A stretch of 64,000 bases of DNA. It comes from Candidatus Saccharimonadales bacterium. Lineage in GTDB: Bacteria; Chloroflexota; Dormibacteria; Aeolococcales; Aeolococcaceae. Under the pieces are notes generated by a model. It saw only the letters and a list, made by a program, of their open reading frames with translations, was not told the origin of the DNA and ran no database searches. The position numbers and the translations under genes were made by a program. The stretch covers positions 35,961 through 99,960 of the forward strand of contig DATLRB010000073.1 of NCBI GenBank assembly GCA_035534875.1, in the 5' to 3' direction. Shown here in pieces: positions 1-64,000 of the stretch. Numbering within the stretch: the first letter of the stretch is position 1; every line of letters begins with the position of its first letter.

Positions 1-115
1 CGCAACCGGCAGGAAGACCCAACCCGTCGCCTGGGTCTGAGGGGCCCCGTCCCGGGGGGCGGGGCGGAGGCACTGGTATCATCGACCGCGCTGACGCTTG
101 CCGATGGCGAGCCAG

Positions 116-192
116 GGGCGCATAGCTCAGTTGGTACGAGCGCTGCGTTGACATCGCAGAGGTCATAGGTTCGATCCCTATTGCGCCCACCA
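116..192 (+). tRNA. tRNA-Val (anticodon GAC), 77 nt with encoded CCA
   Basis: Hand-folded cloverleaf: acceptor GGGCGCA/TGCGCCC, D-arm GCTC-AGTTGGTA-GAGC, anticodon stem CTGCG/CGCAG with loop TTGACAT (anticodon GAC), variable loop AGGTC, T-arm ATAGG-TTCGATC-CCTAT, discriminator A, CCA. Confidence 0.85.
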
Positions 193-380
193 TATCGTCA
201 CGTCTCGGGAGATTGGGCCACCTGTCTCACGTCGTTGTGGCAGGGTGGAGGCGGGCGCAGGGCGTTCCCAGGGCTGGCCGCTGTCCTCGAAGTCATGGCG
301 CTGCTGAGTGGATTCCCGCCCGGACACGACCCGGCGCCGCGCGGCGAAGGTTATTGTCGGAAATGTCGCTAACCTTCCCG

Positions 381-394
381 GGACAATATTGTCC
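381..394. promoter_or_regulatory. Perfect 14-bp palindrome GGACAATATTGTCC upstream of the HNH gene (candidate operator near the -35 position)
   Basis: Seen directly in the sequence; the two halves are exact reverse complements. It lies about 24 nt upstream of a TACAAT hexamer. Confidence 0.3.
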
Positions 395-401
395 GTGCTG
401 T

Positions 402-423
402 TCGAACAGGTGTTTGGTACAAT
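402..423 (+). promoter_or_regulatory. SOS-box-like TCGAAC-AGGT-GTTTGG followed by a TACAAT -10-like hexamer immediately 5' of the HNH gene start
   Basis: Matches the mycobacterial LexA consensus TCGAAC-N4-GTTCGA at 10 of 12 defined positions. The TACAAT at 418-423 abuts the GTG at 424, so the real start may be the leaderless GTG at 430. Confidence 0.3.
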
Positions 424-1560
424 GTGTCAGTGGAAGCGTTCGCGATATCTGATGCGCGAGACCGTGTGAATGAGGCTGTCGATGCACTCGTGGACGAGTC
501 CATCGACGATTTCTCGACACACGCCCTGGCCGCGGACCTGATCGACATCCGGCGGGCGATCGATCGGCTCGAAGCAGAGTTCGTCAGCCGCTTGCACCGC
601 TTTCACAGCGATGGCGGGGCGCTGGCCGATGGCGGGGTGAGCACGGTTTCCTGGCTGCGATCTCACTGCGGCATGACGGTGAAGGAGGCCGCCTACCGCG
701 TGCACCTGGCGCGGACGCTTGGCGAGTTGCCGGCAACGCTCGACAGCGCCCGTGCCGGTCGGGCCTCGTTCACCAACGTGACCATGATCGCCCACCTCGC
801 CGAGGACGTCGGCGTGGAGCAGGTGGCGCCGCTCGAGAGCATCCTGGTGGGAGCGGCGGAGACGCTCGAGCCTGGTGCCATGCGTACCCTTACCCAAGCC
901 GTCCGGCTGCGGCTCGACCCCGACGGCGTGCTCGCCGATGACAACCACGCCCATGAGCGCCGCTGGTTCGAGTGCGAGCAGACGTATGGTGGCGTGTTCG
1001 TTTTGCGTGGTGAGCTCGATGCCGAAGGCGGCGCCCTGGTCAAGACCGCGATCGATGCGCTCAGTCACGGCATGAGTCGTGGAGAAACGCGGTCGGGCTC
1101 GCAGCGCCGTGCCGACGCGCTGGTCGATCTTGCCGCCACGCAGCTGCGCTGCGGTGTCCACCGCGATGTGCACGGGCAGCGGCCGCATCTCACGGTCACG
1201 GTGAGCGCGGACACGCTGCGCTCTGGCGCCGGTGCACAGCCAGCCGAGTTGAGCGGCGCGGGTCGGATCCATCCGGAAACCGCGCGCCGCATCGCCTGCG
1301 ACGCGGTGCGGACGGTGGTCACGGTCGCGTCGCCAGCTGATGGTTCGGCTTGGACGGCCATGAGCACGCGTGCGCTGCCTCTCTCAGTCGGACGGGCCAC
1401 GCGCATTGTCCCCGCACATATCCGCAGCGCGCTGCGCCTCCGCGACCATGGCTGCCGCTTCCCGGGGTGCGATCGCCCGCCCGCGTGGACCGATGGCCAC
1501 CACATCATCCACTGGTCGGACGGCGGCCCAACCGAACTCGACAACCTCGTCCATGGTTAA
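424..1560 (+). pseudogene. DUF222 / HNH endonuclease (actinobacterial 13E12-repeat-family type), 5' fragment (378 codons) truncated inside the HNH motif by the insertion
   Basis: The C-terminal ...RFPGCDRPPAWTDGHHIIHWSDGGPTELDNLV is the first half of an HNH motif (HH...N), and the ORF stops 3 codons later (HG*). The missing final-His segment (LCRPHHRAVHEQGW) is found in-frame at 5985-6107. The N-terminal 300 aa are DUF222-like. Confidence 0.8.
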
Positions 1561-1571
1561 TACAACCCCTT
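1542..1571 (+). repeat. Direct repeat copy A (CAACCTCGTCCAT-GGTTAATACAACCCCTT), the left junction of the cassette array
   Basis: A 13-nt core CAACCTCGTCCAT is identical in copies A, B and C, followed by GTTA-N-TACAACCCCTT-like sequence. Similarity extends about 20 nt upstream and 15 nt downstream. Confidence 0.75.
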
Positions 1572-1728
1572 ACGTAGTGGCCAGCTCAGATCGTCCTTGG
1601 TGTCCGACGATGGGTGCTCCTCCCCCCCGGTGCCCGGAGGTCGGCCCGCAGGCAGACACGCTGGTTGCGTCCATCGATGAGCCGCCTGCGACACTGGTCT
1701 ACTGTCACGAGCGCGGGAGGAAACGGCG

Positions 1729-2622
1729 ATGACAGTGTCCGCTTCTCCGGTTGAGCCGAAGGTGCTCTTGGACGGGCTCGCCATGGTCGAGTCACCTCGC
1801 TGGCACGACGGCCGGCTGTGGTTCGCCCACTGGGGTGCGGGCGAGATCCGGGCGGTGGATCTCGACGGCAACAGCGAGGTCATGGGCCATGGCCCGGAGG
1901 GCCTCGGTTGGACGATCGACTGGCTCCCTGACGGACGCCTGTTGGTTACTGGCGCGGAGCTCCTGTGTGTTGGACCCGACGGCTCGTCGGCCCCGTACGC
2001 AGATCTCACCGACATCAGTGAACGCGGTTGGAACGACATCGTTGTCGATGGCCGTGGCAACGTGTACGTCACTAGCATCGCCTTCGACTACCTTGCCGGC
2101 AAGCCTCCTAACGCGGGGATCATCGTCTTGGTGACCCCGGACGGCAGCTCGCGCCAGGTGGCTGCGGGTCTCAAGTTTCCCAACGGCATGGTCGTCACAC
2201 CCGACAACTCGACGCTGATCATCGGCGAGTCCTTCGCCGGTCGACTCACGGCCTTCGACATCGACGCTGCCGGGAGCCTGTCCAACCGCCGCGTGTGGGC
2301 CGAAGGCTTGGGCCCGGATGCCATTTGCATGGACACAGAGGGGGCGATCTGGACCGGGACGGGGGACACCCGGCTCTCTACTGGCCGCGACGATTCGCCC
2401 GGTGGGGCCGTCGCCCGCGTCCGGGAAGGGGGTGAGGAGCTGAACCGGGTTGAACACGACCGCTCGATATTGGGCTGCGCGCTTGGCGGCCCCGACCGTC
2501 GGACGCTGTTCCTCGTCGCGACGGAATGGCGCGGCACCGATCAACTGGACAACGTCCTTGCGGCACGCACCGGACAGGTGCTCATCGCCCCGGCACCGGC
2601 GTCAGGAGTCGGGTGGCCATGA
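1729..2622 (+). CDS. SMP-30/gluconolactonase/LRE-family (SGL) protein, cassette 1 gene 1
   Basis: 297-aa ORF preceded by the RBS GGGAGGAAACGGCG. Beta-propeller-like repeats with a WHDGRLWFAHWGAGEI motif typical of SGL lactonases. Tandem paralog of the next gene. Confidence 0.7.
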   Translation: MTVSASPVEPKVLLDGLAMVESPRWHDGRLWFAHWGAGEIRAVDLDGNSEVMGHGPEGLGWTIDWLPDGRLLVTGAELLCVGPDGSSAPYADLTDISERGWNDIVVDGRGNVYVTSIAFDYLAGKPPNAGIIVLVTPDGSSRQVAAGLKFPNGMVVTPDNSTLIIGESFAGRLTAFDIDAAGSLSNRRVWAEGLGPDAICMDTEGAIWTGTGDTRLSTGRDDSPGGAVARVREGGEELNRVEHDRSILGCALGGPDRRTLFLVATEWRGTDQLDNVLAARTGQVLIAPAPASGVGWP

Positions 2623-3476
2623 GCGGGTGCTCAGTGAGCGACGATGACGGAATGAACGAGACACGCGTCGTGGTTGACGGCTTGGGCTTTCCGGAGTCGA
2701 CGCGGTGGCGCGACGGACGTATCTGGCTGTGCAACTGGGGTGCCGGCGAGGTACTGGCTCTGAGCATCGAGGGCGAGCGCGAAGTGATGGCTCGTCTCGC
2801 ACCGCATACCATTCCGCTGAGCATTGACTGGCTTCCCGACGGGCGAATGCTCGTCGTCGACGGGCCAGGAGGTAGGCTGCTGCGTCAGGAGCCGGACGGA
2901 ACGCTGGACATCGTGGCGGATCTCACCGCCTTCGGCAGCCCGCCGTTCAATGAGATCGTGATCGACGCAACCGGGAACGCGTATGTGAACGGTGGACCGG
3001 GAGTTATCCGTGTGCAGCCGGACGGGGGCATGCGCAAAGTCGCCGACGGCCTGCCCTGGCCCAACGGTATGGCGCTGGTCGACGATGGCCGCACGCTCGT
3101 CGTCGCTGATTCGCGCGCCGAGCAGCTCGTCGCGTTCGAGGTGGCGGACGACGGGACCCTCTCAGACCGCCGCGTCTGGGCCGACCTCGAGCACGCGCCC
3201 GACGGCATCTGCGCGGACGCAGACGGAGCTGTGTGGGTTGCGAGCGTTCCCGGTCAGCGCTGTGTGCGGGTGCGGGAGGGCGGCGACGTGCTCAACACGG
3301 TCGCCGTTGATCGAGGGTGCTTTGCCTGCATGCTCGGAGGCGAGGACGGTACGACGCTATTCATCGCGGCCGCCGAATGGCACGGGATGGAGGCGGCGAT
3401 GAGCGACGGGCCCGATTGGACCGGGCAGTTGCTCGCGGCGCCCAACCAGCCTGCACCGCACGCAGGCCACCCTTAG
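2619..3476 (+). CDS. SMP-30/gluconolactonase/LRE-family (SGL) protein, cassette 1 gene 2
   Basis: ATGA overlap with the upstream gene. The protein MSGCSVSDDDGMNETRVVVDGLGFPESTRWRDGRIWLCNWGAGEV... is collinear and about 40% identical by eye to the upstream paralog. Confidence 0.7.
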   Translation: MSGCSVSDDDGMNETRVVVDGLGFPESTRWRDGRIWLCNWGAGEVLALSIEGEREVMARLAPHTIPLSIDWLPDGRMLVVDGPGGRLLRQEPDGTLDIVADLTAFGSPPFNEIVIDATGNAYVNGGPGVIRVQPDGGMRKVADGLPWPNGMALVDDGRTLVVADSRAEQLVAFEVADDGTLSDRRVWADLEHAPDGICADADGAVWVASVPGQRCVRVREGGDVLNTVAVDRGCFACMLGGEDGTTLFIAAAEWHGMEAAMSDGPDWTGQLLAAPNQPAPHAGHP

Positions 3477-3532
3477 GCGCCCCGCCCAGCTCCACCTACT
3501 CCGCTGGGGCGTCGCGGGACGACGGCCCCTGG

Positions 3533-3562
3533 CAACCTCGTCCATCGTTAAAGCATCCCCTT
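3533..3562 (+). repeat. Direct repeat copy B (CAACCTCGTCCAT-CGTTAAAGCATCCCCTT)
   Basis: Same 13-nt core. In the HNH frame it reads G-N-L-V-H-R-stop. Confidence 0.75.
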
Positions 3563-3670
3563 TCCAAGCCCGCCGAGTGGGATCTGCTTCGGCCAGATCG
3601 CGACCGAGGTCGCCGGCGCTGCCCCGGTTCGGTAAGTACCATTGGACGCGTGGCTGACGGTTTCGTGCGG

Positions 3671-4165
3671 ATGCCTGGGGAGGGCGATCGGATCTCCCCT
3701 GCCATGAAGCTCAAAGTGGGCGACAGGCAGTCCGAGTGCTTCTCCGTGTTCGAAGTGGTCGACATCGGGCCAGGTTTCGACGTCGGGGCGCACCTGCATC
3801 ACAACGCCGAGGAGATGTTTTACGTCCTGGAGGGCGAGCTCGACTTGCTCGCTTTCGAGCCGCGGGTTCGGACGCCCACCGACTGGCAGCACTGGGAGTC
3901 TCACAGCGGGGCCAAGGTGGCTCGGGGCCGCCCGGGCAGTTTCATGTTCGTCCCGCACGGCTGCCCGCACGCTTTCGCCAACCCGGGCCCTGGCCTGGCT
4001 CGGATGATCTTCCTCGTTGCGCCGCCCGGTCACGAGCATTACCAAAAGGAGCTTGCGGAACTGGTGGTCAGAGCTACCGGCCCCTTGGACGAGGCGATCG
4101 GGCAGCTGCGGGCCCGTTACGACATCGAGCAACTCACCCCCCAGGTGGTGCCCAGGCCGCGCTAG
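3671..4165 (+). CDS. Cupin-domain protein, cassette 2
   Basis: Cupin motifs G(x)5HxH(x)3,4E ... GxxxxxPxGxxHxxxN are present as GAHLHHNAEEMFYVLEGE ... FMFVPHGCPHAFAN. The start could also be the ATG at 3704. Confidence 0.6.
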   Translation: MPGEGDRISPAMKLKVGDRQSECFSVFEVVDIGPGFDVGAHLHHNAEEMFYVLEGELDLLAFEPRVRTPTDWQHWESHSGAKVARGRPGSFMFVPHGCPHAFANPGPGLARMIFLVAPPGHEHYQKELAELVVRATGPLDEAIGQLRARYDIEQLTPQVVPRPR

Positions 4166-4486
4166 TTGGTCGCCGAGGAGAGCCCGCTGGGAGCTGTTGC
4201 CGGGCTGATCCGCGACCCCCTATGGCAGCGCCAAGCGCGCCGAGTAGACGCAGGTAAGACGCTTCTCGGTGCACCCGGAGCTCAGGACAAGCTGCTAGAC
4301 GCCCTCGTCGAGAGACCACTGGCAGACAGCACGATGAACGTGCGTCGACTAGGCTCGTCTGGCCCGGTGGCCACTTGCGCCTTACATCGACTCCGGGGGG
4401 TCCCTCCAGGATCGCCCACCAACAACCAACACGACAGAGGTAGGGCGCGTAGACCAACGGAGGGCGTGGTTTCCAACAGTTACGGC

Positions 4487-4516
4487 CAACCTCGTCCATT
4501 GTTAGTACAACCCCTT
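4487..4516 (+). repeat. Direct repeat copy C (CAACCTCGTCCAT-TGTTAGTACAACCCCTT)
   Basis: Same 13-nt core. In the HNH frame it reads A-N-L-V-H-C-stop. The element-side 17 nt match copy A at 15 of 17 positions. Confidence 0.75.
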
Positions 4517-4732
4517 CCCAGGGGCCACATGAGATCAGCGACGGCTCGCTAGTTTTGGTGGATGACGCTTGAGCAGGTAGCCGTTGCTCAAGACGGTCAG
4601 AGGCCGGGCACAGCCGGGAGCCGCAGCCACGACCTGCCGCCGAGATAGCTCCTTCGTTTGCGAGCTTCGAAGGGGCCAAATCACGGACGAGCTCGGCGCT
4701 CGCTTTTACGAATGCGTGCCTCGCAAGATATC

Positions 4733-5101
4733 ATGTCAGACATGACCGAGGACCGCGACCTGACCGAGTTGCGCCGTGGGGTGCTCGGTCCGTGCGTCCT
4801 CGCTCTCCTGGAGGAGCGCACCCGGTTCGGACTGGAGCTGGTGCGTGACCTGGCGTCCGCAGACAGCCTGCTGACGAGCGATGGGACCGTCTACCCCCTA
4901 CTCAACCGGATGCGCGACGCGGGGTTGGTGACCAGCGAATGGCGGGACGAGTTGAGAGAGCGGCCTCGCCGCTACTACGCGATCACCGCGGCGGGTCGGA
5001 GGCACCTCGCCGCGTTCCGGGCGGAGTGGCCCCGGTTCTCAGCGACCGTTTCCGAGGTATTGCGCAGCCCGGCTTTCGCCGTCGTGAGTGACGACAGATG
5101 A
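4733..5101 (+). CDS. PadR-family transcriptional regulator, cassette 3 gene 1
   Basis: 122-aa winged-helix protein with the PadR signature ...GYEL..L....GTLYPLL.RLE..G... (here GLELVRDLASADSLLTSDGTVYPLLNRMRDAGLV). A 13-bp palindrome CATGTCAGACATG overlaps its start codon. Confidence 0.7.
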   Translation: MSDMTEDRDLTELRRGVLGPCVLALLEERTRFGLELVRDLASADSLLTSDGTVYPLLNRMRDAGLVTSEWRDELRERPRRYYAITAAGRRHLAAFRAEWPRFSATVSEVLRSPAFAVVSDDR

Positions 5102-5976
5102 GCAGCGTCATGGAAAGAGACGACCGCGTACGAGCCTACCTCAGTGAGCTCGAGAGAGAGCTGCGAGTCTTGCCGGCACCGCAGGCTACCGAGCTGATGG
5201 AGCAAATCAGCGCCCACCTCGACGAGGCCCTGCCCCGGGGCAGCGCAGAGGAGACGGTGGCGGCGGTGCTGCGCCGGCTCGGCTCCCCCGCGAAACTGGC
5301 CGCTGAAGCGAAAACCACTGAGAGGCTCGACGAAGAGGCGCCCGAGATCGCCCGTTCGAGGTCGCCCCTTCGGCACCGGTACGGCTGGCGGGGCTGGGGC
5401 GCGATCGCGGCTGGCCTGGCCCTAGGGTGCGTCCTGACGACGTTGCTCGGGCTGTACATCGCAACGCCGAGCCTCTCTATCGGCGGTTCCTCAGCGTGGT
5501 GGTACCCGCAGGACCAGGCTCGGGCGGTCTATTCGTCGACGCTCGGCGCAGCCGCAACGACGGTTCCTGCTCGCCGCGCGCAGTGGCAGGGGTTCGTGGT
5601 CGAGGTGGAGAACCCAAGCAGCTCGGCTCAGACCGTCCTGGGCATGGCCTCTTCCACGGACAGCCCCACCGGCTTGGTCGGCATGGCCAACGTCACCGAC
5701 GTCAAGGTCGGCGTGTCCACGTACTCCAACTACACCGGCGCGGCGCCCAACTTTCAGAGCATGCACTTCACTACCGGGCAGACCATCCAGCCAGGCCAGT
5801 ACCGCTTCATCAGGGTGATCTGGATGACGGACCCGTGCAGCCTGGCCAATGGTTCCGGCTTAACCGGAACTGCCCAGGTGAACCTGGAGGTGCAGGTGGG
5901 CTGGTTCTCGCGCGAGGAGAACCTGACCCTCGATCCCGGCTGGCAGCTCTCGCTTGGGCTCGACTGTTCCGGCTGA
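5098..5976 (+). CDS. Membrane protein with an N-terminal DUF1700-type (HAAS-like) helical domain, the usual PadR-associated partner; cassette 3 gene 2
   Basis: ATGA overlap with padR. The N-terminus YLSELERELRVLPAPQATELMEQISAHLDEAL resembles DUF1700. A predicted TM helix (WGAIAAGLALGCVLTTLLGLYIA) is followed by a Ser/Thr-rich extracytoplasmic domain. Confidence 0.55.
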   Translation: MSSVMERDDRVRAYLSELERELRVLPAPQATELMEQISAHLDEALPRGSAEETVAAVLRRLGSPAKLAAEAKTTERLDEEAPEIARSRSPLRHRYGWRGWGAIAAGLALGCVLTTLLGLYIATPSLSIGGSSAWWYPQDQARAVYSSTLGAAATTVPARRAQWQGFVVEVENPSSSAQTVLGMASSTDSPTGLVGMANVTDVKVGVSTYSNYTGAAPNFQSMHFTTGQTIQPGQYRFIRVIWMTDPCSLANGSGLTGTAQVNLEVQVGWFSREENLTLDPGWQLSLGLDCSG

Positions 5977-5984
5977 TCCTCCCC

Positions 5985-6107
5985 TGCGGGAGCACGACCC
6001 TCGCGAACCTGGTCTCCCTGTGCCGGCCGCACCACCGCGCGGTGCATGAGCAGGGTTGGCGCCTCCATGTCGCTGACGGAGTTGCCGTCGTGGAGCCGCC
6101 GCCCTGA
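5985..6107 (+). pseudogene. DUF222/HNH endonuclease 3' fragment (final HNH histidine segment), separated from its 5' part by about 4.4 kb
   Basis: Encodes CGSTTLANLVSLCRPHHRAVHEQGWRLHVADGVAVVEPPP-stop. STTLANLV is a diverged duplicate of PTELDNLV at the end of the 5' fragment, and LCRPHHRAVHEQGW completes the HNH motif. Confidence 0.7.
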
Positions 6108-6166
6108 CGATCGTGCGACGCGGCAGGCAGCGTTTCCGGCGAGCGATCCTTGACCAGTACCGGCTC

Positions 6167-6739
6167 TCACCCGTCTGGTGTTGACCCCTTATCCGGCACG
6201 TTTCGGGATTCTGCGCGCTCGCGCCAACCGGTGGGGAAGCCAGGGTCCCACGCCGGGGTCTGTTTGCCGTCGAACAGGAACTGCTCGAGGTGGGTCACGA
6301 CGAAGCGGTGATCCTCAACCTGTGGCAGTCCGGACACCGCGACGGTGCCGACGCAGCCGCTCGACTCGACGAGGATCGGGAATGCTCCGCCGTGGGCGGC
6401 GAACTTCGCAACATCGAGGCGGGAGTCCCTGTCGAAGTCAAGTCCGTCGGCGCGAAATTTGCAGCCCACGAAATATGAGGAGTGCCCGTAGCGTTCAACC
6501 ACGGCTGCCTTGCGGAGCAGCCACGCATCGTTGTCAGCCGATGAGCCCGGCAGCGCGGCGTGGAACAGGCACTGACCGTTGCGCCGGATGGAGATCGCCA
6601 CCGGCAGGCGCAGCTCCAGCGCGGCGGCGCGCAGGTGCGACCCGAGCTCCCACGCGGTGTCGTGGTCGAAGTGGGAGAACACCAGACGCTCCTCTTCCGC
6701 AAGCAGCGTCGCAAGCAGCTCGGCCGGGGCTTCGCTCAT
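6167..6739 (-). CDS. DUF336 (GlcG/HbpS-like, heme-binding-type) protein
   Basis: GGAFPI motif (AAHGGAFPILV) and GxxGxVAVSG motif. ATGA overlap with the upstream oxidoreductase gene. Confidence 0.6.
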   Translation of the reverse strand: MSEAPAELLATLLAEEERLVFSHFDHDTAWELGSHLRAAALELRLPVAISIRRNGQCLFHAALPGSSADNDAWLLRKAAVVERYGHSSYFVGCKFRADGLDFDRDSRLDVAKFAAHGGAFPILVESSGCVGTVAVSGLPQVEDHRFVVTHLEQFLFDGKQTPAWDPGFPTGWRERAESRNVPDKGSTPDG

Positions 6740-7767
6740 GACCCGGCCACCGCAACCACCACGCCGTTCAGGGCGCTCGATCTGGCTGCCTCCAGCACCG
6801 TCGCGGTCGCGACGGCGTCATGAGGATCGACGGGCGGTGCATTGTCACCGCGCACGGCCCCGGCGAACGTCGAATAGAACAGATCCCAGCGCCCGCGCTC
6901 GGTGGCGTACGGCGTGGACGCGGTCCCGGTGTGCAGCGTGCCGTAGCTGTCCGGGGACTCGACGCCCCAGTGATCCGCTAGCGACGCCGGCGTTTCGCCG
7001 GCAAGCAGCGCGTTCTCCTGCGTGTCCGCGGGACCGAGCACGTAGGTCGCTTCGGCACCGGTGACCCGGTATCGGGGGCCCGGCGCCGACTGGCTCCAGC
7101 TTCCCCACAGGTGGGACCGGGCGCCGCCCACGTGCGTCAGCGCGATAAACACATCATCGTCGAGACCCGACTCGCGGATGCGCAGTTCCGCGTAGACGCT
7201 CACGGCCGGTCCGAGCAGGACCAGAGCCTGGTCGACGAGATGGCTCCCGAAGTCGAGCAGGGTGCCGCCACCGGACTTCCCGGGCCCCCGTTGGGGCGCG
7301 AAGCGCTCGAACCGCGACTCGAAGCGGGTCATGGTCCCGAGCGTCCCGTCGGCGGCCAGTTTTCGGACGGTGCGGAAATCCGAATCCCAGCGCCGGTTCT
7401 GGTACGGGCTCAGTATCGAACCACGTGCATCGGCCAGGGCGACCGTCTGCCGGGCGGCTTCGGGATCGAGCGCGAACGGCTTGTCGCAGACGACCGCCAG
7501 TCCCAAGGCAATGGCCTGTTCGGTCAGGCTGGAATGCGTGTCGGCGGGGGTGGAGATGGCCACCGCCTCGACCCCCGCGTCGACGAGAGCGCTCAACGAG
7601 GCGAAGGTCGGCGTGCCCGGGATCTCGCGAGCAACCAGCGCCTGACGCTCCGGCGACGACGTCATCACCCCGATCAGGTCGCACTCAGGAGCTGACGTGA
7701 TCAGTGGTGCGTGGAAATACCGGCCGCCAAAACCGTAGCCGACGAGGCCAAACCGTACTGGTGTCAT
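6736..7767 (-). CDS. Gfo/Idh/MocA-family NAD(P)-dependent oxidoreductase
   Basis: N-terminal Rossmann motif RFGLVGYGFGGRYFHAPLI. 343 aa. Confidence 0.75.
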   Translation of the reverse strand: MTPVRFGLVGYGFGGRYFHAPLITSAPECDLIGVMTSSPERQALVAREIPGTPTFASLSALVDAGVEAVAISTPADTHSSLTEQAIALGLAVVCDKPFALDPEAARQTVALADARGSILSPYQNRRWDSDFRTVRKLAADGTLGTMTRFESRFERFAPQRGPGKSGGGTLLDFGSHLVDQALVLLGPAVSVYAELRIRESGLDDDVFIALTHVGGARSHLWGSWSQSAPGPRYRVTGAEATYVLGPADTQENALLAGETPASLADHWGVESPDSYGTLHTGTASTPYATERGRWDLFYSTFAGAVRGDNAPPVDPHDAVATATVLEAARSSALNGVVVAVAGS

Positions 7768-7814
7768 CGCCGTCCCCTCATGTTGCTGTCAGGCGAGATG
7801 CGCTCCGGCGTCGC

Positions 7815-8822
7815 TCACCGCTCACCTGGATACACGACGCCGACCGCGGCTCGAGCGTCGTCAAGGATTTCCAGTATGGCGATCGTATCGGCATGCTGGA
7901 TGAGCGGGCTCTGCATGAGTCCGGCGCGAAGGCAGCGCTCGACCTCCTCGATCTCCGGTCCGTAGCCGTTCCCCTGTCCGGCCAGGGGGTCGTCGGTACG
8001 CTCCTCGCCCGCAGCGTTGTGCAAGATGAGGCCGGTGGGGCGATATGCCTCGGGGAGGAACGAGATCCAGCCCTTGCTGCCAAGGATGGCCGCTTCGTTG
8101 GGTGCGTGGATTGGCGCCGAGGTCCAGAGCTGCGCCCCCGGGTGACCGCCGTACATCCACTGCATCGCCACCGTCTCATCGGATCCGGTTGGAGAGAGCG
8201 TCCCCACGGTGTGGACCTCGTCCGGGGGTCCCATGAAGAGATACGCGAACGTGACCGGGTACACCCCGAGGTCGAGCAGCGCGCCGCCCCCGTTGGCCAG
8301 CTCGTAGAGGCGATGCGTCGGGTCGAACGGGAGGCCGAGCCCGAACTCGTTGCGCACCCCGCGCACCTCGCCGATCGCTCCGTCGGCGATCAGGCGCTGT
8401 GCCTTGCGGATCAGCGGGTTGGTGCGAGTCCACATCGCCTCCATGGCGAAGACGCCGGCCTGTGTCGCGGCAGCAAACACCTCTCGGGCGTCTGCGGCGT
8501 TGAGGCAGACGGGCTTCTCGATGAGCACCGCCTTGCCGGCTTCGATCGCCATGAGGGCGTGCGCACGGTGGTGCGGATGCGTGGTCGAGACGTACACGAC
8601 GTCGACCTCGTCGTCGTCGACGAGCGAGGTGTAGTCCGCATAACTACGGGCTGCCCCGTGGCGCGCGGCGAACCGCGCGGCGCGGTCTGCGTCACGGGCG
8701 GCAACGGCGGTGACGACGTTGCCCCTGGTCAGGTTGATGTCGTTGCTGACGGTGTTGGCGATGCCGCCCGCGCCGAGGATTCCCCAGCGAATTGGACGGC
8801 CGTCGGCGATCGGTATGGGCAT
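7815..8822 (-). CDS. Gfo/Idh/MocA-family NAD(P)-dependent oxidoreductase (sugar dehydrogenase-like)
   Basis: Start chosen at MPIPIADGRPIRWGILGAGGIA (Rossmann motif). The EKP motif is present (VLIEKPVCL). The upstream part of the track ORF is discarded. Confidence 0.75.
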   Translation of the reverse strand: MPIPIADGRPIRWGILGAGGIANTVSNDINLTRGNVVTAVAARDADRAARFAARHGAARSYADYTSLVDDDEVDVVYVSTTHPHHRAHALMAIEAGKAVLIEKPVCLNAADAREVFAAATQAGVFAMEAMWTRTNPLIRKAQRLIADGAIGEVRGVRNEFGLGLPFDPTHRLYELANGGGALLDLGVYPVTFAYLFMGPPDEVHTVGTLSPTGSDETVAMQWMYGGHPGAQLWTSAPIHAPNEAAILGSKGWISFLPEAYRPTGLILHNAAGEERTDDPLAGQGNGYGPEIEEVERCLRAGLMQSPLIQHADTIAILEILDDARAAVGVVYPGER

Positions 8823-8838
8823 GTGCTCGCTTCCTGTG

Positions 8839-10554
8839 TTAGTGGGATTCGCGGGAGACGGTGCTGCCGGTCGATCCCAGCAGGAAGTCGAGATCCGCTC
8901 CGGTGTTGGCCTGCTGGACGGTCTGCACGTAGAGCCGCTCCCAGCCGCGGAGCGGGTTCGCGTAGGCGCTGACGGTTGCGCTGTCGGCGGCGCGTGCCGC
9001 CAGTTCCTCTGCGGAGATGTCGATATCGAGACGCCGGGCATCGACGTCGAGGATCACCATGTCGCCGGTTCGCACCAGCCCGAGCGGACCCCCGGCGGCC
9101 GACTCCGGACAGACGTGGAGCACCACCGTGCCGTACGCGGTCCCGCTCATCCTGCCGTCACAGATGCGAACCATATCGCGCACGCCTTGCTGCAGGAGTC
9201 TGGCCGGCAGCGGCATGTTCGCCACCTCGGGCATCCCCGGATACCCCTTCGGGCCGCAGCCGCGCATGATCAGGACTGAGTCCGCGTCGACGTCCAGGTC
9301 CGCGTCGTCGATGCGCGCATGCATGTCCTCGATCGAGTCGAACACCAGCGCGCGTCCGCGATGTTGCAGCAGGTGTGCGGATGCCGCAGCCGGCTTGATC
9401 ACGGCGCCCCCTGGAGCCAGATTGCCGTACAGGATCGCGATGCCGGCGTGCGGTTGAATCGGCTGGGCTCGCGGGTGGATGACCTCGGTGTCCCAGATCC
9501 GCACCTCGCCCAGGTGATCGACGAGCGGTCTGCCCGTGACCGTGCGAGCGGTCGGGTCGAGGAGGTCCTGGACTTCGCGCAACACGGCCTGGAGCCCGCC
9601 GGCGCGGAAGAAGTCCTCCATCAGGAAGCGACCGGCGGGCTGCAGGTCGACAAGCAGCGGAACCTGTGAACCGGTGACGTCGAAGTCGTCCTGTGTGAGT
9701 TCGACACCGAGCCGGCCGGCGATGGCGAGCAGATGGACGACCGCATTGGTCGAGCCGCCGATCGCCGCCAGGGTGACGATGGCATTGAGGAACGAACCGC
9801 GTGTGAGAAGGCTCGACGGCGTTCTCTGCGCCGCGACCATCTCCACGGCAAGACGGCCGGTATCGTGCGCGCCCTCGAGGAGACGGCTGTCGGCGGCCGG
9901 GGTCCCCGCCAGGCCGGGCAGGACCATCCCGAGCGACTCCGCGAGCAATCCCATGGTCGACGCGGTGCCCATGGTGTTGCAGTGGCCGCGGCTCCGGATC
10001 ATCGACGACTCCGACCTGATGAACTGGGCTTGGGAGAGGGTCCCCGCCCGAACCTCCTCCGACAGGCGCCAGACGTCGGTGCCGCAGCCGAGCGCCTGGC
10101 CGCGGAACGTGCCGGTGAGCATCGGCCCCCCGGGAACCACGACGGCGGGAAGGTCGACGGACGCCGAGGCCATGAGCAGCGCCGGGATGGTCTTGTCGCA
10201 CCCACCGAGGAGGACCACCCCGTCGATCGGGTTGGCACGCAGCATCTCCTCGGTGGCCATGGCGGCCATGTTTCGCCAGAGCATCGCCGTGGGCCGGACC
10301 AGCGTCTCACCGAGCGAGACCACCGGCAAGTTCAGCGGGATGCCGCCCGCCTCGAAGACGCCCTGTTTGACGCTCTCGGCGACCTCATTCAGGTGCGCGT
10401 TGCAGGGGGTGAGGTCCGAGGCGGTGTTGGCGATGGCGATGTGAGGGCGGCCGTCGAACGCGTGCGCGGGCAGGCCACGCCGCATCCACGCCCGATGGAT
10501 GTAGGCGTTGCGATCGGTGCCCGCGTACCACTGCCCGCTGCGCTGCTCCGCCAC
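8839..10554 (-). CDS. IlvD/EDD-family sugar-acid dehydratase (arabinonate/xylonate dehydratase-like)
   Basis: The N-terminal RSGQWYAGTDRNAYIHRAWMRRGLPAHAFDGRPHIAIANTASDLTPCNAHL matches the pentonate dehydratase signature. CxxC and Ser motifs of the IlvD/EDD family lie downstream. Start uncertain: the GTG at 10554 was chosen, but it could extend to the ATG at 10734. Confidence 0.75.
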   Translation of the reverse strand: MAEQRSGQWYAGTDRNAYIHRAWMRRGLPAHAFDGRPHIAIANTASDLTPCNAHLNEVAESVKQGVFEAGGIPLNLPVVSLGETLVRPTAMLWRNMAAMATEEMLRANPIDGVVLLGGCDKTIPALLMASASVDLPAVVVPGGPMLTGTFRGQALGCGTDVWRLSEEVRAGTLSQAQFIRSESSMIRSRGHCNTMGTASTMGLLAESLGMVLPGLAGTPAADSRLLEGAHDTGRLAVEMVAAQRTPSSLLTRGSFLNAIVTLAAIGGSTNAVVHLLAIAGRLGVELTQDDFDVTGSQVPLLVDLQPAGRFLMEDFFRAGGLQAVLREVQDLLDPTARTVTGRPLVDHLGEVRIWDTEVIHPRAQPIQPHAGIAILYGNLAPGGAVIKPAAASAHLLQHRGRALVFDSIEDMHARIDDADLDVDADSVLIMRGCGPKGYPGMPEVANMPLPARLLQQGVRDMVRICDGRMSGTAYGTVVLHVCPESAAGGPLGLVRTGDMVILDVDARRLDIDISAEELAARAADSATVSAYANPLRGWERLYVQTVQQANTGADLDFLLGSTGSTVSRESH

Positions 10555-10653
10555 GTTGACCCCCTTGCCGTTGACCCGAACGGGGCTCGATGACCAGGCC
10601 CTATATTGTCGAGCCCTGATGGCAGTGCGTTGCGGCCGCTTCGCCGTCACCTC

Positions 10654-11580
10654 GTGAAACGGTTTCGCGCACGTCCTGCCAGCGAGCAACGCTACGGTCT
10701 CGGCGAGGGACCGGTCTGGGACGGCCAGCGCCATCGCGTGCTCTGGGTCGACATCAACGCCGGCGCTGTGCACACCGGAACCATCGACGCGGAGCGCGTG
10801 ACACAGGACAGCGTCCTTCGACTCCCCGGAACGGTGGGTGCGGTGGCATGTGCCCGAGACGGAGAGCTCCTCGTGGCGGGAGCCCGCCGGCTGTACCAGG
10901 TCTCACCGGAGGGCGCTGTCGGCCTCGGCCCGGAGCTCATCGCTGATGGCAGGGCGAGCAGGTTGAACGACGGCGCGTGCGATCCGGCCGGGCGGTTTCT
11001 GGTCGGCAGCCTGGCACTCGACGACCGCGCGTACGACGAGGTCCTCCTGCGAATAGATGGGAGGGGTCAGATCGACGTGATCGATGACGACCTGGGCATG
11101 TCGAACGGCCTCGCCTTCTCGCCTGAGGGCGACCGGCTGTACAGCATCGACACCCTTTCCAGAATCGTCTGGAGCCGTGCGTACAACTGGCGCACGGGTG
11201 CCATCGGGAGCCGCCGCGAGTTTCTGCGCCTCGCTGGCAGCCCCGACGGGATGTGTGCCGACGATCTGGGAAACCTGTGGATCGCGATCTGGGGTGCCGG
11301 CCAGGTGTGGTGCTACTCGCCGGCGGGACAGCACCTGGCGGTGGTCGACGTTGCGGCGCCGAACACGACGAGCGTCGCCTTCATCGGGACCAGCCTCGAC
11401 ACGCTCCTCATCACAACCGCCTCAGAGCAACTCTCCGACGCCCAGCGTGCGCGTTACCCGGACTCCGGCCGGTTGTTCACCGCCCGTGTCGAGGTCGGCG
11501 GCGTCCCCGCCCCGCAGTGGGCGGGCGCGCTCGCATGGCCGGACCAGACCGGCGCCGCCATGACCGCCCGAAGTCGATGA
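10654..11580 (+). CDS. SMP-30/gluconolactonase/LRE-family lactonase (third paralog in the window)
   Basis: YGLGEGPVWDG signature, repeated propeller blades, and a C-terminal SGRLFTARV motif. Start uncertain: GTG at 10654 versus TTG at 10606, which sits inside a TATATT hexamer. Confidence 0.7.
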   Translation: MKRFRARPASEQRYGLGEGPVWDGQRHRVLWVDINAGAVHTGTIDAERVTQDSVLRLPGTVGAVACARDGELLVAGARRLYQVSPEGAVGLGPELIADGRASRLNDGACDPAGRFLVGSLALDDRAYDEVLLRIDGRGQIDVIDDDLGMSNGLAFSPEGDRLYSIDTLSRIVWSRAYNWRTGAIGSRREFLRLAGSPDGMCADDLGNLWIAIWGAGQVWCYSPAGQHLAVVDVAAPNTTSVAFIGTSLDTLLITTASEQLSDAQRARYPDSGRLFTARVEVGGVPAPQWAGALAWPDQTGAAMTARSR

Positions 11581-12590
11581 AGGCGTTTGTCGTCACCGCA
11601 CCCCACGAAGGCGCGGTCCGTGAGGTTCGCGACCCTGTCGCGGGCGAGGGGCAGGCCGTCGTCGACGTTCACCGAGCCGGTGTGTGCGGAACCGATGTGG
11701 AGTTCTGGACCGGCGAGATGGCCTATCTGCACCAGGGGCACGCCGGCTACCCGATGCGCCTCGGGCACGAGTGGTGCGGCGTGGTTTCGGCGATCGGCAC
11801 CGGAGTCGACTCGATCTGGCTCGGTCGCCGGGTCACCGGCGACACCATGATCGGCTGCGGCCACTGCGCTCGCTGCGGGTCCGGGCGGCACAACGTCTGC
11901 GAGGATCGCGTCGAGATCGGCATTCGCGGTGGCGCGCCCGGCGCGCTCGCCGAGCGACTGGCAATGCCGGTCGCGGCCCTCCTGGCGCTGCCGGACGGTG
12001 TCGACGACACGGCCGGCGCGATGGTGGAGCCTGGTGGGAACGCGCTCCGGTCGGTGCGTGCCGCCGCACTCGAACCAGGTGATCGCGTCCTCGTGCTCGG
12101 TACCGGGACTCTCGGGCTGCTCGTCGCCGAGTTCGCACGGGCCGATGGGGCGGAGGTGCACCTCATGGGCCGATCCCGGGAGAGCCTCGAGTTCGCGGGC
12201 ACACTCGGATTCGCCGGGGTCTGGCAGCACGCCCGCCTGCCGCACCTGCCCTGGGACGCGGTCATCGACGCCTCAAACGCCGCGGAACTGCCGGCCCTCG
12301 CCCTTGACCTCGTCGAGCCCGGGAAGCGGGTGGTCTACGTGGGACTCGCCGGAAGGCCAAGCCTCATCGACACGCGCACCCTGGTGCTCAAGGACGTGAC
12401 CGGAGTGGGGATCCTCGGCGCATCCCAGAGCCTCGCAGGGACCATCGAGCGATACGCCGCCGGCCATGTCGACCCGCGGCCTCTGGTCGCGGCCACCGTG
12501 GCGCTCGACCGAGTCGGCGACGTGCTGGACGGATGGCGACCTGACACGGCCTCACCGGGGCCAAAGCTCCACATCGACCCAAGGCTGTAG
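11577..12590 (+). CDS. Zn-dependent alcohol dehydrogenase (MDR family)
   Basis: GVCGTD-type catalytic-Zn motif HRAGVCGTDVEF, structural-Zn cysteines GCGHCARCGSGRHNVCE, and Rossmann motif LVLGTGTLGLL. ATGA overlap with the lactonase stop. Confidence 0.8.
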   Translation: MKAFVVTAPHEGAVREVRDPVAGEGQAVVDVHRAGVCGTDVEFWTGEMAYLHQGHAGYPMRLGHEWCGVVSAIGTGVDSIWLGRRVTGDTMIGCGHCARCGSGRHNVCEDRVEIGIRGGAPGALAERLAMPVAALLALPDGVDDTAGAMVEPGGNALRSVRAAALEPGDRVLVLGTGTLGLLVAEFARADGAEVHLMGRSRESLEFAGTLGFAGVWQHARLPHLPWDAVIDASNAAELPALALDLVEPGKRVVYVGLAGRPSLIDTRTLVLKDVTGVGILGASQSLAGTIERYAAGHVDPRPLVAATVALDRVGDVLDGWRPDTASPGPKLHIDPRL

Positions 12591-12625
12591 GACCCGCGAC
12601 ACACACGCAAGAGAGTGCAACGAAC

Positions 12626-13372
12626 ATGAATGATTTCGACGGCCTGATCGCGGTGGTCACGGGCGGGGCAAGCGGCATCGGTGCTGCCGCAGCAACCCAA
12701 TTGCGCGATCGGGGCGCACGAGTGGCGGTCCTGGATCGCTCCTACGCGGCCGTCGGCGGCACAGCGCCGTTGGAGGTTCCGTGCGACGTCGCGGATGACG
12801 GCTCCACACGCGCGGCCATCGACACCGTGGTCAATGCCTTCGGATCCATCGACATTCTGATCAACAACGCCGGCATCGGAGCATCCGGCGACGTGACTGA
12901 GAACGACGACGAGGAGTGGCACCGCGTCCTGAGCGTCAACGTGACCGGCATCGCGCGAGTCACTCGGGCGGCGCTGCCGTTCCTGCTCCGCTCAAGCCAC
13001 GCCGCCATCGTCAACACATGCTCGGTGCTCGCCAACGTCGGAGTCCCCGAGCGCGCCCTGTACTCGGCCAGCAAGGGCGCGGTGCGGTCGTTGACACTCG
13101 CGATGGCGGCGGACCATGTCCGGCAGGGCATTCGGGTCAACGGCGTCACGCCGGGAACCGCTGACACCCCGTGGGTGAGGCGGCTGCTCGATCAAGCGCC
13201 CGACGCGCATGCGGCCGCGGCGGCACTTCGAGCACGCCAACCCATGGGCCGCCTTGTCACCGCCGAGGAGGTCGCTTTCGCGATCGCCTACCTGGCCAGC
13301 CCGCTGTCCGGCTCGACCACGGGGACGATGCTCGCCGTCGACGGCGGCATGGAGGGGATACGCCTGGGGTAG
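12626..13372 (+). CDS. Short-chain dehydrogenase/reductase (SDR)
   Basis: TGGASGIG cofactor motif, NNAG motif and YSASK catalytic motif. Confidence 0.8.
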   Translation: MNDFDGLIAVVTGGASGIGAAAATQLRDRGARVAVLDRSYAAVGGTAPLEVPCDVADDGSTRAAIDTVVNAFGSIDILINNAGIGASGDVTENDDEEWHRVLSVNVTGIARVTRAALPFLLRSSHAAIVNTCSVLANVGVPERALYSASKGAVRSLTLAMAADHVRQGIRVNGVTPGTADTPWVRRLLDQAPDAHAAAAALRARQPMGRLVTAEEVAFAIAYLASPLSGSTTGTMLAVDGGMEGIRLG

Positions 13373-13384
13373 GGGCGCTCCGCG

Positions 13385-14869
13385 TCAGATGCCCGTGCGG
13401 TGAGTCCATTCGCCATCCACCATCGTGGCGGCGACCGGCATCGTGCGGAGCGCACGTGGCTCGGCGGTGAACGGGTCGTCAGCCAGGACGATGAGGTCGG
13501 CGGGATCACCGACACGAAGCGTCGAACCACCACGACCGCGGACCATCGATGCAGCCAGAGCCTCGGCGACGGTGATCTCCTGCTCGGGATGCCAGCGGGG
13601 GCGTTCGTCGCGGGTTCGGCGAACGGCCGCGCCGATCGCCAGCCAGGGATCGAGCGGCGCGACCGGCGCGTCCGACCCGAAGCTGAGGACGGCGCCGGCG
13701 TCCAGAAGCGACCGCAGAGGGAATGCCCGCCGAGTACGTCCGGCCCAGTAGCGATCGGCGACATCTCGGTCATCGAGCGCGTGCTCGGGCTGGACGCTCG
13801 CCACGACACCGAGCGGCGCGAATCGGGCAAGGTCGGGGTCCTCCAGGAGCTGGGCGTGCTCGATGCTGCCGTGCGCACCGGTGCGGGCAAACGCCTGCAG
13901 CGCCACGGCGTTGGCGCGATCGCCGATGGCGTGGACCGCGGATTCCAGACCCGCGTCGGTTGCGCGGCTCATGATCCGAGACAGCTCGTCGAGCGGAACC
14001 AGCAGGACCCCGAACTGGTCATCCGAGCCGGCGGACCCCGAATACGCGTCGTGGCACGACGCGGTCCGCGTGTTCAAGGAGCCGTCGGCGATGACCTTCA
14101 GCGGTCCAACCGAGAGCAGCCCGCCGGTTGCGTCGATGACGTCACCGGTGTGCAGATGCCTGGCGATGGCGTCGTCCAGCCGCTCCGGCCAGACGCTGCT
14201 CACGACGCGAAACGAACGATCGCCGTGAGCCATCCGGCGCCGCCAGGCGTCGAGAGACCACGGCCTCTCCATGTCCACGATGCCAACGACGCCTCGTGCG
14301 GCCGCGGCACGCGACGCAGCACGGCACCAGGCATCCGAGACATCGTCGGCGGCCCTCCCGACCTCGCCGATGACCTGCATCGCCGCCTCTTCGCGCAGCA
14401 ATCCGGTCCGATTGTCGGCGTGACCGAATCGGCTGAGCGCAGCGCTGTTCAGCCACGCGCTGTGCAGGTCGGCACCGATCAGCACCACTGCGATTGCGCC
14501 GGACACGGCGTCGAGTACCTCGCGAGTCGGCGGATCGGGCCAGAGCGCGTCGCGAAATCCGTAGCCGATGACCGGCGCTTCGACGGGCTGTTCGTGACCG
14601 GCGATGTGTTCGGCGACGAGACGCGCAACCGAAGTTGCGGTGTCGGCGTCTGAGAGGTCGAGCCGCGCACGCATCTGCGCCCACTGGTCGAAATGCACAT
14701 GGCGATCCCAGAGTCCCGGCAGCAGCATCCGGCCATCGAGATCGATCATCTCGACGACCTGAGTTCGAGCTTCGATGTCGCCGACTTCGGCCACGCGACC
14801 AGCGGTGATCAGGACGTCCTGGAGCGGACGTTGTGGCGCGATGCGGGCGCGCCGAAACACGACGCTCAT
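13385..14869 (-). CDS. Amidohydrolase-family (amidohydrolase 3 / YtcJ-like) metal-dependent hydrolase
   Basis: 494 aa starting at MSVVFRRARIAP... with HVHFDQ metal-ligand and AIGD motifs. The upstream 270 codons of the track ORF are discarded as non-coding. Confidence 0.7.
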   Translation of the reverse strand: MSVVFRRARIAPQRPLQDVLITAGRVAEVGDIEARTQVVEMIDLDGRMLLPGLWDRHVHFDQWAQMRARLDLSDADTATSVARLVAEHIAGHEQPVEAPVIGYGFRDALWPDPPTREVLDAVSGAIAVVLIGADLHSAWLNSAALSRFGHADNRTGLLREEAAMQVIGEVGRAADDVSDAWCRAASRAAAARGVVGIVDMERPWSLDAWRRRMAHGDRSFRVVSSVWPERLDDAIARHLHTGDVIDATGGLLSVGPLKVIADGSLNTRTASCHDAYSGSAGSDDQFGVLLVPLDELSRIMSRATDAGLESAVHAIGDRANAVALQAFARTGAHGSIEHAQLLEDPDLARFAPLGVVASVQPEHALDDRDVADRYWAGRTRRAFPLRSLLDAGAVLSFGSDAPVAPLDPWLAIGAAVRRTRDERPRWHPEQEITVAEALAASMVRGRGGSTLRVGDPADLIVLADDPFTAEPRALRTMPVAATMVDGEWTHRTGI

Positions 14870-15039
14870 CACGACGGCGGCGCCACCAGGGACGCGGCGA
14901 TTGCTTTCCTGGGCACGGTGCAACGATTGCAGACGGGAGCCGTCGCCGGTGTCTCGCCCATCCCACCGGTTGCCACGTGGGCGGCGAGTGCACTCCTCGT
15001 GAAACCAACCACACCGCAGAGTCGTGCCGTCCGTCGTGC

Positions 15040-16365
15040 TCACCGATTCGCGCGATACTTCCAGAACTGCGGAAGCACCGCGCTGAGCACGGCCGTTCCG
15101 ACCACGCAGAGCATCCCGCCACTCACGACTGAGGCGCGCACTCCGGCGAGCGATCCCACAATCCCAGCCTCGAGGTTGCCCATCGCCGGCCCCGATGTGT
15201 AGCTGATCATCTCGATACCGGCGAGGCGTCCACGCATCGCATCCGGAATCGTCTGGTTCCACAGGGTCATGCGAAACAGCCCGCTGATCATATCGGCCGC
15301 GCCGGCAGCGGCAAGAGCCGGCAGCGCCACCCAGAGCGACGGGGCGAAGCCGAACGCCACGATCGCCAGACCCCACGCTGCCGCAGCAAACGCGATCGCA
15401 CGTCCATGCCGTCGCACCGAGCGCGTCCAGCCGCTGGTGACCGTGGCGATGAGCGAGCCGACCGATGGAGCCGTGTACAGGAGTCCGAGCACCGCGGGTC
15501 CGCCCAGTCCCGACGCGATCTGCGGGAACAGCGCGATCGGCATCCCGAAGAACATCGCGTTGATGTCGACGAGATACGAGCCGAGCAGGTCCTGGCGCCG
15601 TGCCGCATAGCGCACTCCGCCTATCGCTGCGCGAAGACTGACTCCCTCTGCGTCCGGCGCGGGAGGCACGGCACGCATGCATGTCAGGGCCACCGTCGCC
15701 ACGAGAAACGTGGCGACGTCAACCCCATACGCGGCAGGCAGTCGTGCACTCGCGATGAGAATGCCGGCGAGTGGCGGTCCGAGCACCTGGCCCAGATTTC
15801 CCCGGAGCGACTCGAGCGCCGCCGCGGCCGTCAGCATGTCGCGGGACACGATGCGGGGGACAAGGGCGTCGAGCGATGGACGTTCCAGGGCATCAACGCC
15901 CGCCGCCACCACGACAACGACGAACACCACCCAGAGCTGCGGGCTCGGGAGCGCGGAGTTGACCACAAGGACGCCGACGATGCCGCATGCACTGAGTTGC
16001 GTGATGCGCACCATGCGCCGCCGATCGACCGCGTCGGCGAGCGCGCCGCCGACGAAGGACATCAGCAGTATCGGTACCAGCTCGGCAAGGCTGACGAGCC
16101 CGACCACAAGAGAGGATCTTGTGAGTTGGTACACCTGGAACGGGACCGCGACGTACGTGATCATGCTCCCGGCGAACGACACGCCCTGACCGATGAAGAG
16201 CAGCCGGAATTCTCGGGACTCACGAAGTGGTGTGACATCGACCGCGAGGGAGGTCAGCCGTCGCTTCAGCCCCGGGCCGCCCTGCGCAGCCTCCGCGGTC
16301 GCCGGGATCGACTCCGGCTGCGGATCGGGCGTGGCGCGCGTGTGCGGCGGTATCTCCTCGAACAC
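15040..16365 (-). CDS. MFS transporter (EntS/YbdA-like efflux type)
   Basis: 441 aa with about 12 hydrophobic segments, plus ALADxxDRRR and related MFS motifs. Confidence 0.7.
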   Translation of the reverse strand: MFEEIPPHTRATPDPQPESIPATAEAAQGGPGLKRRLTSLAVDVTPLRESREFRLLFIGQGVSFAGSMITYVAVPFQVYQLTRSSLVVGLVSLAELVPILLMSFVGGALADAVDRRRMVRITQLSACGIVGVLVVNSALPSPQLWVVFVVVVVAAGVDALERPSLDALVPRIVSRDMLTAAAALESLRGNLGQVLGPPLAGILIASARLPAAYGVDVATFLVATVALTCMRAVPPAPDAEGVSLRAAIGGVRYAARRQDLLGSYLVDINAMFFGMPIALFPQIASGLGGPAVLGLLYTAPSVGSLIATVTSGWTRSVRRHGRAIAFAAAAWGLAIVAFGFAPSLWVALPALAAAGAADMISGLFRMTLWNQTIPDAMRGRLAGIEMISYTSGPAMGNLEAGIVGSLAGVRASVVSGGMLCVVGTAVLSAVLPQFWKYRANR

Positions 16366-16418
16366 GGGTGCGACTCTGGCCCCTCAAGCGTGCTCCGTGT
16401 CGCGGCGGCGGGACACGT

Positions 16419-17657
16419 CTACCGCAGAGGGAGCGGGAGCGCCGCCGTTGGCAGAGGAGCGTCACCAGCGACGCGGTAGCGGCCCTGCCGGTCGAACGGT
16501 GCGCGAAGATCATCGAGGACGAGGGCCGCCATGAGCAGGGTCGTCTCGGGGAGCAGGCGCAGCATCTCCGGTGCGGCGAGAAAGCCGATTGCGCTGATCG
16601 CACTCAGGGCGATCATGATCAGCAACGCTACGTCACCCCGCCGGGCCGCTACGACGATGCAGGGTAGCGCAAGCACGGCGAGATCCTGCGCGTAGATGTG
16701 CGGCGCCGCGACCAGCGAGAGCACGACGCCGAGTGCGAGCGCATGTGATGGATGCCCGCGGAGCTTTCGACGCAACACGTACGCGAGCGCGCATGCGGCA
16801 GCCGCGAGCACCGCGCTCGTCCAGAAGGCCGCCGCGCCGCTGTTGGCGATCGACGCGGCGAGCGCCGGAAGGCCGACGCCACGGAATGCGTCGTTCAGAT
16901 GGGTTTGGAGCAGGAAGCCTGGCCACCTCGCGAGCTGCGACGGCCCGACGAGCATGAGGCTCGCTGCGAGCCATCCCGACGCGCCGAGCATGAACCCGGT
17001 CACGGTCCGCCACTCTCGTGCGGCAAGCAGCATCGGCAATGCCAGCCAGATCACCTGCGGCTCGACCAGGAGCAGCGACAACGCGATGCCTGCCCACACG
17101 CAGCGTCCCCGGCGCTGCAGCGCAAGCGTGATGAGGAGCGCGAGCACCATGACCCACTGCCACTGGAGAAACGCGACGAGTCCCACCACCGATCCCGCCG
17201 AGACGAGCGCACCGCCGACGCGATGCAGCTGGCTCCATCCGGCCGGTAGGAGCCTCCACGTCAGTGCCACTGCGCCCGCGAAGGTGGCGCTGCACACCGC
17301 CAGCGTCGCGGCGATGCCTTCGAGTGGTGGCAGCATCGCGAGTGGCTCGAAGATGAACCCAACCGGCGGCAGGCTGACGAACGGATTGATTCCGTCACCC
17401 GGGGCGAGTCCCATCGAATGCGTGGCTGCAATCTGCGACCCGACGCAATACAGGCAGCCGCCCGACCTCAGGAGATGCGCACCGACAGCGAAGGCGACCC
17501 AGTCGCTGTTCGCCGGCATGGACAGCGCACCGTTGACGCTCCGGGCAATGAACGCGACCGCGATGGCTGCGTAGAGCGCGATGCAGAGGACGCCGAGAAG
17601 TCTTCCGCTGCGCCAGGACACCAGATCACGGTAGGCACGTGGCGGGCCGGCATCCAC
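16419..17657 (-). CDS. Polytopic membrane protein, DUF2029 / GT87-like (mannosyltransferase-type)
   Basis: 412 aa, highly hydrophobic, with multiple TM helices and N-terminal DW / LYC motifs typical of the GT87/DUF2029 family. Confidence 0.5.
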   Translation of the reverse strand: MDAGPPRAYRDLVSWRSGRLLGVLCIALYAAIAVAFIARSVNGALSMPANSDWVAFAVGAHLLRSGGCLYCVGSQIAATHSMGLAPGDGINPFVSLPPVGFIFEPLAMLPPLEGIAATLAVCSATFAGAVALTWRLLPAGWSQLHRVGGALVSAGSVVGLVAFLQWQWVMVLALLITLALQRRGRCVWAGIALSLLLVEPQVIWLALPMLLAAREWRTVTGFMLGASGWLAASLMLVGPSQLARWPGFLLQTHLNDAFRGVGLPALAASIANSGAAAFWTSAVLAAAACALAYVLRRKLRGHPSHALALGVVLSLVAAPHIYAQDLAVLALPCIVVAARRGDVALLIMIALSAISAIGFLAAPEMLRLLPETTLLMAALVLDDLRAPFDRQGRYRVAGDAPLPTAALPLPLR

Positions 17658-17931
17658 CGCGCGACCGCGTCGTCACGCGTGCGTACCCGTCTCGGTCTCT
17701 TCGGCATCGAGAGTGGGGCCCATGAACGGGGCGCTGAAAACTTGACCAGTCTGGTCGGGATTTGATACCGTCGCCGGCGATGGACACCAGGGCTCTCGGA
17801 CTGACCCGCCGCCGGTGGCTCGACCACGGGTGCTGCGGGTCGGCCATCTGTAGTCGCTGACGAACGACACCGCGCCCCCGCCCGCCCCCGTCAGATCAAC
17901 AACCGTCATCCAATTCTTCGTGAGGTCTGCC

Positions 17932-18480
17932 ATGTCTGTCATCAATAAGCTGCTCGAGAACAATGAGCGCTACGCGGCACAATTCGACAAGAGCGACACG
18001 TCGCTTCCTCCGGCTCTCGGAGTGGCGATCGTGGCTTGCATGGATGCTCGCCTGCATGTCAGCGCGATGCTCGGGCTCGAGATCGGTGACGCACACATCA
18101 TCCGCAACGCCGGGGGAGTGGTGACCGAAGATGCGATCCGATCCCTGGTGATCTCGCAGCGGTTGCTCGGTACGAGGGAGATCGTCCTCATCCACCACAG
18201 CGACTGCGGCATGGTCACGTTCTCGGATGATGCGATCAAGGTGCAGATCCAGGAGGACACCGGTATCCGCCCACCGTTCGCGCTCGAGTCGTTCCCTGAA
18301 GCCGCCGCCGATGTCCGGCAGTCGATCGCGCGCATCAACGCGAGCCCGTTCATCCCGCACCGCGACAGTGTCCGCGGTTTCGTCTACGACGTATCCACGG
18401 GCCGGCTGAACGAGGTTCAGCCAGGCGACCGCGAGCTCACCGGATCATCGGTCGGTGTGGCGCCGGGAGTCCCGCGCTAG
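17932..18480 (+). CDS. Beta-class carbonic anhydrase
   Basis: CxDxR (ACMDARL) and HxxCG (HHSDCGM) zinc-ligand motifs. Alternative GTG start at 17920. Confidence 0.85.
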   Translation: MSVINKLLENNERYAAQFDKSDTSLPPALGVAIVACMDARLHVSAMLGLEIGDAHIIRNAGGVVTEDAIRSLVISQRLLGTREIVLIHHSDCGMVTFSDDAIKVQIQEDTGIRPPFALESFPEAAADVRQSIARINASPFIPHRDSVRGFVYDVSTGRLNEVQPGDRELTGSSVGVAPGVPR

Positions 18481-18872
18481 TCCCTGCGCAGTTGCCGCGG
18501 TCGGCCCCGTCTTCATCGCGCACGATGACATCGCCACCTGCCCTGCATCATTAGTTCGCGTGACTTCATCGACGCAATCGACCTGCGCGACGCTGATCGA
18601 CCCGGCACTCGAGTCCGTGGCCGGGATCCCCTCGGCAAGAGTGACACGACTGTTGCACGAGCAGATCGGAGTGGACGCCGTCCCTCGCCGCGATCTCAGG
18701 GAAGGCATGTGCGCCATGCGCACAAGTCGCCACCATGAAAGTTGCGCACAGGCATGTCCCTTACAGCACAAACAAGGTGTGCAGTTGTCCACATTGTTCA
18801 CAGGCTTGCGCGTGTCAAACGCGTCGCGCTCGCGGTGCAATCAGCGCACACCGTGACGGTTGACAGGGGGTC

Positions 18873-19214
18873 ATGGCCGCGGCGTACACTCCCCCGGTGA
18901 CATTGGAGGCGGGTGTGTCGAGGCATTCACAGCGAGCCGCCATGCCGCAGAGGATCTGCGCACGGGTGGGGTGTGGCGAGGCTGTGCACAAGCCCACGGC
19001 GAAGTACTGCAGCATCAAGTGTTGCTCGATCGACCCCGAGCGTCACGAACGTTTGCGCAACCAGGCTCGCCGCGCGTCAGCGCGTCCCATCCCGATGTTG
19101 CGGCAACTGCGGTTCGACTTCCCGCCCACCGGGTTCGATCCCGAGGCGCAACTCAACGAGTTGTGCCTGGCCCGAGAGGACGTCCCCTCGGGCATGTCTC
19201 GCCTCACCGGCTGA
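18873..19214 (+). CDS. Hypothetical small zinc-ribbon-like protein (CxxC...CxxxCC)
   Basis: 113-aa ORF in the low-GC intergenic region upstream of thrS. The cysteine pattern is RICARVGCGEAVHKPTAKYCSIKCC. No recognised family; coding status uncertain. Confidence 0.3.
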   Translation: MAAAYTPPVTLEAGVSRHSQRAAMPQRICARVGCGEAVHKPTAKYCSIKCCSIDPERHERLRNQARRASARPIPMLRQLRFDFPPTGFDPEAQLNELCLAREDVPSGMSRLTG

Positions 19215-19273
19215 CGCCGCGCAGCTCGGGTCGGGAGAGCGTCACCCGGCGGACTGCGTAGAATCGGCGTCGC

Positions 19274-21094
19274 ATGCCAGACGAGATCATCGACGACGCG
19301 GCTGAAGCAGGCGTTCCACTCCCAGCACCGGCCGAGCCGACTCTCGACATCCTTCGGCACAGCGCGGCGCATCTGATGGCCGCCGCGGTGGTCGACCTGT
19401 TTCCCGGAGCTCAATACGACGTCGGCCCTGCCATCGAAGACGGATTCTTCTACAACTTCCGGCTCCCCGGTGGACGGCATTTCGTCGACGACGACCTGGC
19501 GCGCATCGAGTCTCGAATGGCGGAGCTGGCAGCCGAGAAGATCGCGTTCGTGCAGGAGTCGGTGTCGCGTGCGCAGGCCGTCGAGATGTTCACCGCCATG
19601 CACCAGGATTTCAAGGTCGACATCATCAACCGGCTTCCCGACGACGTCACGACGGTCGGCATCTATCGGACCGGGCAGTTCGTCGACCTGTGTCGCGGGC
19701 CGCACGTGCCGGATACGGGATGGCTCGAGGCGCTTCGTGTGCTTCGTATCGCCGGGGTCTACTGGCGGGGCGACGCCAGGAACGAGCAGCTGCAACGCGT
19801 GTACGGCACGGCGTGGTTTTCGCGCGACGACCTGGACGCCTACATGCAACGCCTCGAGGAGGCACGCAAACGTGACCACCGACGTCTCGGCGCGGAGCTC
19901 GACCTGTTCTCGTTCCCAGACGAGATCGGCTCAGGGCTCCCCGTGTTCCACCCCAACGGTGGGCTGGTGCGCAAGCTCATGGAGGACTATTCGCGCAAGC
20001 GCCACGAGGAGGCCGGGTACTCCTTCGTGAACACCCCGCACATCACCAAGGAGGATCTGTTCAAGGTCTCCGGGCACCTCGAGTGGTTCGCCGACGGCAT
20101 GTTCCCGCCGATGGAGCTCGACGAGGGGACCAAGTACTACCTCAAGCCGATGAACTGCCCGATGCACATCCTCATCTATCGCAGCAGGATGCGCTCATAT
20201 CGCGAATTGCCCTTGCGCCTCTTCGAGTTCGGCAGCGTGTATCGCTACGAGAAATCGGGCGTGATCCACGGGCTGACTCGAGTGCGTGGGCTCACCATGG
20301 ACGATGCGCACATCTTCTGCGCGCGCGAGCAGATGATGGGCGAACTCATCTCACTGCTCGACTTCACCCTTGGACTGCTTCGCGACTTCGGTCTCACCGA
20401 CTTCTACCTCGAGCTCTCGACCCGACCCGAGCACAAGGCTGTCGGCACGCTGCAGGAGTGGGACGCGGCAACCGGCGCGCTGCGCCTGGCTGCTGAGGGC
20501 CGCAATCTGGAACTCGTGCTCGACGAGGGGGGCGGCGCGTTCTACGGCCCCAAGATCTCCGTCCAGGCACGGGATGCGATTGGACGGACATGGCAGATGT
20601 CGACGATTCAGGTCGACTTCCAGTTTCCGCAGCGCTTCGGCCTGCACTTCATTGACGATACAGGCGCCGAGCAGCAGCCGATCATGATCCACCGAGCGCT
20701 GTTCGGATCCATCGAGCGATTCTTCGGCATCCTTCTCGAGCATTACGCAGGGCACTTCCCGCTCTGGCTCGCGCCCGTGCAGTGTGCGCTCGTCCCGGTC
20801 CAGGACGACAGCGAGGACGTGATGGCGTACATACGCACTCTCGCCGCGGACATGCGCGAGCGCGGGTTGCGCGCTTCAATCGACGAGCGTCATGGCGAGC
20901 GCATGCAGGCACGGGTCCGCGATGCGGAGCTCAAACGCATTCCCTACGTGGTGGTCATCGGCAAGCGCGACGTTGAGCGCGGCGACGGCGTAGTCCGGGT
21001 TCGCGACGTTCGTCGCAACGTGCAGGAGGACCTCGCGACCGGCGCACTCATCGACCGCCTGGTCGCCGAGGTGAGCGAGCGGCGTCCCGAGTGA
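19274..21094 (+). CDS. thrS: Threonine--tRNA ligase lacking the N-terminal TGS domain
   Basis: Class II aaRS motifs and the ThrRS editing-domain start (RHSAAHLMAAAV). 606 aa. A TAGAAT hexamer lies about 10 nt upstream. Confidence 0.9.
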   Translation: MPDEIIDDAAEAGVPLPAPAEPTLDILRHSAAHLMAAAVVDLFPGAQYDVGPAIEDGFFYNFRLPGGRHFVDDDLARIESRMAELAAEKIAFVQESVSRAQAVEMFTAMHQDFKVDIINRLPDDVTTVGIYRTGQFVDLCRGPHVPDTGWLEALRVLRIAGVYWRGDARNEQLQRVYGTAWFSRDDLDAYMQRLEEARKRDHRRLGAELDLFSFPDEIGSGLPVFHPNGGLVRKLMEDYSRKRHEEAGYSFVNTPHITKEDLFKVSGHLEWFADGMFPPMELDEGTKYYLKPMNCPMHILIYRSRMRSYRELPLRLFEFGSVYRYEKSGVIHGLTRVRGLTMDDAHIFCAREQMMGELISLLDFTLGLLRDFGLTDFYLELSTRPEHKAVGTLQEWDAATGALRLAAEGRNLELVLDEGGGAFYGPKISVQARDAIGRTWQMSTIQVDFQFPQRFGLHFIDDTGAEQQPIMIHRALFGSIERFFGILLEHYAGHFPLWLAPVQCALVPVQDDSEDVMAYIRTLAADMRERGLRASIDERHGERMQARVRDAELKRIPYVVVIGKRDVERGDGVVRVRDVRRNVQEDLATGALIDRLVAEVSERRPE

Positions 21095-21684
21095 GACGAC
21101 CCCGGGAGAAGCCGCCGGACGCCGTCGCGACCCATGCGCCGCTCCGAGGAGAGGCCAAGCTGCGCGCCGCACTGTCCGGATTCGGCGTGGGGGTGACGGA
21201 CAGGGTCTGTCTCGACCTCGGCGCCGCCGCGGGCGGGTTCACCCGGGTGCTGCTGGACGCGGGAGCGACGCGTGTCTACGCCGTCGACGCCGGATTCGGT
21301 CAGCTCCTCGGCTCGCTCCGTCAGGATCCGCGAGTCATCAACCTCGAGGCGACGAATGTCGCCGCCCTCGACGCCCGCCTGGTGCCCGAGACCATCGAGC
21401 TGGTGACGATCGACGTCTCCTACCTCGCACTCGCCGCCGCGGTCGCCCAGCTCGACCGCATCGCACTCGCCGTCGATGCGGACCTGATCGGCCTCGTCAA
21501 GCCGATGTTCGAGTTGCGCCGTGGCACCGCCCCGACGGACGCGACGTCGGTCGACGCCGCGACCGAGCGGGCTGCCTCGGGCATCGCCGCGGCCGGCTGG
21601 CGGGTCATCGGCGCCATGCCGTCGCCCGTGCTCGGTGGACGAGGGGCTGTCGAGGCCCTGATCCACGCCCGGCGATCACCATGA
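21091..21684 (+). CDS. tlyA: TlyA-family (FtsJ-like) rRNA 2'-O-methyltransferase, methyltransferase domain only
   Basis: GTGA overlap with the thrS stop. SAM-binding motif LDLGAAAGGFT. No S4 domain. Confidence 0.65.
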   Translation: MRRPREKPPDAVATHAPLRGEAKLRAALSGFGVGVTDRVCLDLGAAAGGFTRVLLDAGATRVYAVDAGFGQLLGSLRQDPRVINLEATNVAALDARLVPETIELVTIDVSYLALAAAVAQLDRIALAVDADLIGLVKPMFELRRGTAPTDATSVDAATERAASGIAAAGWRVIGAMPSPVLGGRGAVEALIHARRSP

Positions 21685-21818
21685 CGTCGCAGCAGGTTTG
21701 GCCGTCCCGCGCGCGTGCTATATTCAGCGGCCGACGCCCATCGCGGGCGCCGCAAAGCAGGACCGCCAGGTACGGCCCTCACCTTCCGGGCTTGCCTTGA
21801 AGGTCCAGCACCCGAGCC

Positions 21819-21850
21819 CTGGATAGCGGAACCGCTGTCCAGTTTTTTAT
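21819..21850 (+). terminator. Intrinsic-terminator/attenuator hairpin (about 10-bp stem CTGGATAGCGG/CCGCTGTCCAG with one G-U pair) plus a T6 tract, 7 nt upstream of the infC RBS
   Basis: Seen directly in the sequence. Its position inside the infC leader, rather than after tlyA (which ends 135 nt earlier), suggests an attenuation function. Confidence 0.55.
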
Positions 21851-21871
21851 ATCCACAAGGAGGCCGCGCCG

Positions 21872-22525
21872 ATCGCATTCCGAGAGCTCAGGGTCAATGA
21901 CCAGATCCGCATCCCATCCGTTCGCCTGTTCGACGACACCACGGGCGAGCAGCTGGGGATCGTCACCATCGAGCGAGCACGAGAGCTTGCCGCCCAACGC
22001 GAACTGGACCTGGTCGAGGTGGCCCCCCAGGCCCAACCGCCGGTCTGCCGTCTCATGGATTACGGGCGCTTCAAGTTCGAAGCCCTGAAGAAGGAGAAGG
22101 AGAGCCGCAAAGAGCACAACACCATCAACGTCAAGGAGATGAAGCTCCGTCCGAAGATATCGGAGCACGACTTCCAGACCAAGTTCGGGTCGGTACGCCA
22201 TTTTCTCCATGACGGCGACAAGGTGAAGCTCACCATCATGTTTCGCGGACGCGAGATGGTGCACCAGGAGTACGGACGCAAGTTGCTTGACCGCATGGCG
22301 GAGGAACTGAAAGAGGTGGCGATCATCGAGCGGACCCCCCTGGTGGAGGGCCGCAACATGATCATGATCATGAGCCCGCTCAACAAGAAGCACGCCAAGG
22401 GCGATCAGCACAGCAACGACCGGCGTCCAACGCAGGAGGTGGAGATGAGCATCACCGTTCCGGCGGAAGATCCCGGTACCGAATCAGGGGGTAACAGCGA
22501 CCATGCCGAAGATTCGAACCCATAA
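21872..22525 (+). CDS. infC: Translation initiation factor IF-3, non-AUG (AUC) start
   Basis: AFRELRVNDQIRIPSVRLFDDTTGEQLGIV...PPVCRLMDYGRFKFE is the canonical IF-3 N-domain. No ATG/GTG/TTG lies upstream in frame. The RBS AAGGAGG sits 8 nt before the ATC at 21872. IF-3 genes typically use AUU/AUA/AUC starts for autoregulation. Confidence 0.8.
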   Translation: MAFRELRVNDQIRIPSVRLFDDTTGEQLGIVTIERARELAAQRELDLVEVAPQAQPPVCRLMDYGRFKFEALKKEKESRKEHNTINVKEMKLRPKISEHDFQTKFGSVRHFLHDGDKVKLTIMFRGREMVHQEYGRKLLDRMAEELKEVAIIERTPLVEGRNMIMIMSPLNKKHAKGDQHSNDRRPTQEVEMSITVPAEDPGTESGGNSDHAEDSNP

Positions 22526-22700
22526 AGGAACCGCCAAGCGGCTCCGCGTCACCTCGACCGGGAAGGTGATGCGGCGCAAGGCGTTTCGCTCGCACCTGCT
22601 CGAGCATAAGAGCGCCAAGCGCAAGCGGCAATACCGGATGCAACACGAGGTGTCCTCGTCGGACCGCCGCAAGGTGATCCGGCTTGCACCCTATCTTTAG
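22503..22700 (+). CDS. rpmI: 50S ribosomal protein L35
   Basis: MPKIRTHKGTAKRLRVTSTGKVMRRK... is the L35 signature. Confidence 0.9.
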   Translation: MPKIRTHKGTAKRLRVTSTGKVMRRKAFRSHLLEHKSAKRKRQYRMQHEVSSSDRRKVIRLAPYL

Positions 22701-22709
22701 GAGAGCGAC

Positions 22710-23072
22710 ATGGCCAGAGTGAAACGTGGGGTGACGGCCAAGGCTCGCCACCGGAAGATCCTCGAGATGGCCGAGGGGATGCAGGGTGCTCGTCACCGGC
22801 TGTACAAGAACGCCAACGAGGCGGTCATGCACTCGCTCGCCTACGCCTATCGCGACCGCAAGCAGCGGAAGGGCGACATGCGCGGTCTCTGGATCGCGCG
22901 CATCAACGCGGCAGCGCGCCAGAATGGCCTCGCCTACAACCAGTTCATGCACGGCCTCAAGGAGGCCGGTGTCGACGTGAATCGCAAGATGCTCGCCGAC
23001 ATCGCGGTCAAGGACTCCGGCTCGTTTCAGCAGCTTGTCGAAGTCGCCCGGGGCGCCCTGACCAAGGCGTGA
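22710..23072 (+). CDS. rplT: 50S ribosomal protein L20
   Basis: [23 protein letters not shown]... is the L20 signature. Confidence 0.95.
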
Positions 23073-24127
23073 CCGCCGACCTCCACAGCGTGGCGGCAGA
23101 AGCCCTCGAGGCGGTCGCGGCCGCGCCGGACCTGGCGTCGCTCGACGCGGTGCGCACCAGGTACCTCGGGCGGGGCGACGGCGAGCTGACCTCGTTTCGG
23201 CGCGGCCTTGGCAAGATCCCCGACCCGGACGGACGGCGCCAGATGGGCCAGATGGTCAACGAGCTCGTCCAGCGTGTCGGCGATGCCCTCGACGAGCGCC
23301 AGAGCAGCATCGAGCGCTCGGCCCGGGCTCAGAGCCTCGAGACGGAGGCGCTCGATCTCACGCGCCCCGCGCCGCCCCTGCGCCGGGGCCGGCTCAGCCC
23401 GGTCACGGTGGCCGCCCGGGAGATCCGCCGGATCTTCGGCCAGCTTGGCTTCGAGGCGGTGGACGGACCCGAGGTTGAATACGACCGCTACAACTTCACC
23501 CTGGTCAACCAGCCACCCGGACACCCCGCCCGCGATTCGCAGGACACGTTCTACATCGACGATTCACGGCTGCTCCGGACGCACACATCGCCGGTGCAGA
23601 TCCGCAGCATGCTCATCCGTGGCGCGCCGCAGCGGGTGATCGTCCCCGGCAAGACGTATCGGCGGGACCACGACGCCACGCACATGCCCATGTTTCACCA
23701 GGTCGAGGCGCTCTGCATCGACGAAGGGATCGCGGTGAGCGATCTGAAGGGCACGCTCGAGTACTTCGCACGATCGTTCTTCGGCGCCGGTTCCATCCTG
23801 CAGTGGCGGCCGCACCACTTCCCGTTCACCGAGCCGTCGCTGGAGCTCGAGCTGGCGTGCGTCGTCTGTCGCGGCACCGGGTGCGGCGTGTGCAAGTACA
23901 GCGGCTGGCTCGAGCTCCTCGGCAGCGGCATGGTCCATCCCCAGGTGCTTCGCAACGGCGGGGTCGACCCGGAGCGCTACACGGGCTTCGCGTTTGGCAT
24001 GGGCATCGAGCGAGCGGCGATGCTCGCCTGGGGCATCCCCGACATGCGCCTGCTGTACGACAACGACGTTCGCTTCCTCGTCCCTGAGGGCTCGGACGGT
24101 GCGCCGCCGGAGCATCCGGCTCCGTGA
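23069..24127 (+). CDS. pheS: Phenylalanine--tRNA ligase alpha subunit
   Basis: Class II motifs (FRxE..., [14 protein letters not shown]) and the HPARD motif. GTGA overlap with rplT. Confidence 0.9.
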
Positions 24128-26613
24128 AGTTCTCGCTTCGGTGGTTGCGCGACTACGCGACCCTCGATGCACCCGTGGCAACGATCGTCAAAGCCCTCGT
24201 CGACACGGGGACGGAGGTTGGCGCCGTTGATCTCGGCGGCGAGGGAATCGTCGTTGCTCGAATCGCGTCGGTCGGGCCCGTTCCCGGATCGGCCCATCTC
24301 CAATTCGCCGATCTCGATCTCGGTGGCGAGGTGCCGGTGTCGCTCGCGGCGTTCAGCGCCATGCCCGGGACGATCCGCGTCATGACCGGGGCGCCGAACG
24401 TCAAGGCCGGCGACCTGGTTCCGTACGCGCCGCCGGGAACCCGTCCGCCGGCGATGGACGAGCCCCTCGGCGTGAAGACCATCCGTGGCCACAAGTCCCC
24501 AGGGATGCTCTGCTCGGCGATCGAGCTCGGCGTGGGAGAGGACGCCGACGGCATCCTCATCCTCGACGAGGGGACGCCAGGACAGGCACTCCGCGAAACC
24601 CTGACCCTCGACACCGTCCTCGACCTCGACGTGACCACCAATCGCCCCGATTGCCTCTGCCACGTCGGCATCGCGCGTGAGCTGGCGGCGGCACTTGCTG
24701 AGGGGCTCAACGAGCCGCCTGCGTCCGTGCCCGAGGAGTTGCTCTCGGCGACGTCTTCCGAGCTGCGCGCGAAGGTGCGCGTCGTGGATGCGCAGGGCTG
24801 CCCGCGCTTTGCGGCACGCGTGATCGAGGGGGTCGTCGTCGGTCCCTCGCCAGGATGGCTTCGCCAGCGCCTCCGCGCCGTCGGGCTGCGGCCCATCAAC
24901 AACGTGGTTGACGTCACCAACTTCGTGCTCCACGAGCTCGGCCAGCCGCTGCATGCTTTTGACCTCGATCAATTCGTCGATTCCGGCGGCGCCAGGACGG
25001 CCGACGTGGTGATCCGACGGGCGGCACCAGGTGAACACGTCATCGACCTCCTCGGGACGGACCGTGAGCTCTCGCCGGACGACCTGGTGGTCTGCTCCGG
25101 CACCACTCCCGCGAGCATCGCCGGGATCATCGGCGGCAGTTCGACGTCGGTCACCGACTCCACGAGGACGGTGCTGCTCGAGGCCGCGACCTGGGACGGT
25201 CCCACCATTCGGGCAACGTCGAAGCGGCTCGGTCTCCGCACCGACGCCTCGACGCTGTTTGAGAAAGGATTGAGCGACCGTCTCCCGCCCGTCGCCCTGG
25301 ACCGCGCTGCCGCCCTGATCGCCGAGCTGTCGGGAGGTCGTGTCCTCGCGGGGACGATCGACCAATGGCCGCGTCCGCTCCCCGAGCTCGGCCCGATCTC
25401 ACTGACCGCTGGGTTCACCGGCGACCTGCTCGGCATCCCCATCGACGCGACCGAGATCGCCACGACGCTCGCGCAGCTCGGGTTCGCCGTCGAGCAGGAC
25501 GGCGCCACCCTCGAGGTCATGCCACCGTACTTCCGGCGCGACGTGTCGCTGCCGGAGGACCTCGTCGAAGAGGTGGGCCGGATGATCGGGTACTCGAGGG
25601 TGCCGAGCACGCTCCCCGGACGGCGGATCCCGGTCACGACCACGGCGGCGCCGCCGCTGGTCGAGGACGCCATTCGCGACGTCTGCGTGGGGGCCGGATT
25701 CGACGAAGCCATCACCCTGTCGTTCGTCGGCCCGCGGGACGCGGCGTTGCTGCCGGGGCTCGGCCACGGGCGCAAGCCCATCCCGCTGCGCAACCCGCTC
25801 AGCGATGAGTGGAGCGTGATGCGCACCTCCCAGCTTCCCCGGCTTTGCGCCGCGCTCGCGGCCAACGTCAACCGCGGGGGTGGCGACGTGATGCTCTTCG
25901 AGCTCGGCCGCGCCTTCTGGGACGGCGAACGAGTGGGACCGGTGCCCGGATCGACGCCCGACCGCGCCGACAGGAACCTCCCCGCGCTGCCGCTCGAGCC
26001 CCTGCTCCTGAGTGTCGTTCGCCATGTGTCGACCGGCTCCGCGGATGACGCCGCCCTCGCGGTTCGACATCTGCAGTCCGTCTTTGACCGCATCACCCGA
26101 GACCTCGCCGGCGCTGCGCTGCGCGCGGAGCCGTCCGAGGAATCGGGGCTCCATCCCGGGAGAAGCGCCGCGCTCCGGTTCGCCGGCGAGCCGGTGGGCA
26201 TCCTCGGCGAGCTGTCGTTCGAGACGGCGGCGGCATTCGAGATCCGAGGTCGTGTCGCGGTCGGTGAGCTGCGCATCGACGCGATCGCTCCCTCGCCGCC
26301 GCGAGCGCTCCACTTCACGCAGCCGCCTCGCTTCCCCGCGATCATCCAGGACCTCGCGGTCACCGTCGCGGCTGACCGGCGCGCCGGCGAGGCAATGGAC
26401 GCGATCCGTGAGGCCCGAGAGCCCGTCCTCGAACACGCCGAGCTGTACGACGAGTACCGGGGTGGCAGCCTGGGTCCGGGGCGCAAGGGCTGGACCTTCC
26501 GGCTCACGTTCCGCGCACCCGACCGGACGCTCACCGGCGACGAGGCACAACGCGCTCAGGATGCCATCGCGGCAGCGCTGGCTCGACGGTGCGACGCAGA
26601 GATTCGCCGGTAG
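24124..26613 (+). CDS. pheT: Phenylalanine--tRNA ligase beta subunit
   Basis: 829 aa, N-terminal [11 protein letters not shown]... (tRNA-binding, B3/B4, B5 and anticodon-binding domains). GTGA overlap with pheS. Confidence 0.9.
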   Translation: MKFSLRWLRDYATLDAPVATIVKALVDTGTEVGAVDLGGEGIVVARIASVGPVPGSAHLQFADLDLGGEVPVSLAAFSAMPGTIRVMTGAPNVKAGDLVPYAPPGTRPPAMDEPLGVKTIRGHKSPGMLCSAIELGVGEDADGILILDEGTPGQALRETLTLDTVLDLDVTTNRPDCLCHVGIARELAAALAEGLNEPPASVPEELLSATSSELRAKVRVVDAQGCPRFAARVIEGVVVGPSPGWLRQRLRAVGLRPINNVVDVTNFVLHELGQPLHAFDLDQFVDSGGARTADVVIRRAAPGEHVIDLLGTDRELSPDDLVVCSGTTPASIAGIIGGSSTSVTDSTRTVLLEAATWDGPTIRATSKRLGLRTDASTLFEKGLSDRLPPVALDRAAALIAELSGGRVLAGTIDQWPRPLPELGPISLTAGFTGDLLGIPIDATEIATTLAQLGFAVEQDGATLEVMPPYFRRDVSLPEDLVEEVGRMIGYSRVPSTLPGRRIPVTTTAAPPLVEDAIRDVCVGAGFDEAITLSFVGPRDAALLPGLGHGRKPIPLRNPLSDEWSVMRTSQLPRLCAALAANVNRGGGDVMLFELGRAFWDGERVGPVPGSTPDRADRNLPALPLEPLLLSVVRHVSTGSADDAALAVRHLQSVFDRITRDLAGAALRAEPSEESGLHPGRSAALRFAGEPVGILGELSFETAAAFEIRGRVAVGELRIDAIAPSPPRALHFTQPPRFPAIIQDLAVTVAADRRAGEAMDAIREAREPVLEHAELYDEYRGGSLGPGRKGWTFRLTFRAPDRTLTGDEAQRAQDAIAAALARRCDAEIRR

Positions 26614-27224
26614 CCGAGCAACCGCGCGAGTGGTTTGCGCGTCCGACGGCCACGGTCGCCCGGGACCTGGTCGGTTGCCGGCTCGTCGTGGACGCGGGAA
26701 CGCCCGGCGCGGTCGTCGCGCGGATCGTCGAGACCGAGGCGTACCTCGGCACCGGCGATCCCGCCTCACATGCATTCCGGGGTCCGACGCCCCGGTCGCG
26801 GGTGATGTTCGGTCCGGCCGCGCACCTCTACGTGTATTTCACGTACGGGATGCACCACTGCGCGAACGTGGTCACCGAGGTGGACGGCGTGGCGGGGGCG
26901 GTGCTCCTCCGAGCCGCGGCGGTGGAGGAGGGTGCGGCGACGGTGGCGGCTCGGCGCGGCGGCCTTCGGTCCGGCGCCGCGCTGCTCCGCGGGCCGGGAA
27001 ACCTCTGCCGGGGTCTGAGGATCACGCGCGACGACGATGGCATCGACCTGGTCGACCCTGCCTCGCGAATCCACATCGTTCGGCGCGGGGCGACGCCCCC
27101 GATCACCGTCGGGACCCGCGTGGGCCTGCGGCATGCGACCGACCGGCTGCTCCGGTTCACCTGGCTGGGCGACCCTGCGGTGTCGCGCCCCCTTCCACAC
27201 GATGCCGGCGAAACCCGGCCATGA
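26589..27224 (+). CDS. mpg: DNA-3-methyladenine glycosylase (Mpg/AAG family)
   Basis: FFARPTATVARDLVGCRLVV...ARIVETEAY...DPASHAFRG.T.R..VMFGP.GHLYVYF.YGMHHC.N is the AAG-family core. Start uncertain: the listed ATG overlaps the pheT end. Confidence 0.7.
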   Translation: MRRRDSPVAEQPREWFARPTATVARDLVGCRLVVDAGTPGAVVARIVETEAYLGTGDPASHAFRGPTPRSRVMFGPAAHLYVYFTYGMHHCANVVTEVDGVAGAVLLRAAAVEEGAATVAARRGGLRSGAALLRGPGNLCRGLRITRDDDGIDLVDPASRIHIVRRGATPPITVGTRVGLRHATDRLLRFTWLGDPAVSRPLPHDAGETRP

Positions 27225-27237
27225 CCGGCACAAAGAG

Positions 27238-27264
27238 AAGGGGCCGGACTGACGCCGGCCCCTT
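27238..27264 (+). terminator. Terminator-like hairpin AAGGGGCCGG-actgacg-CCGGCCCCTT 14 nt downstream of mpg
   Basis: 10-bp perfect GC-rich stem seen in the sequence. Weak U-tract. Confidence 0.4.
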
Positions 27265-27615
27265 CGATAAATGCACCGTTTCTTGGACGGCAGCCCGGTA
27301 GAAATTCCCGGGCTCTTGGTGGCACCGCTACCGGTGCCGGGTCTGAGAAACGCCCGGCACGAACTCCCGCCCGCACAACGCGCACTTGCCTCTGTTTCAG
27401 GCCATCCCGGGGGACGCCGATTGCCCAGCGACCTCGACGGTGGCGCAATGGATGTGCGGTCCAGGGGCCCGTCAGCCGGGCCTCAACCCTCCGCTCGGCC
27501 GTGCCGGAAACGCTGCCAGACGGTTCGCAACATCGGGGTGGCTACCTCCGTCTGATTACCAATGCTCCCTCCAACGATAGACCTGTTCCCCGCCGACCAC
27601 AAGGAGCGCGAGGCC

Positions 27616-27643
27616 TAGACTGGGTTCAGGGCTGCGCTAGAAT
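27616..27643 (+). promoter_or_regulatory. Candidate sigma-A-type promoter (TAGACT-N16-TAGAAT) about 28 nt upstream of yebC
   Basis: Hexamers seen in the sequence. The -10 context CTGCGCTAGAATCGG is nearly identical to CTGCGTAGAATCGG upstream of thrS. Confidence 0.3.
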
Positions 27644-27671
27644 CGGAACGCCTGTTCGTCTCGGAGGATCC

Positions 27672-28430
27672 ATGTCCGGTCACAGCAAGTGGGCTGGAAT
27701 CAAGCACAAGAAGGCAATCGTCGACGCTCGCCGCGGCCAGGTCTTCACCAAGGTCACGCGTGAGCTGACCGTTGCCGCACGCGAGGGCGGCCCTGATGTC
27801 GAAGGCAACTTCCGGCTGCGACTGGCCATGCAGAAGGCTCGCGAGGTGAATATGCCCGCGGACAACATCGAGCGTGCGATCCAGCGCGGTGCGGGCGGCA
27901 AGGACGGCGTGCAGCTCGAGGAGGTTCGCTACGAAGGATATGGGCCGCACGGTGTCGCCGTCATGGTCGACACGCTGACGGACAACCGCAACCGAACGGT
28001 TGCGGGGATTCGCAATGCGTTCACGCGCTCGGGGGGCACGCTCGGCGAGGCGAACAGCGTCGCCTGGATGTTCAACCAGCAGGGTGTCATCAGCATCGAG
28101 GCGGGGAAGCGCGACCCCGAGGACCTCGCCCTCGAGTTGCTCGACGCGGTCGACGTCGGCGAGGACGGCGACGTCAGCGTCGACGGGGACGACGTGGTGG
28201 TGACCGTCGCTCCCTCACGTTTCGAAGCGGTCCGGCGCACGCTCGAGGAACGCAACTATCCGGTCGACTCCGCGGAGGTGACCATGAACCCGACCACCTC
28301 GGTGGTGCTCGACGCGTCGCAGGCACGCCAGGTCCTCCGTCTGCTCGACGGGCTCGAGGAGCACGATGACGTGCAGCAGGTCTACGCCAACGCCGAGATA
28401 CCGGACGACGTCCTTGACGCTGCCGGCTGA
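27672..28430 (+). CDS. yebC: YebC/PmpR-family transcriptional regulator
   Basis: MSGHSKWAGIKHKKA... is the invariant family N-terminus. The RBS GGAGGA lies 4-9 nt upstream. Confidence 0.9.
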   Translation: MSGHSKWAGIKHKKAIVDARRGQVFTKVTRELTVAAREGGPDVEGNFRLRLAMQKAREVNMPADNIERAIQRGAGGKDGVQLEEVRYEGYGPHGVAVMVDTLTDNRNRTVAGIRNAFTRSGGTLGEANSVAWMFNQQGVISIEAGKRDPEDLALELLDAVDVGEDGDVSVDGDDVVVTVAPSRFEAVRRTLEERNYPVDSAEVTMNPTTSVVLDASQARQVLRLLDGLEEHDDVQQVYANAEIPDDVLDAAG

Positions 28431-28451
28431 CCGCGGCGCCGACCGACGCGG

Positions 28452-29018
28452 ATGAGAGTGCTCGGGGTCGACCCGGGTCTCGCGCGCACCGGCGTGGCGA
28501 TCGTCGACGGCACCCCGGGACACCTGGTCCTGCTACACGCGGCCTGCATCGAGACCGTGCCGCAGACGAGCGAGGCTGCGCGGCTCGCGATGCTCTTCGA
28601 CCTGGTCGTCGACGCCTGCACGTCACTGCGGCCGGAGGTTGCGGCGGTCGAGGAGCTGTTCTTCTCGACGAACCGGCGGACCGCGATGCGAGTCAGCGAA
28701 GCGCGCGGGGTCGTCCTGTGCGCGCTCGCCCGCGAGGGTGTCGCCGTCGCCGAGTACACGCCGACTCAGGTGAAGGAAGCTGTGTGCGGCTACGGCGCGG
28801 CTCGCAAGCCACAGGTCGCGCGTATGGTCGCCAACCTGCTGGGGGTGCCGGGCATTCCCGGGCACGACGATGTTGCCGACGCGTGCGCCGTCGCCGTTTG
28901 CCACCACCATCGCGGACGGCTCGGCGCGCTGACATCTCGCGCGCGCGTCCATCGCGAAAGCGCCCTCGACGTGGCGATCGGCCGCGCGCGAGCAGCGCTG
29001 TCGCGCAGCGTTCCATGA
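28452..29018 (+). CDS. ruvC: Holliday junction resolvase RuvC
   Basis: MRVLGVDPGLARTGVAIVD... with RNase-H-fold catalytic residues. Confidence 0.9.
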   Translation: MRVLGVDPGLARTGVAIVDGTPGHLVLLHAACIETVPQTSEAARLAMLFDLVVDACTSLRPEVAAVEELFFSTNRRTAMRVSEARGVVLCALAREGVAVAEYTPTQVKEAVCGYGAARKPQVARMVANLLGVPGIPGHDDVADACAVAVCHHHRGRLGALTSRARVHRESALDVAIGRARAALSRSVP

Positions 29019-29629
29019 TCGCGCTCATCCGCGGGGAACTCGTCAGCATCGGTGACGACCACGTCGTCGTCGACACCGGCGGCGTCGGCTATGAGGTGTT
29101 CTGCCACCTGCGCACGATCGCGACGCTGCACACGTCGCGGATCCCGGAGGTGACCCTCCACGTGCACACGAGCGTCAGCGCCGACGCGATCCGCCTCTAC
29201 GGCTTTGTGACCCATGACGAGCTGCGCCTGTTCCGCCTCCTCATCGGCGTCGAGCGCATCGGTCCGAAGGCAGCCCTCGGGATCCTCGGACGATCCGAGC
29301 TCCCAACGCTCGTCCGGGCCATTGCCGAAGGGGATATCGCGCTGGTTGCGACGGTGCCGGGGATCGGACGCAAGACGGCGGAGCGCGTGATCCTCGAGCT
29401 GCGCGACAAGGTGGCCCCCCTCGAACCTCCGGGCACGCATCACCCCGCCGAGACCCGCGAGGACGAGGCGGTGGCTGCCGCCATCGCCGGGCTCGTGGGC
29501 CTCGGGTTCCGCGAGGCCGAAGCCCGCAACGCGGTCGCGGCGATCGCCGTCGACGGAGACGGACACGATGTCGCCGATCTGGTCGGTGCGGCGCTTCGCC
29601 GGCTCGACTCGGCGGGTGCCGGGCGATGA
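29015..29629 (+). CDS. ruvA: Holliday junction branch-migration protein RuvA
   Basis: MIALIRGEL... with OB fold, HhH motifs LIGVERIGPKAALGIL / VPGIGRKTAERVILEL and a C-terminal domain III. ATGA overlap. Confidence 0.9.
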   Translation: MIALIRGELVSIGDDHVVVDTGGVGYEVFCHLRTIATLHTSRIPEVTLHVHTSVSADAIRLYGFVTHDELRLFRLLIGVERIGPKAALGILGRSELPTLVRAIAEGDIALVATVPGIGRKTAERVILELRDKVAPLEPPGTHHPAETREDEAVAAAIAGLVGLGFREAEARNAVAAIAVDGDGHDVADLVGAALRRLDSAGAGR

Positions 29630-30672
29630 CCGACGAACGCGTGGTCAGCCCCGAGGAGTTGGAGGCGGAGCGGATCGCCGACACGGCGCTCCGGCCGCGC
29701 AGCCTCGACGACTTCGTCGGTCAGGCCGCCATCAAGAACCAGATCCGGATCCTCGTCGAAGCCGCCCGGCATCGTGGCGACGCGCTCGATCACGTGCTCC
29801 TCTACGGGCCGCCCGGGCTCGGCAAGACGACCCTCGCCCAGATCATCGCCGTGGAGATGGGGGTCAGCATTCGCCTGACCAGCGGGCCCGCCCTCGAGCA
29901 CCAGGGAATGCTGGCGTCGATCCTCACGAGCCTCGAGGAGCGCGACGTGTTCTTCATCGACGAGGTGCACCGTCTCAACCGCGCGGTGGAGGAGGCGCTC
30001 TATCCGGCGATGGAGGACCTCGCGTTCGACTTCGTGGCGGGCAAGGGCGCGGGAGCGCAGACGCTCCGGTTGACGCTCAATCGCTTCACGGTCATCGGTG
30101 CCACGACCCGGGCCGGCGCGCTCGGGGCGCCGCTCCGCGATCGTTTCGGAGTCACCTTCCGGCTCGACTTCTACGACGCGGATGACCTCATCGCCATCGC
30201 CAAGCGTTCGGCGCGGCTGCTCGGCATCGCTCTGGACCCCGAGGGCGCGGCGATGATCGCCGGACGCTCCCGCGGGACCCCGCGCATCGTCAATCGCCTG
30301 CTTCGGCGGGCTCGCGACTATGCCCAGGTGCGTGCCGCGGGCCGCATCGATGTCGGCGTGGCCGCAGCAGCCCTCGACGTCCTCGGCATCGATTCGATCG
30401 GGCTCGACGAGCTCGACCGCCGTGTCCTCGGCGTGCTGTGCGGAACGCTGGGCGGCCACGCCGTCGGGGTCCAGACCATCGCGGTGAGCGTGCAGGAGGA
30501 CCCGGACACCATCGAGGACATCGTCGAGCCCTTCCTGATCCGTCGGGGCCTGCTGGCTCGCACCCTGCGCGGCCGCCTCGCCACAGCCGCCGCCTACCAG
30601 CACCTCGGCCTGCCGGTGCCCGCCGGTGCCCCCGGCGCGACGGAGGCGCAGACCGCGCTCTTCGAGCGTTGA
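29626..30672 (+). CDS. ruvB: Holliday junction ATP-dependent helicase RuvB
   Basis: Walker A GPPGLGKTTLA, Walker B FFIDEVHRL, and a winged-helix C-domain. Confidence 0.95.
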   Translation: MTDERVVSPEELEAERIADTALRPRSLDDFVGQAAIKNQIRILVEAARHRGDALDHVLLYGPPGLGKTTLAQIIAVEMGVSIRLTSGPALEHQGMLASILTSLEERDVFFIDEVHRLNRAVEEALYPAMEDLAFDFVAGKGAGAQTLRLTLNRFTVIGATTRAGALGAPLRDRFGVTFRLDFYDADDLIAIAKRSARLLGIALDPEGAAMIAGRSRGTPRIVNRLLRRARDYAQVRAAGRIDVGVAAAALDVLGIDSIGLDELDRRVLGVLCGTLGGHAVGVQTIAVSVQEDPDTIEDIVEPFLIRRGLLARTLRGRLATAAAYQHLGLPVPAGAPGATEAQTALFER

Positions 30673-31700
30673 AGTCCGCCGACTTCGACTACCCGCTCCC
30701 CGCGGAGCGGATCGCGCAGGAGCCCCTTGCCGAACGCGACGCGTCGCGGCTGCTCCACCTGCCCCCGGGAGGGGGTCTCGAGGACCGGGGATTTCGCGAA
30801 CTCCCCGCGCTGCTCCAAACCGGCGATCTGCTGGTCGTCAACGACACGAGAGTTCGGCGTGCCCGGCTCCGTGGGGTCGACGCTGCCGGACGCGACATCG
30901 AGCTCCTCGTGCTCTCGCGCGAGGAGGGCGCAGAGTATCGGTGCCTCGCCCGTCCTGCGCGCCTGGCCACTGCGGGCGCCGTGATTCGGTTCGGCGCCGA
31001 TCTCAGCGCCACGATCCTCGCCGTGTCGGCGACCCACCCCGGCGGACGCACGGTGTCCTTCGACGCCGACGACCCCGACGCTGCGATCGAACGCGCCGGT
31101 GTCGCCCCGCTGCCCCCGTACATCCACACGGATCTGCGCGACCCGGAGCGCTACCAGACCACGTACGCGGAAGGGGATCCCGACTCGGCCGCCGCACCGA
31201 CAGCGGGGCTGCACTTCACAGCCGAGGTGATTCGGCGCTTGCGCGAGGCCGGCATCGGGTGGGCAACGCTGCGATTGGACGTCGGCCTTGCAACGTTCGC
31301 TCCGATCCGCGCCGACAGCGTCGAGGATCACCCGATGCATGAGGAGCGGTACGCGCTTCCGGCAGCGACGGCGCTGGCCGCCGAGCAGACGCGCCGCGGA
31401 GGGGGGCGCGTCGTCGCGGTCGGCACCACGGTGGTCCGCGTGCTCGAGACATGCGCACAGGACGGCGGAACGCTGCGGGCGGGGACGGGCATCACCAGCC
31501 TCTTCATCCGTCCGGGGTTTCGCTTTCGCGCGGTTGACGGGCTGCTGACCAACTTTCATCAGCCACGCTCCTCGCTGCTCGTCCTCCTTGCGGCGTTCAT
31601 CGGCGAAGAACGGTGGCAGAGCGCCTACGCGCACGCGATCGAGTCCGGGTATCGATTCCTGTCACTCGGCGATTGCATGCTCTGCTGGCACGCGCCATGA
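30669..31700 (+). CDS. queA: S-adenosylmethionine:tRNA ribosyltransferase-isomerase
   Basis: DFDYPLPAERIAQEPLAERDASRLLHL... plus PPYI and GTT motifs. TTG start overlapping the ruvB stop. Confidence 0.85.
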   Translation: MKSADFDYPLPAERIAQEPLAERDASRLLHLPPGGGLEDRGFRELPALLQTGDLLVVNDTRVRRARLRGVDAAGRDIELLVLSREEGAEYRCLARPARLATAGAVIRFGADLSATILAVSATHPGGRTVSFDADDPDAAIERAGVAPLPPYIHTDLRDPERYQTTYAEGDPDSAAAPTAGLHFTAEVIRRLREAGIGWATLRLDVGLATFAPIRADSVEDHPMHEERYALPAATALAAEQTRRGGGRVVAVGTTVVRVLETCAQDGGTLRAGTGITSLFIRPGFRFRAVDGLLTNFHQPRSSLLVLLAAFIGEERWQSAYAHAIESGYRFLSLGDCMLCWHAP

Positions 31701-32809
31701 CCTCCGCAATCGCGATCGAGGCGGTCGACGGTGACGCGCGTGCCGGAACACTGATGACCATGCACGGCTCGGTGCGCACCCCGGCCTTCATGCCGGTCGG
31801 CACGCACGCCACGGTGAAGGCACTGCATCCCGACGAGGTGCGCGCCACCGGCGTCGACATCCTGCTCTGCAACGCGTACCACCTCGCCCTGCGACCCGGG
31901 ATCGACCTCATCGAGCGGGCGGGTGGGCTGCACTCGTTCATGGGCTGGGACCATCCCATCCTCACCGACAGCGGTGGCTACCAGCTGGTCAGCCTCTCCC
32001 AGGTCGCCGTGGTCGACGACGACGGGGCCACCTTCGTCTCACCCTACGACGGCTCGCGGCTCCGGGTGACCCCCGAGGAGGCGGTCCGCAACCAGGCACG
32101 GCTCGGCGCCGACGTCCTCATGTGTCTCGACCACCCGGTTGCCCACGGAACCGCGGCCGGCGCCGCGCGGGACGCGACCGAGCGCACGCACCGATGGGCC
32201 GAGCGATGCCGGGCGGCACATCCCGGCGATGGCCGGCTGCTCTTCGGCATCGCACAGGGAGGGTTCGACGCCGGCGCGCGGCGCGAATCGGCACGATTCA
32301 TGGCCGGGCTCGACTTCGACGGCGTGGCAATCGGAGGCCTCTCGGTGGGGGAGCCCGTCGAAACGATGCTCGCCATGACCGAGGCGACCGTGGCCGAGCT
32401 TGCGGCCGACCGCGCCCGCTACTTCATGGGGCTCGGGACCGACTCCGAGCTCCTGGCCGCGGTGGCGCTCGGGGTCGACATGTTCGACTGCGTGGTGCCG
32501 ACACGGCTGGCACGCAACGGCAGCGCCCTGACGCCCGACGGTCGCCTCTCGCTGCGCAACGCCGCCGCTCGGGAGGATTTCGACCCCATCGACCCCGACT
32601 GTCCGTGCGCCGCATGCGCGGGCTTCTCGCGCGCGTATCTCCGTCACCTCTTCCAGTCCGGCGAGATCCTGGCTCACCGCCTCGTGAGCCTGCACAACGT
32701 CACCCACCTCGCCGGGCTGATGGCAGGAGCCCGTGCGGCGATCCGGAGCGGCACCTTCGCGACCTTCAGGGCGGAGCGAGATGGCCGGCTCCGCTCGGCG
32801 CCCCGGTAG
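31697..32809 (+). CDS. tgt: Queuine tRNA-ribosyltransferase
   Basis: TPAFMPVGT, TDSGGYQ and the Zn site CxCxxC...H (CPCAACAGFSRAYLRHL). Confidence 0.95.
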   Translation: MTSAIAIEAVDGDARAGTLMTMHGSVRTPAFMPVGTHATVKALHPDEVRATGVDILLCNAYHLALRPGIDLIERAGGLHSFMGWDHPILTDSGGYQLVSLSQVAVVDDDGATFVSPYDGSRLRVTPEEAVRNQARLGADVLMCLDHPVAHGTAAGAARDATERTHRWAERCRAAHPGDGRLLFGIAQGGFDAGARRESARFMAGLDFDGVAIGGLSVGEPVETMLAMTEATVAELAADRARYFMGLGTDSELLAAVALGVDMFDCVVPTRLARNGSALTPDGRLSLRNAAAREDFDPIDPDCPCAACAGFSRAYLRHLFQSGEILAHRLVSLHNVTHLAGLMAGARAAIRSGTFATFRAERDGRLRSAPR

Positions 32810-32821
32810 ACTGGACGACCC

Positions 32822-35287
32822 GTGTTCAGGATTACGCGTTTCCGTCTGGCCGTCGTCCTCCTGGTCGTGGTCGGCGCCTTCTTCATCGACGGCTACAGCC
32901 TCATCTACCGCTACCTGGTCGTCCATCAGCCACTGGGTCAGACGCTGACATCGGCCCCATCCTTCCTGGGCCGCCAGCTGTATATCCATAAAGGGCTGGA
33001 CCTCCAGGGCGGCACCGAGCTGACCATCGAGATCTGCCACGGGCTCAACAACCCCAACGCCGACTGCCGCAACGGGCCGCCGCGCGGAGCCTCGCTCGAG
33101 CAGGCCCAGCAGGCGACGATCCCGATCCTCGACCTTCGGGTCAACTCGCTCGGCGTCTCTGAGGCGAGCGTCCAGGCCCAGGGCAATGATCAGATTCTCG
33201 TCCAGTTGCCGGGTGTCGGCCTCAAACAGGCGGTCGACACCATTGGAACGACGTCGAGACTGTATTTCGCGACCCCCGTGCCGGGCGCCGCGACGATTCC
33301 TCCGAGCGCGGCGCTCATCCGCGACCAGCTGGGCCACTACGATCCGCTCCAGTTCGCAAACACGGCGCTCTACCCATCCGGCTACCACTGGAAGATCGAT
33401 CAGAACATCGACGCGACCGACGTCAACTCGGCGACGGTCGGCACCGACTCCACCAGTGGCCAGATCACGGTGGACATCAACTTCAACGCGGCCGGCGCGA
33501 GTGAGTGGTCCAAGATCACCACGGCCGCCAACAGCGTCTACGTGTCCAACCCGAGCAGCCCGCTCGCGCAGATCGCCATCTTCCTGGACAACGACATCCT
33601 GACCGCGCCCGTCGTGCAGGGCGGCGGCCAGAGCAACATGACGCAGATCACCGGCGGCTTCACCTCCGACACGGCGACCCAGCTCGCGAGCCTGATCAGC
33701 GCGGGGGCGCTGCCCGCGGAGATCACGACGGTCACCAGCACCACGGTGAGCGCGACGCTCGGACAGCAGTCGGTGACCCTCAGCCTGATCGCAGGCGGTA
33801 TCGGGCTCCTGATCGTCGTGATCTTCATGATCGGCTACTACCGATTCCCCGGCCTCCTCGCCACCGTCGCCCTCTTCATCTACGCCGCGATCGTGCTGGC
33901 GCTGTTCAAGCTGATCCCGGTGACGCTGTCGCTGGCGGGATTGGCGGGCTTCGTCCTCAGCGTCGGCATGGCGGTCGACGCAAACGTCCTGATATTCGAG
34001 CGCACCCGTGACGAGTTACGTCATGGGAGAAGTGTGCCTCTGGCCGTGGAGACGGGCTTCCGCCGCGCCTTTCCTGCCATTCGTGACAGCAACATCTCCA
34101 CCCTGATCACCTGCGCCATCCTCGCGTTCTTCGGCACCGACGTCGTCCGGGGCTTCGCCATCACCCTCGCGATCGGCGTCATCGTCTCGTTCTTCACAGC
34201 GATCACCATCACGCGATCGCTGTTCGCGTGGGTGCTCAGCTGGAGGATCGGCCGCGATCCTCGCCTCTACACCGAGATCCACGAGGAATTCGCGGAGCAT
34301 CCGCCGCGGGGTCGCTTCGACATCGTCAAGAACCGCAACTGGTACTTCGCCGGATCGCTCGCGGTCATCATCCCGGGCATCCTCGCGATCCTCTTCTGGG
34401 GCTTCAACCTCGGGATCGACTTCAAGGGCGGCAATCTCGTCGACGTCGGCCTTGCCAAGACCGTGACCCAGGCGCAGGTGGCGGCGGTCATGGACAAGGA
34501 TTTCGCCAGCCTGCGGCCGCAGGTGCAGCAGGAGGGCACGACGGGCAACCAGAAAAGTCATTTCGCCATCTCCACGCTGCCGTCGGACAGCGCGCAGCTC
34601 GTGCAGATCCAGAACACGCTGAACAGCAACTTCACGATCGCGACGAACAAGGGCCAACCGGACATCAGCGTTCAGCAGGTCGGGCCGACGATCGCCGCGA
34701 GCCTCGTCACGGGCGCGATCATCATGATCTTCGTTTCGGCGGGAGCCATCGCCGTGTATCTCGCTTTCGCCTTCCGGCGCCAGCGAGCGATCTCGCCGTG
34801 GCGCTTCAGCGCGTGCGCGTTCTTCAAGCTGCTGCATGACGTGTTCGTGCTGGCCGGGATCTGGGCGATCCTCGGCCACTTCTCCAATCTGGGCCAGGTC
34901 GACTCGCTCTTCGTCACCGCGGTGCTGACCTCGGTGGCGTTCTCGATTCACGACACCATCGTGGTCTTCGACCGCGTGCGCGAGAACCTCCGTGTCGGTC
35001 CCCGCCTGACGTTCGACCAGGTGATCAATCTCTCGACGGTGCAGACCATGACGCGGTCATTGAACACGTCGCTCACAGTCGTGTTCGTGCTCCTGTCGCT
35101 GGTCATCTTCGGCGGGGACTCGATCCGCGGGTTCGTCCTCGCGCTGCTGATCGGCATCGTGACCGGCACGTACAGCTCGATCTTCAACGCCAGCACCCTT
35201 CTGGTCGCATGGGAGAAGGCTCGCAGCTCGCGAGCGGCGGCGCCACCACCTGCCGGCCGGAGACGGGTCGCCCCCCGGACGGCGTAG
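32822..35287 (+). CDS. secDF: Protein translocase subunit SecDF (SecD and SecF fused in one 821-aa polypeptide)
   Basis: N-terminal TM helix and a large periplasmic P1 domain, then two 6-TM bundles with conserved SecD/SecF motifs (GIDFKGG, TLTLAGIAGFILSIGMAVD-like). No yajC lies between tgt and secDF. Confidence 0.85.
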   Translation: MFRITRFRLAVVLLVVVGAFFIDGYSLIYRYLVVHQPLGQTLTSAPSFLGRQLYIHKGLDLQGGTELTIEICHGLNNPNADCRNGPPRGASLEQAQQATIPILDLRVNSLGVSEASVQAQGNDQILVQLPGVGLKQAVDTIGTTSRLYFATPVPGAATIPPSAALIRDQLGHYDPLQFANTALYPSGYHWKIDQNIDATDVNSATVGTDSTSGQITVDINFNAAGASEWSKITTAANSVYVSNPSSPLAQIAIFLDNDILTAPVVQGGGQSNMTQITGGFTSDTATQLASLISAGALPAEITTVTSTTVSATLGQQSVTLSLIAGGIGLLIVVIFMIGYYRFPGLLATVALFIYAAIVLALFKLIPVTLSLAGLAGFVLSVGMAVDANVLIFERTRDELRHGRSVPLAVETGFRRAFPAIRDSNISTLITCAILAFFGTDVVRGFAITLAIGVIVSFFTAITITRSLFAWVLSWRIGRDPRLYTEIHEEFAEHPPRGRFDIVKNRNWYFAGSLAVIIPGILAILFWGFNLGIDFKGGNLVDVGLAKTVTQAQVAAVMDKDFASLRPQVQQEGTTGNQKSHFAISTLPSDSAQLVQIQNTLNSNFTIATNKGQPDISVQQVGPTIAASLVTGAIIMIFVSAGAIAVYLAFAFRRQRAISPWRFSACAFFKLLHDVFVLAGIWAILGHFSNLGQVDSLFVTAVLTSVAFSIHDTIVVFDRVRENLRVGPRLTFDQVINLSTVQTMTRSLNTSLTVVFVLLSLVIFGGDSIRGFVLALLIGIVTGTYSSIFNASTLLVAWEKARSSRAAAPPPAGRRRVAPRTA

Positions 35288-35316
35288 GCCTCGCCGCCCC
35301 CAGGGCATCACAACAT

Positions 35317-35787
35317 ATGAACACCGACGACGTCTCCGGCATCGCCTCCCTGCTGCGCCCGTCCTTCGCCCATCTCGGCATCGACCTCGTCGACGTCCAG
35401 TGGATGGGGCGCGGACGCGGCGCCGTGCTCCGCCTGGTGATCGACCGCGCTGACGGCGGGGTGACCCTCGACGACTGCGAGCGCGCGTCCAACACCGCCT
35501 CGGCGGTCCTCGACGTGAATGATCCGATCGACCACCCGTACCGGCTCGAGGTGAGCTCGCCGGGCGCCGAGAGGCCGATCCGGCGAGCCGGGGAGTGGGA
35601 CGCAGCGGTCGGACGCCGCGTCAACGTCCGCCTGCGCGAGGGGGAGTCCGAACTGGTGCTCGAGGGCAAGCTCGTCTCGGTCGCCGGCGACGCGGCCGAG
35701 ATCGAGGTTCGCGATCGACGGACCACCCGGGCCGTCTCGTTCTCGATCGAGGCGGTGGTGGCGGCCAGGATCGTCGTCGACATCTGA
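35317..35787 (+). CDS. rimP: Ribosome maturation factor RimP
   Basis: Position immediately 5' of nusA and 156-aa size. DUF150-like sequence (VLRLVIDRADGGVTLDDCERAS..., LEVSSPG.ERP). Confidence 0.8.
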   Translation: MNTDDVSGIASLLRPSFAHLGIDLVDVQWMGRGRGAVLRLVIDRADGGVTLDDCERASNTASAVLDVNDPIDHPYRLEVSSPGAERPIRRAGEWDAAVGRRVNVRLREGESELVLEGKLVSVAGDAAEIEVRDRRTTRAVSFSIEAVVAARIVVDI

Positions 35788-36779
35788 TGACCGCCCCGGC
35801 CGCGACCCTGAGCGCGCTGCGAGACCTCGCGGCCGCGACTCCGCTGAGTGAGGCCGACATCACCAGCGCGGTGGAGCAGGGTGTGGCGACCGCCTACCGG
35901 CGCCTGGTCGTCGACGATCCTCAGGTCCGAGCCCGGGTGAACCTCGAGTCTGGAAGCTTTGTCGTCTACCGCCTTGACGACGAGGGCGCAGAGCAGCCGC
36001 TCCACGTGGACGTCCCGGATTTTCCCCGCCAGGCCGCTGCCGCCGCGCGAGCCGCGGTCGCCGAGCGCCTGGCGAGCTTCGAGCAGCGCCGGATCCTCGG
36101 TGAGGGGTCGACTCAGCGGGGCGTGCTCCGCGATGCGATCGTCGAGCGGCGGATGGGGACGATCTGGTATGTCGACGCGGCGGGGGTTCCGGGGATGCTG
36201 CCTCCCGAGGAGCAGATCCCCGGCGAGCGCCTCGCCGTCCGCGACCACATCAAGGTGGTGATCGTCGAGGGCCGCCGCAAGGGAACCGACGCCGTCGTCG
36301 TGGTGTCGCGATCCCACCCGCAGCTCGTCCACCGGCTCATGGAGCAGGAGGTGCCGGAGTTGCAGAGCGGCCAGGTCGTGATCCGCGCCATCGCGCGGGA
36401 CCCCGGCCGCCGAACCAAGGTCGCCGTCGACGCGCCCGACGGCGACGTCGATCCTCAGGGGGCGTGCATCGGGAGAAACGGCGTGCGGCAGCGGGCGGTC
36501 ACCTCCGAGCTCGGCGAGGAGCAGGTGCAGATCGTGGCCTGGTCCGCCGACCCGTCCATCTTCGTGATGAACTCCCTCATCCCGGCGGTCGCTCAGGGTG
36601 TCGAGCTCGACCTCGAATCCCGAACCGCGCACATCGCGGTGGCGGCTGACCAGCTCTCCCTTGCGATCGGCCGGGGCGGCGAGAATGCTCGTCTCGCCGC
36701 GCGATTGACCGGCTGGCGCATCGACATCCGCGGGGACGATCCCCAGGCGGGCGACGTCATGACAGACGAGCGGGATTGA
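35787..36779 (+). CDS. nusA: Transcription termination/antitermination factor NusA (short form without C-terminal AR repeats)
   Basis: S1 and KH domains (GRNGVRQRAVTSELGEEQVQIV; IGRGGENARLAARLTGWRIDI). Confidence 0.9.
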   Translation: MTAPAATLSALRDLAAATPLSEADITSAVEQGVATAYRRLVVDDPQVRARVNLESGSFVVYRLDDEGAEQPLHVDVPDFPRQAAAAARAAVAERLASFEQRRILGEGSTQRGVLRDAIVERRMGTIWYVDAAGVPGMLPPEEQIPGERLAVRDHIKVVIVEGRRKGTDAVVVVSRSHPQLVHRLMEQEVPELQSGQVVIRAIARDPGRRTKVAVDAPDGDVDPQGACIGRNGVRQRAVTSELGEEQVQIVAWSADPSIFVMNSLIPAVAQGVELDLESRTAHIAVAADQLSLAIGRGGENARLAARLTGWRIDIRGDDPQAGDVMTDERD

Positions 36780-37066
36780 GCGCCTCGAACTCGCTGCGCA
36801 CCTGTGCCGGCTGCCGGAAGGTCCGCCCGAAGCACGAGCTGGTCCGCCTGGCGCTCATCGCAGGCTCCGGCCGGGTTACTCTTGATACGTCTGGCCGCTG
36901 TCCCGGCCGGGGCGCGTATCTCTGCCGGGAAACGGGTATCACCTGTCTGCGCCAGTCACGGCGGCACCGGTCCCTGGCGCGCTCGCTGCGGGTCGGGGAT
37001 GATGTAATCGACGAGCCCACCCTCGCCGCAGCGCTCGGGGAGCTCGTCACGGAGGAATCGACATAG
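36776..37066 (+). CDS. ylxR: YlxR-family (DUF448) RNA-binding protein
   Basis: RTCAGCRKVRPKHELVRLA...GRGAYLC is the DUF448 signature. Conserved nusA-ylxR-infB position. Confidence 0.85.
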   Translation: MSASNSLRTCAGCRKVRPKHELVRLALIAGSGRVTLDTSGRCPGRGAYLCRETGITCLRQSRRHRSLARSLRVGDDVIDEPTLAAALGELVTEEST

Positions 37067-37131
37067 CCACGGTCAAGAAGGTCACCCTGCCGGCAGGTCT
37101 CACGGTCGCTGAGCTCGCCGATCGCCTCGAG

Positions 37132-38856
37132 GTGTCGGGTCCGCAGCTGATCAAGTACCTGATGAGCAACGGCGTCATGGCCGCGCTCAACCAGTCGGTC
37201 GACTTCGACACCGCAGCGCTCGCCGCGGATCACTTCGGGTTCGAAGCCGAGTCCGAGGACGCCCTCGCCGAGGCGGCACCCGGCGCCGCGGCCACGGGCC
37301 GGCGCCGCCATCCGCTGCTGGACCTATCAGGAGCAGCGCCCGGGACCCTGATCCCGCGGCCACCGGTGGTCGCAGTGCTCGGACACGTCGACCACGGCAA
37401 GACCTCGCTGCTCGACGCAATCCGCAAGACCCGGGTCGCCTCCGGCGAGGCCGGGGGGATCACCCAGGTCATTCGCGCCCACCAGGTGGAGCACAACGGC
37501 CGGCTGATCACGTTCATCGACACCCCGGGCCACGAGGCGTTCACCGCGATGCGGGCCCGCGGCGCGGATGTCACCGACGTCGCCATCCTCGTGGTCGCCG
37601 CCGACGACGGCGTCATGCCCCAGACGGAAGAGGCGATCCAGCACATCCGCGCGGCGGGCGTGCCCATCGTCGTGGCCATGAACAAGATCGACAAGGACGG
37701 CATCAACCCGGACCGGGTCCTCCAGCAGCTCGCCGACCGAGAGGTCGTGGTCGAGGCGTTCGGCGGCGACGTCCCGGTGGTGCGAACCAGCGCCAAGACA
37801 GGCGAGGGCATCGAGGACCTCCTCCAGAGCGTGCTTGACGTCACCGACGTGTACGTCGAGCCCAAGGCCGACCCGAACGGCCGCGCGGTGGGCACCGTCA
37901 TCGACTCCCATCTCGAGCGGGGGAGAGGCGCGATCGCGACCCTCGTCGTGCAGAACGGCACGCTCCGGGTCGGGGACAACATGGTCGCCGGGTCCGCGTA
38001 TGGCAAGGTGCGCGCCCTGGTCGACGACACGGGGAAACGCATCAAGGAAGCCGGGCCGAGCACGCCCGTCGTCGTGACCGGACTGTCCGAGGTCCTGATG
38101 GCCGGGGAGATCTTCGAGGTCGTCGAGACGGAGCGCGGCGCCCGGGCGAAGGCCGAGCAGCGAGGCTTCGCCGAGAAGCAGCGCCTGGCTCAGCCGGTGC
38201 GCCGGATCACGCTCGCCGACCTTGCACAGAACATCTCCGAGGGCGATATGAAGTCGCTGAACCTCGTCCTCAAGGCCGAGGCGAACGGCTCGCTCGAGGC
38301 GCTGCGCAGCCAGGTGACCAAGATCGAGGACCCGACGGTCAAGATCAAAGTGGTCGGCGAGGGAGTTGGCGCAGTCAGCGAGTCCGACGTCAACCTGGCG
38401 GCGGTCACCGACGCGATCGTCATCGGTTTCAACGTCCGCCCGGACGACCATGCGCGCGCCGCCGCCGAGGAGCAGGGCGTCGATGTTCGCTTCTACGACG
38501 TCGTGTACCAGGTCACCGACGACATCGAGAAGGCCGTCAAGGGTCTCTACCAGCCGACCATGATCGAGGTCACGCAGGGGCGGGCCGAGGTTCGACGCGT
38601 CTACCAGGTCGATGGCAAGCCGGCAATCGCGGGCTCCCACGTTCTCGACGGCAGGATCACGCGCAACGCGACATGCCGGGTCCTGCGGGATGCGAAGGAG
38701 ATCGCTCAGAGCCGCATCGATGCGCTCAAGCGTTTCAAGGACGACGTCCGCGAGGTGACCCACGGATACGACTGCGGCATCACCCTCGCCGACTTCAGCG
38801 ACTTTCACGAGGGCGACATCCTCGAGGCGTTCACCATGGAGCAGCAGAACGCATGA
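37132..38856 (+). CDS. infB: Translation initiation factor IF-2 (short form); the N-terminus probably extends upstream to about 37057-37063
   Basis: G domain motifs GHVDHGKTSLLD / DTPGH / NKID, and domains II-IV. The conserved IF2_N motif TVAELADRLEVSGPQLIKYLM begins in-frame upstream of the first canonical start (GTG 37132). Confidence 0.9.
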   Translation: MSGPQLIKYLMSNGVMAALNQSVDFDTAALAADHFGFEAESEDALAEAAPGAAATGRRRHPLLDLSGAAPGTLIPRPPVVAVLGHVDHGKTSLLDAIRKTRVASGEAGGITQVIRAHQVEHNGRLITFIDTPGHEAFTAMRARGADVTDVAILVVAADDGVMPQTEEAIQHIRAAGVPIVVAMNKIDKDGINPDRVLQQLADREVVVEAFGGDVPVVRTSAKTGEGIEDLLQSVLDVTDVYVEPKADPNGRAVGTVIDSHLERGRGAIATLVVQNGTLRVGDNMVAGSAYGKVRALVDDTGKRIKEAGPSTPVVVTGLSEVLMAGEIFEVVETERGARAKAEQRGFAEKQRLAQPVRRITLADLAQNISEGDMKSLNLVLKAEANGSLEALRSQVTKIEDPTVKIKVVGEGVGAVSESDVNLAAVTDAIVIGFNVRPDDHARAAAEEQGVDVRFYDVVYQVTDDIEKAVKGLYQPTMIEVTQGRAEVRRVYQVDGKPAIAGSHVLDGRITRNATCRVLRDAKEIAQSRIDALKRFKDDVREVTHGYDCGITLADFSDFHEGDILEAFTMEQQNA

Positions 38857-39251
38857 CGCTTCGCTCCGGGGCTCGCAGCCCGCGCCGCGAGCGGGTGGGC
38901 GAGCAGCTTCGCGAGGAAGTCTCGGCCATGATGCTCGGCGAGATCAAGGACCCCCGGGTCCGGCTCGCGTCGATCTCGCGTGTGCGGATGAGCCCGGATC
39001 TGCGCGAGGCGTGGCTCGCCGTGAGCGCGCTCGGCGACGACGCCGAGCGCAAGAACGTCGTCGAGGCGCTCGTGCACGCCGAAGGGTTCGTTCGTGCTCA
39101 ACTGGGCAGGCGGCTCGAGAATCTGCGGAGCATCCCCCGACTCCACTTCGAGCTCGATGAATCGATCGCGTACAGCGTGCGGGTGAGCGCGCTCCTGAGA
39201 GACCTCGCCGGTGAACGTCCCGCCGAGGCGGCCGTGGAGGTTCCCGAATGA
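38853..39251 (+). CDS. rbfA: Ribosome-binding factor A
   Basis: RVGEQLREEVSAMMLGEIKDPRV...SISRVRMSPDLREAWLAVS is the RbfA KH-like signature. ATGA overlap with infB. Confidence 0.9.
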   Translation: MTLRSGARSPRRERVGEQLREEVSAMMLGEIKDPRVRLASISRVRMSPDLREAWLAVSALGDDAERKNVVEALVHAEGFVRAQLGRRLENLRSIPRLHFELDESIAYSVRVSALLRDLAGERPAEAAVEVPE

Positions 39252-40249
39252 CTGTCGCCGCACCCGCTGCCTGGCCGAGTCTCGAGGATGTCGTCGATCC
39301 GATCCGCCAGATCATCGACGGCACGGCACAGATCACCTGCCTTGCGCACAAGGACGCCGACGCCGACAGCCTCGGCTCCGCGCTGGGGTTCGCCCTCGGC
39401 CTGCGCTCCGGGGGGCGCGCTGTTCGTGTCGTGGTGCCCGAGCCGCTGCCCCGGCTCCTGGAGCATCTCCCGGGTTTCGGAACGGTCGAAACCGGTGGGG
39501 AGCCGCTCGGCGACACGGTCTTCACCTTCGACTGCGCCACGCTGGGCCGGTTCGGCGAGCGCCGAGGCGAGGTCGAGCGCGCCGGCACGGTGGTCAACAT
39601 CGACCATCACTCGAGCAATACGGGGTTCGGCACGATCAACCTCGTGGACGCGGCGGCGAGCGCGACCGGGCAGGTGATCCACCGGTTGCTCCGCCGGCTC
39701 GGCATACCGATCAGCCCGGCGGTCGCGACCAATCTCTACGCGGCCCTCTTTACCGACACCGGCGGTTTCCGGCACGAGAACACGACGGAGGCGGCGCTTC
39801 GCCTCGGAGCCTCGCTGGTCGCCGCGGGAGCGGACCCCGGCTGGGTCGCGCTCAAGAGCTACAAGTCCCGCTCCCTCGCCCAGGTGCGCCTCGAGGGCCT
39901 CGCGATCGCACACATGCGCTCCGAGTTGGACGGTCGCCTGCTCTGGTCGGAGGTCACGGCGTCGATGCTCGAGCAGACCGGAGCCGACCTGCAGGACGCC
40001 GAGGGCATCATCGACGCGCTCCAGAGCATCGCCACCATGGAGATCGCCATCCTCTTCAAGGAACACTCAGCCGACCGAAGCAAGATCAGCGTGCGCACGC
40101 GCGACCCCATCGACGCGACCGAGGTCTGCACGCCGTTCGGAGGTGGAGGCCATCGTCGCGCCGCCGGCGCCGAGTTCGGGGATTCGCTTCCCGTCGCGGA
40201 GCGGAAGGTGCTCGAAGTGGCTCGCCGGTTGATCGACTCAACGGGGTGA
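39248..40249 (+). CDS. nrnA: DHH/DHHA1-family phosphoesterase (NrnA-type bifunctional oligoribonuclease / pAp phosphatase)
   Basis: DHH motifs (HKDADADSLGS, NIDHH) and DHHA1 GGGH (FGGGGHRRAAG). Confidence 0.8.
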   Translation: MTVAAPAAWPSLEDVVDPIRQIIDGTAQITCLAHKDADADSLGSALGFALGLRSGGRAVRVVVPEPLPRLLEHLPGFGTVETGGEPLGDTVFTFDCATLGRFGERRGEVERAGTVVNIDHHSSNTGFGTINLVDAAASATGQVIHRLLRRLGIPISPAVATNLYAALFTDTGGFRHENTTEAALRLGASLVAAGADPGWVALKSYKSRSLAQVRLEGLAIAHMRSELDGRLLWSEVTASMLEQTGADLQDAEGIIDALQSIATMEIAILFKEHSADRSKISVRTRDPIDATEVCTPFGGGGHRRAAGAEFGDSLPVAERKVLEVARRLIDSTG

Positions 40250-40311
40250 CCGGCGTCGCCGCGCCGGGCGCCGGCCCACGTCCCGGGTCGGCGGTCGCGC
40301 GCAGGGGAGGC

Positions 40312-41187
40312 GTGCTCCCGCTGGACAAGCCTCCCGGCATCACATCGTTCGACGCCATCCGCCAGGTCCGCCGCATCCTCGGTGAGCGGCGTGTCGGCCA
40401 TGCCGGGACACTGGATCCGACGGCCACCGGCCTGCTGCCCATCTGTGTCGGTCGTACCACTCGCTTTGTCGACTACTTCCACGCCCAGCCCAAGACCTAT
40501 CACTGCGTGGTCCGTCTCGGCGAGCGCAGCGACACGTGCGACACCGAGGGCGTCGTCGTCACCGGCGCCGATGCGAGCGACCTCTCGGCCGAGCGGATCC
40601 GCGCCGCGCTCATGCGCTTCACGGGCGAGATCGACCAGGTTCCACCCATGCACTCGGCGGTTCGGCATGAGGGGAGGCACCTGTACGAGCTCGCCCGCGC
40701 CGGCGAGGAGGTGGTTCGCGAGCCGCGCCGCGTGACCATCCACTCAGCCGAGCTCGTGGACTTCCGCCCGGGTTCGGTCGCCGAGGCCGAGATCGTGGTC
40801 GTCAGCGGCAAGGGGGCGTACATGCGCGTGCTGGCCGCCGACCTCGGCGACGCCCTCGGCACCGGCGGCCTCCTCGGCTGGCTCTCGCGAACGAGCTACG
40901 GCACGCTCGGTCTGAGTTCGTCGATCACGCTCGACCAGTTCGCCGCCCTCGCCGATCCCTGGCTGGCGCTTCTGCCGCCCGACGTTGCCGTGGCTCATCT
41001 CCCGCTCGTCGCCCTCGGTCCGGGGCAGGTGCAACAGGTCCGCCGCGGCCAGTCGGTGTGGCTGCCTCGAGCGATCCTGCCCGACGTCGCCGGCGAGTGC
41101 CGGATGCACGACCCGACCGGCGAGCTGATCGGCATCGGAGAGCTCAACGGGGGCCTGCTCCGCCCGACCAAGGTGCTGGCCGGCTGA
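40312..41187 (+). CDS. truB: tRNA pseudouridine(55) synthase TruB
   Basis: LPLDKPPGITSFD...GHAGTLDPTATGLLPICVGRTT (catalytic Asp) and a PUA-like C-terminus. Alternative GTG start at 40246 overlapping the nrnA stop. Confidence 0.85.
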   Translation: MLPLDKPPGITSFDAIRQVRRILGERRVGHAGTLDPTATGLLPICVGRTTRFVDYFHAQPKTYHCVVRLGERSDTCDTEGVVVTGADASDLSAERIRAALMRFTGEIDQVPPMHSAVRHEGRHLYELARAGEEVVREPRRVTIHSAELVDFRPGSVAEAEIVVVSGKGAYMRVLAADLGDALGTGGLLGWLSRTSYGTLGLSSSITLDQFAALADPWLALLPPDVAVAHLPLVALGPGQVQQVRRGQSVWLPRAILPDVAGECRMHDPTGELIGIGELNGGLLRPTKVLAG

Positions 41188-41194
41188 GGACGCG

Positions 41195-42133
41195 ATGGAA
41201 CTGCTCCATGAGTTCCCCGCAGGGGAGGCGGGCGGTCCAGGATCGGCGGTGACGATCGGCAGCTTCGACGGTGTTCACATCGGACACCGTCGTCTCCTGC
41301 AGCGCGTGCGCGCCGAAGCCACCCGCAGCCGCTTGACCGCGGTCGCGGTCACCTTCGATCCGCATCCGCGCTGCGTCGTCGACCCGTCCGGGTGCCCGCC
41401 GCTCCTCTGCAGCCTGGATGACCGGATCGAGCTGCTGCGAAGGGACGGCGCCGATCGCGTCGTCGTGATCACCTTCACGCGTGAGCTGAGCACGTGGAGT
41501 GCCCAGCGTTTCGCGACGACGCTCGTCGAGCGCCTCGGAATGCGCCGGCTCATCGTCGGGCCCGGCTTTGCCCTGGGACGAGGGCGCGAGGGCAACCTCG
41601 AGTTTCTGGAGCGCCTCGGCGCGGAGAAGGGCTTCCGGGTGACCACGGTCGCGCCGGCGACACGAGGCGGCCTGCCGGTGTCGTCCGGGCGAGTGCGCGA
41701 GTCGATCGTCGCCGGCAGGTTTTCCGATGCGATCTCGATGCTCGGCCACCCTTACGTCATCGAGGGGATCGTCGAACGGGGCGAGGGTCGCGGTGCAGCC
41801 ATGGGCGTCCCGACAGCCAACATCGCGGTCGGCGCGACGCGGTGCCTTCCGCAGGCAGGGGTGTACGCCGGCTGGCTCGACTTCGGCGCCGGCTGGCGCG
41901 CCGCCGCGACCGGGATCGGCACCAGGCCGACGTTCGGCGGCGGGTCGGTGACCGTCGAGGCCCATGTGCTCGACTTCGCCGGCGACCTCTACGGCAGAGC
42001 GGTGCGTCTGGCCCTGGTCCGCCGGCTCCGCTCCGAGCGCGCGTTCGGCTCGATTGCTGCGCTCAAGGCGGCGATGGCCCGCGATATCTCGCACACCAGT
42101 GACATCGTGCGCCGAGCCTCGCCGCCGCCGTGA
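41195..42133 (+). CDS. ribF: Bifunctional riboflavin kinase / FMN adenylyltransferase
   Basis: GSFDGVHIGHRRLL (nucleotidyltransferase motif) and the riboflavin-kinase GVPTANI ... PTFG motifs. Confidence 0.9.
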   Translation: MELLHEFPAGEAGGPGSAVTIGSFDGVHIGHRRLLQRVRAEATRSRLTAVAVTFDPHPRCVVDPSGCPPLLCSLDDRIELLRRDGADRVVVITFTRELSTWSAQRFATTLVERLGMRRLIVGPGFALGRGREGNLEFLERLGAEKGFRVTTVAPATRGGLPVSSGRVRESIVAGRFSDAISMLGHPYVIEGIVERGEGRGAAMGVPTANIAVGATRCLPQAGVYAGWLDFGAGWRAAATGIGTRPTFGGGSVTVEAHVLDFAGDLYGRAVRLALVRRLRSERAFGSIAALKAAMARDISHTSDIVRRASPPP

Positions 42134-43092
42134 CCGCCGGAGCGTTCCTCGTCATGAACCCGGTGAGCGCCGGGGGCAGGACCCATCGAAACTGGCCGGC
42201 GATCGCCGCGGCACTGGTCTCGGCGGGGGTGACCTTCGATCTGCATCGAACCTCGGCAACGGGTGACGCGACCCGGGCAGTTCGGTCGGCGCTCGCCGCC
42301 GGGTATCGGACCGTCGTCGTGGTCGGAGGGGACGGAACACTCAATGAGGTGGTCAACGGGTTCTTCGATCCCGCGGGGATGCCGATCGGAAGCGATGCCG
42401 TGCTCGCCCTGCTCCCGAGCGGGACCGGCGGCGACTTCCGGAGGGCGGCGGGGATCCCTGCCGATCTCGGCGCGGCAGCGCATCTGATCGCGTCCGGTCT
42501 CAGCAGGCGGATCGACGCGGGCCGAGTCGACTTCGCCGACGGGCAGCGGCGGTTCTTCATCAACATCGCGGACTGCGGCATGGGTGGCGAGGTCGTCGCC
42601 CGTGTCAACCGGGGCGCTCACAAGAGCGGCGGCGCCCGGGGGAGCGCCATATTCCTGGCGACATCCCTCTCAACGCTGCTCAAGTACGAATCGCGGATCG
42701 CGCACGTCGATATCGACGGACTCCAGGTCGAGCGCGACGTGCGCAGCGTCGTCGTCGCCAACGGACAGTATTTCGGCGGCGGCATGCGCGTCGCGCCCGC
42801 GGCGGAGCTCGACGACGGCCGGTTCGACGTGGTGATCATCGCGGAGACAGGCAGAATTCGCGCGCTGACCGGCATTCCCTCGCTGTATCGGGGCCGTCAT
42901 GTTCTGCGGAGCGAGGTCGAGGTCCATCGCGCACGAGTCGTGCGGGTGTCGTGCGTCGGTGCCCCGATGCTGTTCGATGTCGAGGGAGAGCAGGTTGGGA
43001 CGACTCCGGCGACACTGACCTGCGTTCCCGGAGCGATCAGCCTGGTGTGCCCACCCGCTGTTGCAGACCGCCGATCGATGATCTCCTGTTAG
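42130..43092 (+). CDS. Diacylglycerol-kinase-catalytic-domain lipid kinase (YegS/BmrU-like)
   Basis: [16 protein letters not shown] (GGDG motif). 320 aa. ATGA overlap with ribF. Confidence 0.75.
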
Positions 43093-43109
43093 ACTTGCGG
43101 CGAACAATC

Positions 43110-43376
43110 GTGCCAATCGTCAGATCCAAATCCGAGATAATCGCGGAGCATCGGCGCCACGAAACGGACACCGGCTCCACCGAGGTCCAGGTGGCTGTGC
43201 TGTCTGAACGTATCAGTTCGCTCACTGAACACCTTCGCGATCACCCGAAAGATCATGCGTCGCGTCGCGGGTTGCTCAAGCTTGTCGGCCAGCGCCGCCG
43301 GTTGCTCGACTACCTGTCGGGGACTGACGTCGAGCGCTATCGCGCACTGATCGGGCGCCTCGGTCTGCGCCGATAG
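43110..43376 (+). CDS. rpsO: 30S ribosomal protein S15
   Basis: 89 aa from a GTG. ...[53 protein letters not shown] is the S15 signature. Confidence 0.9.
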
Positions 43377-43429
43377 TGTCAGTCGCGACCACTCATCAGA
43401 CCAAAGAAACACACACCATCAACCGACCC

Positions 43430-43441
43430 GGTGCCGGCACC
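43430..43441. promoter_or_regulatory. 12-bp perfect palindrome GGTGCCGGCACC in the 236-nt rpsO-pnp intergenic leader
   Basis: Seen in the sequence. By analogy with the E. coli rpsO-pnp region, a candidate structured or processing element of the pnp leader. Confidence 0.2.
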
Positions 43442-43611
43442 TTCCGGCGACGTCGCACTCACAGGTGAGACGTTGGGGTCCGTGTGTCAGGAAGCGGTGC
43501 CGCAGCTGCAGCGCGAGCCGCAAGCCCTGATGCCCAGCCCCCAACACCTCACCGCTGTAGAGCGCGGCGGAGCGGAATTCTTCCGGCGCGGGTCACCACC
43601 AGGAGACACGC

Positions 43612-45762
43612 GTGGCCATCCCCGACAATCTCAAGAAAACATTTGAAACGGATTTCTGCGGCAAGCGACTGATCGTCGAAACCGGGTACATCGCCGAGCA
43701 GGCGAACGGCGCGGTGATGCTGCGCCTTGGCGACACCGCGCTGCTGGTCACCGCGGTCGCCTCGAAGGCCCCACGGGAGGGGATCGACTTCTTCCCGCTG
43801 ACCTGCGACTACGAGGAGAAGCTCTACGCCGCTGGACGCATCCCCGGATCGTTCCCCCGGCGTGAGGGGAGGCCGAGCGAAGCCGCGACGATCACGAGCC
43901 GGATGATCGACCGCCCCATGCGGCCCCTCTTCCCCAAGGACTTCCGCAATGACGTCCAGATCGTTGCGACCGTGCTCAGCACCGACCAGGAGCAGGACCC
44001 TGCAACGCTCGCCGTCACCGGCGCCTCGTGCGCCCTGCAGATCAGCGGCATTCCCCACGGCGGTCCGGTCGCATGCGTCCGGGTCGGCATGCTCAACGGA
44101 CAGCTGATGCTCAACCCGACCCTGACCGAAATCAACGAGTCGGCGCTCGACCTGATCGTCGCCGGCACGTGGGACGCCATCGTCATGGTCGAGGCCGGGG
44201 CACACCAGATCTCCGAGCAGACGATGCTCCAGGCACTGCGCATGGCGCACGACGAGATCCGCAAGCTCGTGGAGTTTCAGCGCGGTCTCCACGATGCCAT
44301 CGGCAAGCCCACGATGAGCTATCCGTCGCAGAAGGTGTCCCCGGACATCACTGCCGCCGTTCACGAACACGTCGCCGCACGAATCGGCAGCGCGGCGCGC
44401 AACTCCGACAAGGCGTCGCGCGAGGCGGCCCTTGATCACCTCCAGCAGGAGACGGTCTCGGCGCTCGAGGAGCGCTTCCCCGACGCGCGGTCAGACATCT
44501 CCAAGGCCTACGAGTCCGAGGTCAAGAAGGCCGTGCGGGCCGCGATCCTCGACGAGGGAATCCGTCCCGACGGACGCCGCACCGACGAGATCCGGCCCAT
44601 CTGGTGCGAGGTCGGGGTCCTTCCTCGTACCCACGGATCGGCGCTGTTCACCCGCGGGCAGACACAGGCGCTCTCGGTGGTCACCATCGGTTCCGGTCAG
44701 GATCAGCAGAAAATCGACGGGCTCGGCCTCGAGAATTTCAAACGGTTCATGCACCACTACAACTTCCCCCCGTTCTCGGTCGGAGAGGCGCGCCCGCTGC
44801 GCTCCCCGGGCCGTCGCGAGATCGGCCACGGCGCGCTCGCGGAGCGGGCGGTGCACAACGTGATGCCCGACGAGGAGCAGTTCCCGTACGTGGTGCGTAT
44901 CGTCACCGAGATCCTCTCGAGCAACGGCTCCACATCGATGGCATCGGTGTGCGGCTCATGCCTCGCGCTCATGGACGCGGGCGTTCCGCTGGTGGCGCCT
45001 GTCGCCGGCATCGCGATGGGGCTGATCACCGACGAGGGGGCCCAGCACACGGCGATCCTCAGCGACATCCAGGGGATGGAGGATGCGCTCGGCGACATGG
45101 ACTTCAAGGTCGCCGGCTCGGCGACCGGGATCACCGCCATGCAGATGGACTGCAAGATCAGCGGCCTCAGCTGGGACCTGATGGAGCGCGCGCTCGAGCA
45201 GGCTCGAGTCGGCAGGTTGCACATACTCGGGAAGATGTCGGAGGCGCTGGCGGCGCCACGAACCGAGCTGAGCCCGTGGGCGCCTCGCATCGAGGTGATC
45301 AACATCAACCCGGACAAGATCCGCGACGTCATCGGACCGGGCGGCAAGATGATCCGCAAGATCGTCGAGGAAACGGGCGCCCAGATCGACGTGGAAGACG
45401 ACGGCCGGGTGTTCATCGCGTCGGCCAACGCCGCTTCGCGCGAGCAGGCGGTTGCCATGATCCACGACCTGACCGACGACATCGAGATCGGCCGCATCTA
45501 CAAGGGCAAGGTGTCGCGCCTGATGGGCTTCGGTGCCTTCGTCGAGATCATGCCGAAGAAGGAGGGCCTGGTCCGGATCGGCCAGCTCGCCGAGCACCAT
45601 GTCGACAAGGTCGAGGACGTCGTCAACATCGGCGACGAGATCATGGTGAAGGTGATCGAGGTCGACGATCGTGGCCGCGTCAACCTTTCGAGGCGCGAGG
45701 CGATTCGCGAGCTTTCGAAGCAGCAGGAAGCCGCCGGCAACGGCGCCGGCGGACCCGCGTAG
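43612..45762 (+). CDS. pnp: Polyribonucleotide nucleotidyltransferase (PNPase)
   Basis: Two RNase PH domains, then KH (IGPGGKMIRKIVEETGAQIDV) and S1 (GKVSRLMGFGAFVEI) domains. GTG start. Confidence 0.95.
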   Translation: MAIPDNLKKTFETDFCGKRLIVETGYIAEQANGAVMLRLGDTALLVTAVASKAPREGIDFFPLTCDYEEKLYAAGRIPGSFPRREGRPSEAATITSRMIDRPMRPLFPKDFRNDVQIVATVLSTDQEQDPATLAVTGASCALQISGIPHGGPVACVRVGMLNGQLMLNPTLTEINESALDLIVAGTWDAIVMVEAGAHQISEQTMLQALRMAHDEIRKLVEFQRGLHDAIGKPTMSYPSQKVSPDITAAVHEHVAARIGSAARNSDKASREAALDHLQQETVSALEERFPDARSDISKAYESEVKKAVRAAILDEGIRPDGRRTDEIRPIWCEVGVLPRTHGSALFTRGQTQALSVVTIGSGQDQQKIDGLGLENFKRFMHHYNFPPFSVGEARPLRSPGRREIGHGALAERAVHNVMPDEEQFPYVVRIVTEILSSNGSTSMASVCGSCLALMDAGVPLVAPVAGIAMGLITDEGAQHTAILSDIQGMEDALGDMDFKVAGSATGITAMQMDCKISGLSWDLMERALEQARVGRLHILGKMSEALAAPRTELSPWAPRIEVININPDKIRDVIGPGGKMIRKIVEETGAQIDVEDDGRVFIASANAASREQAVAMIHDLTDDIEIGRIYKGKVSRLMGFGAFVEIMPKKEGLVRIGQLAEHHVDKVEDVVNIGDEIMVKVIEVDDRGRVNLSRREAIRELSKQQEAAGNGAGGPA

Positions 45763-45772
45763 CGAGCCCCCG

Positions 45773-46783
45773 GTGCGGTCTGGCGGACCGGCCGTCGCCG
45801 TCGTCGGTGCCACCGGCGCTGCCGGAAGCACGCTGGTGCGCATCCTCGGTGAGCGCGCGTTTCCCGCGTCGGCGTTGTCGCTGTACGCCAGCGCGCGCAG
45901 CGCCGGGCGGCGGGTGAGCACGCACCTCGGCGACCTGGAGGTGCGCGAACTCATCGGGGACGCGCTGCGTGGCGCGGACATCGTCTTCTTCGCCGCGGGC
46001 GCGGGCACGTCGCGCCGTCACGCGCCCGGGGTCGCCGACGCCGGCGGCGTCGCCGTCGACAAGTCGAGTGCGTACCGGATGGACCCCGTGGTGCCGTTGG
46101 TCGTCCCGGAGGTGAATCCGGCCACGCTCGAGCGACATCGAGGGATCGTGGCCAACCCCAACTGCGTCGCGATCCCGCTGAGCATCGTGCTCGCGCCGTT
46201 GCAGCGCGCGTACGGGCTCCGCCACGTGACCGCGGCGACGTACCAGGCCGCCACGGGAGCCGGCCTGGGCCTGGCGGACGAGCTCGATGCCCAGGCACGG
46301 GATGACGCGGCAGGCAACGCCCCGACCGCACGCGTGTACCCGCACGTGCTCCACGGCAACGTGGTACCGGGAGGGTGGGCCATGCAGGGCGCGGACACGG
46401 AGGAGGAGGTCAAGGTCATCGCCGAGACCCGTCGTGTCCTCGACGCACCCGAGCTGCAGATGAGCGTCACCACCGTGCGCGTCCCGGTCGCGATCGGGCA
46501 CAGCGCAGCGGTCTGGGTCGAGCTCGACGAGTCCGCCGACCCCGATGAGGTGCGTGTGCTGCTGGGCGGGTCGCCCGGAATCGTGATCGTCGACGACCCA
46601 TCGCAGCAGCGCTACCCAACGCCGCGGGCGGTCGCAGGCAGTGACGACGTCCAAGTGGGACGGATACGGCGCGATCCCGGCCGCGAGCATGGCATCGCGC
46701 TGTTCTTCAGCGCCGACAACCTCCGCAAAGGCGCCGCGACCAACGCCGTTCAGGTCGCTGAGCTGCTGCTTCGCGAGCGTTGA
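45773..46783 (+). CDS. asd: Aspartate-semialdehyde dehydrogenase
   Basis: VAVVGATGAAGSTLVRIL (NAD motif) and the active-site Cys motif ANPNCVAI. Confidence 0.9.
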   Translation: MRSGGPAVAVVGATGAAGSTLVRILGERAFPASALSLYASARSAGRRVSTHLGDLEVRELIGDALRGADIVFFAAGAGTSRRHAPGVADAGGVAVDKSSAYRMDPVVPLVVPEVNPATLERHRGIVANPNCVAIPLSIVLAPLQRAYGLRHVTAATYQAATGAGLGLADELDAQARDDAAGNAPTARVYPHVLHGNVVPGGWAMQGADTEEEVKVIAETRRVLDAPELQMSVTTVRVPVAIGHSAAVWVELDESADPDEVRVLLGGSPGIVIVDDPSQQRYPTPRAVAGSDDVQVGRIRRDPGREHGIALFFSADNLRKGAATNAVQVAELLLRER

Positions 46784-46839
46784 GCACACGCAGGCTGGGT
46801 CGCCCGGGCGCGCCCCTCGTGGTGCACTAAACTCCGCCA

Positions 46840-47496
46840 ATGGTGGCGACGACCGAAGAGGTCCTCGAGCTCCACGGGCGGGTTCGCGAGTGCACCGCAT
46901 GCCCTCTTCACCTCACGCGCACCCAGGCCGTTCCGGGGTACGGGCCGGTGAGCGCCCGCGTGATGGCGGTCGGGGAGGCTCCGGGCGAGAACGAGGATCG
47001 CGAGGGCAAGCCCTTCGTCGGTGCCGCAGGACGGTTGCTCACGAGCCTGCTCGAGTCGGTCGGACTCGATCGCCGCGACATCTATATCACCAACATCGTC
47101 AAGTGCCGCCCGCCGCGCAATCGCGACCCCGAAGCGCAGGAGGTGGAGGCCTGCAGCCACTTTCTCGATGAGCAGATCGAGTTGCTCCAGCCCGACGTGA
47201 TCCTGCTCCTGGGGCGTCACGCGTTGACACGATTGCTCCCCGCGGCCGGAGGGATCTCGCGCCTCCACGGCGAGCGGGTGCGCCGCAACGACCGCGTCTT
47301 CGTTCCCCTGTACCACCCGGCGGCCGCGCTCTACAACGGCGCCCTCAAGGAGACCCTCGAGGCCGACATGCGGCGCGTCCGCGGCTACCTGGCCGACGCT
47401 GAGGCGGCGAGAGCCCGGCGGGCGACCGGCGCATCCGCATCAGAGCTGCGCAGGGTCGCGGCCGCCGCCGCTGGCGCCCAGATGGATCTCTTTTGA
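46840..47496 (+). CDS. Uracil-DNA glycosylase, family 4 (Fe-S type)
   Basis: CxxCxLH...GEAPG motif (CTACPLHLTRTQAVPGYGP...MAVGEAPGENED) and HPAAALYN. Confidence 0.85.
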   Translation: MVATTEEVLELHGRVRECTACPLHLTRTQAVPGYGPVSARVMAVGEAPGENEDREGKPFVGAAGRLLTSLLESVGLDRRDIYITNIVKCRPPRNRDPEAQEVEACSHFLDEQIELLQPDVILLLGRHALTRLLPAAGGISRLHGERVRRNDRVFVPLYHPAAALYNGALKETLEADMRRVRGYLADAEAARARRATGASASELRRVAAAAAGAQMDLF

Positions 47497-49160
47497 TCGA
47501 CGCGCCCGGTTCGGCACAACTCACGCTGATTCCCCTGGGTGGCCTCGGCGAGATCGGTCGCAACATGCTCGCGCTGAGCTGCGGCGACGACATCGTGGTC
47601 ATCGACACCGGGCTGATGTTTCCGGAGCAGGAGATGCTCGGCGTCGACCTGGTGATCCCCGACATCGCGTGGCTCCAGGAGCGGGTCGCGAACATCCGGG
47701 GCATCGTCCTCACGCACGGGCACGAGGACCATATCGGGGCACTTCCCTACGTGCTCCCGCGCCTTCCCGTGCCGGTGTACGGCACGGCACTCACCCTCGG
47801 CTTCCTGCGCAACAAGCTGCGCGAGCACGGACTCATCGAGACCACCGAACTGCACACCGTCCGCCCCGGCGATTCGCGCTCGCTCGGTTGCTTCGAGGTC
47901 GAATGGGTGCACGCGACCCACTCGATCCCCGACGCGTGCGCCCTGGTGGTGCACACACCCGCCGGCGTCATCGTGCATTCGGGCGACTTCAAGATCGACA
48001 GCACGCCGGTGCAGGGTGAGCCGCCCGACCTGGCCCGGCTGGCACGCGTCGGCGACGACGGCGTGCTCCTGCTGCTCAGCGACAGCACCAACGCGGAGCA
48101 GGAGGGGACGACGCCGAGCGAGCGCACCGTGGGCGAGGGGCTGGCGCCCATCTTCGCCGCGGCGGAGGGGCGCATCCTGATGGCGACCTTCGCATCCAAC
48201 ATCTCGCGGCTGCAGCAGGCGATCAACGCCGCGCAGGCGTGCGGACGGCGCTGCTTCATCGTTGGGCGGTCGATGCTCAAGAACATCAAGGTCGCCGAGG
48301 AGCTCGGCTACCTGCACGTGCCACCGGGGACCTTCGTCACACCCAAGGAGCACGAACGTATTCCCGACAACGAGCTCGCGATCCTCTGCACGGGTGCGCA
48401 GGGTGAGCCCCTGTCCGCACTCGTGCGCATCGCCGCGGGTGAGCACCGCATGGTGAGCCTGCGCGAAGCAGACACCGTGATCATCAGCGCAAACCCCATA
48501 CCGGGCAACGAGGAATCGGTGCACCGGACGATCAACAACCTGTATCGGAGGGGAGCACGCGTCTTCAATTCCTCGCGCCATGGTGTGCACGCATCCGGCC
48601 ACGCCAGTCGGGAGGAGCTGAAGCTCCTGCTCACGCTCACGCGACCGCGCTATTTCATCCCGGTGCACGGGGAGTACCGCCACCTCGCGCTGCACGCCGC
48701 CCTGGCCCGATCGGTGGGCATCCCGGCGGAGCGTGTCCTCGCGATCGACAACGGCACCGTCATCGCGATCGATGAGCACGGCGTTCGCGTCACCGGAGAC
48801 CGGGTGCGGACCGGGTACGTCTATGTCGACGGGCTCAGCATCGAAGAAGCGGGCGATGTCGTCTTCCGCGATCGTCAGCAGCTCGCGCAGGACGGGGTGA
48901 TCCTGGTGGTGCTGACCGTCGAACGCTCCAGCGGCGCTGTGGTCGCCGGGCCCGACCTCGTGTCACGGGGATTCGTCGCGGACGACGCCGACACGCTGTT
49001 CGACGAGGCGCGCGAGCACGTGCTGTCGCTCGTCTCACGGCTCACCCCGGACGCCGGATACACCGCTTGGCAGGGAGCGATCCACGAGGGTCTCTCGCGG
49101 TTCCTCTACAAGAAGACGAAGCGGCGGCCGCTCATACTGCCGCTGGTCACCGAGGTCTGA
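47493..49160 (+). CDS. rnj: Ribonuclease J
   Basis: Metallo-beta-lactamase HxHxDH (THGHEDHIG), beta-CASP and C-terminal domains. 555 aa. ATGA overlap. Confidence 0.9.
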   Translation: MIDAPGSAQLTLIPLGGLGEIGRNMLALSCGDDIVVIDTGLMFPEQEMLGVDLVIPDIAWLQERVANIRGIVLTHGHEDHIGALPYVLPRLPVPVYGTALTLGFLRNKLREHGLIETTELHTVRPGDSRSLGCFEVEWVHATHSIPDACALVVHTPAGVIVHSGDFKIDSTPVQGEPPDLARLARVGDDGVLLLLSDSTNAEQEGTTPSERTVGEGLAPIFAAAEGRILMATFASNISRLQQAINAAQACGRRCFIVGRSMLKNIKVAEELGYLHVPPGTFVTPKEHERIPDNELAILCTGAQGEPLSALVRIAAGEHRMVSLREADTVIISANPIPGNEESVHRTINNLYRRGARVFNSSRHGVHASGHASREELKLLLTLTRPRYFIPVHGEYRHLALHAALARSVGIPAERVLAIDNGTVIAIDEHGVRVTGDRVRTGYVYVDGLSIEEAGDVVFRDRQQLAQDGVILVVLTVERSSGAVVAGPDLVSRGFVADDADTLFDEAREHVLSLVSRLTPDAGYTAWQGAIHEGLSRFLYKKTKRRPLILPLVTEV

Positions 49161-49352
49161 GCTCGAAAGAGAGTCTCCGCGACAACACATTCGTGTAGTA
49201 TGGGCACGGATGTTCGACGTGCGCCGCCTGGACGACCCGCTCGATCCGGCACCGGCCGCCGCATTTGCGCGAGCCGATTTGCTGGTAGCATCGGGCCCGA
49301 TCCAGGGGCCTCGGTAGCCCGTCTTCCACGCGTTCCACATCGAGTTCACGAC

Positions 49353-51671
49353 ATGGCTCGCTCCGCCCCAACCCGTCCCACGCGCAAGCGCACGCCGTCG
49401 CGGCGCCCGGCGTCGCGCTCACGGTCGCGCGTTTCAACGTCGCCGCGCTCCCCATTGCTCCATCGCGACCTGCGCCGTGAGCTGACCGGGATCGGAGCGA
49501 TCGGGGCGGGCGTGATTCTCGCCGCGGTCCTCATCCTCCCCGGCGGCGGGGCGGTGGCCGGACCGGTGCACGACGGGCTCATCGGCGCCTTCGGGATCGG
49601 AGCCTGGATCGGCGTCGCCGGTCTGTTCGTCACCGGCGCACGCCTGTGCATGACACCCGAGTGGCGGGCGGGGACGCTCGCGGCACTCGGCAGCGCCGTG
49701 GCGATGGTCGCGATCCTCGGACTGATCGGGATGATCGGGCCGGCCGACGCCGGCGCGATGGGACGCTGGATCGGCTCCGGCGTCGAGCGGGTCCTGGGTG
49801 GCGCAGGCGCGAGCGCCGCGCTCGTGGTCATCGCGTTCCTCGGCGTCATCCTGGCAACCGACCTCCGGACCGGCACCGTGATCCGTGCGCTTGGACGGTG
49901 GTTCGCCGCCGAAGGCGGGGGACGGCGCCGGGACCGGTCGGCGACGGGGTCCGGGATCGGTATGCGCGCGTTCTCTCCGCGGGCCTCCGAGCCCTCCACG
50001 GAGCTCAGCGGCGTTCCGATGCTGCTTCCATTCGACCCACCCAAGGCCACACCTCCGGCGGCGACCGCCTTCCTCGACCCCGAGGAGCCGCAGGCGACCG
50101 GCGAGGACCTCGGCGAACACGGCTTCACCCGTGAGTTCGAAGGCGTTCCCGCGGTCGCCGGAGAGCCGGCTGTGCCGCTGATCGGGCCCGTTCCCGAGGT
50201 CGGCCTCGGTCACGCCGCAATGATCAGCGACGAGCCGGAGAAGGTGTGGGTGCTGCCCACGGCAGAGCTGCTGGATACGATCACCGGCAAGCGGGAACGC
50301 CTCGCCGCGGAGGTTCGTGCCACAGGCGACAAGATCGTGAGCACCCTGCAGTCGTTCGGCATCGAGACCCGCATCGTCGGAGCCAACAGCGGGCCGACGG
50401 TCACGCAGTACGAGCTGCAACCGGCGGTGGGCGTTCCGGTGCGACGCATCCTCGGGTATCAGACCGACCTCGCGCTCGCGCTCGCCGCGCCGATCCGGAT
50501 ACAACCGTTCATCCCAGGGAAGTCCGCAATCGGCATCGAGGTGCCCAACAAGGCGGCTCAGTTGGTGAGCCTGAAGGAGACGATCGAATCGCCCGCGTTC
50601 GCAGACCGGCGCAACAAGCTGAGCGTCGCACTCGGCGCCGACGTCAGCGGCCACCCCGTGATCGGCGATCTCACGCGCATGCCCCACCTGCTCATCGCCG
50701 GCGCGACCGGCAGCGGCAAGTCGGTGTGCATCAATGCAGTGCTCGGTGGCTTTCTCCTGCAGGCGACCCCCGCCCAGCTCAAGATGATCCTCATCGACCC
50801 GAAACGGGTCGAGCTGTCCAACTTCGGCGACCTGCCGCACCTGCTCGTCCCGGTCGTCGTGGAACCCGAGGCGGCGGTGGCGTCGCTGCGCTGGGCGGTG
50901 AAGGAGATGGAGGAGCGGTACAAGCTCTTCGCATCGCACGCAGCGCGAAACATCGTGGCCTTCAACGAGAAGGCGCCCGGCCTCGGCGTCGCGCCCCTGC
51001 CCTACATCGTCATCGTCATTGACGAACTCGCCGACCTGATGATGGTCGCGGCAGGGGAGATCGAGGATCTGATCTGCCGGATCGCGCAGCTCGCCCGCGC
51101 CGTGGGACTCCACCTGATCGTCGCGACGCAGCGCCCTTCGGCGGACATCATCACCGGGCTCATCAAGGCGAACATCCCGAGCCGCGTCGCATTCGCCGTC
51201 TCGAGCGGCGTGGATTCGCGAGTGATCCTGGATGAGATGGGGGCGGAGAAACTGCTCGGCCGAGGCGACATGCTGTATCTGCCCATCGACGAGGGCAAGC
51301 CCCGGCGGTTGCAGGGAGCCTTCGTGAGCGATCGCGAGCTCGATACGCTGATCGGCCACTGGAAGCTGCAGGGCAAGCCCGACTACCAGGAGGAGATCTT
51401 CACCGTCGAGGCGACCGTTTCCTGGGCGCGCGACGCATCCAAGCGCGATCCCCTTTTTGCGAAGGCAGCGCACACGGTCGCCGCCGAAGGGCGTGCGGCC
51501 GCGTCGCTCCTTCAGCGCAAGCTCAGCGTGGGCTACACCCGCGCCGCGCGCCTGATCGACCAGCTTGCCGAGCACGGAGTGGTGGGCCCGTTCGAGGGAA
51601 GCAAGTCACGCGACGTCCTCATGGATGTGTTCCAGGTCGATGAGCTGCTCGCCGACCTGGGCGACGAGTAA
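49353..51671 (+). CDS. ftsK: DNA translocase FtsK/SpoIIIE
   Basis: N-terminal TM helices, an Ala/Pro/Gly-rich linker, the motor domain (Walker A GATGSGKSV, Walker B IVIVIDELADLM) and the gamma domain (LLQRKLSVGYTRAARLIDQLAEHGVV). Confidence 0.9.
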   Translation: MARSAPTRPTRKRTPSRRPASRSRSRVSTSPRSPLLHRDLRRELTGIGAIGAGVILAAVLILPGGGAVAGPVHDGLIGAFGIGAWIGVAGLFVTGARLCMTPEWRAGTLAALGSAVAMVAILGLIGMIGPADAGAMGRWIGSGVERVLGGAGASAALVVIAFLGVILATDLRTGTVIRALGRWFAAEGGGRRRDRSATGSGIGMRAFSPRASEPSTELSGVPMLLPFDPPKATPPAATAFLDPEEPQATGEDLGEHGFTREFEGVPAVAGEPAVPLIGPVPEVGLGHAAMISDEPEKVWVLPTAELLDTITGKRERLAAEVRATGDKIVSTLQSFGIETRIVGANSGPTVTQYELQPAVGVPVRRILGYQTDLALALAAPIRIQPFIPGKSAIGIEVPNKAAQLVSLKETIESPAFADRRNKLSVALGADVSGHPVIGDLTRMPHLLIAGATGSGKSVCINAVLGGFLLQATPAQLKMILIDPKRVELSNFGDLPHLLVPVVVEPEAAVASLRWAVKEMEERYKLFASHAARNIVAFNEKAPGLGVAPLPYIVIVIDELADLMMVAAGEIEDLICRIAQLARAVGLHLIVATQRPSADIITGLIKANIPSRVAFAVSSGVDSRVILDEMGAEKLLGRGDMLYLPIDEGKPRRLQGAFVSDRELDTLIGHWKLQGKPDYQEEIFTVEATVSWARDASKRDPLFAKAAHTVAAEGRAAASLLQRKLSVGYTRAARLIDQLAEHGVVGPFEGSKSRDVLMDVFQVDELLADLGDE

Positions 51672-51945
51672 CGGGCCGGGTCGCACCAGCGACGCTGCCA
51701 CGCTGGACGCTGTGCTGAGCCGCGCGCTGGCTCGGACCGGGACGCTCGAGAAGACGCGACATCTGCTCATCTACCGGATGACCCGCATTCACCTCGACGA
51801 CGTCGTCGGCGCCCTCGGGTTTGGCCGACAGCGAGCGAGTCCCGGTCGGCTCCATCGACCTTCCGCGCGAGCGCATCGAGCCGATCGGGACCTGACCGCA
51901 CCGGGCGGCGCTGCGCCGTCTCCCGGGTCGCTATCCTCATCACCC

Positions 51946-52437
51946 ATGCCCCAGGACCACAGCTTCGACGTCGTCAGTGAATTCGATCGCCAGGAGTTGG
52001 TCAACGCCGTCGACCAGGCTCGACGCGAGATCACGACTCGATATGACTTCAAGGGCATCGACGTCGACATCAAGCTCGAGGACGAGACGATCACGCTGCT
52101 CGCCGGCACCGACGCGCAGCTCAAGTCGATCATCGACGTCCTGCAGAGCAAGGCGCACCGGCGCGGCATCGATCTCAAGGTGCTCGACCCCCAAAAGCCA
52201 GAGCCGGCGGCGAAGGGCAACGTTCGCCAGGTGCTCAAGCTCCGCAAGGGCATCGGAGAGGAGCTGGCCCGCGACCTGACCAAGCGGATCCGTGGCCAGC
52301 ATCCGAAGGCGCAGGTCCGGACCCAGGGCGACCAGTTGCGGGTGTCGAGCAAGGACAAGGACGAGCTGCAGGCCGTGATTCAGCAGCTCCGCGACCTCGA
52401 TCTCGAGGTACCGCTCCAGTTCACCAACTACCGGTGA
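51946..52437 (+). CDS. yajQ: YajQ-family (UPF0234) nucleotide-binding protein
   Basis: 163 aa. MPQDHSFDVVSEFDRQELVNAVDQARREITTRYDFKG is the conserved family N-terminus. Confidence 0.85.
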   Translation: MPQDHSFDVVSEFDRQELVNAVDQARREITTRYDFKGIDVDIKLEDETITLLAGTDAQLKSIIDVLQSKAHRRGIDLKVLDPQKPEPAAKGNVRQVLKLRKGIGEELARDLTKRIRGQHPKAQVRTQGDQLRVSSKDKDELQAVIQQLRDLDLEVPLQFTNYR

Positions 52438-52499
52438 GCCGCCGCGGTCCGGACGGCCTCACGACCACGCGCCGCATCGCCGGCTGAGCGGACAACAAG

Positions 52500-53048
52500 G
52501 TGCGGCCGCCGGACTTCGACGCTGACGACCGCCTCCCGACCCTTGACGAGGCGTTCCCCGACGCCGCCTTGCTCGGAAGGGCACTCGCCGGTGCGGGGCT
52601 CACCATCGCCGTCGCCGAATCGTGCACGGGCGGTCTGCTCGGCGCCGCGCTCACCGCGGTACCGGGATCGTCCGCCTACGTCCGTGGAGGCGTGATCGCC
52701 TATGCGGATGACGTCAAGGCCGAGCACCTCGGTGTCGGCCGCCACCTGCTCGCGACGCATGGCGCGGTGAGCCCCGAGGTCGCCGGCGCCATGGCCTCGG
52801 GGGTGCGCGTTCGATTTCAGGCAAGCCTCGGCGTGGGCATCACCGGCGTCGCCGGTCCGGACGCGAGCGAGCGGAAGCCGGCCGGGCTCGTGTTCATCGC
52901 CGTCGCCGATCCAGCGAACGTACGGGTCATCCGCCTCGACGAGGATCACGGGCGCGAGTTGAATCGCGCGTACGCTGTCAGGGCAGCCCTCCGCCTGTGT
53001 GACGACGTGATCCGCGCCCTGCCCGCATCGGGTCCGAGCGGCGCATGA
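52500..53048 (+). CDS. CinA C-terminal-domain protein (nicotinamide-nucleotide amidohydrolase PncC-like)
   Basis: LTIAVAESCTGGLL signature. Conserved position immediately upstream of recA. Confidence 0.85.
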   Translation: MRPPDFDADDRLPTLDEAFPDAALLGRALAGAGLTIAVAESCTGGLLGAALTAVPGSSAYVRGGVIAYADDVKAEHLGVGRHLLATHGAVSPEVAGAMASGVRVRFQASLGVGITGVAGPDASERKPAGLVFIAVADPANVRVIRLDEDHGRELNRAYAVRAALRLCDDVIRALPASGPSGA

Positions 53049-53122
53049 GGCCCCGTGATCCCACCGCCCGCATGCGGATCGCGGCGCCCCAACTTCGGGC
53101 TTGTCACGTCCTCGCGAAGGTT

Positions 53123-53140
53123 GTACAGTACAAATGTTCG
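53123..53140. promoter_or_regulatory. Candidate LexA-type operator about 200 nt upstream of recA: palindrome TGTACAGTACA overlapping GTACAAATGTTCG (one mismatch to the GAAC-N4-GTTC Cheo-box core)
   Basis: Seen in the sequence. A TCGAAC half-site also occurs at about 53309-53314. Confidence 0.25.
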
Positions 53141-53339
53141 CCCCACCCGGTGAGCCCGGACGCGTCGCCCGTCGCGACCCCCCTACGGCATCCCCGCCGC
53201 ATCTCCGACCAATTCCACCACCCCTTGGAGTACAGCTTTGACGAACACACTGGCAAGTCGTACCATCGATACTGTCGAGCCTGTCGTAGAGGTAAACGGG
53301 CGGCGTGCTCGAACGCCCCGTGACGAGAGGAGTGAGCCG

Positions 53340-54395
53340 GTGACGACTGAGCGGGATCGAGCCCTGCAGACAGCGCTCGGACAGATCGAACGAGCCCACG
53401 GAAAGGGAGCGATCATGCGTCTCGGCGACGTACATGCTCAGCACATCGACATCATCCCGACCGGTGCCTTGACCCTCGACATCGCGCTCGGAGTCGGCGG
53501 CATCCCGCGCGGCCGGATCATCGAGGTGTACGGCCCGGAATCCTCGGGCAAGACGACCCTCACCCTGCACATCATCGCCGAGGCGCAGCGTCGCGGTGGC
53601 GTCGCCGCCTTCATCGACGCCGAGCACGCGCTCGATCCACAGTACGCGTTGCGCATCGGTGTCAACACCGAGGAGTTGCTGATCTCGCAACCGGACACCG
53701 GCGAGCAGGCTCTCGAGATCGTCGAGGTGTTGGTGCGCAGCGGTGCTGTCGATGTCGTCGTGATCGACTCGGTGGCCGCCCTCGTTCCGAAAGCTGAGAT
53801 CGACGGTGAGATGGGGGACAGCCACGTCGGCCTGCAGGCACGGCTGATGTCCCAGGCAATGCGCAAGTTGACGGGCGCGATCAGCCGATCCAACACGTCG
53901 GTCGTCTTCATCAACCAGCTCCGCGAGAAGATCGGCGTGATGTTCGGCAACCCCGAGGTCACCTCAGGAGGCCGCGCTCTAAAGTTCTATGCCTCGGTGC
54001 GCATGGACATTCGCAAGATCGACTCCATCAAGCAGGGCCTCGACGTGGTCGGCAGCCGCGTCAAGGTCAAGGTTGTCAAGAACAAGGTCGCGCCGCCGTT
54101 CCGTTCGGCCGAGTTCGACATCCTTTACAACGAGGGCATCTCGTACGCCGGGAGCGTGCTCGACATGGGTATCGACGCGCACATCATCGACAAGAGCGGC
54201 GCCTGGTTCTCCTACGGGGACATGCGCCTCGGACAGGGTCGCGAGAACGTGCGCGACTTCCTGCGCCAGAACCCCGACCTGATGGAGGAGGTGGCCGCGA
54301 AGGTGCGCATCGCCGCGCTGCCGGAACCGGTTCTCCACGACGCCGTCGTCGAGTTGAACGGCGAAGTGCCGCCCCTGCCCGCGCCGATCGCCTGA
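53340..54395 (+). CDS. recA: Recombinase RecA
   Basis: [24 protein letters not shown]..., Walker [10 protein letters not shown] and Walker [14 protein letters not shown] start 7 nt after the RBS GAGAGGAG. The upstream 34 codons of the track ORF are discarded. Confidence 0.95.
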
Positions 54396-54414
54396 CACGC
54401 GCAGATCGGCGATC

Positions 54415-54897
54415 GTGAGGCAACTCACTCCGCCCGCAGTGCCTGAAAGTGCGGACGCCGCGGAGGATGCCGCCCTGCGCATCCTTCGTGGCGCCGGCCA
54501 GTCAGCCGCTTCCCTCGGGCGCAAGCTCGAGCGGCGCGGCTATACGGCGGAGGCGGCGGGCGAGGCCGTTCGGCGCTGCGCCGACTCCGGGTACGTCAAT
54601 GACGCGGCCATGGCGGCATCGGTGGCGGCACGCCATCGGCGCGCGGGACACGGGCGGGCACGTGTGGCCGCTGACCTCAAGGCGAAGGGTGTCGCCGCCG
54701 AGCTCATCACCGAGGCGCTCGACGGTCAGAACGACACCGAGGAAGCCGCCGCGATCGCGGTTGCCCGGCAACTCTGGGAGCGTATCGCGACGTCTGGAAC
54801 GCGGGACCAGCGGGCGCGGATGCGTGTCGCCGGCGCACTCCAGCGTCGGGGTTTTTCGGCATCGCTCGTCGCCCGGGTGATGCGCGCGCTGACCTGA
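54415..54897 (+). CDS. recX: Recombination regulator RecX
   Basis: 160 aa immediately downstream of recA. Three helical repeats (AL..LARR..S..EL..KL..KG). Confidence 0.8.
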   Translation: MRQLTPPAVPESADAAEDAALRILRGAGQSAASLGRKLERRGYTAEAAGEAVRRCADSGYVNDAAMAASVAARHRRAGHGRARVAADLKAKGVAAELITEALDGQNDTEEAAAIAVARQLWERIATSGTRDQRARMRVAGALQRRGFSASLVARVMRALT

Positions 54898-54914
54898 ATG
54901 TCAGACTCACTCCC

Positions 54915-55886
54915 ATGGAGTACACGCACCTCGGCCGTTCCGGGCTCTCCGTCAGTCGCCTCTGCCTCGGCACGATGAACTTCGGCCCGGAGACCGACGA
55001 GCCGACATCCCACCAGATCATGGACGCCGCGATCGACGCGGGTCTCAACTTCTTCGACACCGCCAACGTCTACGGCTGGAAGAAGGGCGAGGGCATCACC
55101 GAGCAGATCATCGGCCGGTGGTTCGCACAGGGGGGAGGGCGTCGCGAGAAGGTAGTCATCGCGACCAAGCTCTACGGGTCGATGACCGACTGGCCCAACG
55201 ACACCTTCCTTTCCGCGCGCAACATTCGAAATGCCTGCGAGGGCTCCCTGCGCCGGCTCCAGACCGATCACATCGACCTCTACCAGATGCACCACGTCGA
55301 CCGGAGCACGCCGTTCGACGAGATCTGGGGGGCGATGGAGGTGCTGGTGCAGCAGGGCAAGGTCCTGTACGTCGGCTCATCGAACTTCGCCGGCTGGACG
55401 ATCGCCCAGGCACAGGAGGCGGCGAGGGCCCGTCACTTCCTCGGGCTCGTGAGCGAGCAGTGTCTGTACAACCTCGTCGAGCGCCATGTCGAGGAGGAGG
55501 TGCTGCCGGCGGCGCTGCATTACGGCGTCGGCATCATCGCCTGGAGCCCGTTGATGCGCGGTCTGCTCGGCGGCATCCTCGCCAAGGAACGCGACACGGG
55601 CCGGTCCGCGTCTGAGACCTCCCAGGGTCTCCTCGCCAAACATCGCGACAAGATCGAGCGCTATGAAGCGTTCTGCACTCGCCTTGGGGAGCATCCATCC
55701 GCCGTCGGCCTTGCGTGGCTGCTGCGCCAGCCGGGCGTCACCGGACCGATCGTCGGGCCGCGAACCATCGATCAGTTCCAGAGCAACCTCCACGCCCTCG
55801 ACGTTCACCTGGACGATGCCGCCCTCGAGGAGCTGGACGCGATCTTCCCCGGCCCGGGGCCGGCACCCGAAGTCTGGGCCTGGTAG
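54915..55886 (+). CDS. Aldo/keto reductase
   Basis: LGRSGLSVSRLCLGTMNFG, FDTANVYG and IDLYQMH signature motifs. Confidence 0.85.
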   Translation: MEYTHLGRSGLSVSRLCLGTMNFGPETDEPTSHQIMDAAIDAGLNFFDTANVYGWKKGEGITEQIIGRWFAQGGGRREKVVIATKLYGSMTDWPNDTFLSARNIRNACEGSLRRLQTDHIDLYQMHHVDRSTPFDEIWGAMEVLVQQGKVLYVGSSNFAGWTIAQAQEAARARHFLGLVSEQCLYNLVERHVEEEVLPAALHYGVGIIAWSPLMRGLLGGILAKERDTGRSASETSQGLLAKHRDKIERYEAFCTRLGEHPSAVGLAWLLRQPGVTGPIVGPRTIDQFQSNLHALDVHLDDAALEELDAIFPGPGPAPEVWAW

Positions 55887-55896
55887 CCTCCTGGCC

Positions 55897-57183
55897 TCAG
55901 GCGCGCGCGACGGACTTGGCGTTGCGTTCGAAGCGCACCACCGGGCCCAGGGTGAAGAACGTGGCGGTCGACAGCAGCAGCCCGAGGATCACCAGGCCGT
56001 CGACGAAGAGCAGGTGCGCGGCAACTCCGCCGATCACTGCCCCGAGCGCGCCGCCGCCGGCCAGCGCCACGGTGTAGAACGACATCAGTGCCGATCGATC
56101 GGCACTCAAGCTCTCGGAGCAGTCCGCGAGGTAGGTCACCGCGGCGGGGCCGAAGCCCGCAAGCCAGAGGATGCCCAGGACGAGGAACGGCACGATGAGC
56201 ACCATGCCGATGAACGGCAGGTGATTGATCGCGACGAGCGCTGCCATCGTCAGCCAGGCGCCCGGGACCGCTCGGCGCATGACGATTGCCGGACCGAGGC
56301 GGGCGACAAAGGGTGTCCACAGGATGATGCCGATCAGAAAGATGGCGATCCACCCGATCAGGAACAGTCCGATGACCCGCACATCGAAGTGATGCATCAA
56401 CGCCTGCGAGGGCATCGCGTGGTGGCGAAGCAGCGCCGGCAGATTGGCCACGAACGCTCCGATCAGTGCGAACGACATGATCCAGGCAGGGAGGAAGGTG
56501 CGCATCGGACCGGGCCCGAAGGCGGCCTGAAATACCGCGCGCAGTGGGTGAACCGGCAGGGGAGGGATGCGCGGGACGAAGATGAGGCACACGGCCGCCG
56601 CGCACGCGTACAACCCCGCGAGCAGGATGAACGACCCTCGCTGCAATCCGAAGTAGGCAACCGAGCCCAGCCCGAAGCCGCCCGCATAACCGATGAGCGT
56701 CGAAGCCTCGAATGCGCCGCTTGCGCCCGCACGGCGTCGACGATCGCCGGACGTCGCCGCCGCGACGGTGCCGAGCGCCACCGGGACGAACGCGGCCGCG
56801 CCAACACCCTCGAGCAGGCGTGCGCCGCCGAGCTGCGCCGGCCGCACTCCGAGGTAGAGCAGCAGCACCGCCACCATGCAGACGATGGGACCCGCCACGA
56901 GGAAGATCCGGCGGCCGAACCGATCCGCGTAGCGAGCGAGGATCGGCGCGAACACCATCTCGGTGACGGCCTGAGAAGCACCGACCAGTCCGATGGCGAC
57001 GCCGCTTGGTCTGCCATGTGCCAGGTCGCTGATCCGGAACTGGACCGCCACACCGACGCCGACCGCTCCGACACGAAGCAGGCCACTGGCGACGAGCAAC
57101 GCACCAATCGCTCGCGGGCCCGCGTTGCGCAGCTCATCATCGCCAGGTGCTTCGAGCACGGTGGCGACCTCCCGGTCCGTCAC
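55897..57183 (-). CDS. MFS transporter
   Basis: The C-terminal 428 aa of the 809-codon track ORF carry 12 predicted TM helices. Start placed at the GTG (VTDREVATV...). The upstream 380 codons are discarded as non-coding. Confidence 0.65.
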   Translation of the reverse strand: MTDREVATVLEAPGDDELRNAGPRAIGALLVASGLLRVGAVGVGVAVQFRISDLAHGRPSGVAIGLVGASQAVTEMVFAPILARYADRFGRRIFLVAGPIVCMVAVLLLYLGVRPAQLGGARLLEGVGAAAFVPVALGTVAAATSGDRRRRAGASGAFEASTLIGYAGGFGLGSVAYFGLQRGSFILLAGLYACAAAVCLIFVPRIPPLPVHPLRAVFQAAFGPGPMRTFLPAWIMSFALIGAFVANLPALLRHHAMPSQALMHHFDVRVIGLFLIGWIAIFLIGIILWTPFVARLGPAIVMRRAVPGAWLTMAALVAINHLPFIGMVLIVPFLVLGILWLAGFGPAAVTYLADCSESLSADRSALMSFYTVALAGGGALGAVIGGVAAHLLFVDGLVILGLLLSTATFFTLGPVVRFERNAKSVARA

Positions 57184-57432
57184 GCTCCCTAGGGTAGTCC
57201 GCCACGCCGCTTTGATCGAAACATGCGAGTAACCCCTCTGGCTCGTACAATGACGGTGTCTCCCGTCGCGAACGACCGGCCAGAAGCTGGCCGGCCCCGA
57301 CCGGATCGTCGAGACGCTGTGGGTCTCGCCCCGGTCCCCTTCCCGTCGTGAGGCGTTCCAAGCAGGGCGCATCGCGCCCCACCTCCGAGGTTCCATCCCA
57401 TCGGCATCGAGATCCTCGCCCTGGTAGGGCTG

Positions 57433-58941
57433 GTGATTGTTGCGGCCGCGTTCGCGGCTGCAGCGATCGTCTACGCGCGCAGAACCGTGGCACAGGGCCG
57501 CGTGACGCACGACGCCGATGCCGAACGCCGTCTCGAGCAGGTTCGCGCAACCGAACAGGAAGCCAAGTCGGTGCTCCTCGCCGCGAAGGAGGAGGCGGCA
57601 CGACGCCGGGACGAAGCTGAGGCGGAGGTTCGCGAGCGCCGGGCAGAGATCGCGCGGCTCGAGCAGCGAACAAATCAGCGCGAGGAGGGGCTGGAGCGCC
57701 GGATCCGCGAACTGGACTCCAACGAGCAACGCCTGACGCGGCGCGAGGCCGAGCTCGAGACATTGCGCCAGACCGTCGAGGACGAGCGGGCACTCATCAC
57801 CAGGGAGCTCGAGCGGGTCGCCGCGCTCTCCGAGCAGGAAGCCCGCGTTGAGGTCGTGCGCAGCGTCGAGGGCGAACTGGTTCCCGAGATTGCCGAGCGG
57901 ATCCGCCAGGCTGAGGCCCAGGTCCGCGAGGAAGCGGGGGAACGCAGCCGCGAGATCCTGATCGCAGCGATGCAACGTCAGGCGTCCGAACAGAGCGGAG
58001 AGGCATCGGTCACCGTCGTCCATCTCCCTTCGGACGAGCTCAAGGGCAGGATCATCGGGCGGGAGGGCCGCAACATCCGCGCCCTCGAGGCGGCGACGGG
58101 CGTGGACGTCATCGTCGACGACACTCCCGAGGCGATCGTGCTCAGCTCGTTCGACCCCGTGCGCCGCGAGATTGCGCGGGCGACGCTCGAACGTCTCTTC
58201 AGCGACGGGCGGATCCACCCGGCTCGGATCGAGGAGATGGTCGTCAAGGCCCGCAACGAGCTGGCCCAGCAGATCAAGCACGAGGGCGAGCAGGCCTGTC
58301 AGGACATCGGCCTCACCAACGTTCATCCCGAGCTCGCCCGGTTGCTGGGCACGTTGCGGTACCGGAACTCATACGGCCACAACGTGCTCTCGCACAGCCA
58401 GGACACCGCGGCAATCGCGGGCATGATCGCGGCGGAGATCGGATTCGACGAGCAGGTCGCCAAGGAGGCAGCCCTCTTCCACGACATCGGGAAGGCGGTC
58501 GAACACGACGTGGACGGCCCTCACGCGATCATCGGCGGCGAGATCCTGGCGCGCCTCGGCCGTCCCGCGGCAGTGGTCCAGGCGGTGCGGTCGCATCACT
58601 ACGACGAGGAGCCGCGATCGCCGGCGGCGGCCATTCTCATGACGGCTGACGCCATCAGCGCCGCCCGGCCGGGTGCGCGCAGGGAGTCGCTGGCGTCGAC
58701 GATCAAGCGGCTGGAACGTATCGAGGCGATCGCCAACGAGTTCCGCGGCGTCGAGCGGAGCTTTGCGGTGCTCGCCGGCAAGGAGCTTCGGGTTCTCGTC
58801 AAACCGGACGAGATCAGCGATGACGAGGCGCAGATCATGGCTCGTCAGATCGCCAAGCGCCTGCATGGCGAGGGGAGCTACAGCGGCCGCGTCAAAGTGG
58901 TCGTCCTGCGCGAAACGCGCAGCGTCGAGTACGCGAAGTAA
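57433..58941 (+). CDS. rny: Ribonuclease Y
   Basis: N-terminal TM helix, coiled-coil region, KH domain (LKGRIIGREGRNIRALE) and HD domain (HSQDTAAIAGMIA...FHDIGK). Confidence 0.9.
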   Translation: MIVAAAFAAAAIVYARRTVAQGRVTHDADAERRLEQVRATEQEAKSVLLAAKEEAARRRDEAEAEVRERRAEIARLEQRTNQREEGLERRIRELDSNEQRLTRREAELETLRQTVEDERALITRELERVAALSEQEARVEVVRSVEGELVPEIAERIRQAEAQVREEAGERSREILIAAMQRQASEQSGEASVTVVHLPSDELKGRIIGREGRNIRALEAATGVDVIVDDTPEAIVLSSFDPVRREIARATLERLFSDGRIHPARIEEMVVKARNELAQQIKHEGEQACQDIGLTNVHPELARLLGTLRYRNSYGHNVLSHSQDTAAIAGMIAAEIGFDEQVAKEAALFHDIGKAVEHDVDGPHAIIGGEILARLGRPAAVVQAVRSHHYDEEPRSPAAAILMTADAISAARPGARRESLASTIKRLERIEAIANEFRGVERSFAVLAGKELRVLVKPDEISDDEAQIMARQIAKRLHGEGSYSGRVKVVVLRETRSVEYAK

Positions 58942-59053
58942 CGATTGCATCGCGCTCGCCCGTGCTCCGCGATACGGGGGGCGACAATCGCGGCCGATAA
59001 TGTCGACGTCCTACTCACCGCCCTCACCTGACGCCCCCGGGGTGACCTCCCCT

Positions 59054-59314
59054 TTGGAAATTCTCAAAGTCTCAGCAACGAGCAAACCGGTCGCCGTCGC
59101 CGGCGCGATCGCCGGTGTGGTGCGCACCCAGAAGAAGGTCGAGGTCCAGGCGATCGGCGCCGGGGCGATCAATCAGGCGATCAAGGCAATCGCCATCTCA
59201 CGCGGCTATGTCGCTCCGGGCGGGCTTGACCTGGTCTGCATCCCCTCGTTCATCGACATTTCCATCGACGGCGAGGAGCGCACCGGAATCCGACTGGTCG
59301 TCGAAGTCCGCTAG
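59054..59314 (+). CDS. SpoVS-family protein (stage V sporulation protein S homolog)
   Basis: LEILKVSATSKPVAVAGAIAGVVR...AIGAGAINQAIKAIAISRGYVAPGGLDLVCIPSFIDISIDGEERTGIRLVVE is collinear with SpoVS. A TTG start is proposed; an in-frame ATG at 59000 would add 18 aa. Conserved rny-spoVS neighbourhood. Confidence 0.75.
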   Translation: MEILKVSATSKPVAVAGAIAGVVRTQKKVEVQAIGAGAINQAIKAIAISRGYVAPGGLDLVCIPSFIDISIDGEERTGIRLVVEVR

Positions 59315-59454
59315 CGACATCGGGCGCGCCGATGGGTGCCCGGGCACACTGTTAGGCTTCGACGATGCCGACCCCGGTACCGATCCTCAGCGACTCCGCA
59401 CGAGGTTTCAGGCCGCTCCCGCTGATCGCCAGGGCGCCGCGCCGCGAGCCTCAG

Positions 59455-60753
59455 GTGCCCGCGCTCGGCAGGGCGCCGCGGGTCCATCTCTGGCACATCG
59501 GTTGTCAGATGAACGACGCCGATCGCCGGGAGCTGGCGGCCCACATCGCCGACATCGGCTGCATCCCGGAGACCGCGCTCGACGACTCCGACATCACGGT
59601 GCTCATCACGTGCACCGTGCGCGCCAACGCGGAGCAGAAGGTCTTCGGCAAGTTCCGCGAGCTGATTCCCTGGAAGCGCTCCCGCCCCGGCCGGGCGATC
59701 GCGCTCACCGGGTGCATGGCGGTCGAGCATGGCGAGGCGCTGCTCGACCGGCTCCCCGAGCTCGATTATGTCTTCGACGTCCGCGAGCCGGACGGGTTCC
59801 TGGCCAAGCTCCAGGCGCTGCATGCCCCGAATCTCGATGGGCCGGTGATGGTGCCCGCGCCGGACCGGCTCAGCGCCTACGTTGCCGTCATGGGTGGCTG
59901 TAACGAGATGTGCACGTACTGCATCGTTCCATTCGTTCGCGGGCGCGAGCTCAGCCGCCCGCTGCCCGAGGTGGTCGCGCACGTCGAGCGGCTCGTGGCC
60001 CAGGGCGTGCGCGAGGTTACGTTGCTCGGGCAGAACGTGAACTCGTATCACGACCAGCCGCATCGCGCCCGCCTGCCGGAGTTGCTTGCCGCCGTCGACG
60101 CCGTGCCGGGGCTCTGGCGGCTTCGTTTCCTCACGTCCCACCCGCGCAACGCCGTCCCCGAGCTCTTCGCCGCGATGCGCGACCTTCCAACGGTCTGCGA
60201 GCAACTCCACCTTCCGGTGCAGGCAGGTGACGACAACCTGCTCCGCCGGATGCGCCGGCTGTACAGCGTCGAGGAGTACCGCGACAAGATCGCGGCAGCC
60301 GTCGGAACGGTCGGCCCGCGCCTTGCTCTGAGCACCGATATCATCGTCGGCTTCTGCGGTGAGAGCGAAGCGGAGTTCGCCGGCACCGAAGCGCTCATGC
60401 GCGAGGTGCGATTTGACACCGTGCACCTCGCCGCCTACTCCGTCCGCCCCGGGACCGCGGCCGCCCGTCGGGAAGACGACGTTCCGCTGCAGGAGAAGAA
60501 GGCCCGGCTCAACCATCTCCTCGCTGTCCAGCGGGAGATCGCAGCAGCTCGCAACGCGGAGTATGTCGGGTCAGCGGTGGAGATCCTGATCGACGGTATC
60601 GCGGAAGACGGCAGGCCGTACGGTCGGACCAGGGAGAACAAGGTCGCCTGGCTTCCACCCGGCGTGGCGGTTCCGGGCGAATTGCGCACTGCGCAGGTTG
60701 TGGCGTCCAGCGCATGGCAGCTGCACGCACAGCCGGCCGGCAAGGCGGCGTGA
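59455..60753 (+). CDS. miaB: tRNA-2-methylthio-N6-dimethylallyladenosine synthase
   Basis: UPF0004 domain (IGCQMN), radical-SAM CxxxCxxC (CNEMCTYCIV) and TRAM domain. Start uncertain (GTG 59455 versus ATG 59365). Confidence 0.85.
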   Translation: MPALGRAPRVHLWHIGCQMNDADRRELAAHIADIGCIPETALDDSDITVLITCTVRANAEQKVFGKFRELIPWKRSRPGRAIALTGCMAVEHGEALLDRLPELDYVFDVREPDGFLAKLQALHAPNLDGPVMVPAPDRLSAYVAVMGGCNEMCTYCIVPFVRGRELSRPLPEVVAHVERLVAQGVREVTLLGQNVNSYHDQPHRARLPELLAAVDAVPGLWRLRFLTSHPRNAVPELFAAMRDLPTVCEQLHLPVQAGDDNLLRRMRRLYSVEEYRDKIAAAVGTVGPRLALSTDIIVGFCGESEAEFAGTEALMREVRFDTVHLAAYSVRPGTAAARREDDVPLQEKKARLNHLLAVQREIAAARNAEYVGSAVEILIDGIAEDGRPYGRTRENKVAWLPPGVAVPGELRTAQVVASSAWQLHAQPAGKAA

Positions 60754-60794
60754 GAACGAGCTCGAAGGCTCGGGCTCCGCATCTCATCGCGGCG

Positions 60795-63401
60795 GTGCCC
60801 GAGGCACCTCGGACAGCGATCGACCTTGAGACGGCCGGCGACACGCCGATCCTGCGCGAATACCGCGCCGTGAAATCCGACCATCCGGACGCGATCGTCC
60901 TCGCCCGGCTGGGCGACTTCTTCGAGATGTTCGGCGGGGACGCCGAGATCGCGGCGCCGGTTCTCGGCGTGCAGTTGACTGGTCGGGGGTTTGGCGCGGC
61001 CGGACGGCTCCCGATGTGTGGCGTGCCCCACCAGGCGGTCGTGCAGCACATTCGCAAGCTGCTCGACGCGGGGCAGCGAGTGGCCATCTGGGATCAGGTC
61101 GGAGAGGTCGTCTCGGGCCGCCTGGTCAGGCGCGAGGTGACGCGCGTGCTGAGCCCTGGGATGGTCGTGGAAGCCGAGCTGCTCGCCCCCGCTGCGGTGT
61201 CGCGCTGCGTTGCGCTCCTTGCATCGCACGGCCGTGTCGGCGTCGCTGCTTTCGACCCGAACTCGCAGCACCTGGAGCTGTTCGAGGTCGACGGCGGACT
61301 GGACAGCCCCGTCGTCGCCGATGAGTTGGCGCGCCTCGACGCCAGCGAGTTGCTCGTCGAGGACACGACACCAATCCCCGCCGGGCTCGCGGCGCTTGCG
61401 ACGGTGACCCCGCTCGCCGCGGCGGTCTTCGAGCCGACGCGCGCGGAAGAGCGGGTGCGCCGCGCCACCGGGGCAGTCTCTCTGGACGGCCTCGGCGTGT
61501 CGGCGGTTCCGCTCGCCCTGCGGGCCGCAGGTGCTGTCCTCGCCTACTGCGAGCGCGCGCGCGTCGTGATCAGCCAGGATCTCCTCCGAATCGCGATCCG
61601 GCCGGCGGACGGCTCGATGCGCCTGGATGCGCATACCCGCACCAATCTCGAGCTGTTCGCCCGCCTTGGCGAGCGTGGCACCTCGCTGCTTCAACTCCTC
61701 GACGCCACACGCACACCCATGGGCACGCGCCTGCTTCGCGCTCGTCTCCAGGAGCCGCTCACCGATGTGAGCGGGATCACAGCGCGCCTCGACTCGATCG
61801 AGGTCCTGCTCGCGGATCGCGACGGGCGGCGGCATCTTCGCGACGCGCTCGGTGGCATGCGTGACCTCGAGCGCCTGGTGGCGCGCTGTGTGCAACGCCT
61901 GGCAACACCCCGGGATCTCGGCGCCGTTCGCGACGCCTGCGCCGCCCTCGAGACCACCCGCCGGGCGGCCCACGCGATCGTGCCGTCTGCCGAGATCGCG
62001 CAAGCCGCCGAGCGCTGCCTCGCACCGGAAGGAATGGGGGAGAGCCTTCGTGCACTCCTCTGCGACGACCTGCCGGTACACGCGAGCGACGGTGGCGCCA
62101 TCCGCCCCGGCGCAGACGCCGACCTCGACCAGCTTCGCTCCGCGGGGAGCGCGGCACGCACGTATCTCGCGGCGCTGGAGGTGGGAGAGCGCGAGCGCAC
62201 CGGGATCCGGTCACTGCGGGTCGGCTACAACCGCGTCTTCGGGTACTTCATCGAGGTCCCCAACGCGCAGCGCGATCGGGTGCCGGACGATTACTCGCGC
62301 AAGCAGACGCTCGCCGGCGCAGAGCGCTTCGTGACCCCCGACCTGAAGGAGCACGAGACGATCGTGCTCCACGCCCGCGAACGCGCGATCGCGCGCGAGC
62401 AGGAATTGCTCGCCGGCGCGGCCGCGCGGGTTGCGATCGCGGCGCGCGCTCTGACCGACGCCGCAGCCGCGGTGGCCACGCTCGATGTGGCCCAGGCGCT
62501 CGCCACAATCGCCGAGGAGGAGCGCTGGGTGCGCCCCGCGATCGACGAATCCGCGAGCCTTCGGATCATCGGCGGGCGGCATCCGTTGGTGGAGCGAACC
62601 CTTGGGCCGGGGAGATTCGTTCCCAACGACGTGACCCTCGACGACAACGCGCGCATCGTCGTCCTGACCGGCCCCAACATGGCGGGCAAGTCCACCTATC
62701 TCCGCCAGACGGCGAGCATCGTGCTGCTCGCCCAGATCGGGTCGTACGTCCCTGCCGACGAGGCGACGATCGGTGTCTGCGACCGCATCTTCACGCGCAT
62801 CGGCGCGCACGACGACCTGAGCGGCGGCCTCTCGACGTTCATGGTGGAGATGGCAGAAACTGCCGCGATTCTCCGGCAGGCGACCGGCCGCAGCCTGGTG
62901 ATCCTCGACGAGATCGGTCGCGGTACCTCGACCTACGACGGCGTGAGCATCGCTCAGGCCGTCGTGGAGTACCTCCACGACGCGCCGCAACTGAATTGCC
63001 GCACGCTCTTCGCCACCCATTTTCACGAGCTCACCGTTCTCGCCGCGAGCCTCCCGAGAGTGCGCAACGCGCGCGTCGAAGTGGTCGAGGACGGCACCGA
63101 CATCACCTTCCTGCATCGCATCGTCCCGGGTGGCGCCGACCGGTCGTATGGCGTCCACGTCGCCAAGCTCGCCGGCATCCCAGGCGGTGTCCTGGTTCGT
63201 GCCCGCCAGCTCCTCGCCGCACTCGAACGTGCCCGCCCGCTCGGCGGAGGCGGTGGCGATTCCGACCAGCTGACCCTCTCGATCAGCGACCCGGGACCGC
63301 ACCCCGTGATGAGCGAGCTCGCCTCCCTCGACGTCGACGGGATGACCCCGATCGCCGCCCTCAACAAGCTCTCCGAGCTGCGCGAGCGGGCCTCGACGTG
63401 A
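60795..63401 (+). CDS. mutS: DNA mismatch repair protein MutS
   Basis: TPILREYRAVKSDHPDAIVLARLGDFFEMFGGDA (mismatch-binding domain), Walker A GPNMAGKST, and STFMVEM / DEIGRGTSTYDG motifs. Start uncertain (GTG 60795 versus ATG 60714 inside miaB). Confidence 0.9.
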   Translation: MPEAPRTAIDLETAGDTPILREYRAVKSDHPDAIVLARLGDFFEMFGGDAEIAAPVLGVQLTGRGFGAAGRLPMCGVPHQAVVQHIRKLLDAGQRVAIWDQVGEVVSGRLVRREVTRVLSPGMVVEAELLAPAAVSRCVALLASHGRVGVAAFDPNSQHLELFEVDGGLDSPVVADELARLDASELLVEDTTPIPAGLAALATVTPLAAAVFEPTRAEERVRRATGAVSLDGLGVSAVPLALRAAGAVLAYCERARVVISQDLLRIAIRPADGSMRLDAHTRTNLELFARLGERGTSLLQLLDATRTPMGTRLLRARLQEPLTDVSGITARLDSIEVLLADRDGRRHLRDALGGMRDLERLVARCVQRLATPRDLGAVRDACAALETTRRAAHAIVPSAEIAQAAERCLAPEGMGESLRALLCDDLPVHASDGGAIRPGADADLDQLRSAGSAARTYLAALEVGERERTGIRSLRVGYNRVFGYFIEVPNAQRDRVPDDYSRKQTLAGAERFVTPDLKEHETIVLHARERAIAREQELLAGAAARVAIAARALTDAAAAVATLDVAQALATIAEEERWVRPAIDESASLRIIGGRHPLVERTLGPGRFVPNDVTLDDNARIVVLTGPNMAGKSTYLRQTASIVLLAQIGSYVPADEATIGVCDRIFTRIGAHDDLSGGLSTFMVEMAETAAILRQATGRSLVILDEIGRGTSTYDGVSIAQAVVEYLHDAPQLNCRTLFATHFHELTVLAASLPRVRNARVEVVEDGTDITFLHRIVPGGADRSYGVHVAKLAGIPGGVLVRARQLLAALERARPLGGGGGDSDQLTLSISDPGPHPVMSELASLDVDGMTPIAALNKLSELRERAST

Positions 63402-64000
63402 TCACGGCCGCCCCGATCCTCAGGCTGCCGCAGGTCGTGGCCGATGCGATTGCGGCGGGCGAGGTCATCGAACGACCGGCGTCGGTGCTCAAGGAGCTCG
63501 TCGAGAATGCGCTCGACGCCGGTGCGACCCGCATCGACATCGCGATCGAAGGTGGCGGCCTTGTTCGCATCGTCGTCGCGGACGACGGCACGGGCATGGC
63601 GGCGGACGACCTCGAGCTCGCCGTCGAACGTCACGCCACGTCGAAGATCGCCGCCGCCGAGGACATCACACGGGTGCGCACGCTCGGCTTTCGCGGCGAG
63701 GCGCTGGCGAGCATCGCCGCGGTTTCGGAGCTGCGCCTCACCACCCGGACACGCGGCTCGACGGGCGGCGCCTCCCTGCACCTCCGGAACGGCGAGGTGC
63801 TCTCCCGCACCGTGGCGGCGAGCGGTCCGGGGACGCGCGCCGAAGTCTGCGAGTTGTTCGCCGCGTCACCAGTACGGCTTCGATTCCTCCGCTCGATCGC
63901 GACCGAGGGCAGCGCCGCGGTTCGCGTCGCCGCCGACCTGGCGATCACGCACCCACGGGTCGCGTTCACCTGCACCAACGACGGGCGCGTGGTGCTGCGG
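63398..64000 (+). CDS. mutL: DNA mismatch repair protein MutL, N-terminal GHKL ATPase part (continues beyond the window end)
   Basis: GTG overlapping the mutS stop. VKELVENALDAGATRIDI (ATP-lid motif I), VADDGTGM, and GFRGEALASI (motif III). No stop before the window end. Confidence 0.85.
   Translation, partial: MITAAPILRLPQVVADAIAAGEVIERPASVLKELVENALDAGATRIDIAIEGGGLVRIVVADDGTGMAADDLELAVERHATSKIAAAEDITRVRTLGFRGEALASIAAVSELRLTTRTRGSTGGASLHLRNGEVLSRTVAASGPGTRAEVCELFAASPVRLRFLRSIATEGSAAVRVAADLAITHPRVAFTCTNDGRVVLR

Follow-up and report, generated by a model that had tools for sequence, protein, structure and literature searches.

A three-cassette insertion in a DUF222-HNH gene of an uncultured soil bacterium, probably at the attB of a large serine recombinase family

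phiRv1 of M. tuberculosis resides in REP13E12; its serine recombinase is Rv1586c and its att core is GGTTGGCCGTGG (PMC3986857; PMC9317374). It is the closest known counterpart for the target of the locus described here, a DUF222-HNH gene of an uncultured soil bacterium of Dormibacterota type, just as SCC composite islands are the closest known counterpart for the stacking of its inserts. In both the phiRv1 locus and this one the element splits a DUF222-HNH gene that exists in multiple copies, and a large serine recombinase (LSR) is encoded beside the att site, here in related loci and not in the window, by which we mean the whole 64-kb stretch of DNA analysed. The first-pass annotation had named phiRv1 as precedent, aptly, given that the recombinase found beside such junctions is an LSR. 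The inserts themselves differ: those in the window are stacked, integrase-less cassettes of one or two genes, not prophage-like, and lie in another phylum.

SCC and pseudo-SCC islands (staphylococcal rlmH, Ccr LSRs) share with the locus the presence of LSR-dependent cassettes at one site within a conserved gene, accretion in tandem with each boundary marked by a direct repeat (found in the window and in related arrays), and recombinase-less members beside recombinase-bearing ones. The earlier view that an integrase-less multi-cassette array had not been described as a system overlooks these composite islands, where cassettes dependent on an LSR lie in tandem and certain of them lack a recombinase gene. 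The differences from SCC are nevertheless considerable: target, att sequence and cargo lack homology, there is no Ccr and no rlmH here, SCC preserves the rlmH frame whereas the HNH gene is truncated, the cassettes here are much smaller (median ~1.7 kb; 28 non-redundant ones span 0.38–8 kb), and they keep only one attP half-site and a target-like arm. Most described actinomycete integrative (and conjugative) elements (AICEs) have tyrosine integrases and tRNA targets. Autonomous relatives of the cassettes resemble AICEs in pairing the LSR with Rep, with Rep and FtsK/SpoIIIE, or with TrwC; the window cassettes differ in having no Int, Rep or Tra modules.

A stack of three small cassettes, about 4.5 kb in all (4,463 bp), interrupts the gene within its HNH motif, at the Asn-Leu codons (Table 1). 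As first annotated, the gene is in two pieces, with DUF222 and part of the HNH motif upstream and the remainder (NLVSLCRPHHRAVHEQGWRLHVADGVAVVEPPP and a stop) downstream. The upstream ORF ends in DGGPTELDNLVHG and a stop; it is native as far as the crossover at 1543–1547, and its final three codons and stop are derived from the insert. The HNH sequence was originally held to resume at 5985: this is right for the native 3' piece from 6006 onward but not for 5985–6005, which is a diverged HNH-like arm (CGSTTLA). The right-hand piece bears in this arm its own diverged copy of about seven upstream HNH codons (CGSTTLA/NLV, where a slash marks the junction), and junctions 2 and 3 likewise carry diverged upstream codons (GTTAPG/NLV and PTVTA/NLV).

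An uninterrupted 404-aa allele was found in a sister metagenome (L076/P0121). L076 is 99.86% identical to the 5' side over 1,404 nt, and its positions 1468–1633 are 98.2% identical to the 3' side; the allele is colinear with both HNH pieces and both outer flanks, with the pieces joined seamlessly. The 4,463-bp block sits exactly between ..GAC/AACCT and AACCT/GGTC.., and because the intact allele aligns with both sides we place the crossover within AACCT. An empty site in a related genome had been proposed as the check on whether an attB-like hotspot within a single HNH gene had taken up an insert; this allele supplies it, and the proposal stands.

Table 1. Coordinates of the insertion, its junctions and its neighbours in the window.
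Feature	Position	Strand	Basis
tRNA-Val(GAC), context only	116..192	+	ARAGORN; Rfam
HNH gene 5' piece (attB left arm B)	424..1560	+	Pfam DUF222 (E 1e-32) + first half of HNH
Junction 1 (attL type): core AACCT + P' half-site (27-mer), then ~160-nt leader to SGL start codon	1543..1569	+	repeat match; mirror symmetry with LSR-proximal P arms
Cassette 1: two SMP-30/gluconolactonase-like (SGL) genes, 1729–2622 and ~2643–3476	1543..3533	+	Pfam
Junction 2: AACCT + P' half-site variant (..CGTTAAAGCATCCCC)	3534..3560	+	repeat match
Cassette 2: cupin gene 3671–4165	3534..4487	+	Pfam Cupin_2/Cupin_1
Junction 3: AACCT + P' half-site, then GAGATCA inverted repeat (~4524–4547)	4488..4514	+	repeat match
Cassette 3: PadR regulator 4733–5101 and HAAS-domain membrane protein 5098–5976	4488..6005	+	Pfam
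Right junction core AACCT (6006–6010) + native HNH 3' piece (attB right arm B')	6006..6107	+	L076 identity

A 27-nt repeat (AACCTCGTCCATnGTTAnTACAACCCC), which grows to 49 nt in a repeat search, is confined to the left-hand junction and both boundaries between cassettes, the positions first reported for it. CAACCTCGTCCATNGTTA has exactly three matches in the 64 kb (each on the + strand, at 1542, 3533 and 4487), against a chance expectation of 0.08, and 0 of 100 shuffles reach three. On re-reading, each copy gives the same peptide in the HNH frame as before, D/G/A-N-L-V-H-G/R/C-stop. The leader that follows junction 1 is common to a different cassette in L067. After junction 2, which is 90% identical to a junction in a related array (L008:4800), lies the inverted repeat GCCGAG..GGGATCT..CTTCGGC (~3572–3594). 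All three repeat junctions in the window (3/3) carry P', mirroring the P arms of LSR elements described below; the right junction consists of a B-like relic and B', and an LSR-type P arm is absent from every window junction. Since what remains on the left side is in each case a short HNH-like relic, we read the internal junctions as attL-like and the right end as attB-like.

HNH paralogues are numerous and the right-hand piece has its diverged copy of upstream codons, as might be expected had a rearrangement joined two paralogous HNH pieces among generic REP/MITE-like repeats. We find this scarcely credible. L076 runs colinear with the two pieces and with the outer flank on either side, which rules out a fusion of two paralogues, and a generic dispersed REP/MITE is rejected on the grounds that the three copies in 64 kb are co-oriented and all at junctions, and that confidently scored copies in related arrays are all co-oriented.

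The gene blocks described between the HNH pieces (SGL+SGL, cupin and PadR+HAAS) were all recovered by Pfam, and each cassette terminates in an HNH-like arm: a short one in cassette 1 (GTTAPG, ~3511–3533), ..PTVTA in cassette 2, after ~320 nt of non-coding DNA following the cupin gene, and CGSTTLA in cassette 3, where a promoter scan places a promoter-like site at 4705–4734. The order HNH-SGL-SGL recurs in L001, L016 and L056. Searches of the 64-kb window by tblastn and HMM with two profiled families found neither tyrosine nor serine recombinases, in agreement with the first-pass annotation; in particular, the insert contains no LSR (Resolvase + Recombinase + Zn_ribbon_recom) beside an att junction. 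Nothing turned up for the remainder of this genome. Because the window holds no recombinase, we regard its cassettes as non-autonomous. Circular excised cassettes had been put forward as a further check; a contig search for them gave none.

The tRNA-Val gene, whose adjacency to the array had been remarked upon, is an incidental neighbour. Its 3' 45 nt (148–192) form the repeat of a separate tyrosine-integrase-type island polymorphism that occupies this tRNA in related strains; identity of L001, L016, L056 and L076 to the window begins at 148, and the complete tRNA is absent from those loci. A tyrosine-recombinase island anchored on this tRNA, or a classical integron, might nonetheless be supposed: a tRNA adjoins the gene, a tyrosine integrase adjoins arrays in L050, L070 and L073, and the array is platform-like, with small diverse cassettes, defence-type and small-enzyme cargo and a separating recombination repeat that contains AAC...GTT. 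We think either highly improbable. The integrase in question belongs to a tRNA-Phe island family that occurs with or without arrays, and the array limits are HNH halves, not tRNA repeats. The 64-kb window has no IntI-like gene (indeed no tyrosine recombinase) and no attC-type folded site, the repeat being conserved in sequence and not in structure (pairing 74% versus 72.8% in shuffles, with no covariation in the proposed helices). Integrons differ further in that here the cargo shows no orientation bias (32 versus 23, by a crude gene caller), the conserved part is at the start of the cassette, not at its end, and the recombinase that goes with the arrays is of the serine class rather than the tyrosine class.

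In ~50 other loci, almost all of them from Candidatus Dormibacterota, the 27-nt repeat also delimits co-oriented arrays, which hold as many as five or more different cassettes; the pattern is present in 18 genome loci (15 of the 18 labelled Dormibacterota) and 36 metagenome loci, and was absent from the viral contigs searched. Related arrays have 3–5 co-oriented repeat copies each, and their cargo comprises small enzymes, regulators and defence-type genes (TIR, OLD-like, Mrr). Different cassettes occupy the same site in other genomes, the second comparison that had been proposed. Exchange boundaries fall at position 0–3 of AACCT in four independent pairs, and the module that can be exchanged runs AACCT-P'-leader-cargo-short left arm. 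Conservation is far stronger in P' and the leader than in the left arms. Many degenerate copies of P' are present. Right ends are invariably a B-like arm and B', and ~12 junctions have in common a conserved long arm of ~75 nt, beginning ..LNLHLRIDGHH. The arrays of L002, L007 and L017 likewise end in the HNH 3' piece of the window; a single HNH-3' relic adjoining the tRNA-Phe integrase is found with three different last cassettes.

The likely candidate enzyme for the site, judging from sequence context, is the LSR family found beside such junctions. In eight sequence contexts an LSR start codon lies 25–35 nt from an X/AACCT/HNH-3' junction, the LSR standing beside X/AACCT/NL..LC..HH in L070/71, L077, L078, L079/80, L081/82, L083 and L086/87. 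Complete LSR elements split a DUF222-HNH gene in L080 and L086, one identical LSR resides in three different HNH genes, and autonomous LSR elements at the same junction occur in Dormibacterota, Frankiales and Microthrixaceae. The LSR is accompanied by a rolling-circle Rep (L070, L077, L086) or a TrwC relaxase (L078–80), and the M. avium plasmid pS2b has an unrecombined attP within an Int-Rep-FtsK module (LSR + Rep + FtsK/SpoIIIE). The family is of actinobacterial or Dormibacterota type, with only ~30–34% identity to mycobacteriophage serine integrases.

The repeat at cassette starts is laid out as AA, 10 nt, CGTTAATAC and AACCCC; the arm directly upstream of the LSR genes of autonomous elements reads (GGGG)CATAyTArCG, 10 nt and AA. 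As mirror images the P and P' arms match at 13–14 of 25 positions (p ~0.007), and because of this symmetry we take the 27-mer to be the P' half of a ~52-bp attP together with its central AA; the central dinucleotide of AACCT is probably AA. Read on the other strand, the 12-bp phiRv1 core ends GGCC/AACC, an 8-mer that here spans the boundary of P arm and core (..TGGCC/AACCT). On this opposite-strand reading of the published core alone (CCACGGCC/AACC), the phiRv1 attB may lie at the same HNH codons.

We put at about 0.7 the probability that we are dealing with a composite and non-autonomous insertion in the DUF222-HNH attB of an LSR family integrating at the Asn-Leu codons (AACCT). The three window cassettes would be descended from, or parasitic on, HNH-targeting LSR elements and would have accreted at the HNH hotspot, as SCC and pseudo-SCC do at rlmH; present mobility, if any, would require an LSR in trans, and truncation of the HNH protein (..NLVH-x-stop) would be a by-product of the P' sequence. 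We infer serial, one-by-one integration in this genome; the 4.46-kb block could also have arrived as one composite. The rule that only attP and attB recombine does not by itself account for junctions that keep just the P' half-site.

Such junctions might be fossils. Successive complete LSR elements would have entered HNH-type attB sites, including HNH fragments brought by earlier elements. Deletions would then have removed the P arms and the integrase genes, homologous recombination between HNH 3' segments in direct repeat being one way; the block would be immobile, perhaps having arrived in one piece by allelic replacement via its HNH flanks. This history is consistent with canonical attP x attB chemistry and with the numerous degenerate P' copies, and accounts for attL-like internal junctions whose arms come from different HNH paralogues and from an AAA+ gene relic. 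The array of L070, moreover, finishes with an LSR-bearing member and has LSR-P/AACCT/B' at its end, as an uncollapsed stage would have it, and REP13E12 paralogues are gene conversion hotspots in M. tuberculosis (PMC13061034). However, many clean deletions leaving compact one- or two-gene units would be needed, no internal P/AACCT/B' remnant occurs in any array looked at, and the LSR-Rep elements read have no internal HNH landing pad. We consider it a serious contender that falls somewhat short of even odds.

The exchange of discrete modules with boundaries at AACCT suggests a different origin: a dedicated integron- or SCC-like platform, based on a serine recombinase, in Dormibacterota and perhaps some Actinomycetota, in which units of a P' half and a B-type arm are moved singly at the DUF222-HNH Asn-Leu codons. 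Each P'-leader-cargo-B-like arm would be an individually mobile circle that enters the B-like arm/AACCT/B' site at the array end, with catalysis in trans by a relaxed-rule LSR or another enzyme; an attB-like site would be regenerated at each insertion, and arrays would therefore grow. Compact cassettes (ORF stop 10–60 nt before the next core), the strong conservation of P' and leader, the uniform right ends, the common long arm and the three alternative last cassettes beside one relic all fit. Yet the contig search gave no circles, cargo orientation is unbiased, the left arms differ from LSR P half-sites, and homologous recombination in the 27-mer and leader could imitate module exchange. The reaction itself, attL-like x attB-like, is outside those known for LSRs: canonical LSRs do not recombine such pairs (PMC3783163). 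We therefore hold this origin to be possible but rather unlikely.

DUF222-HNH genes of the REP13E12 type have no defined function; from these loci they appear as general landing pads for serine-integrase elements, a role that extends past M. tuberculosis to at least Dormibacterota, Frankiales and Microthrixaceae. The recombinases beside them form a natural LSR family whose attB is short and anchored on codons (the HNH N-L codons) and whose 52-bp attP can be read; pairs of this kind are useful in genome engineering. For a phylum that only metagenomes have revealed, the arrays of half-site cassettes offer a candidate path of gene flow. Should the platform exist, it would be a functional analogue of the integron built on a different recombinase class, and its attL-like x attB-like reaction would go beyond accepted LSR rules; should single cassettes turn out to move, what is now a strict rule for large serine recombinases, attP x attB, would have to be revised.

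The window carries a DUF222/HNH gene that is cut in two, as the first-pass annotation had described. Its first part ends in a stop three codons past ...DGGPTELDNLV, and the rest of the HNH motif lies beyond five more Pfam-supported genes (SGL, SGL, cupin, PadR and HAAS membrane protein). A search for an intact allele, using both HNH pieces joined as query, recovered P0121, a protein of 404 aa with 100% coverage and one residue different, together with hundreds of orthologues of 400-410 aa carrying DUF222 and HNH domains. The contig encoding P0121 (L076) matches the window on both sides of the insert: 79-1482 aligns with 148-1551 at 99.86% identity and 1468-1633 with 6000-6165 at 98.2%. The empty site, attB, reads cgacAACCTGGTCtccctg, the left junction cgacAACCTCGTCcatggtta and the right junction gcgAACCTGGTCtccctg; because the sixth position is polymorphic (G/C), strand exchange can be placed within AACCT. 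From 1543 to 6005, the insert spans 4,463 bp. These alignments and the mapped crossover refute the alternative that a rearrangement joined pieces of two paralogues. The empty allele demonstrates insertion, and the core idea of the first-pass annotation, that cassettes entered an attB-like hotspot in the HNH gene, was right: the feature is real and well defined. No compositional anomaly was detected in the insert; a scan for promoters and terminators gave a single promoter-like site, before PadR and not above chance; Rfam matched only the tRNA; and an exact look-up found no protein identical to the cupin protein on record.

In related contigs (L001 3224-3415, L056 and L076 1-123) the match to the window does not begin until position 148, within tRNA-Val. 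These contigs keep just the 3' 45 nt of this tRNA, preceded by other DNA (sigma-70, DUF4232, a 211-aa gene), which indicates a separate island in tRNA-Val there, absent from the window's genome. At least three population states are seen: island with filled HNH, island with empty HNH, and no island with filled HNH.

The direct repeat reported at the left junction and inter-block boundaries was also borne out. Within the 64 kb, CAACCTCGTCCATNGTTA is present at 1542, 3533 and 4487, three copies against a chance expectation of 0.08; a repeat search extends it to 49 nt, and every copy translates in the HNH frame as x-N-L-V-H-x-stop. Its 27-mer opens each of the three cassettes. About 10 nt past most 27-mers stands an inverted repeat, GCCGCCGAG-TGAGATCA-GCGTCGGC, which is conserved in sequence though without covariation; it could be a binding site for a protein such as a directionality factor, Rep or a regulator. 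A folded RNA or DNA element beyond the 27-mer was rejected, the helices having no covariation support. The leader behind junction 1, roughly 120 nt, includes the hairpin-like ATCGTCCTTGGTGTCCGACGAT. At 1572-1660 it shares 86% identity with the leader that another contig (L067 2598-2694) has behind a junction elsewhere in its array, the similarity ending ahead of the SGL genes; leaders seem to be modular.

Coordinates of the array features in the window and on related contigs
Feature	Source	Position	Basis or remark
tRNA-Val(GAC)	window	116-192	
DUF222 and first half of HNH domain (ORF)	window	424-1560	Pfam match
Remainder of HNH motif, NLVSLCRPHHRAVHEQGW...	window	6006-6107	
27-mer, junctions 1, 2, 3	window	1543-1569, 3534-3560, 4488-4514	
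Inverted repeat after 27-mer	window; about 30 other junctions	3572-3594, 4524-4547 (window)	alignment
Arrays with five copies each	L054, L066		27-mer profile
Arrays with three copies each	L003, L007, L033, L052, L060		27-mer profile
Second left arm (40-100 nt)	L017, L036, L042, L051	656, 1849, 1396, 2184	ends ..CCCGATTGTTCGCAGGACGCAnCTGGATGGCC|AACCT
Second left arm (40-100 nt)	L054, L065, L066, L067	241 and 9057, 6947, 9438, 2571	ends ..CCCGATTGTTCGCAGGACGCAnCTGGATGGCC|AACCT
Second left arm (40-100 nt)	L070 (reverse complement)	1445 and 4076	ends ..CCCGATTGTTCGCAGGACGCAnCTGGATGGCC|AACCT
Cassettes behind interrupted HNH pseudogene	L003 (OY970355.1)	1266-7604	complete Dormibacteraeota chromosome
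tRNA-Phe island region with tyrosine integrase and HNH 3' relic	L050, L069, L070, L073	960-2700, 9700-11560, 9750-11450, 9750-11600	
Int / replication initiator / FtsK-SpoIIIE module	L084 (pS2b, NZ_CP076860.1)	8900-14300	headed by annotated 'recombinase family protein'

Similar arrays exist elsewhere. The pattern AAYCTSGTSCAYNGTTANNNCANCCC matched 18 loci in a scan of one genome from each of 185,579 species, 15 of them labelled Candidatus Dormibacterota, and 36 metagenome loci; viral contigs gave no match, and a looser pattern returned only low-GC chance matches there. A profile search with the 27-mer (consensus AACCTCGTCCATCGTTAATACAACCCC) added degenerate copies, and all those meaningfully scored are co-oriented with the exact matches. 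Three arrays (L002, L007 and L017) close with the window's own HNH 3' piece. Cassettes range from 0.38 to 8 kb (median about 1.7 kb, n = 28, non-redundant), and their cargo includes hydrolases, SnoaL-like proteins, TetR regulators, methyltransferases and GNAT acetyltransferases, as well as defence-type genes (TIR, OLD-like AAA_21+TOPRIM, Mrr). In one complete chromosome (L003) the cargo comprises a TIR-domain protein, an OLD-like AAA_21+TOPRIM nuclease, a DUF4760 protein and an alpha/beta hydrolase, from which it follows that arrays are able to hold anti-phage-type genes.

Where one cassette has differing left neighbours, identity ends at AACCT position 0-3 (four independent pairs); where one left cassette has differing right neighbours, divergence begins within or just past the 27-mer. 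These boundaries define the exchangeable unit as AACCT-27-mer-leader-cargo-left arm. The excised circles spanning one repeat that the first-pass annotation had proposed to look for did not appear in a search for circular cassette contigs.

Left arms, the DNA just upstream of AACCT, were classified for 73 unique junctions. At least five belong to native HNH genes and 42 are HNH-like relics, among which about a dozen measure roughly 75 nt and share the conserved start ..LNLHLRIDGHH; 16 are of other kinds. A second conserved left arm occurs at the remaining 10; once translated, it is similar to the Walker-A region of ComM/Mg-chelatase-like AAA+ proteins (NLLMTGPPGT.., KMMLARAF.SLLP; GPPGxxK.MLARA..LLP). 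It may be the relic of a second target gene; that these second-type (c-type) arms are recombinase P half-sites was rejected, there being no TAGCGA motif at the right distance. The right ends of arrays are invariably a target-like arm plus B'.

The arrays can now be assigned a probable enzyme family, the large serine recombinases (LSRs). On L070/L071 an array of three junctions has as its last unit a rolling-circle Rep and an LSR of 466 aa (Resolvase, Recombinase and Zn_ribbon_recom domains), whose start codon lies about 30 nt from ..GCGAATAGTGGCC|AACCT|GGTACTGCTCTGCCGACAC, translated A-N-L-V-L-L-C-R-H-P-H. Its homologues are 65-83% identical, and all those read (L077, L078, L079/80, L081/82 and L083) share the placement of the LSR at the junction. 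Three different HNH genes harbour one identical protein (P0270), their right arms reading NLDPLCSHHH.., NLVCLCQLHH.. and NLQRLCGPHN... Both ends were seen for two elements, each of which splits a DUF222-HNH gene at D|N-L: L080 holds an LSR-TrwC element of 8.8 kb, and L086, from a Frankiales MAG, an LSR-Rep element of 5.2 kb. A look-up of the Aquihabitans LSR P0327 found no identical protein on record.

A tyrosine integrase beside the array on L050 was considered as the array enzyme and rejected: it is the integrase of a tRNA-Phe island and belongs to a family invariably found beside tRNA-Phe at one conserved chromosomal position, whether an array is there or not. About 160 nt past it, on the opposite strand, is the same HNH 3' relic in each case (AACCTGGTACTGCTCTGCCGACAC), whose neighbour varies by genome (an LSR element, a PQQ-repeat cassette or an apparently uninterrupted HNH pseudogene fragment). 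This relic is a second array hotspot, adjoining an unrelated integrase. One assembly labelled Candidatus Saccharimonadales (GCA_035532495.1; L016, DATKQX010000163.1, and L069, DATKQX010000126.1) has one contig 99.9% identical to the window and another whose island integrase is 94% identical to that of L050. The closest contexts of this integrase are other peat and soil metagenome contigs, not Saccharimonadales. The GC content is about 65%; either the assembly's taxonomic label or its binning appears to be in error.

In the LSR elements, the arm separating the start codon from the core has the layout (GGGG)CATAyTArCG + 10 nt + AA, and the 27-mer AA + 10 nt + CGyTAATAC + AACCCC. One mirrors the other, with matches at 13-14 of 25 positions (shuffling probability about 0.007), and the Frankiales element has the same layout (AATCTCACGCGTTCGTAAGACACCCC). 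A Mycobacterium avium plasmid, pS2b, carries an LSR 54% identical to the Dormibacterota enzyme within an Int-Rep-FtsK/SpoIIIE module, preceded by the unrecombined site GGGGGTATATTAGCAGCATCT-AA-CTTTTGCGCCATTGGTAATACCCC. This attP is intact and dyad-symmetric; the module is AICE-like, from a cultured pathogen, and may target an HNH-type site. From these likenesses we conclude that the 27-mer probably represents one half-site (P') of an LSR attP of roughly 52 bp, together with its central dinucleotide; the putative composition of this attP is GAGGTCATACTAGCGAATAGTGGCC-AA-CCTCGTCCGTCGCTAATACATCCTC. All three window junctions would then be of attL type, a target-like arm plus P'; an LSR-type P arm is absent from all junctions of the window.

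According to PMC3783163, canonical LSRs recombine attP with attB only. Under that rule arrays need one of three routes: a relaxed LSR, nested integrations followed by deletions, or another enzyme. Ccr, TnpX and TndX are relaxed LSRs.

Integrons possess IntI, attC-type structure and an orientation bias of cassettes; no IntI gene lies in the window, the other two are absent here as well, and an integron was rejected. The closer precedent in target is phiRv1, which sits within REP13E12 (DUF222/HNH) and has the serine recombinase Rv1586c and the att core GGTTGGCCGTGG (PMC3986857, PMC9317374). On the complementary strand this core has GGCC|AACC at its end, the P-arm/core boundary found here, which suggests that the two sites may be homologous. 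A plasmid search with the HNH protein for a mycobacterial REP13E12 copy returned only Rhodococcus and Arthrobacter matches. The first-pass annotation knew of no description of a multi-cassette array lacking an integrase at such a site, which overlooks SCC composite islands: these are stacked, LSR-dependent cassettes with a direct repeat at each boundary, some without recombinase genes. Integrase-less stacking thus has a counterpart already on record. New here are the phylum of the host, how generally the HNH motif is targeted, and the half-site architecture of the cassettes.

What the first reader, a model, noticed from the sequence alone, without database searches (positions are those of the whole stretch)
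375..430. SOS-box-like operator, a 14-bp palindrome and a TACAAT hexamer directly upstream of the HNH gene, with the whole cassette array co-oriented downstream (possible damage-inducible read-through)
Directly 5' of the HNH start there is GGACAATATTGTCC (381-394, perfect palindrome), TCGAACAGGTGTTTGG (402-417, 10 of 12 matches to the actinobacterial LexA box TCGAAC-N4-GTTCGA), and TACAAT (418-423) abutting the GTG. This suggests a leaderless transcript, possibly starting at the GTG at 430.

Several 13E12-family genes in M. tuberculosis are reported members of the LexA regulon. All seven cassette genes have the same orientation and most lack obvious promoters of their own. Transcription from this promoter would therefore express the array. 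This is conceptually parallel to SOS-controlled integron cassette expression, and is inference only.
Basis: partly seen in the sequence, partly recalled or inferred. Interest (0 to 1): 0.55.

Follow-up and report, generated by a model that had tools for sequence, protein, structure and literature searches.

The report
SOS-repressed leaderless promoter of HNH element
The short stretch in front of this HNH-nuclease gene is very probably a DNA-damage (LexA/SOS) controlled promoter, in an uncultured soil phylum (Dormibacterota) rather than an actinobacterium. Relatives of the gene in other phyla carry the LexA site typical of their own host, so SOS control looks like a trait of the whole gene family.

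Summary
All three motifs are at the stated coordinates. None is beyond chance within the window alone.

Comparison with 66 related loci shows which parts are real:
- 60 of 62 alignable promoters carry CGAAC-N4-GTTTG at a fixed position (window 403-416).
- The box overlaps an extended -10 (TGn-TAnnnT, 415-423).
- The start codon lies 6-7 nt further on. In the window it is GTG 430, not GTG 424, so the mRNA is leaderless.

The organism is Candidatus Dormibacterota, not an actinobacterium. The same Cheo-type box lies in the promoters of recA and yebC-ruvCAB in this window. It also lies upstream of recA and uvrA in related genomes. A matrix built only from those SOS-gene sites ranks site 403 second in the window.

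Gammaproteobacterial DUF222-HNH homologues carry E. coli-type boxes (CTGT-N8-ACAG) instead. M. tuberculosis 13E12 genes are LexA targets by ChIP-seq.

Only the right half of the palindrome (TTGTCCGTG) is conserved, and its ligand is unknown.

Read-through into the co-oriented cassette array is plausible but untested. The PadR cassette has its own promoter.

Verdict: a real LexA-type operator, and a new member of a known kind.

The parts
116..192 (+). tRNA-Val(GAC), about 230 nt upstream of the HNH start. This is context: the HNH unit sits just downstream of a tRNA gene.
   Evidence: ARAGORN; Rfam tRNA 68.7 bits
350..373 (+). Imperfect 24-bp inverted repeat GTTATTGTC-GGAAAT-GTCGCTAAC. The family consensus is GTTAYTGCC-N6-GGCnATAAC. 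It marks the left edge of homology among the HNH units. Function unknown, probably a protein-binding site.
   Evidence: Upstream comparison. The full block is present in 47 of 67 loci.
381..397 (+). The 14-bp palindrome GGACAATATTGTCC plus GTG. The conserved element is the right arm, TTGTCCGTG (389-397). It is a second candidate operator with an unknown ligand.
   Evidence: TTGTC[CA]GTG in 45 of 67 loci; full palindrome in 12 of 67. The C-variant is nearly confined to HNH promoters in 1.44 Mb.
403..416 (+). LexA (SOS) box CGAAC-AGGT-GTTTG, at -27 to -14 relative to the inferred transcription start.
   Evidence: Exact in 60 of 62 homologous promoters, with a variable RNRY spacer. It ranks 2nd of about 64,000 window positions with a matrix built only from recA, ruv and uvrA sites.
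415..423 (+). Extended -10 promoter element TG-G-TACAAT. Its TG is the last two bases of the LexA box.
   Evidence: TG in 60 of 62 loci; the -10 is always TAnnnT. It is one of only two TGnTAnnnT sites on the + strand in 1-6300.
430..1560 (+). DUF222-HNH (13E12-family) gene. Its true start is GTG 430, which is also the inferred transcription start (leaderless). The 3' end is cut after ...DNLV by cassette insertion.
   Evidence: Pfam. The start aligns with ATG in 55 homologues, 6-7 nt after the -10. Most homologues have an intact 3' end.
1542..1571 (+). Junction 1, between the HNH gene and cassette 1: CAACCTCGTC|CATGGTTAATACAACCCCTT.
   Evidence: Direct-repeat family D1; pattern search gave 3 hits against 0.08 expected.
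1729..3476 (+). Cassette 1: two SMP-30/gluconolactonase-like genes (1729-2622 and about 2652-3476).
   Evidence: Pfam SGL, E 3e-33 and 4e-31
3533..3562 (+). Junction 2, between cassettes 1 and 2.
3680..4165 (+). Cassette 2: cupin gene (start approximate).
   Evidence: Pfam Cupin_2/Cupin_1
4487..4516 (+). Junction 3, between cassettes 2 and 3.
4705..4744 (+). The PadR cassette's own promoter: TTTACG-18-TATCAT, then ATG at 4742 seven nt later (again leaderless).
   Evidence: Promoter scan; sequence
4742..5976 (+). Cassette 3: PadR regulator and HAAS-domain protein.
   Evidence: Pfam PadR E 9e-20; HAAS E 1e-11
6006..6107 (+). Displaced 3' end of the HNH gene (NLVSLCRPHHRAVHEQGWRLHVADGVAVVEPPP*). 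This is the right end of the array.
   Evidence: tblastn, 94% identity to the intact C-terminus; sequence
27638..27658 (+). Reference SOS promoter in the same genome: TAGAAT followed by GGAACGCCTGTTCG, in front of yebC-ruvC-ruvA-ruvB.
   Evidence: The only exact GAAC-N4-GTTC in the window; operon
53100..53140 (+). Reference SOS promoter: recA P1 (TTGTCA-N17-TACAGT) overlapping the box AGTACAAATGTTCG (53127-53140).
   Evidence: The box is kept at the same place in 5 other Dormibacterota recA loci.

Best explanation
Positions 403-432 form a LexA-repressed, extended -10, leaderless promoter of a multi-copy DUF222-HNH (13E12-family) gene in a Candidatus Dormibacterota genome.

Proposed mechanism:
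1. In undamaged cells a LexA dimer sits on CGAAC-AGGT-GTTTG (-27 to -14).
2. The box's last two bases are the TG of the extended -10 (TGgTACAAT), so bound LexA blocks RNA polymerase.
3. After DNA damage, activated RecA triggers LexA self-cleavage.
4. Transcription then starts at the G of GTG 430, which is also the start codon.

The single departure from the ideal box (GTTCG to GTTTG) is exactly the base that creates the extended -10. I infer one sequence serving two functions.

Transcripts probably run on into at least the first cassette(s) inserted in the 3' end of the gene. That step is inferred only.

Shown here: motif positions, conservation, the same motif at SOS genes, and host-matched operators in other phyla. 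Inferred: LexA binding, damage induction, the transcription start, and read-through.
For: 1. Footprint. 60 of 62 promoters from paralogues and orthologues (62-88% protein identity, about 25 genomes) keep both half-sites exactly. The N4 spacer varies (AGAT 24, AGGT 23, GGAT 5, ATAT 3...) and always fits RNRY. Flanking upstream columns carry almost no information.

2. Position. CGAAC lies at -27 to -23, in the promoter spacer where RNA polymerase needs no specific bases.

3. Same genome. The only GAAC-N4-GTTC, GAAC-N4-GTTT and GTAC-N4-GTTC sites in 64 kb are at the HNH, yebC-ruvCAB and recA promoters.

4. Same phylum. The recA box is conserved in place in 6 of 6 genomes: AGTACAWATGTTCG, CAAACATCTGTTCG, CGAACAACCGTTCG. 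uvrA has CGAACATACGTTTG-C-TATGCT in one genome and CGAACAGATGTACG in another.

5. Independent matrix. A matrix built from those non-HNH sites scores site 403 at 16.8 bits, second in the window and above the ruv site.

6. Operator switching. DUF222-HNH homologues (about 40% identity) have E. coli-type boxes such as TACTGTATTTATATACAGTA upstream instead. The hosts are Halioglobus, Wenzhouxiangella, and Xanthomonadales and Pseudomonadales MAGs.

7. Literature.
- Six of 25 M. tuberculosis LexA ChIP-seq peaks are at 13E12 genes.
- Rv2100 transcription starts inside its SOS box, with translation probably starting there too (PMC3381160).
- The Gram-positive consensus is CGAACRNRYGTTYC (PMC2248561).

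8. Leaderless start. The -10 to start-codon gap is 6-7 nt in 58 of 61 loci, leaving no room for a ribosome-binding site.
Against: - No lexA gene was found in the 64-kb window or in 1.4 Mb of related loci. The presence and specificity of LexA in this organism are therefore inferred, not shown.
- There are no expression or binding data.
- The right half-site is confounded with the extended -10, so only the left half-site (CGAAC) is unambiguous evidence for an operator.
- Paralogues could homogenise by gene conversion. However, spacer and flanks do vary.
- For read-through: cassette 3 has its own promoter. Terminators without U-tracts cannot be excluded in this G+C-rich genome.
Confidence: 0.8

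Rival explanations
1. The promoter and operator are real but drive only the (truncated) HNH gene. The cassettes are expressed from their own promoters or not at all, so there is no damage-inducible cassette expression.
For: - The PadR/HAAS cassette has a good -35/-10 promoter with a leaderless ATG.
- There are 130-230 nt of untranslated sequence between junctions and cassette genes.
- Stable hairpins (-24 kcal/mol) exist at 1595-1654 and 3477-3536.
Against: - All 5 window cassette genes are co-oriented with the HNH gene, as are all Pfam-supported cassette genes in L064, L071, L047 and L021.
- There is no hairpin followed by a U-tract.
- No other extended -10 lies on the + strand between 424 and 6300.
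- The SGL and cupin genes show Shine-Dalgarno sequences but no recognisable promoter.
Confidence: 0.4
2. The conserved CGAAC-N4-GTTTG is bound by some other repressor, specific to the element or encoded by it, and not by LexA.
For: - No lexA gene was seen.
- 64 of 68 CGAAC-N4-GTTYG sites in 1.44 Mb are at HNH promoters, so the motif is numerically dominated by this element.
Against: - The same motif sits in the recA (6 genomes), uvrA (2 genomes) and yebC-ruvCAB promoters.
- Homologues in Gammaproteobacteria carry a quite different sequence that is the LexA box of those hosts.
- M. tuberculosis homologues are bound by LexA in vivo.
Confidence: 0.07
3. The conservation reflects constitutive promoter architecture only (extended -10 plus a favoured spacer), with no regulatory protein.
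For: The right half-site overlaps the TG of the extended -10. No -35 is evident.
Against: - The invariant CGAAC at -27 to -23 has no known role in sigma-70-type recognition.
- The spacer between the half-sites is free to vary while both half-sites are fixed.
- The palindromic symmetry and the match to SOS-gene sites would be unexplained.
Confidence: 0.06
4. The 14-bp palindrome (381-394) is the main operator, bound by a dimeric regulator. One candidate is a WYL/PafBC-like damage-response activator, given the resemblance of TTGTCCGTG to the mycobacterial RecA-NDp/PafBC element.
For: - TTGTC[CA]GTG is present in 45 of 67 loci.
- Some clades have 8-nt arms, CACGGACA-N5-TGTCCGTG.
- M. tuberculosis 13E12 genes that lack SOS boxes carry RecA-NDp.
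- In the longer promoter variants a TACGGT lies 9-10 nt downstream.
Against: - The PafBC motif is tGTCgg-N10-tAnnnT (PMC8635444). In the window the distance to the -10 is 22 nt, and in the long variants it is 11-12 nt.
- The core is TGTCCG, not TGTCGG.
- The full palindrome is present in only 12 of 67 loci.
- 14-bp palindromes are not rarer than chance in the window.
- The motif is not found at other damage genes.
Confidence: 0.25

Closest known systems
LexA-regulated 13E12 (REP13E12 / DUF222) genes of Mycobacterium tuberculosis (Rv0336, Rv0515, Rv1702c, Rv2100, Rv1588c, Rv0095c)
   Same: - Same protein family (DUF222 plus HNH).
- Multi-copy in the genome.
- An SOS box in the promoter.
- At least one member (Rv2100) starts transcription, and probably translation, at the box (leaderless).
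- The copies are targets for insertion of other elements (PMC3381160).
   Different: - Different phylum (Dormibacterota).
- The box is the 14-mer Cheo type with GTTTG, and it lies upstream of and fused to an extended -10 rather than over the transcription start.
- What is inserted here is a string of small promoter-poor gene cassettes at a fixed point in the HNH motif, not a prophage-like element.
- There is no experimental evidence here.
Gram-positive LexA (DinR) operator, the Cheo box CGAACRNRYGTTYC
   Same: - Core GAAC-N4-GTTY with an RNRY spacer.
- Placed over promoter elements.
- Found at recA, uvrA and ruv genes in the same lineage.
   Different: - The Dormibacterota sites also tolerate GTAC half-sites (recA: AGTAC-N4-GTTCG), as in the cyanobacterial consensus RGTACnnnDGTWCB.
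- The cognate LexA was not identified.
SOS control of integron integrase (LexA box in PintI), with cassette arrays read from a common promoter
   Same: - A LexA-controlled gene sits at the head of an array of co-oriented, mostly promoter-less cassettes.
- The cassettes are separated by a repeated junction sequence.
- The cargo is small accessory enzymes.
   Different: - No tyrosine recombinase lies next to the array.
- The attachment point is inside the coding sequence of the HNH gene, and insertion truncates it.
- The junction is a 30-bp direct repeat, not an attC hairpin site.
- In integrons LexA controls recombination, not cassette transcription (own knowledge).
- It works somewhat like an integron but is not a member.
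PafBC / RecA-NDp promoters of mycobacteria (tGTCgg-N10-tAnnnT)
   Same: - A TGTC(C/G)G-containing element lies upstream of a TAnnnT -10.
- It occurs in promoters of the same gene family, which responds to DNA damage in M. tuberculosis.
   Different: - The spacing does not fit: 22 nt in the window, 11-12 nt in the long variants.
- One core base differs.
- The element is often palindromic.
- No PafBC was identified in this phylum.

Membership tests
LexA (SOS) operator, Gram-positive Cheo type | Palindromic core GAAC-N4-GTTC (degenerate consensus CGAACRNRYGTTYC) | tested here: met
   CGAAC-AGGT-GTTTG at 403-416 matches 13 of 14 positions of the degenerate consensus. It has one mismatch to the ideal palindrome.
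LexA (SOS) operator, Gram-positive Cheo type | Site overlaps the core promoter of the regulated gene | tested here: met
   The box spans -27 to -14 and shares TG with the extended -10. The register is the same in 60 of 62 homologues.
LexA (SOS) operator, Gram-positive Cheo type | Same motif upstream of canonical SOS genes of the same organism or lineage | tested here: met
   recA and yebC-ruvCAB in the window. recA in 5 further genomes. uvrA in 2 genomes. Matrix rank 2 in the window.
LexA (SOS) operator, Gram-positive Cheo type | Genome encodes LexA, and the lexA promoter carries the box (autoregulation) | not testable with these tools
   No lexA in the window or in 1.4 Mb of related loci.
LexA (SOS) operator, Gram-positive Cheo type | LexA binding and RecA-dependent induction by DNA damage | not testable with these tools
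   Needs EMSA, ChIP or RNA data. It is shown only for the M. tuberculosis homologues.
13E12 / DUF222-HNH family | DUF222 domain followed by an HNH nuclease motif | tested here: met
   Pfam DUF222 E 1.3e-32; HNH E 6e-5. The HNH motif is cut after the N residue here. The rest lies at 6006-6107.
13E12 / DUF222-HNH family | Several dispersed copies per genome | tested here: met
   Up to 6 loci from one MAG, for example CAWBSL01. Three loci come from the complete chromosome OY970307.1.
Leaderless mRNA | -10 hexamer ends 6-7 nt before the start codon, with no Shine-Dalgarno sequence | tested here: met
   TACAAT 418-423 and GTG 430. The gap is 6 nt in 32 homologues and 7 nt in 26.
Leaderless mRNA | Mapped 5' end at the start codon | not testable with these tools
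   No transcript data.
Integron | IntI tyrosine recombinase next to attI | tested here: not met
   There is no recombinase among the array genes or in the 3 kb upstream in L001.
Integron | attC recombination sites (imperfect inverted repeats) at cassette ends | tested here: not met
   The junctions are a 30-bp direct repeat, CAACCTCGTCCATNGTTAnnnCAnCCCCTT. No attC-like inverted repeats were reported.
PafBC / RecA-NDp promoter | tGTCgg-N10-tAnnnT with fixed spacing | tested here: not met
   TGTCCG at 390-395 is 22 nt from TACAAT. In the long variants it is 11-12 nt from TACGGT.

The most novel reading that the evidence does not exclude
The LexA-controlled DUF222-HNH gene may be the core of an SOS-triggered, integron-like cassette platform that uses no tyrosine integrase. 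Its own 3' end (AACCTSGTC, inside the HNH motif) would be the attachment site. Its promoter would transcribe the captured, co-oriented cassettes. The HNH/DUF222 protein, supplied in trans by intact paralogues, would take part in capture or excision. Host-matched LexA boxes in three phyla would then mean that DNA damage is the general trigger for this element family.
Probability: 0.2. Interest if true: 0.85.

Novelty: new member of a known kind. Interest (0 to 1): 0.6.

Why it matters
1. It gives a first, testable definition of the LexA box (G[A/T]AC-N4-GT[T/A]C, ideal CGAAC-N4-GTTCG) for Dormibacterota, a phylum without cultured model organisms. It also names first regulon members: recA, uvrA, yebC-ruvCAB and all DUF222-HNH copies.

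2. SOS control of the enigmatic 13E12/DUF222-HNH genes is not a mycobacterial oddity. The family carries the LexA box of whichever host it lives in (Cheo type, mycobacterial type, E. coli type). That argues for strong selection to fire on DNA damage, as for prophages, ICEs and integron integrases. It points to a mobile or genome-rearranging function.

3. The promoter heads an array of inserted accessory-gene cassettes. Stress-coupled expression or shuffling of those genes becomes a concrete experiment.

Tried and rejected
It returned only 62-72% identical recA loci from other phyla, which were useless for the Dormibacterota motif. I replaced it with a homologue search plus five contig look-ups.
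- A search for lexA by tblastn with E. coli and B. subtilis LexA found nothing. Two weak hits turned out to be a 5'-3' exonuclease and GlmU.
- A viral-contig scan with a DUF222-HNH alignment gave no relatives.
- Rfam found nothing but the tRNA in 1-7000. It found nothing in the tRNA-like region of L024; ARAGORN also found nothing there.
- An exact look-up of the first cassette protein was not on record.
- GTG 424 was rejected as the start. It is not conserved and abuts the -10.
- TTGTCC as a -35 was rejected because it lies 23-24 nt from the -10.
- An ECF-sigma promoter (GGAAC-N17-GTT) was rejected because the spacing is only 4 nt.
- PafBC-type promoter membership was rejected on spacing.
- Integron membership was rejected because there is no IntI and no attC.
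- The left block as an RNA hairpin or terminator was rejected. There is no U-tract and the arms do not covary.
- Literature searches found no description of Dormibacterota LexA. They also found no HNH-based cassette arrays.
Full report
**Observation**

The sequence is as described:
- GGACAATATTGTCC at 381-394.
- TCGAACAGGTGTTTGG at 402-417.
- TACAAT at 418-423.
- GTG at 424 and, in frame, at 430.
- The ORF 424..1560 is a DUF222 plus HNH protein (Pfam).
- A tRNA-Val gene lies at 116-192.

None of the motifs is remarkable within the window alone:
- Sites with at most 2 mismatches to TCGAAC-N4-GTTCGA occur 11 times, against 4.3 expected.
- Perfect 14-bp palindromes occur 12 times, against 8.6 in shuffles.

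**Source organism**

A genome scan with the HNH protein returned 79 loci.
- Nearly all come from Candidatus Dormibacterota MAGs from peat and soil.
- There are several copies per genome.
- They are 62-88% identical to the window protein.

RecA is encoded in the window at 53340-54395. It is 99% identical to a protein named Candidatus Dormibacteria RecA.

**Footprint**

I aligned the upstream regions of 67 non-identical copies. They show four conserved blocks in otherwise unconserved DNA.

1. GTTAYTGCC-N6-GGCnATAAC (window 350-373). This is the left edge of homology.

2. TTGTCCGTG (window 389-397).
- It is present in 45 of 67 loci.
- An inverted left arm is present in only 12 of 67.
- Some clades show CACGGACA-N5-TGTCCGTG.

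3. GCGAAC-N4-GTTTG(G/C).
- It is exact in 60 of 62 alignable promoters, always one base before the -10.
- The four spacer bases vary (AGAT 24, AGGT 23, GGAT 5, ATAT 3, and others).
- The spacer always fits RNRY.

4. A TAnnnT hexamer (TAGAAT 20, TACAAT 15, TATACT 12, TATAAT 10).
- The start codon follows after 6 nt in 32 loci and after 7 nt in 26 loci.
- It is ATG in 55 loci.

That start codon aligns with window GTG 430. GTG 424 is not conserved.

TG is present at -15/-14 in 60 of 62 loci, which makes this an extended -10 promoter. It is one of only two TGnTAnnnT sites on the + strand in 1-6300. The other precedes the tRNA.

The TG is the end of the box. The one deviation from the ideal palindrome (GTTCG to GTTTG) is exactly what creates the extended -10.

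**Is it a LexA site?**

The literature consensus for Gram-positive LexA is CGAACRNRYGTTYC (PMC2248561). The family box fits it in 13 of 14 positions.

Within this window, three patterns were searched: GAAC-N4-GTTC, GAAC-N4-GTTT and GTAC-N4-GTTC. Each occurs exactly once, and each time in a promoter:
- The HNH gene (403).
- Position 27645, between a TAGAAT -10 and the yebC-ruvC-ruvA-ruvB operon.
- Position 53127, overlapping the TACAGT -10 of recA.

The recA box is kept at the same place in five other Dormibacterota genomes, with informative variation:
- AGTACATATGTTCG.
- CAAACATCTGTTCG.
- CGAACAACCGTTCG.

uvrA carries a box in two genomes:
- CGAACATACGTTTG-C-TATGCT in one. This is the same box-plus-extended -10 layout as the HNH promoter.
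- CGAACAGATGTACG in another.

A symmetrised matrix built only from these nine non-HNH sites scores window site 403 at 16.8 bits. That is second among about 64,000 positions, behind recA's own site and above the ruv site.

In 1.44 Mb of Dormibacterota sequence, 64 of 68 CGAAC-N4-GTTYG sites are at HNH promoters. As in M. tuberculosis, this family dominates the predicted regulon numerically.

**Host-matched operators in other phyla**

This is the strongest independent argument. The locus scan had picked up distant homologues (34% identity) in a Myxococcales MAG. Their starts are preceded by CTGAACTAATAAACAG followed by TATACA.

A protein search with one of them found a large gammaproteobacterial branch of DUF222-HNH proteins. 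Upstream sequences from four hosts all carry E. coli-type SOS boxes (CTGT-N8-ACAG) 30-40 nt before the start:

| Host | Box |
|---|---|
| Halioglobus japonicus | TACTGTATTTATATACAGTA |
| Pseudomonadales MAG | TACTGTACATTTATACAGC |
| Wenzhouxiangella | TACTGTATACTTGTATAGTA |
| Xanthomonadales MAG | AGTGTATATTTATACAGTA |

In M. tuberculosis, six of 25 LexA ChIP-seq peaks lie at 13E12 genes. Rv2100 starts transcription, and probably translation, within its SOS box (PMC3381160).

The three operator sequences share nothing except being the LexA site of their host. This makes an element-specific repressor, or a purely architectural explanation, unlikely.

**What is not shown**

- No lexA gene is present in the sequence I could reach.
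- LexA binding, damage induction and the transcription start are inferred.
- The right half-site is confounded with the extended -10.

**The palindrome**

Only its right arm is a family feature. The C-variant TTGTCCGTG is nearly confined to HNH promoters.

It resembles the mycobacterial PafBC/RecA-NDp element, which some M. tuberculosis 13E12 genes carry. However, the defining spacing tGTCgg-N10-tAnnnT (PMC8635444) is not met. The distance is 22 nt in the window. In the longer promoter variants a TACGGT lies 11-12 nt away.

I treat it as a second, element-specific protein-binding site with an unknown ligand.

**The array**

Most homologues have an intact 3' end (...DNLVSLCRPHHRAVHEQGWRIHIADGVAVVEPPP*). 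The window copy is interrupted right after NLV by CATNGTTAnTACAACCCC, and so are the copies in L008, L021 and L064. L047 and L069 carry the same junction motif at the end of their HNH match.

In the window the junction CAACCTCGTCCATNGTTA occurs three times (1542, 3533, 4487), against 0.08 expected. The displaced HNH 3' end lies at 6006-6107.

This delimits three cassettes:
- Two SMP-30/gluconolactonase-like genes.
- A cupin gene.
- PadR plus a HAAS-domain protein.

Every Pfam-supported cassette gene is co-oriented with the HNH gene, both here and in other arrays. The other arrays carry DUF5808 and GNAT in L064, glyoxalase in L071, an alpha/beta hydrolase in L047, and DUF6176 in L021.

All four occupied copies whose 5' region could be read (L008, L021, L047, L069), besides the window, keep the LexA box.

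There is no hairpin-plus-U terminator and no other extended -10 within 424-6300. Read-through into cassettes 1 and 2 is therefore plausible.

The PadR cassette has its own promoter, TTTACG-18-TATCAT, with ATG seven nt later. No recombinase lies next to the array. The system resembles an integron in layout but fails the integron membership tests.

**Comparison and novelty**

LexA control of 13E12/DUF222 genes is known for M. tuberculosis, so the finding itself is a new member of a known kind.

New here:
- The phylum.
- The composite LexA box and extended -10 leaderless design.
- The host-matched operators in distant phyla.
- The fact that the promoter heads an array of inserted cassettes.

I found no paper describing Dormibacterota LexA or HNH-based cassette arrays. 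Absence from the searchable library is not proof of novelty.

**Verdict**

- The LexA-operator and leaderless-promoter reading is well supported (confidence 0.8).
- Read-through expression of the array is open.
- The palindrome is partly real, with unknown function.

Noticed in passing
window 1542-6107; L008 11127 and 12509; L021 11163-13394; L064 10641-11917; L071 3603-4412; L047 10972; L053 16521; L069 10912: Small gene cassettes are inserted at one fixed point of the HNH motif (after NLV; core AACCTSGTC). Each begins CATNGTTAnTACAACCCC and ends ..CAACCTCGTC. Most paralogues are empty sites. The cargo is small accessory enzymes. No recombinase lies nearby.
   Followed up: partly
L165-L169 (about 30-40 nt upstream of position 601); L075 about 9935-9965; L076: Gammaproteobacterial DUF222-HNH homologues, and copies in a 'Myxococcales' MAG, carry E. 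coli-type SOS boxes (CTGT-N8-ACAG) upstream. The operator type follows the host.
   Followed up: partly
window 53100-53300: recA appears to have two promoters. One is TTGTCA-N17-TACAGT, overlapped by the box AGTACAAATGTTCG. The other is a near-consensus TTGACG-N17-TACCAT about 120 nt further down, without a box. The recA box also fits the cyanobacterial LexA consensus RGTACnnnDGTWCB.
   Followed up: partly
window 27608-27675: The yebC-ruvC-ruvA-ruvB(-queA) operon has TAGAAT followed by GGAACGCCTGTTCG just before its ribosome-binding site. This is the only exact GAAC-N4-GTTC in 64 kb.
   Followed up: yes
window 350-373 and the same place in 47 of 67 loci: A conserved 24-bp imperfect inverted repeat, GTTAYTGCC-N6-GGCnATAAC, marks the left boundary of the repeated HNH unit. 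The right boundary is the stop codon. It starts with GTTA, like the cassette left ends. Function unknown.
   Followed up: partly
L018, L019, L031, L038, L044, L046, L052, L058 and others, about 40-20 nt upstream of the LexA box: A 'long' promoter variant has TTGTCCGTG-N9/10-TACGGT directly upstream of the LexA box. This may be a second, tandem promoter reminiscent of the mycobacterial RecA-NDp layout.
   Followed up: no
L024 9370-9383 and 9690-9770; L023 and L026 about 90-110 nt upstream of the HNH start: A perfect CGAACGTATGTTCG followed by CAGAAT lies about 630 nt upstream of an HNH gene. It precedes a region that ends in a tRNA-like 3' end (GGTTCGAATCCTGGCCCGCCCA). Neither ARAGORN nor Rfam recognises that region. 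Several HNH units abut such tRNA-like ends, as the window copy abuts tRNA-Val.
   Followed up: partly
window 4705-4744: The PadR cassette has its own -35/-10 promoter and a leaderless ATG. Leaderless starts seem common in this genome.
   Followed up: partly
L001 (DATKQX010000163.1): This contig is 100% identical to the window over the HNH gene and junction, but is deposited as Candidatus Saccharimonadales. L030 is deposited as Acidiferrales. Both are probably mis-binned Dormibacterota contigs.
   Followed up: no
window 53340-63400: The gene order recA-recX-...-rny-spoVS-miaB-mutS resembles Firmicutes. cinA-recA-recX is conserved across Dormibacterota loci L160-L164.
   Followed up: no
L024 8076-8813 (-); L073 1045-2094 (+): An ImmA/IrrE-like metallopeptidase (HEXXH) lies near the L024 box. 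A tyrosine recombinase with an adjacent small HTH gene lies about 8 kb upstream of the HNH gene in L073. Possible mobile-element context; not examined.
   Followed up: no

Follow-up and report, generated by a model that had tools for sequence, protein, structure and literature searches.

The window (the whole 64,000-nt stretch of DNA analysed here) carries a ~4.5-kb string of three gene cassettes at one exact spot in a repeated HNH gene. Our data make it probable that this array was inserted site-specifically into the D-N-L-V codons of one multi-copy HNH gene, that its cassettes are tripartite, and that the recombinase is supplied in trans. Coordinates of the features are given in Table 1.

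The docking gene encodes a DUF222-HNH protein with more than 1,100 relatives, the best 120 of which are 76–100% identical. Intact paralogues are ~404 aa in length, read NLVSLCRPHH across the site and end in (V/I)EPPP-stop. The 5′ fragment breaks off after ..GGPTELDNLV, with the second half of the HNH motif missing; the ORF continues into the first cassette and terminates there (..NLVHG-stop, with H-G-stop at 1558–1560). Against a DNA profile of the full gene it stops at model position 1124 of 1218; when it is joined to the 3′ fragment, the resulting protein is 100% identical to the intact 404-aa protein P0001. The tRNA-Val gene directly upstream is context outside the cassette system. In two sister contigs (L015 and L036) identity with the window begins at position 148, within this tRNA; there an island occupies tRNA-Val, and of the tRNA itself only the last 45 nt are common to these contigs and the window.

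An empty allele, represented by one 1.6-kb metagenome contig (L047), joins window positions 148–1551 directly to 6000–6165. Identity is 99.86% over the first segment, which spans the 5′ fragment, and 98.2% over the second, where the 3′ HNH fragment aligns with L047 positions 1468–1633. Relative to this contig the window contains an insertion of 4,463 nt (1552–6014). The sequence is ..CTCGAC AACCTGGTC TCCCTG.. in the empty site, ..CTCGAC AACCTCGTC CATGG.. at the filled left junction and ..CTCGCG AACCTGGTC TCCCTG.. at the filled right junction. Because the bases flanking AACCT differ between the partners, the exchange must fall in AACCT or, at its widest, in the 9 nt AACCTSGTC, inside GAC AAC CTG GTC; target and cassette core have 8 of these 9 nt in common. 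The clean insertion and its confined crossover support the proposal, made in the initial annotation, of site-specific integration into the HNH gene.

Table 1. Features of the cassette array and its docking site (window coordinates).
Feature	Position	Strand	Length	Evidence or content
tRNA-Val(GAC)	116–192	+		ARAGORN; Rfam tRNA 68.7 bits; directly 5′ of HNH gene
DUF222-HNH 5′ fragment (docking gene)	424–1551	+		Pfam DUF222 1.3e-32; HNH positions 4–34 of 47 only
Left junction crossover segment AACCTCGTC (empty site AACCTGGTC)	1543–1551	+		three-way comparison of L047 and the two window junctions
Cassette 1	1552–3542	+	1,991 nt	P′ module, two SGL-family genes, left arm B with AACCTCGTC
Cassette 1 SGL genes	1729–2622, 2619–3476			Pfam SGL 2.6e-33, 4.4e-31; gene calls from L049
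Cassette 1 left arm B with AACCTCGTC	about 3490–3542	+		
Cassette 2	3543–4496	+	954 nt	P′ module, cupin gene, left arm C with AACCTCGTC
Cassette 2 P′ module	3543–3583	+		core plus GCCGAG..TTCGGC inverted repeat
Cassette 2 cupin gene	3704–4165 (3650–4165 with earlier start)			Pfam Cupin_1, Cupin_2
Cassette 2 left arm C with AACCTCGTC	about 4450–4496	+		
Cassette 3	4497–6014	+	1,518 nt	P′ module, PadR, HAAS-domain membrane protein, right-end arm with AACCTGGTC
Cassette 3 PadR	4742–5101			Pfam PadR 8.2e-20
Cassette 3 HAAS-domain membrane protein	5098–5976			Pfam HAAS 1.2e-11
Cassette 3 right-end arm	about 5975–6005	+		AACCTGGTC at 6006–6014 from right junction sequence
HNH 3′ fragment (SLCRPHHRAVHEQGWRLHVADGVAVVEPPP-stop)	about 6015–6107	+		DNA profile positions 1111–1218

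The sequence CAACCTCGTCCATNGTTA is present in three exact copies, all on the + strand, starting at 1542 (copy A), 3533 (copy B) and 4487 (copy C). The chance expectation is 0.08 even with up to three mismatches, three copies were found in none of 100 shuffles, and a repeat search of the window returned the same three (family D1). Each copy reads N-L-V-H-x-stop and so closes the HNH frame, with TAA, TAA and TAG in A, B and C, as first noted. The 3′ sequence once assigned to all three is found in A and C (GTTARTACAACCCCTT, then GGCC), but copy B carries GTTAAAGCATCCCCTT. Rfam contains no family matching the boundary repeat, and a search of the literature returned nothing matching either the repeat or the cassette system.

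The arms that precede the core in B, C and the right end of the window are only weakly HNH-like. The initial annotation regarded B and C as decayed copies of the end of the HNH fragment: by local alignment the likeness exceeds chance for B (p about 0.01–0.03) but not for C (0.4), nor for the right end (0.7). Ungapped, end-anchored identity over 20 nt is 11 for B, 9 for C and 10 for the right end, against a null with a mean of 5.8, a 95th percentile of 9 and a 99th percentile of 11. Since the best end-anchored match is already ungapped, the 13-nt deletion between CAACC repeats that had been invoked is superfluous. Nor did the arms arise by duplication of the resident gene: only 10 of the 20 positions next to the core agree between the right-end arm and the resident one, even though the flanks are 99.9% identical to the empty allele, and the arm must therefore have arrived with the cassette.

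The repeat is a member of a family that numbers at least 57 distinct copies at 44 loci, almost all in Candidatus Dormibacterota (many of them soil bacteria). Exact-pattern scans gave 17 genome loci and 29 metagenome loci; a repeat model gave 70 copies (57 distinct), arranged two to five to an array. As the loci were collected with patterns derived from the core, its conservation is partly built in; for the extra copies that the model recovered at the same loci, conservation was not forced by the collection patterns. Across 49 internal copies, positions +0 to +26 are conserved at 78–100% and the arm at 35–88%. Arrays with both ends visible begin inside a DUF222-HNH gene that is always interrupted at one codon (..NLV, followed by HR-stop) and end with the missing HNH 3′ piece: 5′ fragments or arms stop at profile position 1124/1125 in nine loci (six have long fragments), and the arrays of the window, L001, L006, L010 and L016 terminate in an HNH 3′ fragment.

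Most of the ~45 distinct cassettes are 0.6–2.4 kb in length and contain one or two accessory genes. Their cargo is varied (SnoaL, alpha/beta hydrolases, MTHFR, ABC efflux, TIR, OLD nuclease) and lies on both strands in L002, L009, L018 and L044. Larger repeat-bounded units also exist, of 8 kb in L029 and of more than 11 kb, with an AAA_25 protein, in L030; certain repeats lack a visible HNH fragment, with no further copy over the next stretch of more than 11 kb (L030). Not every unit is a small cassette. Solitary repeats are found in L022, L030 and L041.

Where the same cassette occurs in different arrays its 3′ arm is kept and the next P′ module (the 5′ end of the following cassette) differs, with identity breaking exactly at AACCTCGTC. 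A SnoaL cassette in L001, L006 and L040 has a constant arm followed by three different P′ modules; identity begins 1–4 nt before the core AACCTCGTC in the pairs L006/L040 and L006/L016, and stops ~8 nt past the conserved 27-nt block in L033/L040. P′ modules are likewise common to different cargos: that of cassette 1, which starts at copy A, consists of the core through 1569 and then ~70 nt in common with L045, whose cargo differs (repeat-model matches bounding cassette 1 are at 1514–1602 and 3509–3598). The cupin cargo has relatives of 82–95% DNA identity in three contexts that contain neither repeat nor HNH gene; with the closest (L065, 95%) homology runs from window position 3584 to the cupin stop, and the cargo retains ~65–120 nt of its own upstream region. 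The boundary repeat is composite, as the initial annotation proposed, its left arm resembling the target and its right arm being specific to the element. Together these comparisons support the view that cassettes are, in all likelihood, separate mobile units.

In 14 copies outside the window the arm extends over 66–80 nt, reads (I)DGHHxxHWxxGGxTxLxNLV and shows an identity of 0.67 to HNH over its proximal 55 nt. Arms of 20–80 nt with homology to HNH sequence on the 5′ side of the crossover amount to a direct repeat of the target at the boundaries; an HNH origin of the arm is firmly shown only at the level of the family. The long arms share a distal motif, TACATTTGCGGATTGAC, which is absent from HNH genes, and a second arm class of five copies (..GCAGTTGGATGGCC) lacks HNH likeness. 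By eye, copy C looks nearer to this second class.

Recurrence of cassettes in different arrays shows their order to be P′ module, cargo, left arm. The 5′ end of a cassette is its P′ module, a near-invariant 27-nt block (AACCTCGTCCATCGTTAATACAACCCC, which contains an in-frame stop) plus a variable module of 30–60 nt; the middle holds cargo genes, which may point either way and retain the regions upstream of them; and the 3′ end is a left arm imitating 20–80 nt of HNH just 5′ of the crossover. On the scheme we propose, an excised cassette would be circular, its arm, AACCTCGTC and P′ joined into one site. This site could then recombine with AACCTSGTC in the HNH gene or with an existing junction, giving a new junction composed of the arm of cassette n, the core and the P′ of cassette n+1; the last arm would adjoin the displaced HNH 3′ end. 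The arm may serve as the left half-site, an idea weakened, as regards a required half-site, by the five arms that are not HNH-like and by the weak arms of the window. The identical 27-nt core could also serve RecA for some exchanges among arrays, and part of the rearrangements may therefore be other than site-specific.

No recombinase was found among annotated genes within 10 kb of either side of the array, and tblastn with two tyrosine integrases and XerD gave no match in the 64-kb window. Tyrosine, serine and HUH seeds searched by tblastn against the loci collected by that stage and the whole window returned nothing beyond two integrases, which belong to islands at tRNA-Phe (L033) and tRNA-Val (L036), and the ~45 distinct cassettes contain no integrase or remnant. 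The searches with Bxb1 integrase and gamma-delta resolvase gave a single match (94 aa, E 0.007), which lies inside a transporter gene and was rejected as spurious. With no recombinase in the cassettes or nearby, the enzyme must act in trans; our guess would be a tyrosine recombinase with a 6–9-bp overlap region.

DNA folds of six copies or strands of the site gave z-scores of −1.5 to +0.6, with no attC-like hairpin; RNAalifold found no consensus pairs among 26 copies; and covariation in two short inverted repeats was not above that of shuffles, giving no support for a hairpin. The repeats contain GTTAATA, GTTAAAG and GTTAGTA, which do not match the attC core GTTRRRY. Read by eye from the alignment, the core AACCTCGTCCA TCGTTA ATACAACCCCC has no dyad symmetry, no 11-6-11 layout and no likeness to dif.

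Could the cassettes be the decayed remains of once self-sufficient elements, prophage- or island-like, that integrated in tandem and lost their integrases? DUF222-HNH repeats are a known attachment target of phiRv1, tandem accretion at one attachment site is familiar among integrative elements, and the units of L029 and L030 are large. We nonetheless consider this unlikely: none of the ~45 distinct cassettes retains even a remnant of an integrase, most units are small (0.6–2.4 kb, one or two accessory genes), the sites are intact and highly conserved, and small cassettes recur across arrays with exact boundaries; moreover, serine-integrase attL sites are not known to be substrates for integration. 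Homing is highly unlikely. An intact DUF222-HNH nuclease would cleave vacant HNH genes in the stretch that encodes its motif, and repair from an occupied copy would bring the array in. In favour of this, the target belongs to the family that encodes the nuclease, an insertion abolishes the site, and repair could draw on flanking homology of 80–90% that extends for more than 1 kb 5′ of the site and ~100 nt 3′ of it. Homing, however, predicts movement of whole arrays between paralogues and leaves the cassette-level AACCTCGTC boundaries, the conserved 27-nt core and the cassette-borne arms unexplained.

Two further accounts also strike us as highly unlikely. Unequal homologous recombination or gene conversion among HNH paralogues with different 3′ genes, the alternative raised initially, might have stacked 3′ ends together with their neighbours: the gene is multi-copy and closely related among copies, REP13E12 loci are hotspots of gene conversion in M. 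tuberculosis, the HNH-like frame of the long arms would suit a conversion now and then from genuine genes, and 27 nt of core would suffice for infrequent events driven by RecA. As an account of integration, this is contradicted by the comparison of empty and filled sites. Target and cassette agree at only 8 of the 9 crossover nucleotides, and the right-end arm departs from the resident arm although the flanks are almost identical to the empty allele; in addition, intact paralogues checked at the DNA level are without P′ sequence, and the relatives of the cupin lie in non-HNH, repeat-less surroundings. No better placed is the notion that the ~100–165-nt repeat is a MITE-like, non-autonomous element landing between genes, with the cassettes as ordinary intervening genes. 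The copies are indeed short and numerous, are restricted to one lineage and in places stand alone, and cargo genes do retain their own upstream regions, but what was inserted relative to the empty allele is the whole 4,463 nt and not the repeat unit: each end has only half a repeat (P′ left, arm right), arrays open and close in two halves of one HNH gene, and neither terminal inverted repeats nor a target duplication are present.

The array has partial counterparts among known systems. In tRNA islands, as here, each unit carries a partial copy of the target, and junctions are direct repeats with target-like sequence rebuilt at one end. The analogy, drawn in the initial annotation with islands that copy a tRNA 3′ end, extends to this boundary copy and fails at restoration of the target: an island encodes its integrase and leaves a functional tRNA gene behind, whereas these units have no integrase and, the copied segment lying 5′ of the crossover, leave the HNH gene broken with its 3′ fragment detached. 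The prophage-like element phiRv1 of Mycobacterium tuberculosis, which reportedly attaches in the REP13E12 repeats, also targets a repeated DUF222-HNH family, but is a single ~10-kb element that encodes a large serine integrase and an excision factor, which are not found in the cassettes. Xer-dependent elements (IMEX at dif) and the pdif modules of Acinetobacter lack a recombinase of their own, have short conserved sites and form arrays; the cassettes resemble them as recombinase-less modules bounded by short conserved sites, with the enzyme elsewhere. However, dif is a 28-bp site with two inverted 11-bp arms and a 6-bp spacer, whereas the core here has no dyad by eye, and the crossover point is at the left margin of the conserved block rather than in its middle. 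IS200/IS605 and IS91 (HUH) elements need subterminal hairpins and an HUH transposase; no hairpin covariation was seen, and the IS608 TnpA seed gave no tblastn match, although a single seed makes this a weak test and such an enzyme may act in trans from elsewhere in the genome.

Integrons offer a further likeness: small cassettes of mostly accessory genes, without a recombinase but with their own sites, are stacked with exact boundaries at one docking site. A possible ORF-less cassette (in L008, one repeat-to-repeat interval has no ORF call) and a fused pair of cassettes, or repeat-deletion scar, in L040, L006 and L027 are also integron-like. Unlike here, where no recombinase lies within 10 kb, the tyrosine recombinase gene intI adjoins attI in integrons; attC sites are imperfect palindromes (R″-L″/L′-R′) that fold as single-strand hairpins, which this site does not; and integron cassettes are mostly promoterless, in one orientation and expressed from Pc, whereas cargo here occupies both strands and has its own upstream region. 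The docking site, moreover, lies inside coding sequence, and the lineage is Dormibacterota. Arrays with a common boundary sequence point to an undescribed, integron-like gene-capture system.

The DUF222-HNH gene of the window is split, and its two halves are separated by three cassettes (see table). The 18-nt pattern CAACCTCGTCCATNGTTA (17 specified bases) has three exact matches, at 1542, 3533 and 4487, and none elsewhere in the 64 kb even at three mismatches, against a chance expectation of 0.08. The boundary repeat described in the initial annotation is therefore real, and stands at the three left-hand cassette boundaries. An Rfam search of window 1-7000 at a permissive threshold returned tRNA only, megablast of the same segment against the plasmid collection gave no match, and exact look-up of the SGL protein found no record, owing to a one-residue or start-codon difference.

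Features of the split HNH locus and of related loci (window coordinates unless a contig is named)
Feature	Position	Sequence or content
tRNA-Val	116-192	
ORF, 5' part of HNH gene	424-1560	full DUF222, first half only of HNH; ends ..HHIIHWSDGGPTELDNLVHG (stop)
Cassette 1	1552-3542	two SGL-family genes
Cassette 2	3543-4496	cupin gene
Cassette 3	4497-6014	PadR and HAAS-domain membrane protein
Missing end of HNH domain	~6015-6107	SLCRPHHRAVHEQGW..VVEPPP (stop)
HNH docking site		around GACAACCTGGTC
Empty site	L047	..ACCGAACTCGAC AACCTGGTC TCCCTGTGCCGG..
Left junction		..ACCGAACTCGAC AACCTCGTC CATGGTTAATAC..
Right junction		..ACGACCCTCGCG AACCTGGTC TCCCTGTGCCGG..
Syntenic HNH locus	window 424-9041; L048 6001-13218; L063 and L064 around 10001-11209	MFS/KsgA/TatD upstream; HbpS-like/GFO_IDH_MocA downstream
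Fusion scar between MTHFR and SnoaL genes	L040 6798-6890; L006 1203-1296; L027 ~6150-6245	ACATTTGCGCATACTGACG/TGGGCGAG
Cupin relatives, upstream region included	L065 6914-7496; L066/L067 6975-7516; L068 6998-7498	
Long arms with open HNH frame	L006 6038-6197; L001 3404-3559; L007; L031	
TIR-domain protein	L002 3631-4539 (record coordinates, - strand)	
OLD-family nuclease	L002 1269-2984 (record coordinates, - strand)	AAA_21 plus TOPRIM
Two repeats, 640 nt apart	L008 445-1159	no ORF call between
End of second SGL gene	~3473-3476	TTAG
IS in a contig from another sample	L050 13397-14488	DDE_Tnp_1 transposase gene

A protein query in which the two HNH fragments were joined at NLV/SLC found more than 1,100 relatives. 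Because the best 120 of these are 76-100% identical and mostly ~404 aa long with both Pfam domains, the docking gene belongs to a multi-copy, largely intact family. The top match, P0001, an intact 404-aa protein, is 100% identical and is encoded on L047, a 1,633-nt JGI contig from a sample series shared with several array contigs (the source metagenomes are JGI 3300031671 and 3300031672, the Ga0307374 sample from which L036 came, and ENA ERZ27256799, ERZ27256801 and ERZ27256814). L047 follows window 148-1551 at 99.86% and then passes directly to window 6000-6165 at 98.2%: it is an empty allele, known from this one short contig, relative to which the window carries a clean insertion of 4,463 nt (1552-6014) at AACCTSGTC.

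The partners have different bases directly left of AACCT and a different base to its right (C or G), and these segregate cleanly, so exchange took place inside AACCT or at most within AACCTSGTC; the initial annotation had proposed mapping such a switch from target-like to cassette-like sequence, and comparison of the junctions with the empty allele locates it here. Its proposal of site-specific integration is likewise upheld by the comparison of empty and filled alleles: RecA-type recombination needs far more than 9 nt with one mismatch, so integration into the HNH gene is site-specific. At four junctions elsewhere AACCTGGTC precedes (C/A)AT. This agrees with a short overlap region whose mismatch can be resolved either way; alternatively, cassette variants carrying G would give the same outcome.

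Related species keep an uninterrupted HNH gene at the syntenic locus (L048, L063, L064), so the HNH copy of the window is an old resident and the array a newcomer. The genes just past HNH nevertheless vary without any boundary repeat: L048 has SnoaL and a 1,204-aa cyclase/AAA_16/TPR protein, L063 and L064 have cyclases. There is therefore a second, repeat-independent source of variation at the locus. Variation is also seen within cassette 1, where the IS of L050 abuts the terminal TTAG of the SGL gene (the contig ends soon past the IS) and L052 breaks at the same TTAG; this suggests an IS insertion polymorphism.

Related loci were collected via the core pattern, with genes called by a simple GC3 filter. 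An exact-pattern scan of the genome collection returned 17 loci, 12 of them in MAGs whose records are labeled Candidatus Dormibacterota; one contig is near-identical to the window, and chance accounts for three. The metagenome collection added 29 further loci. A profile made from the first copies recovered 70 repeat copies (57 distinct), spread over many genomes and arranged in same-strand arrays of two to five at a spacing of 0.6 to ~2.4 kb, with a few larger units. Viral contigs scanned with the core of P', the 5' module of a cassette, gave nine matches, all low-GC chance matches without AACCTCGTC upstream. The near-identical contig, L015 (DATKQX010000163.1, 6.3 kb), is filed as Candidatus Saccharimonadales, and one array-bearing contig, L010 (CAVXRI010000014.1), as Alphaproteobacteria. 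Since nearly all other relatives are Dormibacterota, both labels are probably binning errors, although in the case of L010 the system may extend beyond the phylum.

The ends of the arrays are fixed with respect to the HNH gene. In nine loci the HNH-derived sequence stops at one point of the gene, profile position 1124/1125 of 1218. Long HNH 5' fragments stop there in six (the window, L002, L010, L015/L036, L023 and L029), short 66-nt arms in L007 and L021, and tblastn gave the same result for L031 and L034. The HNH gene of L010 is just 30% identical to that of the window, and its junction is nevertheless the same. The far end of the array, where it lies on the contig, is an HNH 3' piece (window, L001, L006, L010, L016). 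Solitary repeats also occur (L022, L030, L041), and the interval in L008 may be an ORF-less cassette. The solitary repeat of L030 has no HNH-like arm, and the more than 11 kb after it contain neither another repeat nor an HNH piece.

The block AACCTCGTCCATCGTTAATACAACCCC (+0 to +26) shows 78-100% conservation at each position over 49 internal copies, a figure partly forced by the search patterns, and most copies contain an in-frame stop (CAT NGT TAR) within it. Conservation of the arm to its left is 35-88%, and is best at -12, -11, -17, -5 and -3. Past +27 there are several types of P', of which CTCGAGGGCCGCCGAGTGAGATCAGCGTCGGCTGGGCGAG is the commonest. The short inverted repeats of this commonest type found no structural support, and there was no Rfam match. 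Nor is there a sign of an attC-like or other single-strand structure: the site folds no better than shuffles and shows no consensus structure and no covariation. Reading the core as a promoter (TCGACA .. TAATAC) was rejected by eye, the 14-nt spacing being wrong.

An all-against-all comparison of loci shows that individual cassettes recur in more than one array. One SnoaL cassette (L001, L006, L040) retains a constant 3' arm, ..GGCGGAGCGGCACAGCTCTSGCC AACCTCGTC, before three different downstream sequences. Conversely, identity between L006 and L040 begins 1 nt before the core AACCTCGTC, with differing arms to the left; that between L006 and L016 likewise begins within 1 nt of the core, and the likeness of L033 to L040 ends ~8 nt past the 27-nt block. 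Because the arm stays with the upstream cassette and P' with the downstream one, the unit is P', cargo and arm, in that order. Cassettes are built in modular fashion. Window copy A and L045 have the P' module in common but carry different cargo. The MTHFR and SnoaL cassettes of L040, L006 and L027 have been fused via an internal deletion of the boundary repeat, leaving a scar in which the outer edge of a long arm is joined to the outer edge of P'. Relatives of the cupin cargo (82-95% DNA identity) lie in three ordinary non-HNH contexts that lack the repeat; in L065, the closest relative (95%), homology runs from window 3584, right after the P' inverted repeat, to the cupin stop codon. One such context adjoins an IS21-type transposase pair. 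These contexts hint at how cargo is recruited into cassettes.

The initial annotation took the boundary repeats for decayed duplicates of the 3' segment of the HNH gene itself. Over their last 20 nt, arms B, C and the right end match the resident HNH at 11, 9 and 10 positions (5.8 expected by chance, 99th percentile 11), and local alignment is better than chance in B only. All three are poor copies, and the 13-nt deletion invoked for B and C is unnecessary. Neither were the arms made from the window HNH at insertion, because its flanks match the empty allele at 99.9% whereas the right-end arm matches at 10 of 20 positions next to the core. The wider family is more informative. Fourteen arms are long (66-80 nt) and encode (I)DGHHxxHWxxGGxTxLxNLV in the HNH frame, which is often intact. 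Their proximal 55 nt score 0.67 to real HNH genes and 0.65 to each other; their distal part has in common TCAACnTACATTTGCGGATTGAC, absent from real HNH genes (0.57 among arms versus 0.45 to HNH). An HNH-like proximal part together with a distal part common to arms and not to HNH points to arm-to-arm descent, perhaps with renewal through gene conversion by the many HNH copies, a process known from REP13E12 of M. tuberculosis. A second class, of five arms, bears no likeness to HNH. In several long arms the HNH frame is open and changes fall mostly at variable positions of the motif, and arms at right junctions continue in frame into the HNH 3' end (e.g., IDGHHILHWADGGATELENLVSLCRPHH in L006). 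Either conversion by genuine HNH genes or expression of a short HNH remnant could account for such arms.

The 97 proteins encoded in cassettes or downstream are a mixed accessory set, with genes on both strands: SnoaL-like proteins (7), alpha/beta hydrolases (5), PQQ propellers (3), MTHFR, SGL, aldo-keto reductase, glyoxalase, ABC and MacB efflux, RtcB, a TIR protein and an OLD-family nuclease. The last two are encoded in L002 units downstream of the last detected repeat, and on their account some cassettes may carry anti-phage defence genes.

Recombinases were sought by phmmer and tblastn with six seeds: gamma-delta resolvase, Bxb1 integrase, XerD, IS608 TnpA and two local integrases. The search returned only two tRNA-island integrases and one spurious window match, at 56.5 kb inside an MFS transporter ORF. 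The tyrosine integrase of L033 adjoins tRNA-Phe, as in a classical island, and that of L036 lies in a tRNA-Val island absent from the window; both were rejected as the array enzyme. L015 and L036 (record strand -) are 99.9% identical to the window from position 148 onward only, inside tRNA-Val. Upstream lies different DNA that encodes a lipoprotein and an ECF sigma factor and, ~4.5 kb away, the tyrosine integrase; only the last 45 nt of tRNA-Val are shared. This looks like a classical island that sits in tRNA-Val with a 45-nt 3' tRNA repeat and is present in one strain. Recombinases were absent from the cassettes, from the 10 kb either side of the window array and from the rest of the 64-kb window, so the array enzyme must act in trans.

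We tentatively propose, at somewhat less than an even chance, that these loci represent an undescribed gene-capture platform of Dormibacterota, in which copies of DUF222-HNH dock recombinase-less, bipartite-site cassettes moved by an unlinked enzyme. The docking sites would be copies of a selfish, multi-copy gene, and the cassette site would consist of an HNH-mimicking arm plus the 27-nt core. The most likely course is that a cassette circle carries arm, AACCTCGTC and P' as one site, the arm mimicking the left side of the target, and that the unlinked recombinase exchanges this site with the HNH site or an existing junction; cassettes could thereby be inserted, stacked and exchanged. After insertion the right junction (arm, AACCTGGTC and HNH 3' end) would resemble the target again, as the initial annotation had envisaged; entry of new cassettes at the right or at the left junction would be equally compatible with the sequence. 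Resolution of the C/G mismatch either way would fit a tyrosine recombinase with a short overlap. The enzyme may instead be of the serine, bridge-RNA-type or HUH kind. In the proposed platform it could be of a type that has yet to be linked with cassette movement.

Among known systems the integron is closest in logic, but here there is no adjacent intI and no attC-like site, and gene orientation is mixed. Tandem tRNA islands also carry a copy of their target, whereas the present units lack integrases and do not restore the HNH gene. With phiRv1/REP13E12 the target family is shared and the element type differs; Xer/dif systems share the recombinase-less modules but not the site. A literature search on Dormibacterota with integron or HNH, and on integron-like systems without integrase, found no description of such a cassette platform. 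We place the system among site-specific cassette arrays, and there is a fair chance that it is a new platform in its own right.

To our knowledge, no well-defined system other than the integron stacks recombinase-less gene cassettes at one fixed site, and integrons have been found in few phyla. The arrays described here look like a second, independent platform, distinguished by its occurrence in an uncultured soil and permafrost phylum, by a different site architecture and by a docking site inside a repeated nuclease gene; if true, the integron idea would in function have been invented twice. The defined attB/attP-like sequences and the natural empty/filled polymorphism provide handles for the enzyme hunt, and the enzyme could be a useful site-specific recombinase. 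If confirmed, the system would widen the known ways in which bacteria assemble accessory genes, and the puzzling DUF222-HNH (REP13E12-type) repeats would gain a function as landing pads.
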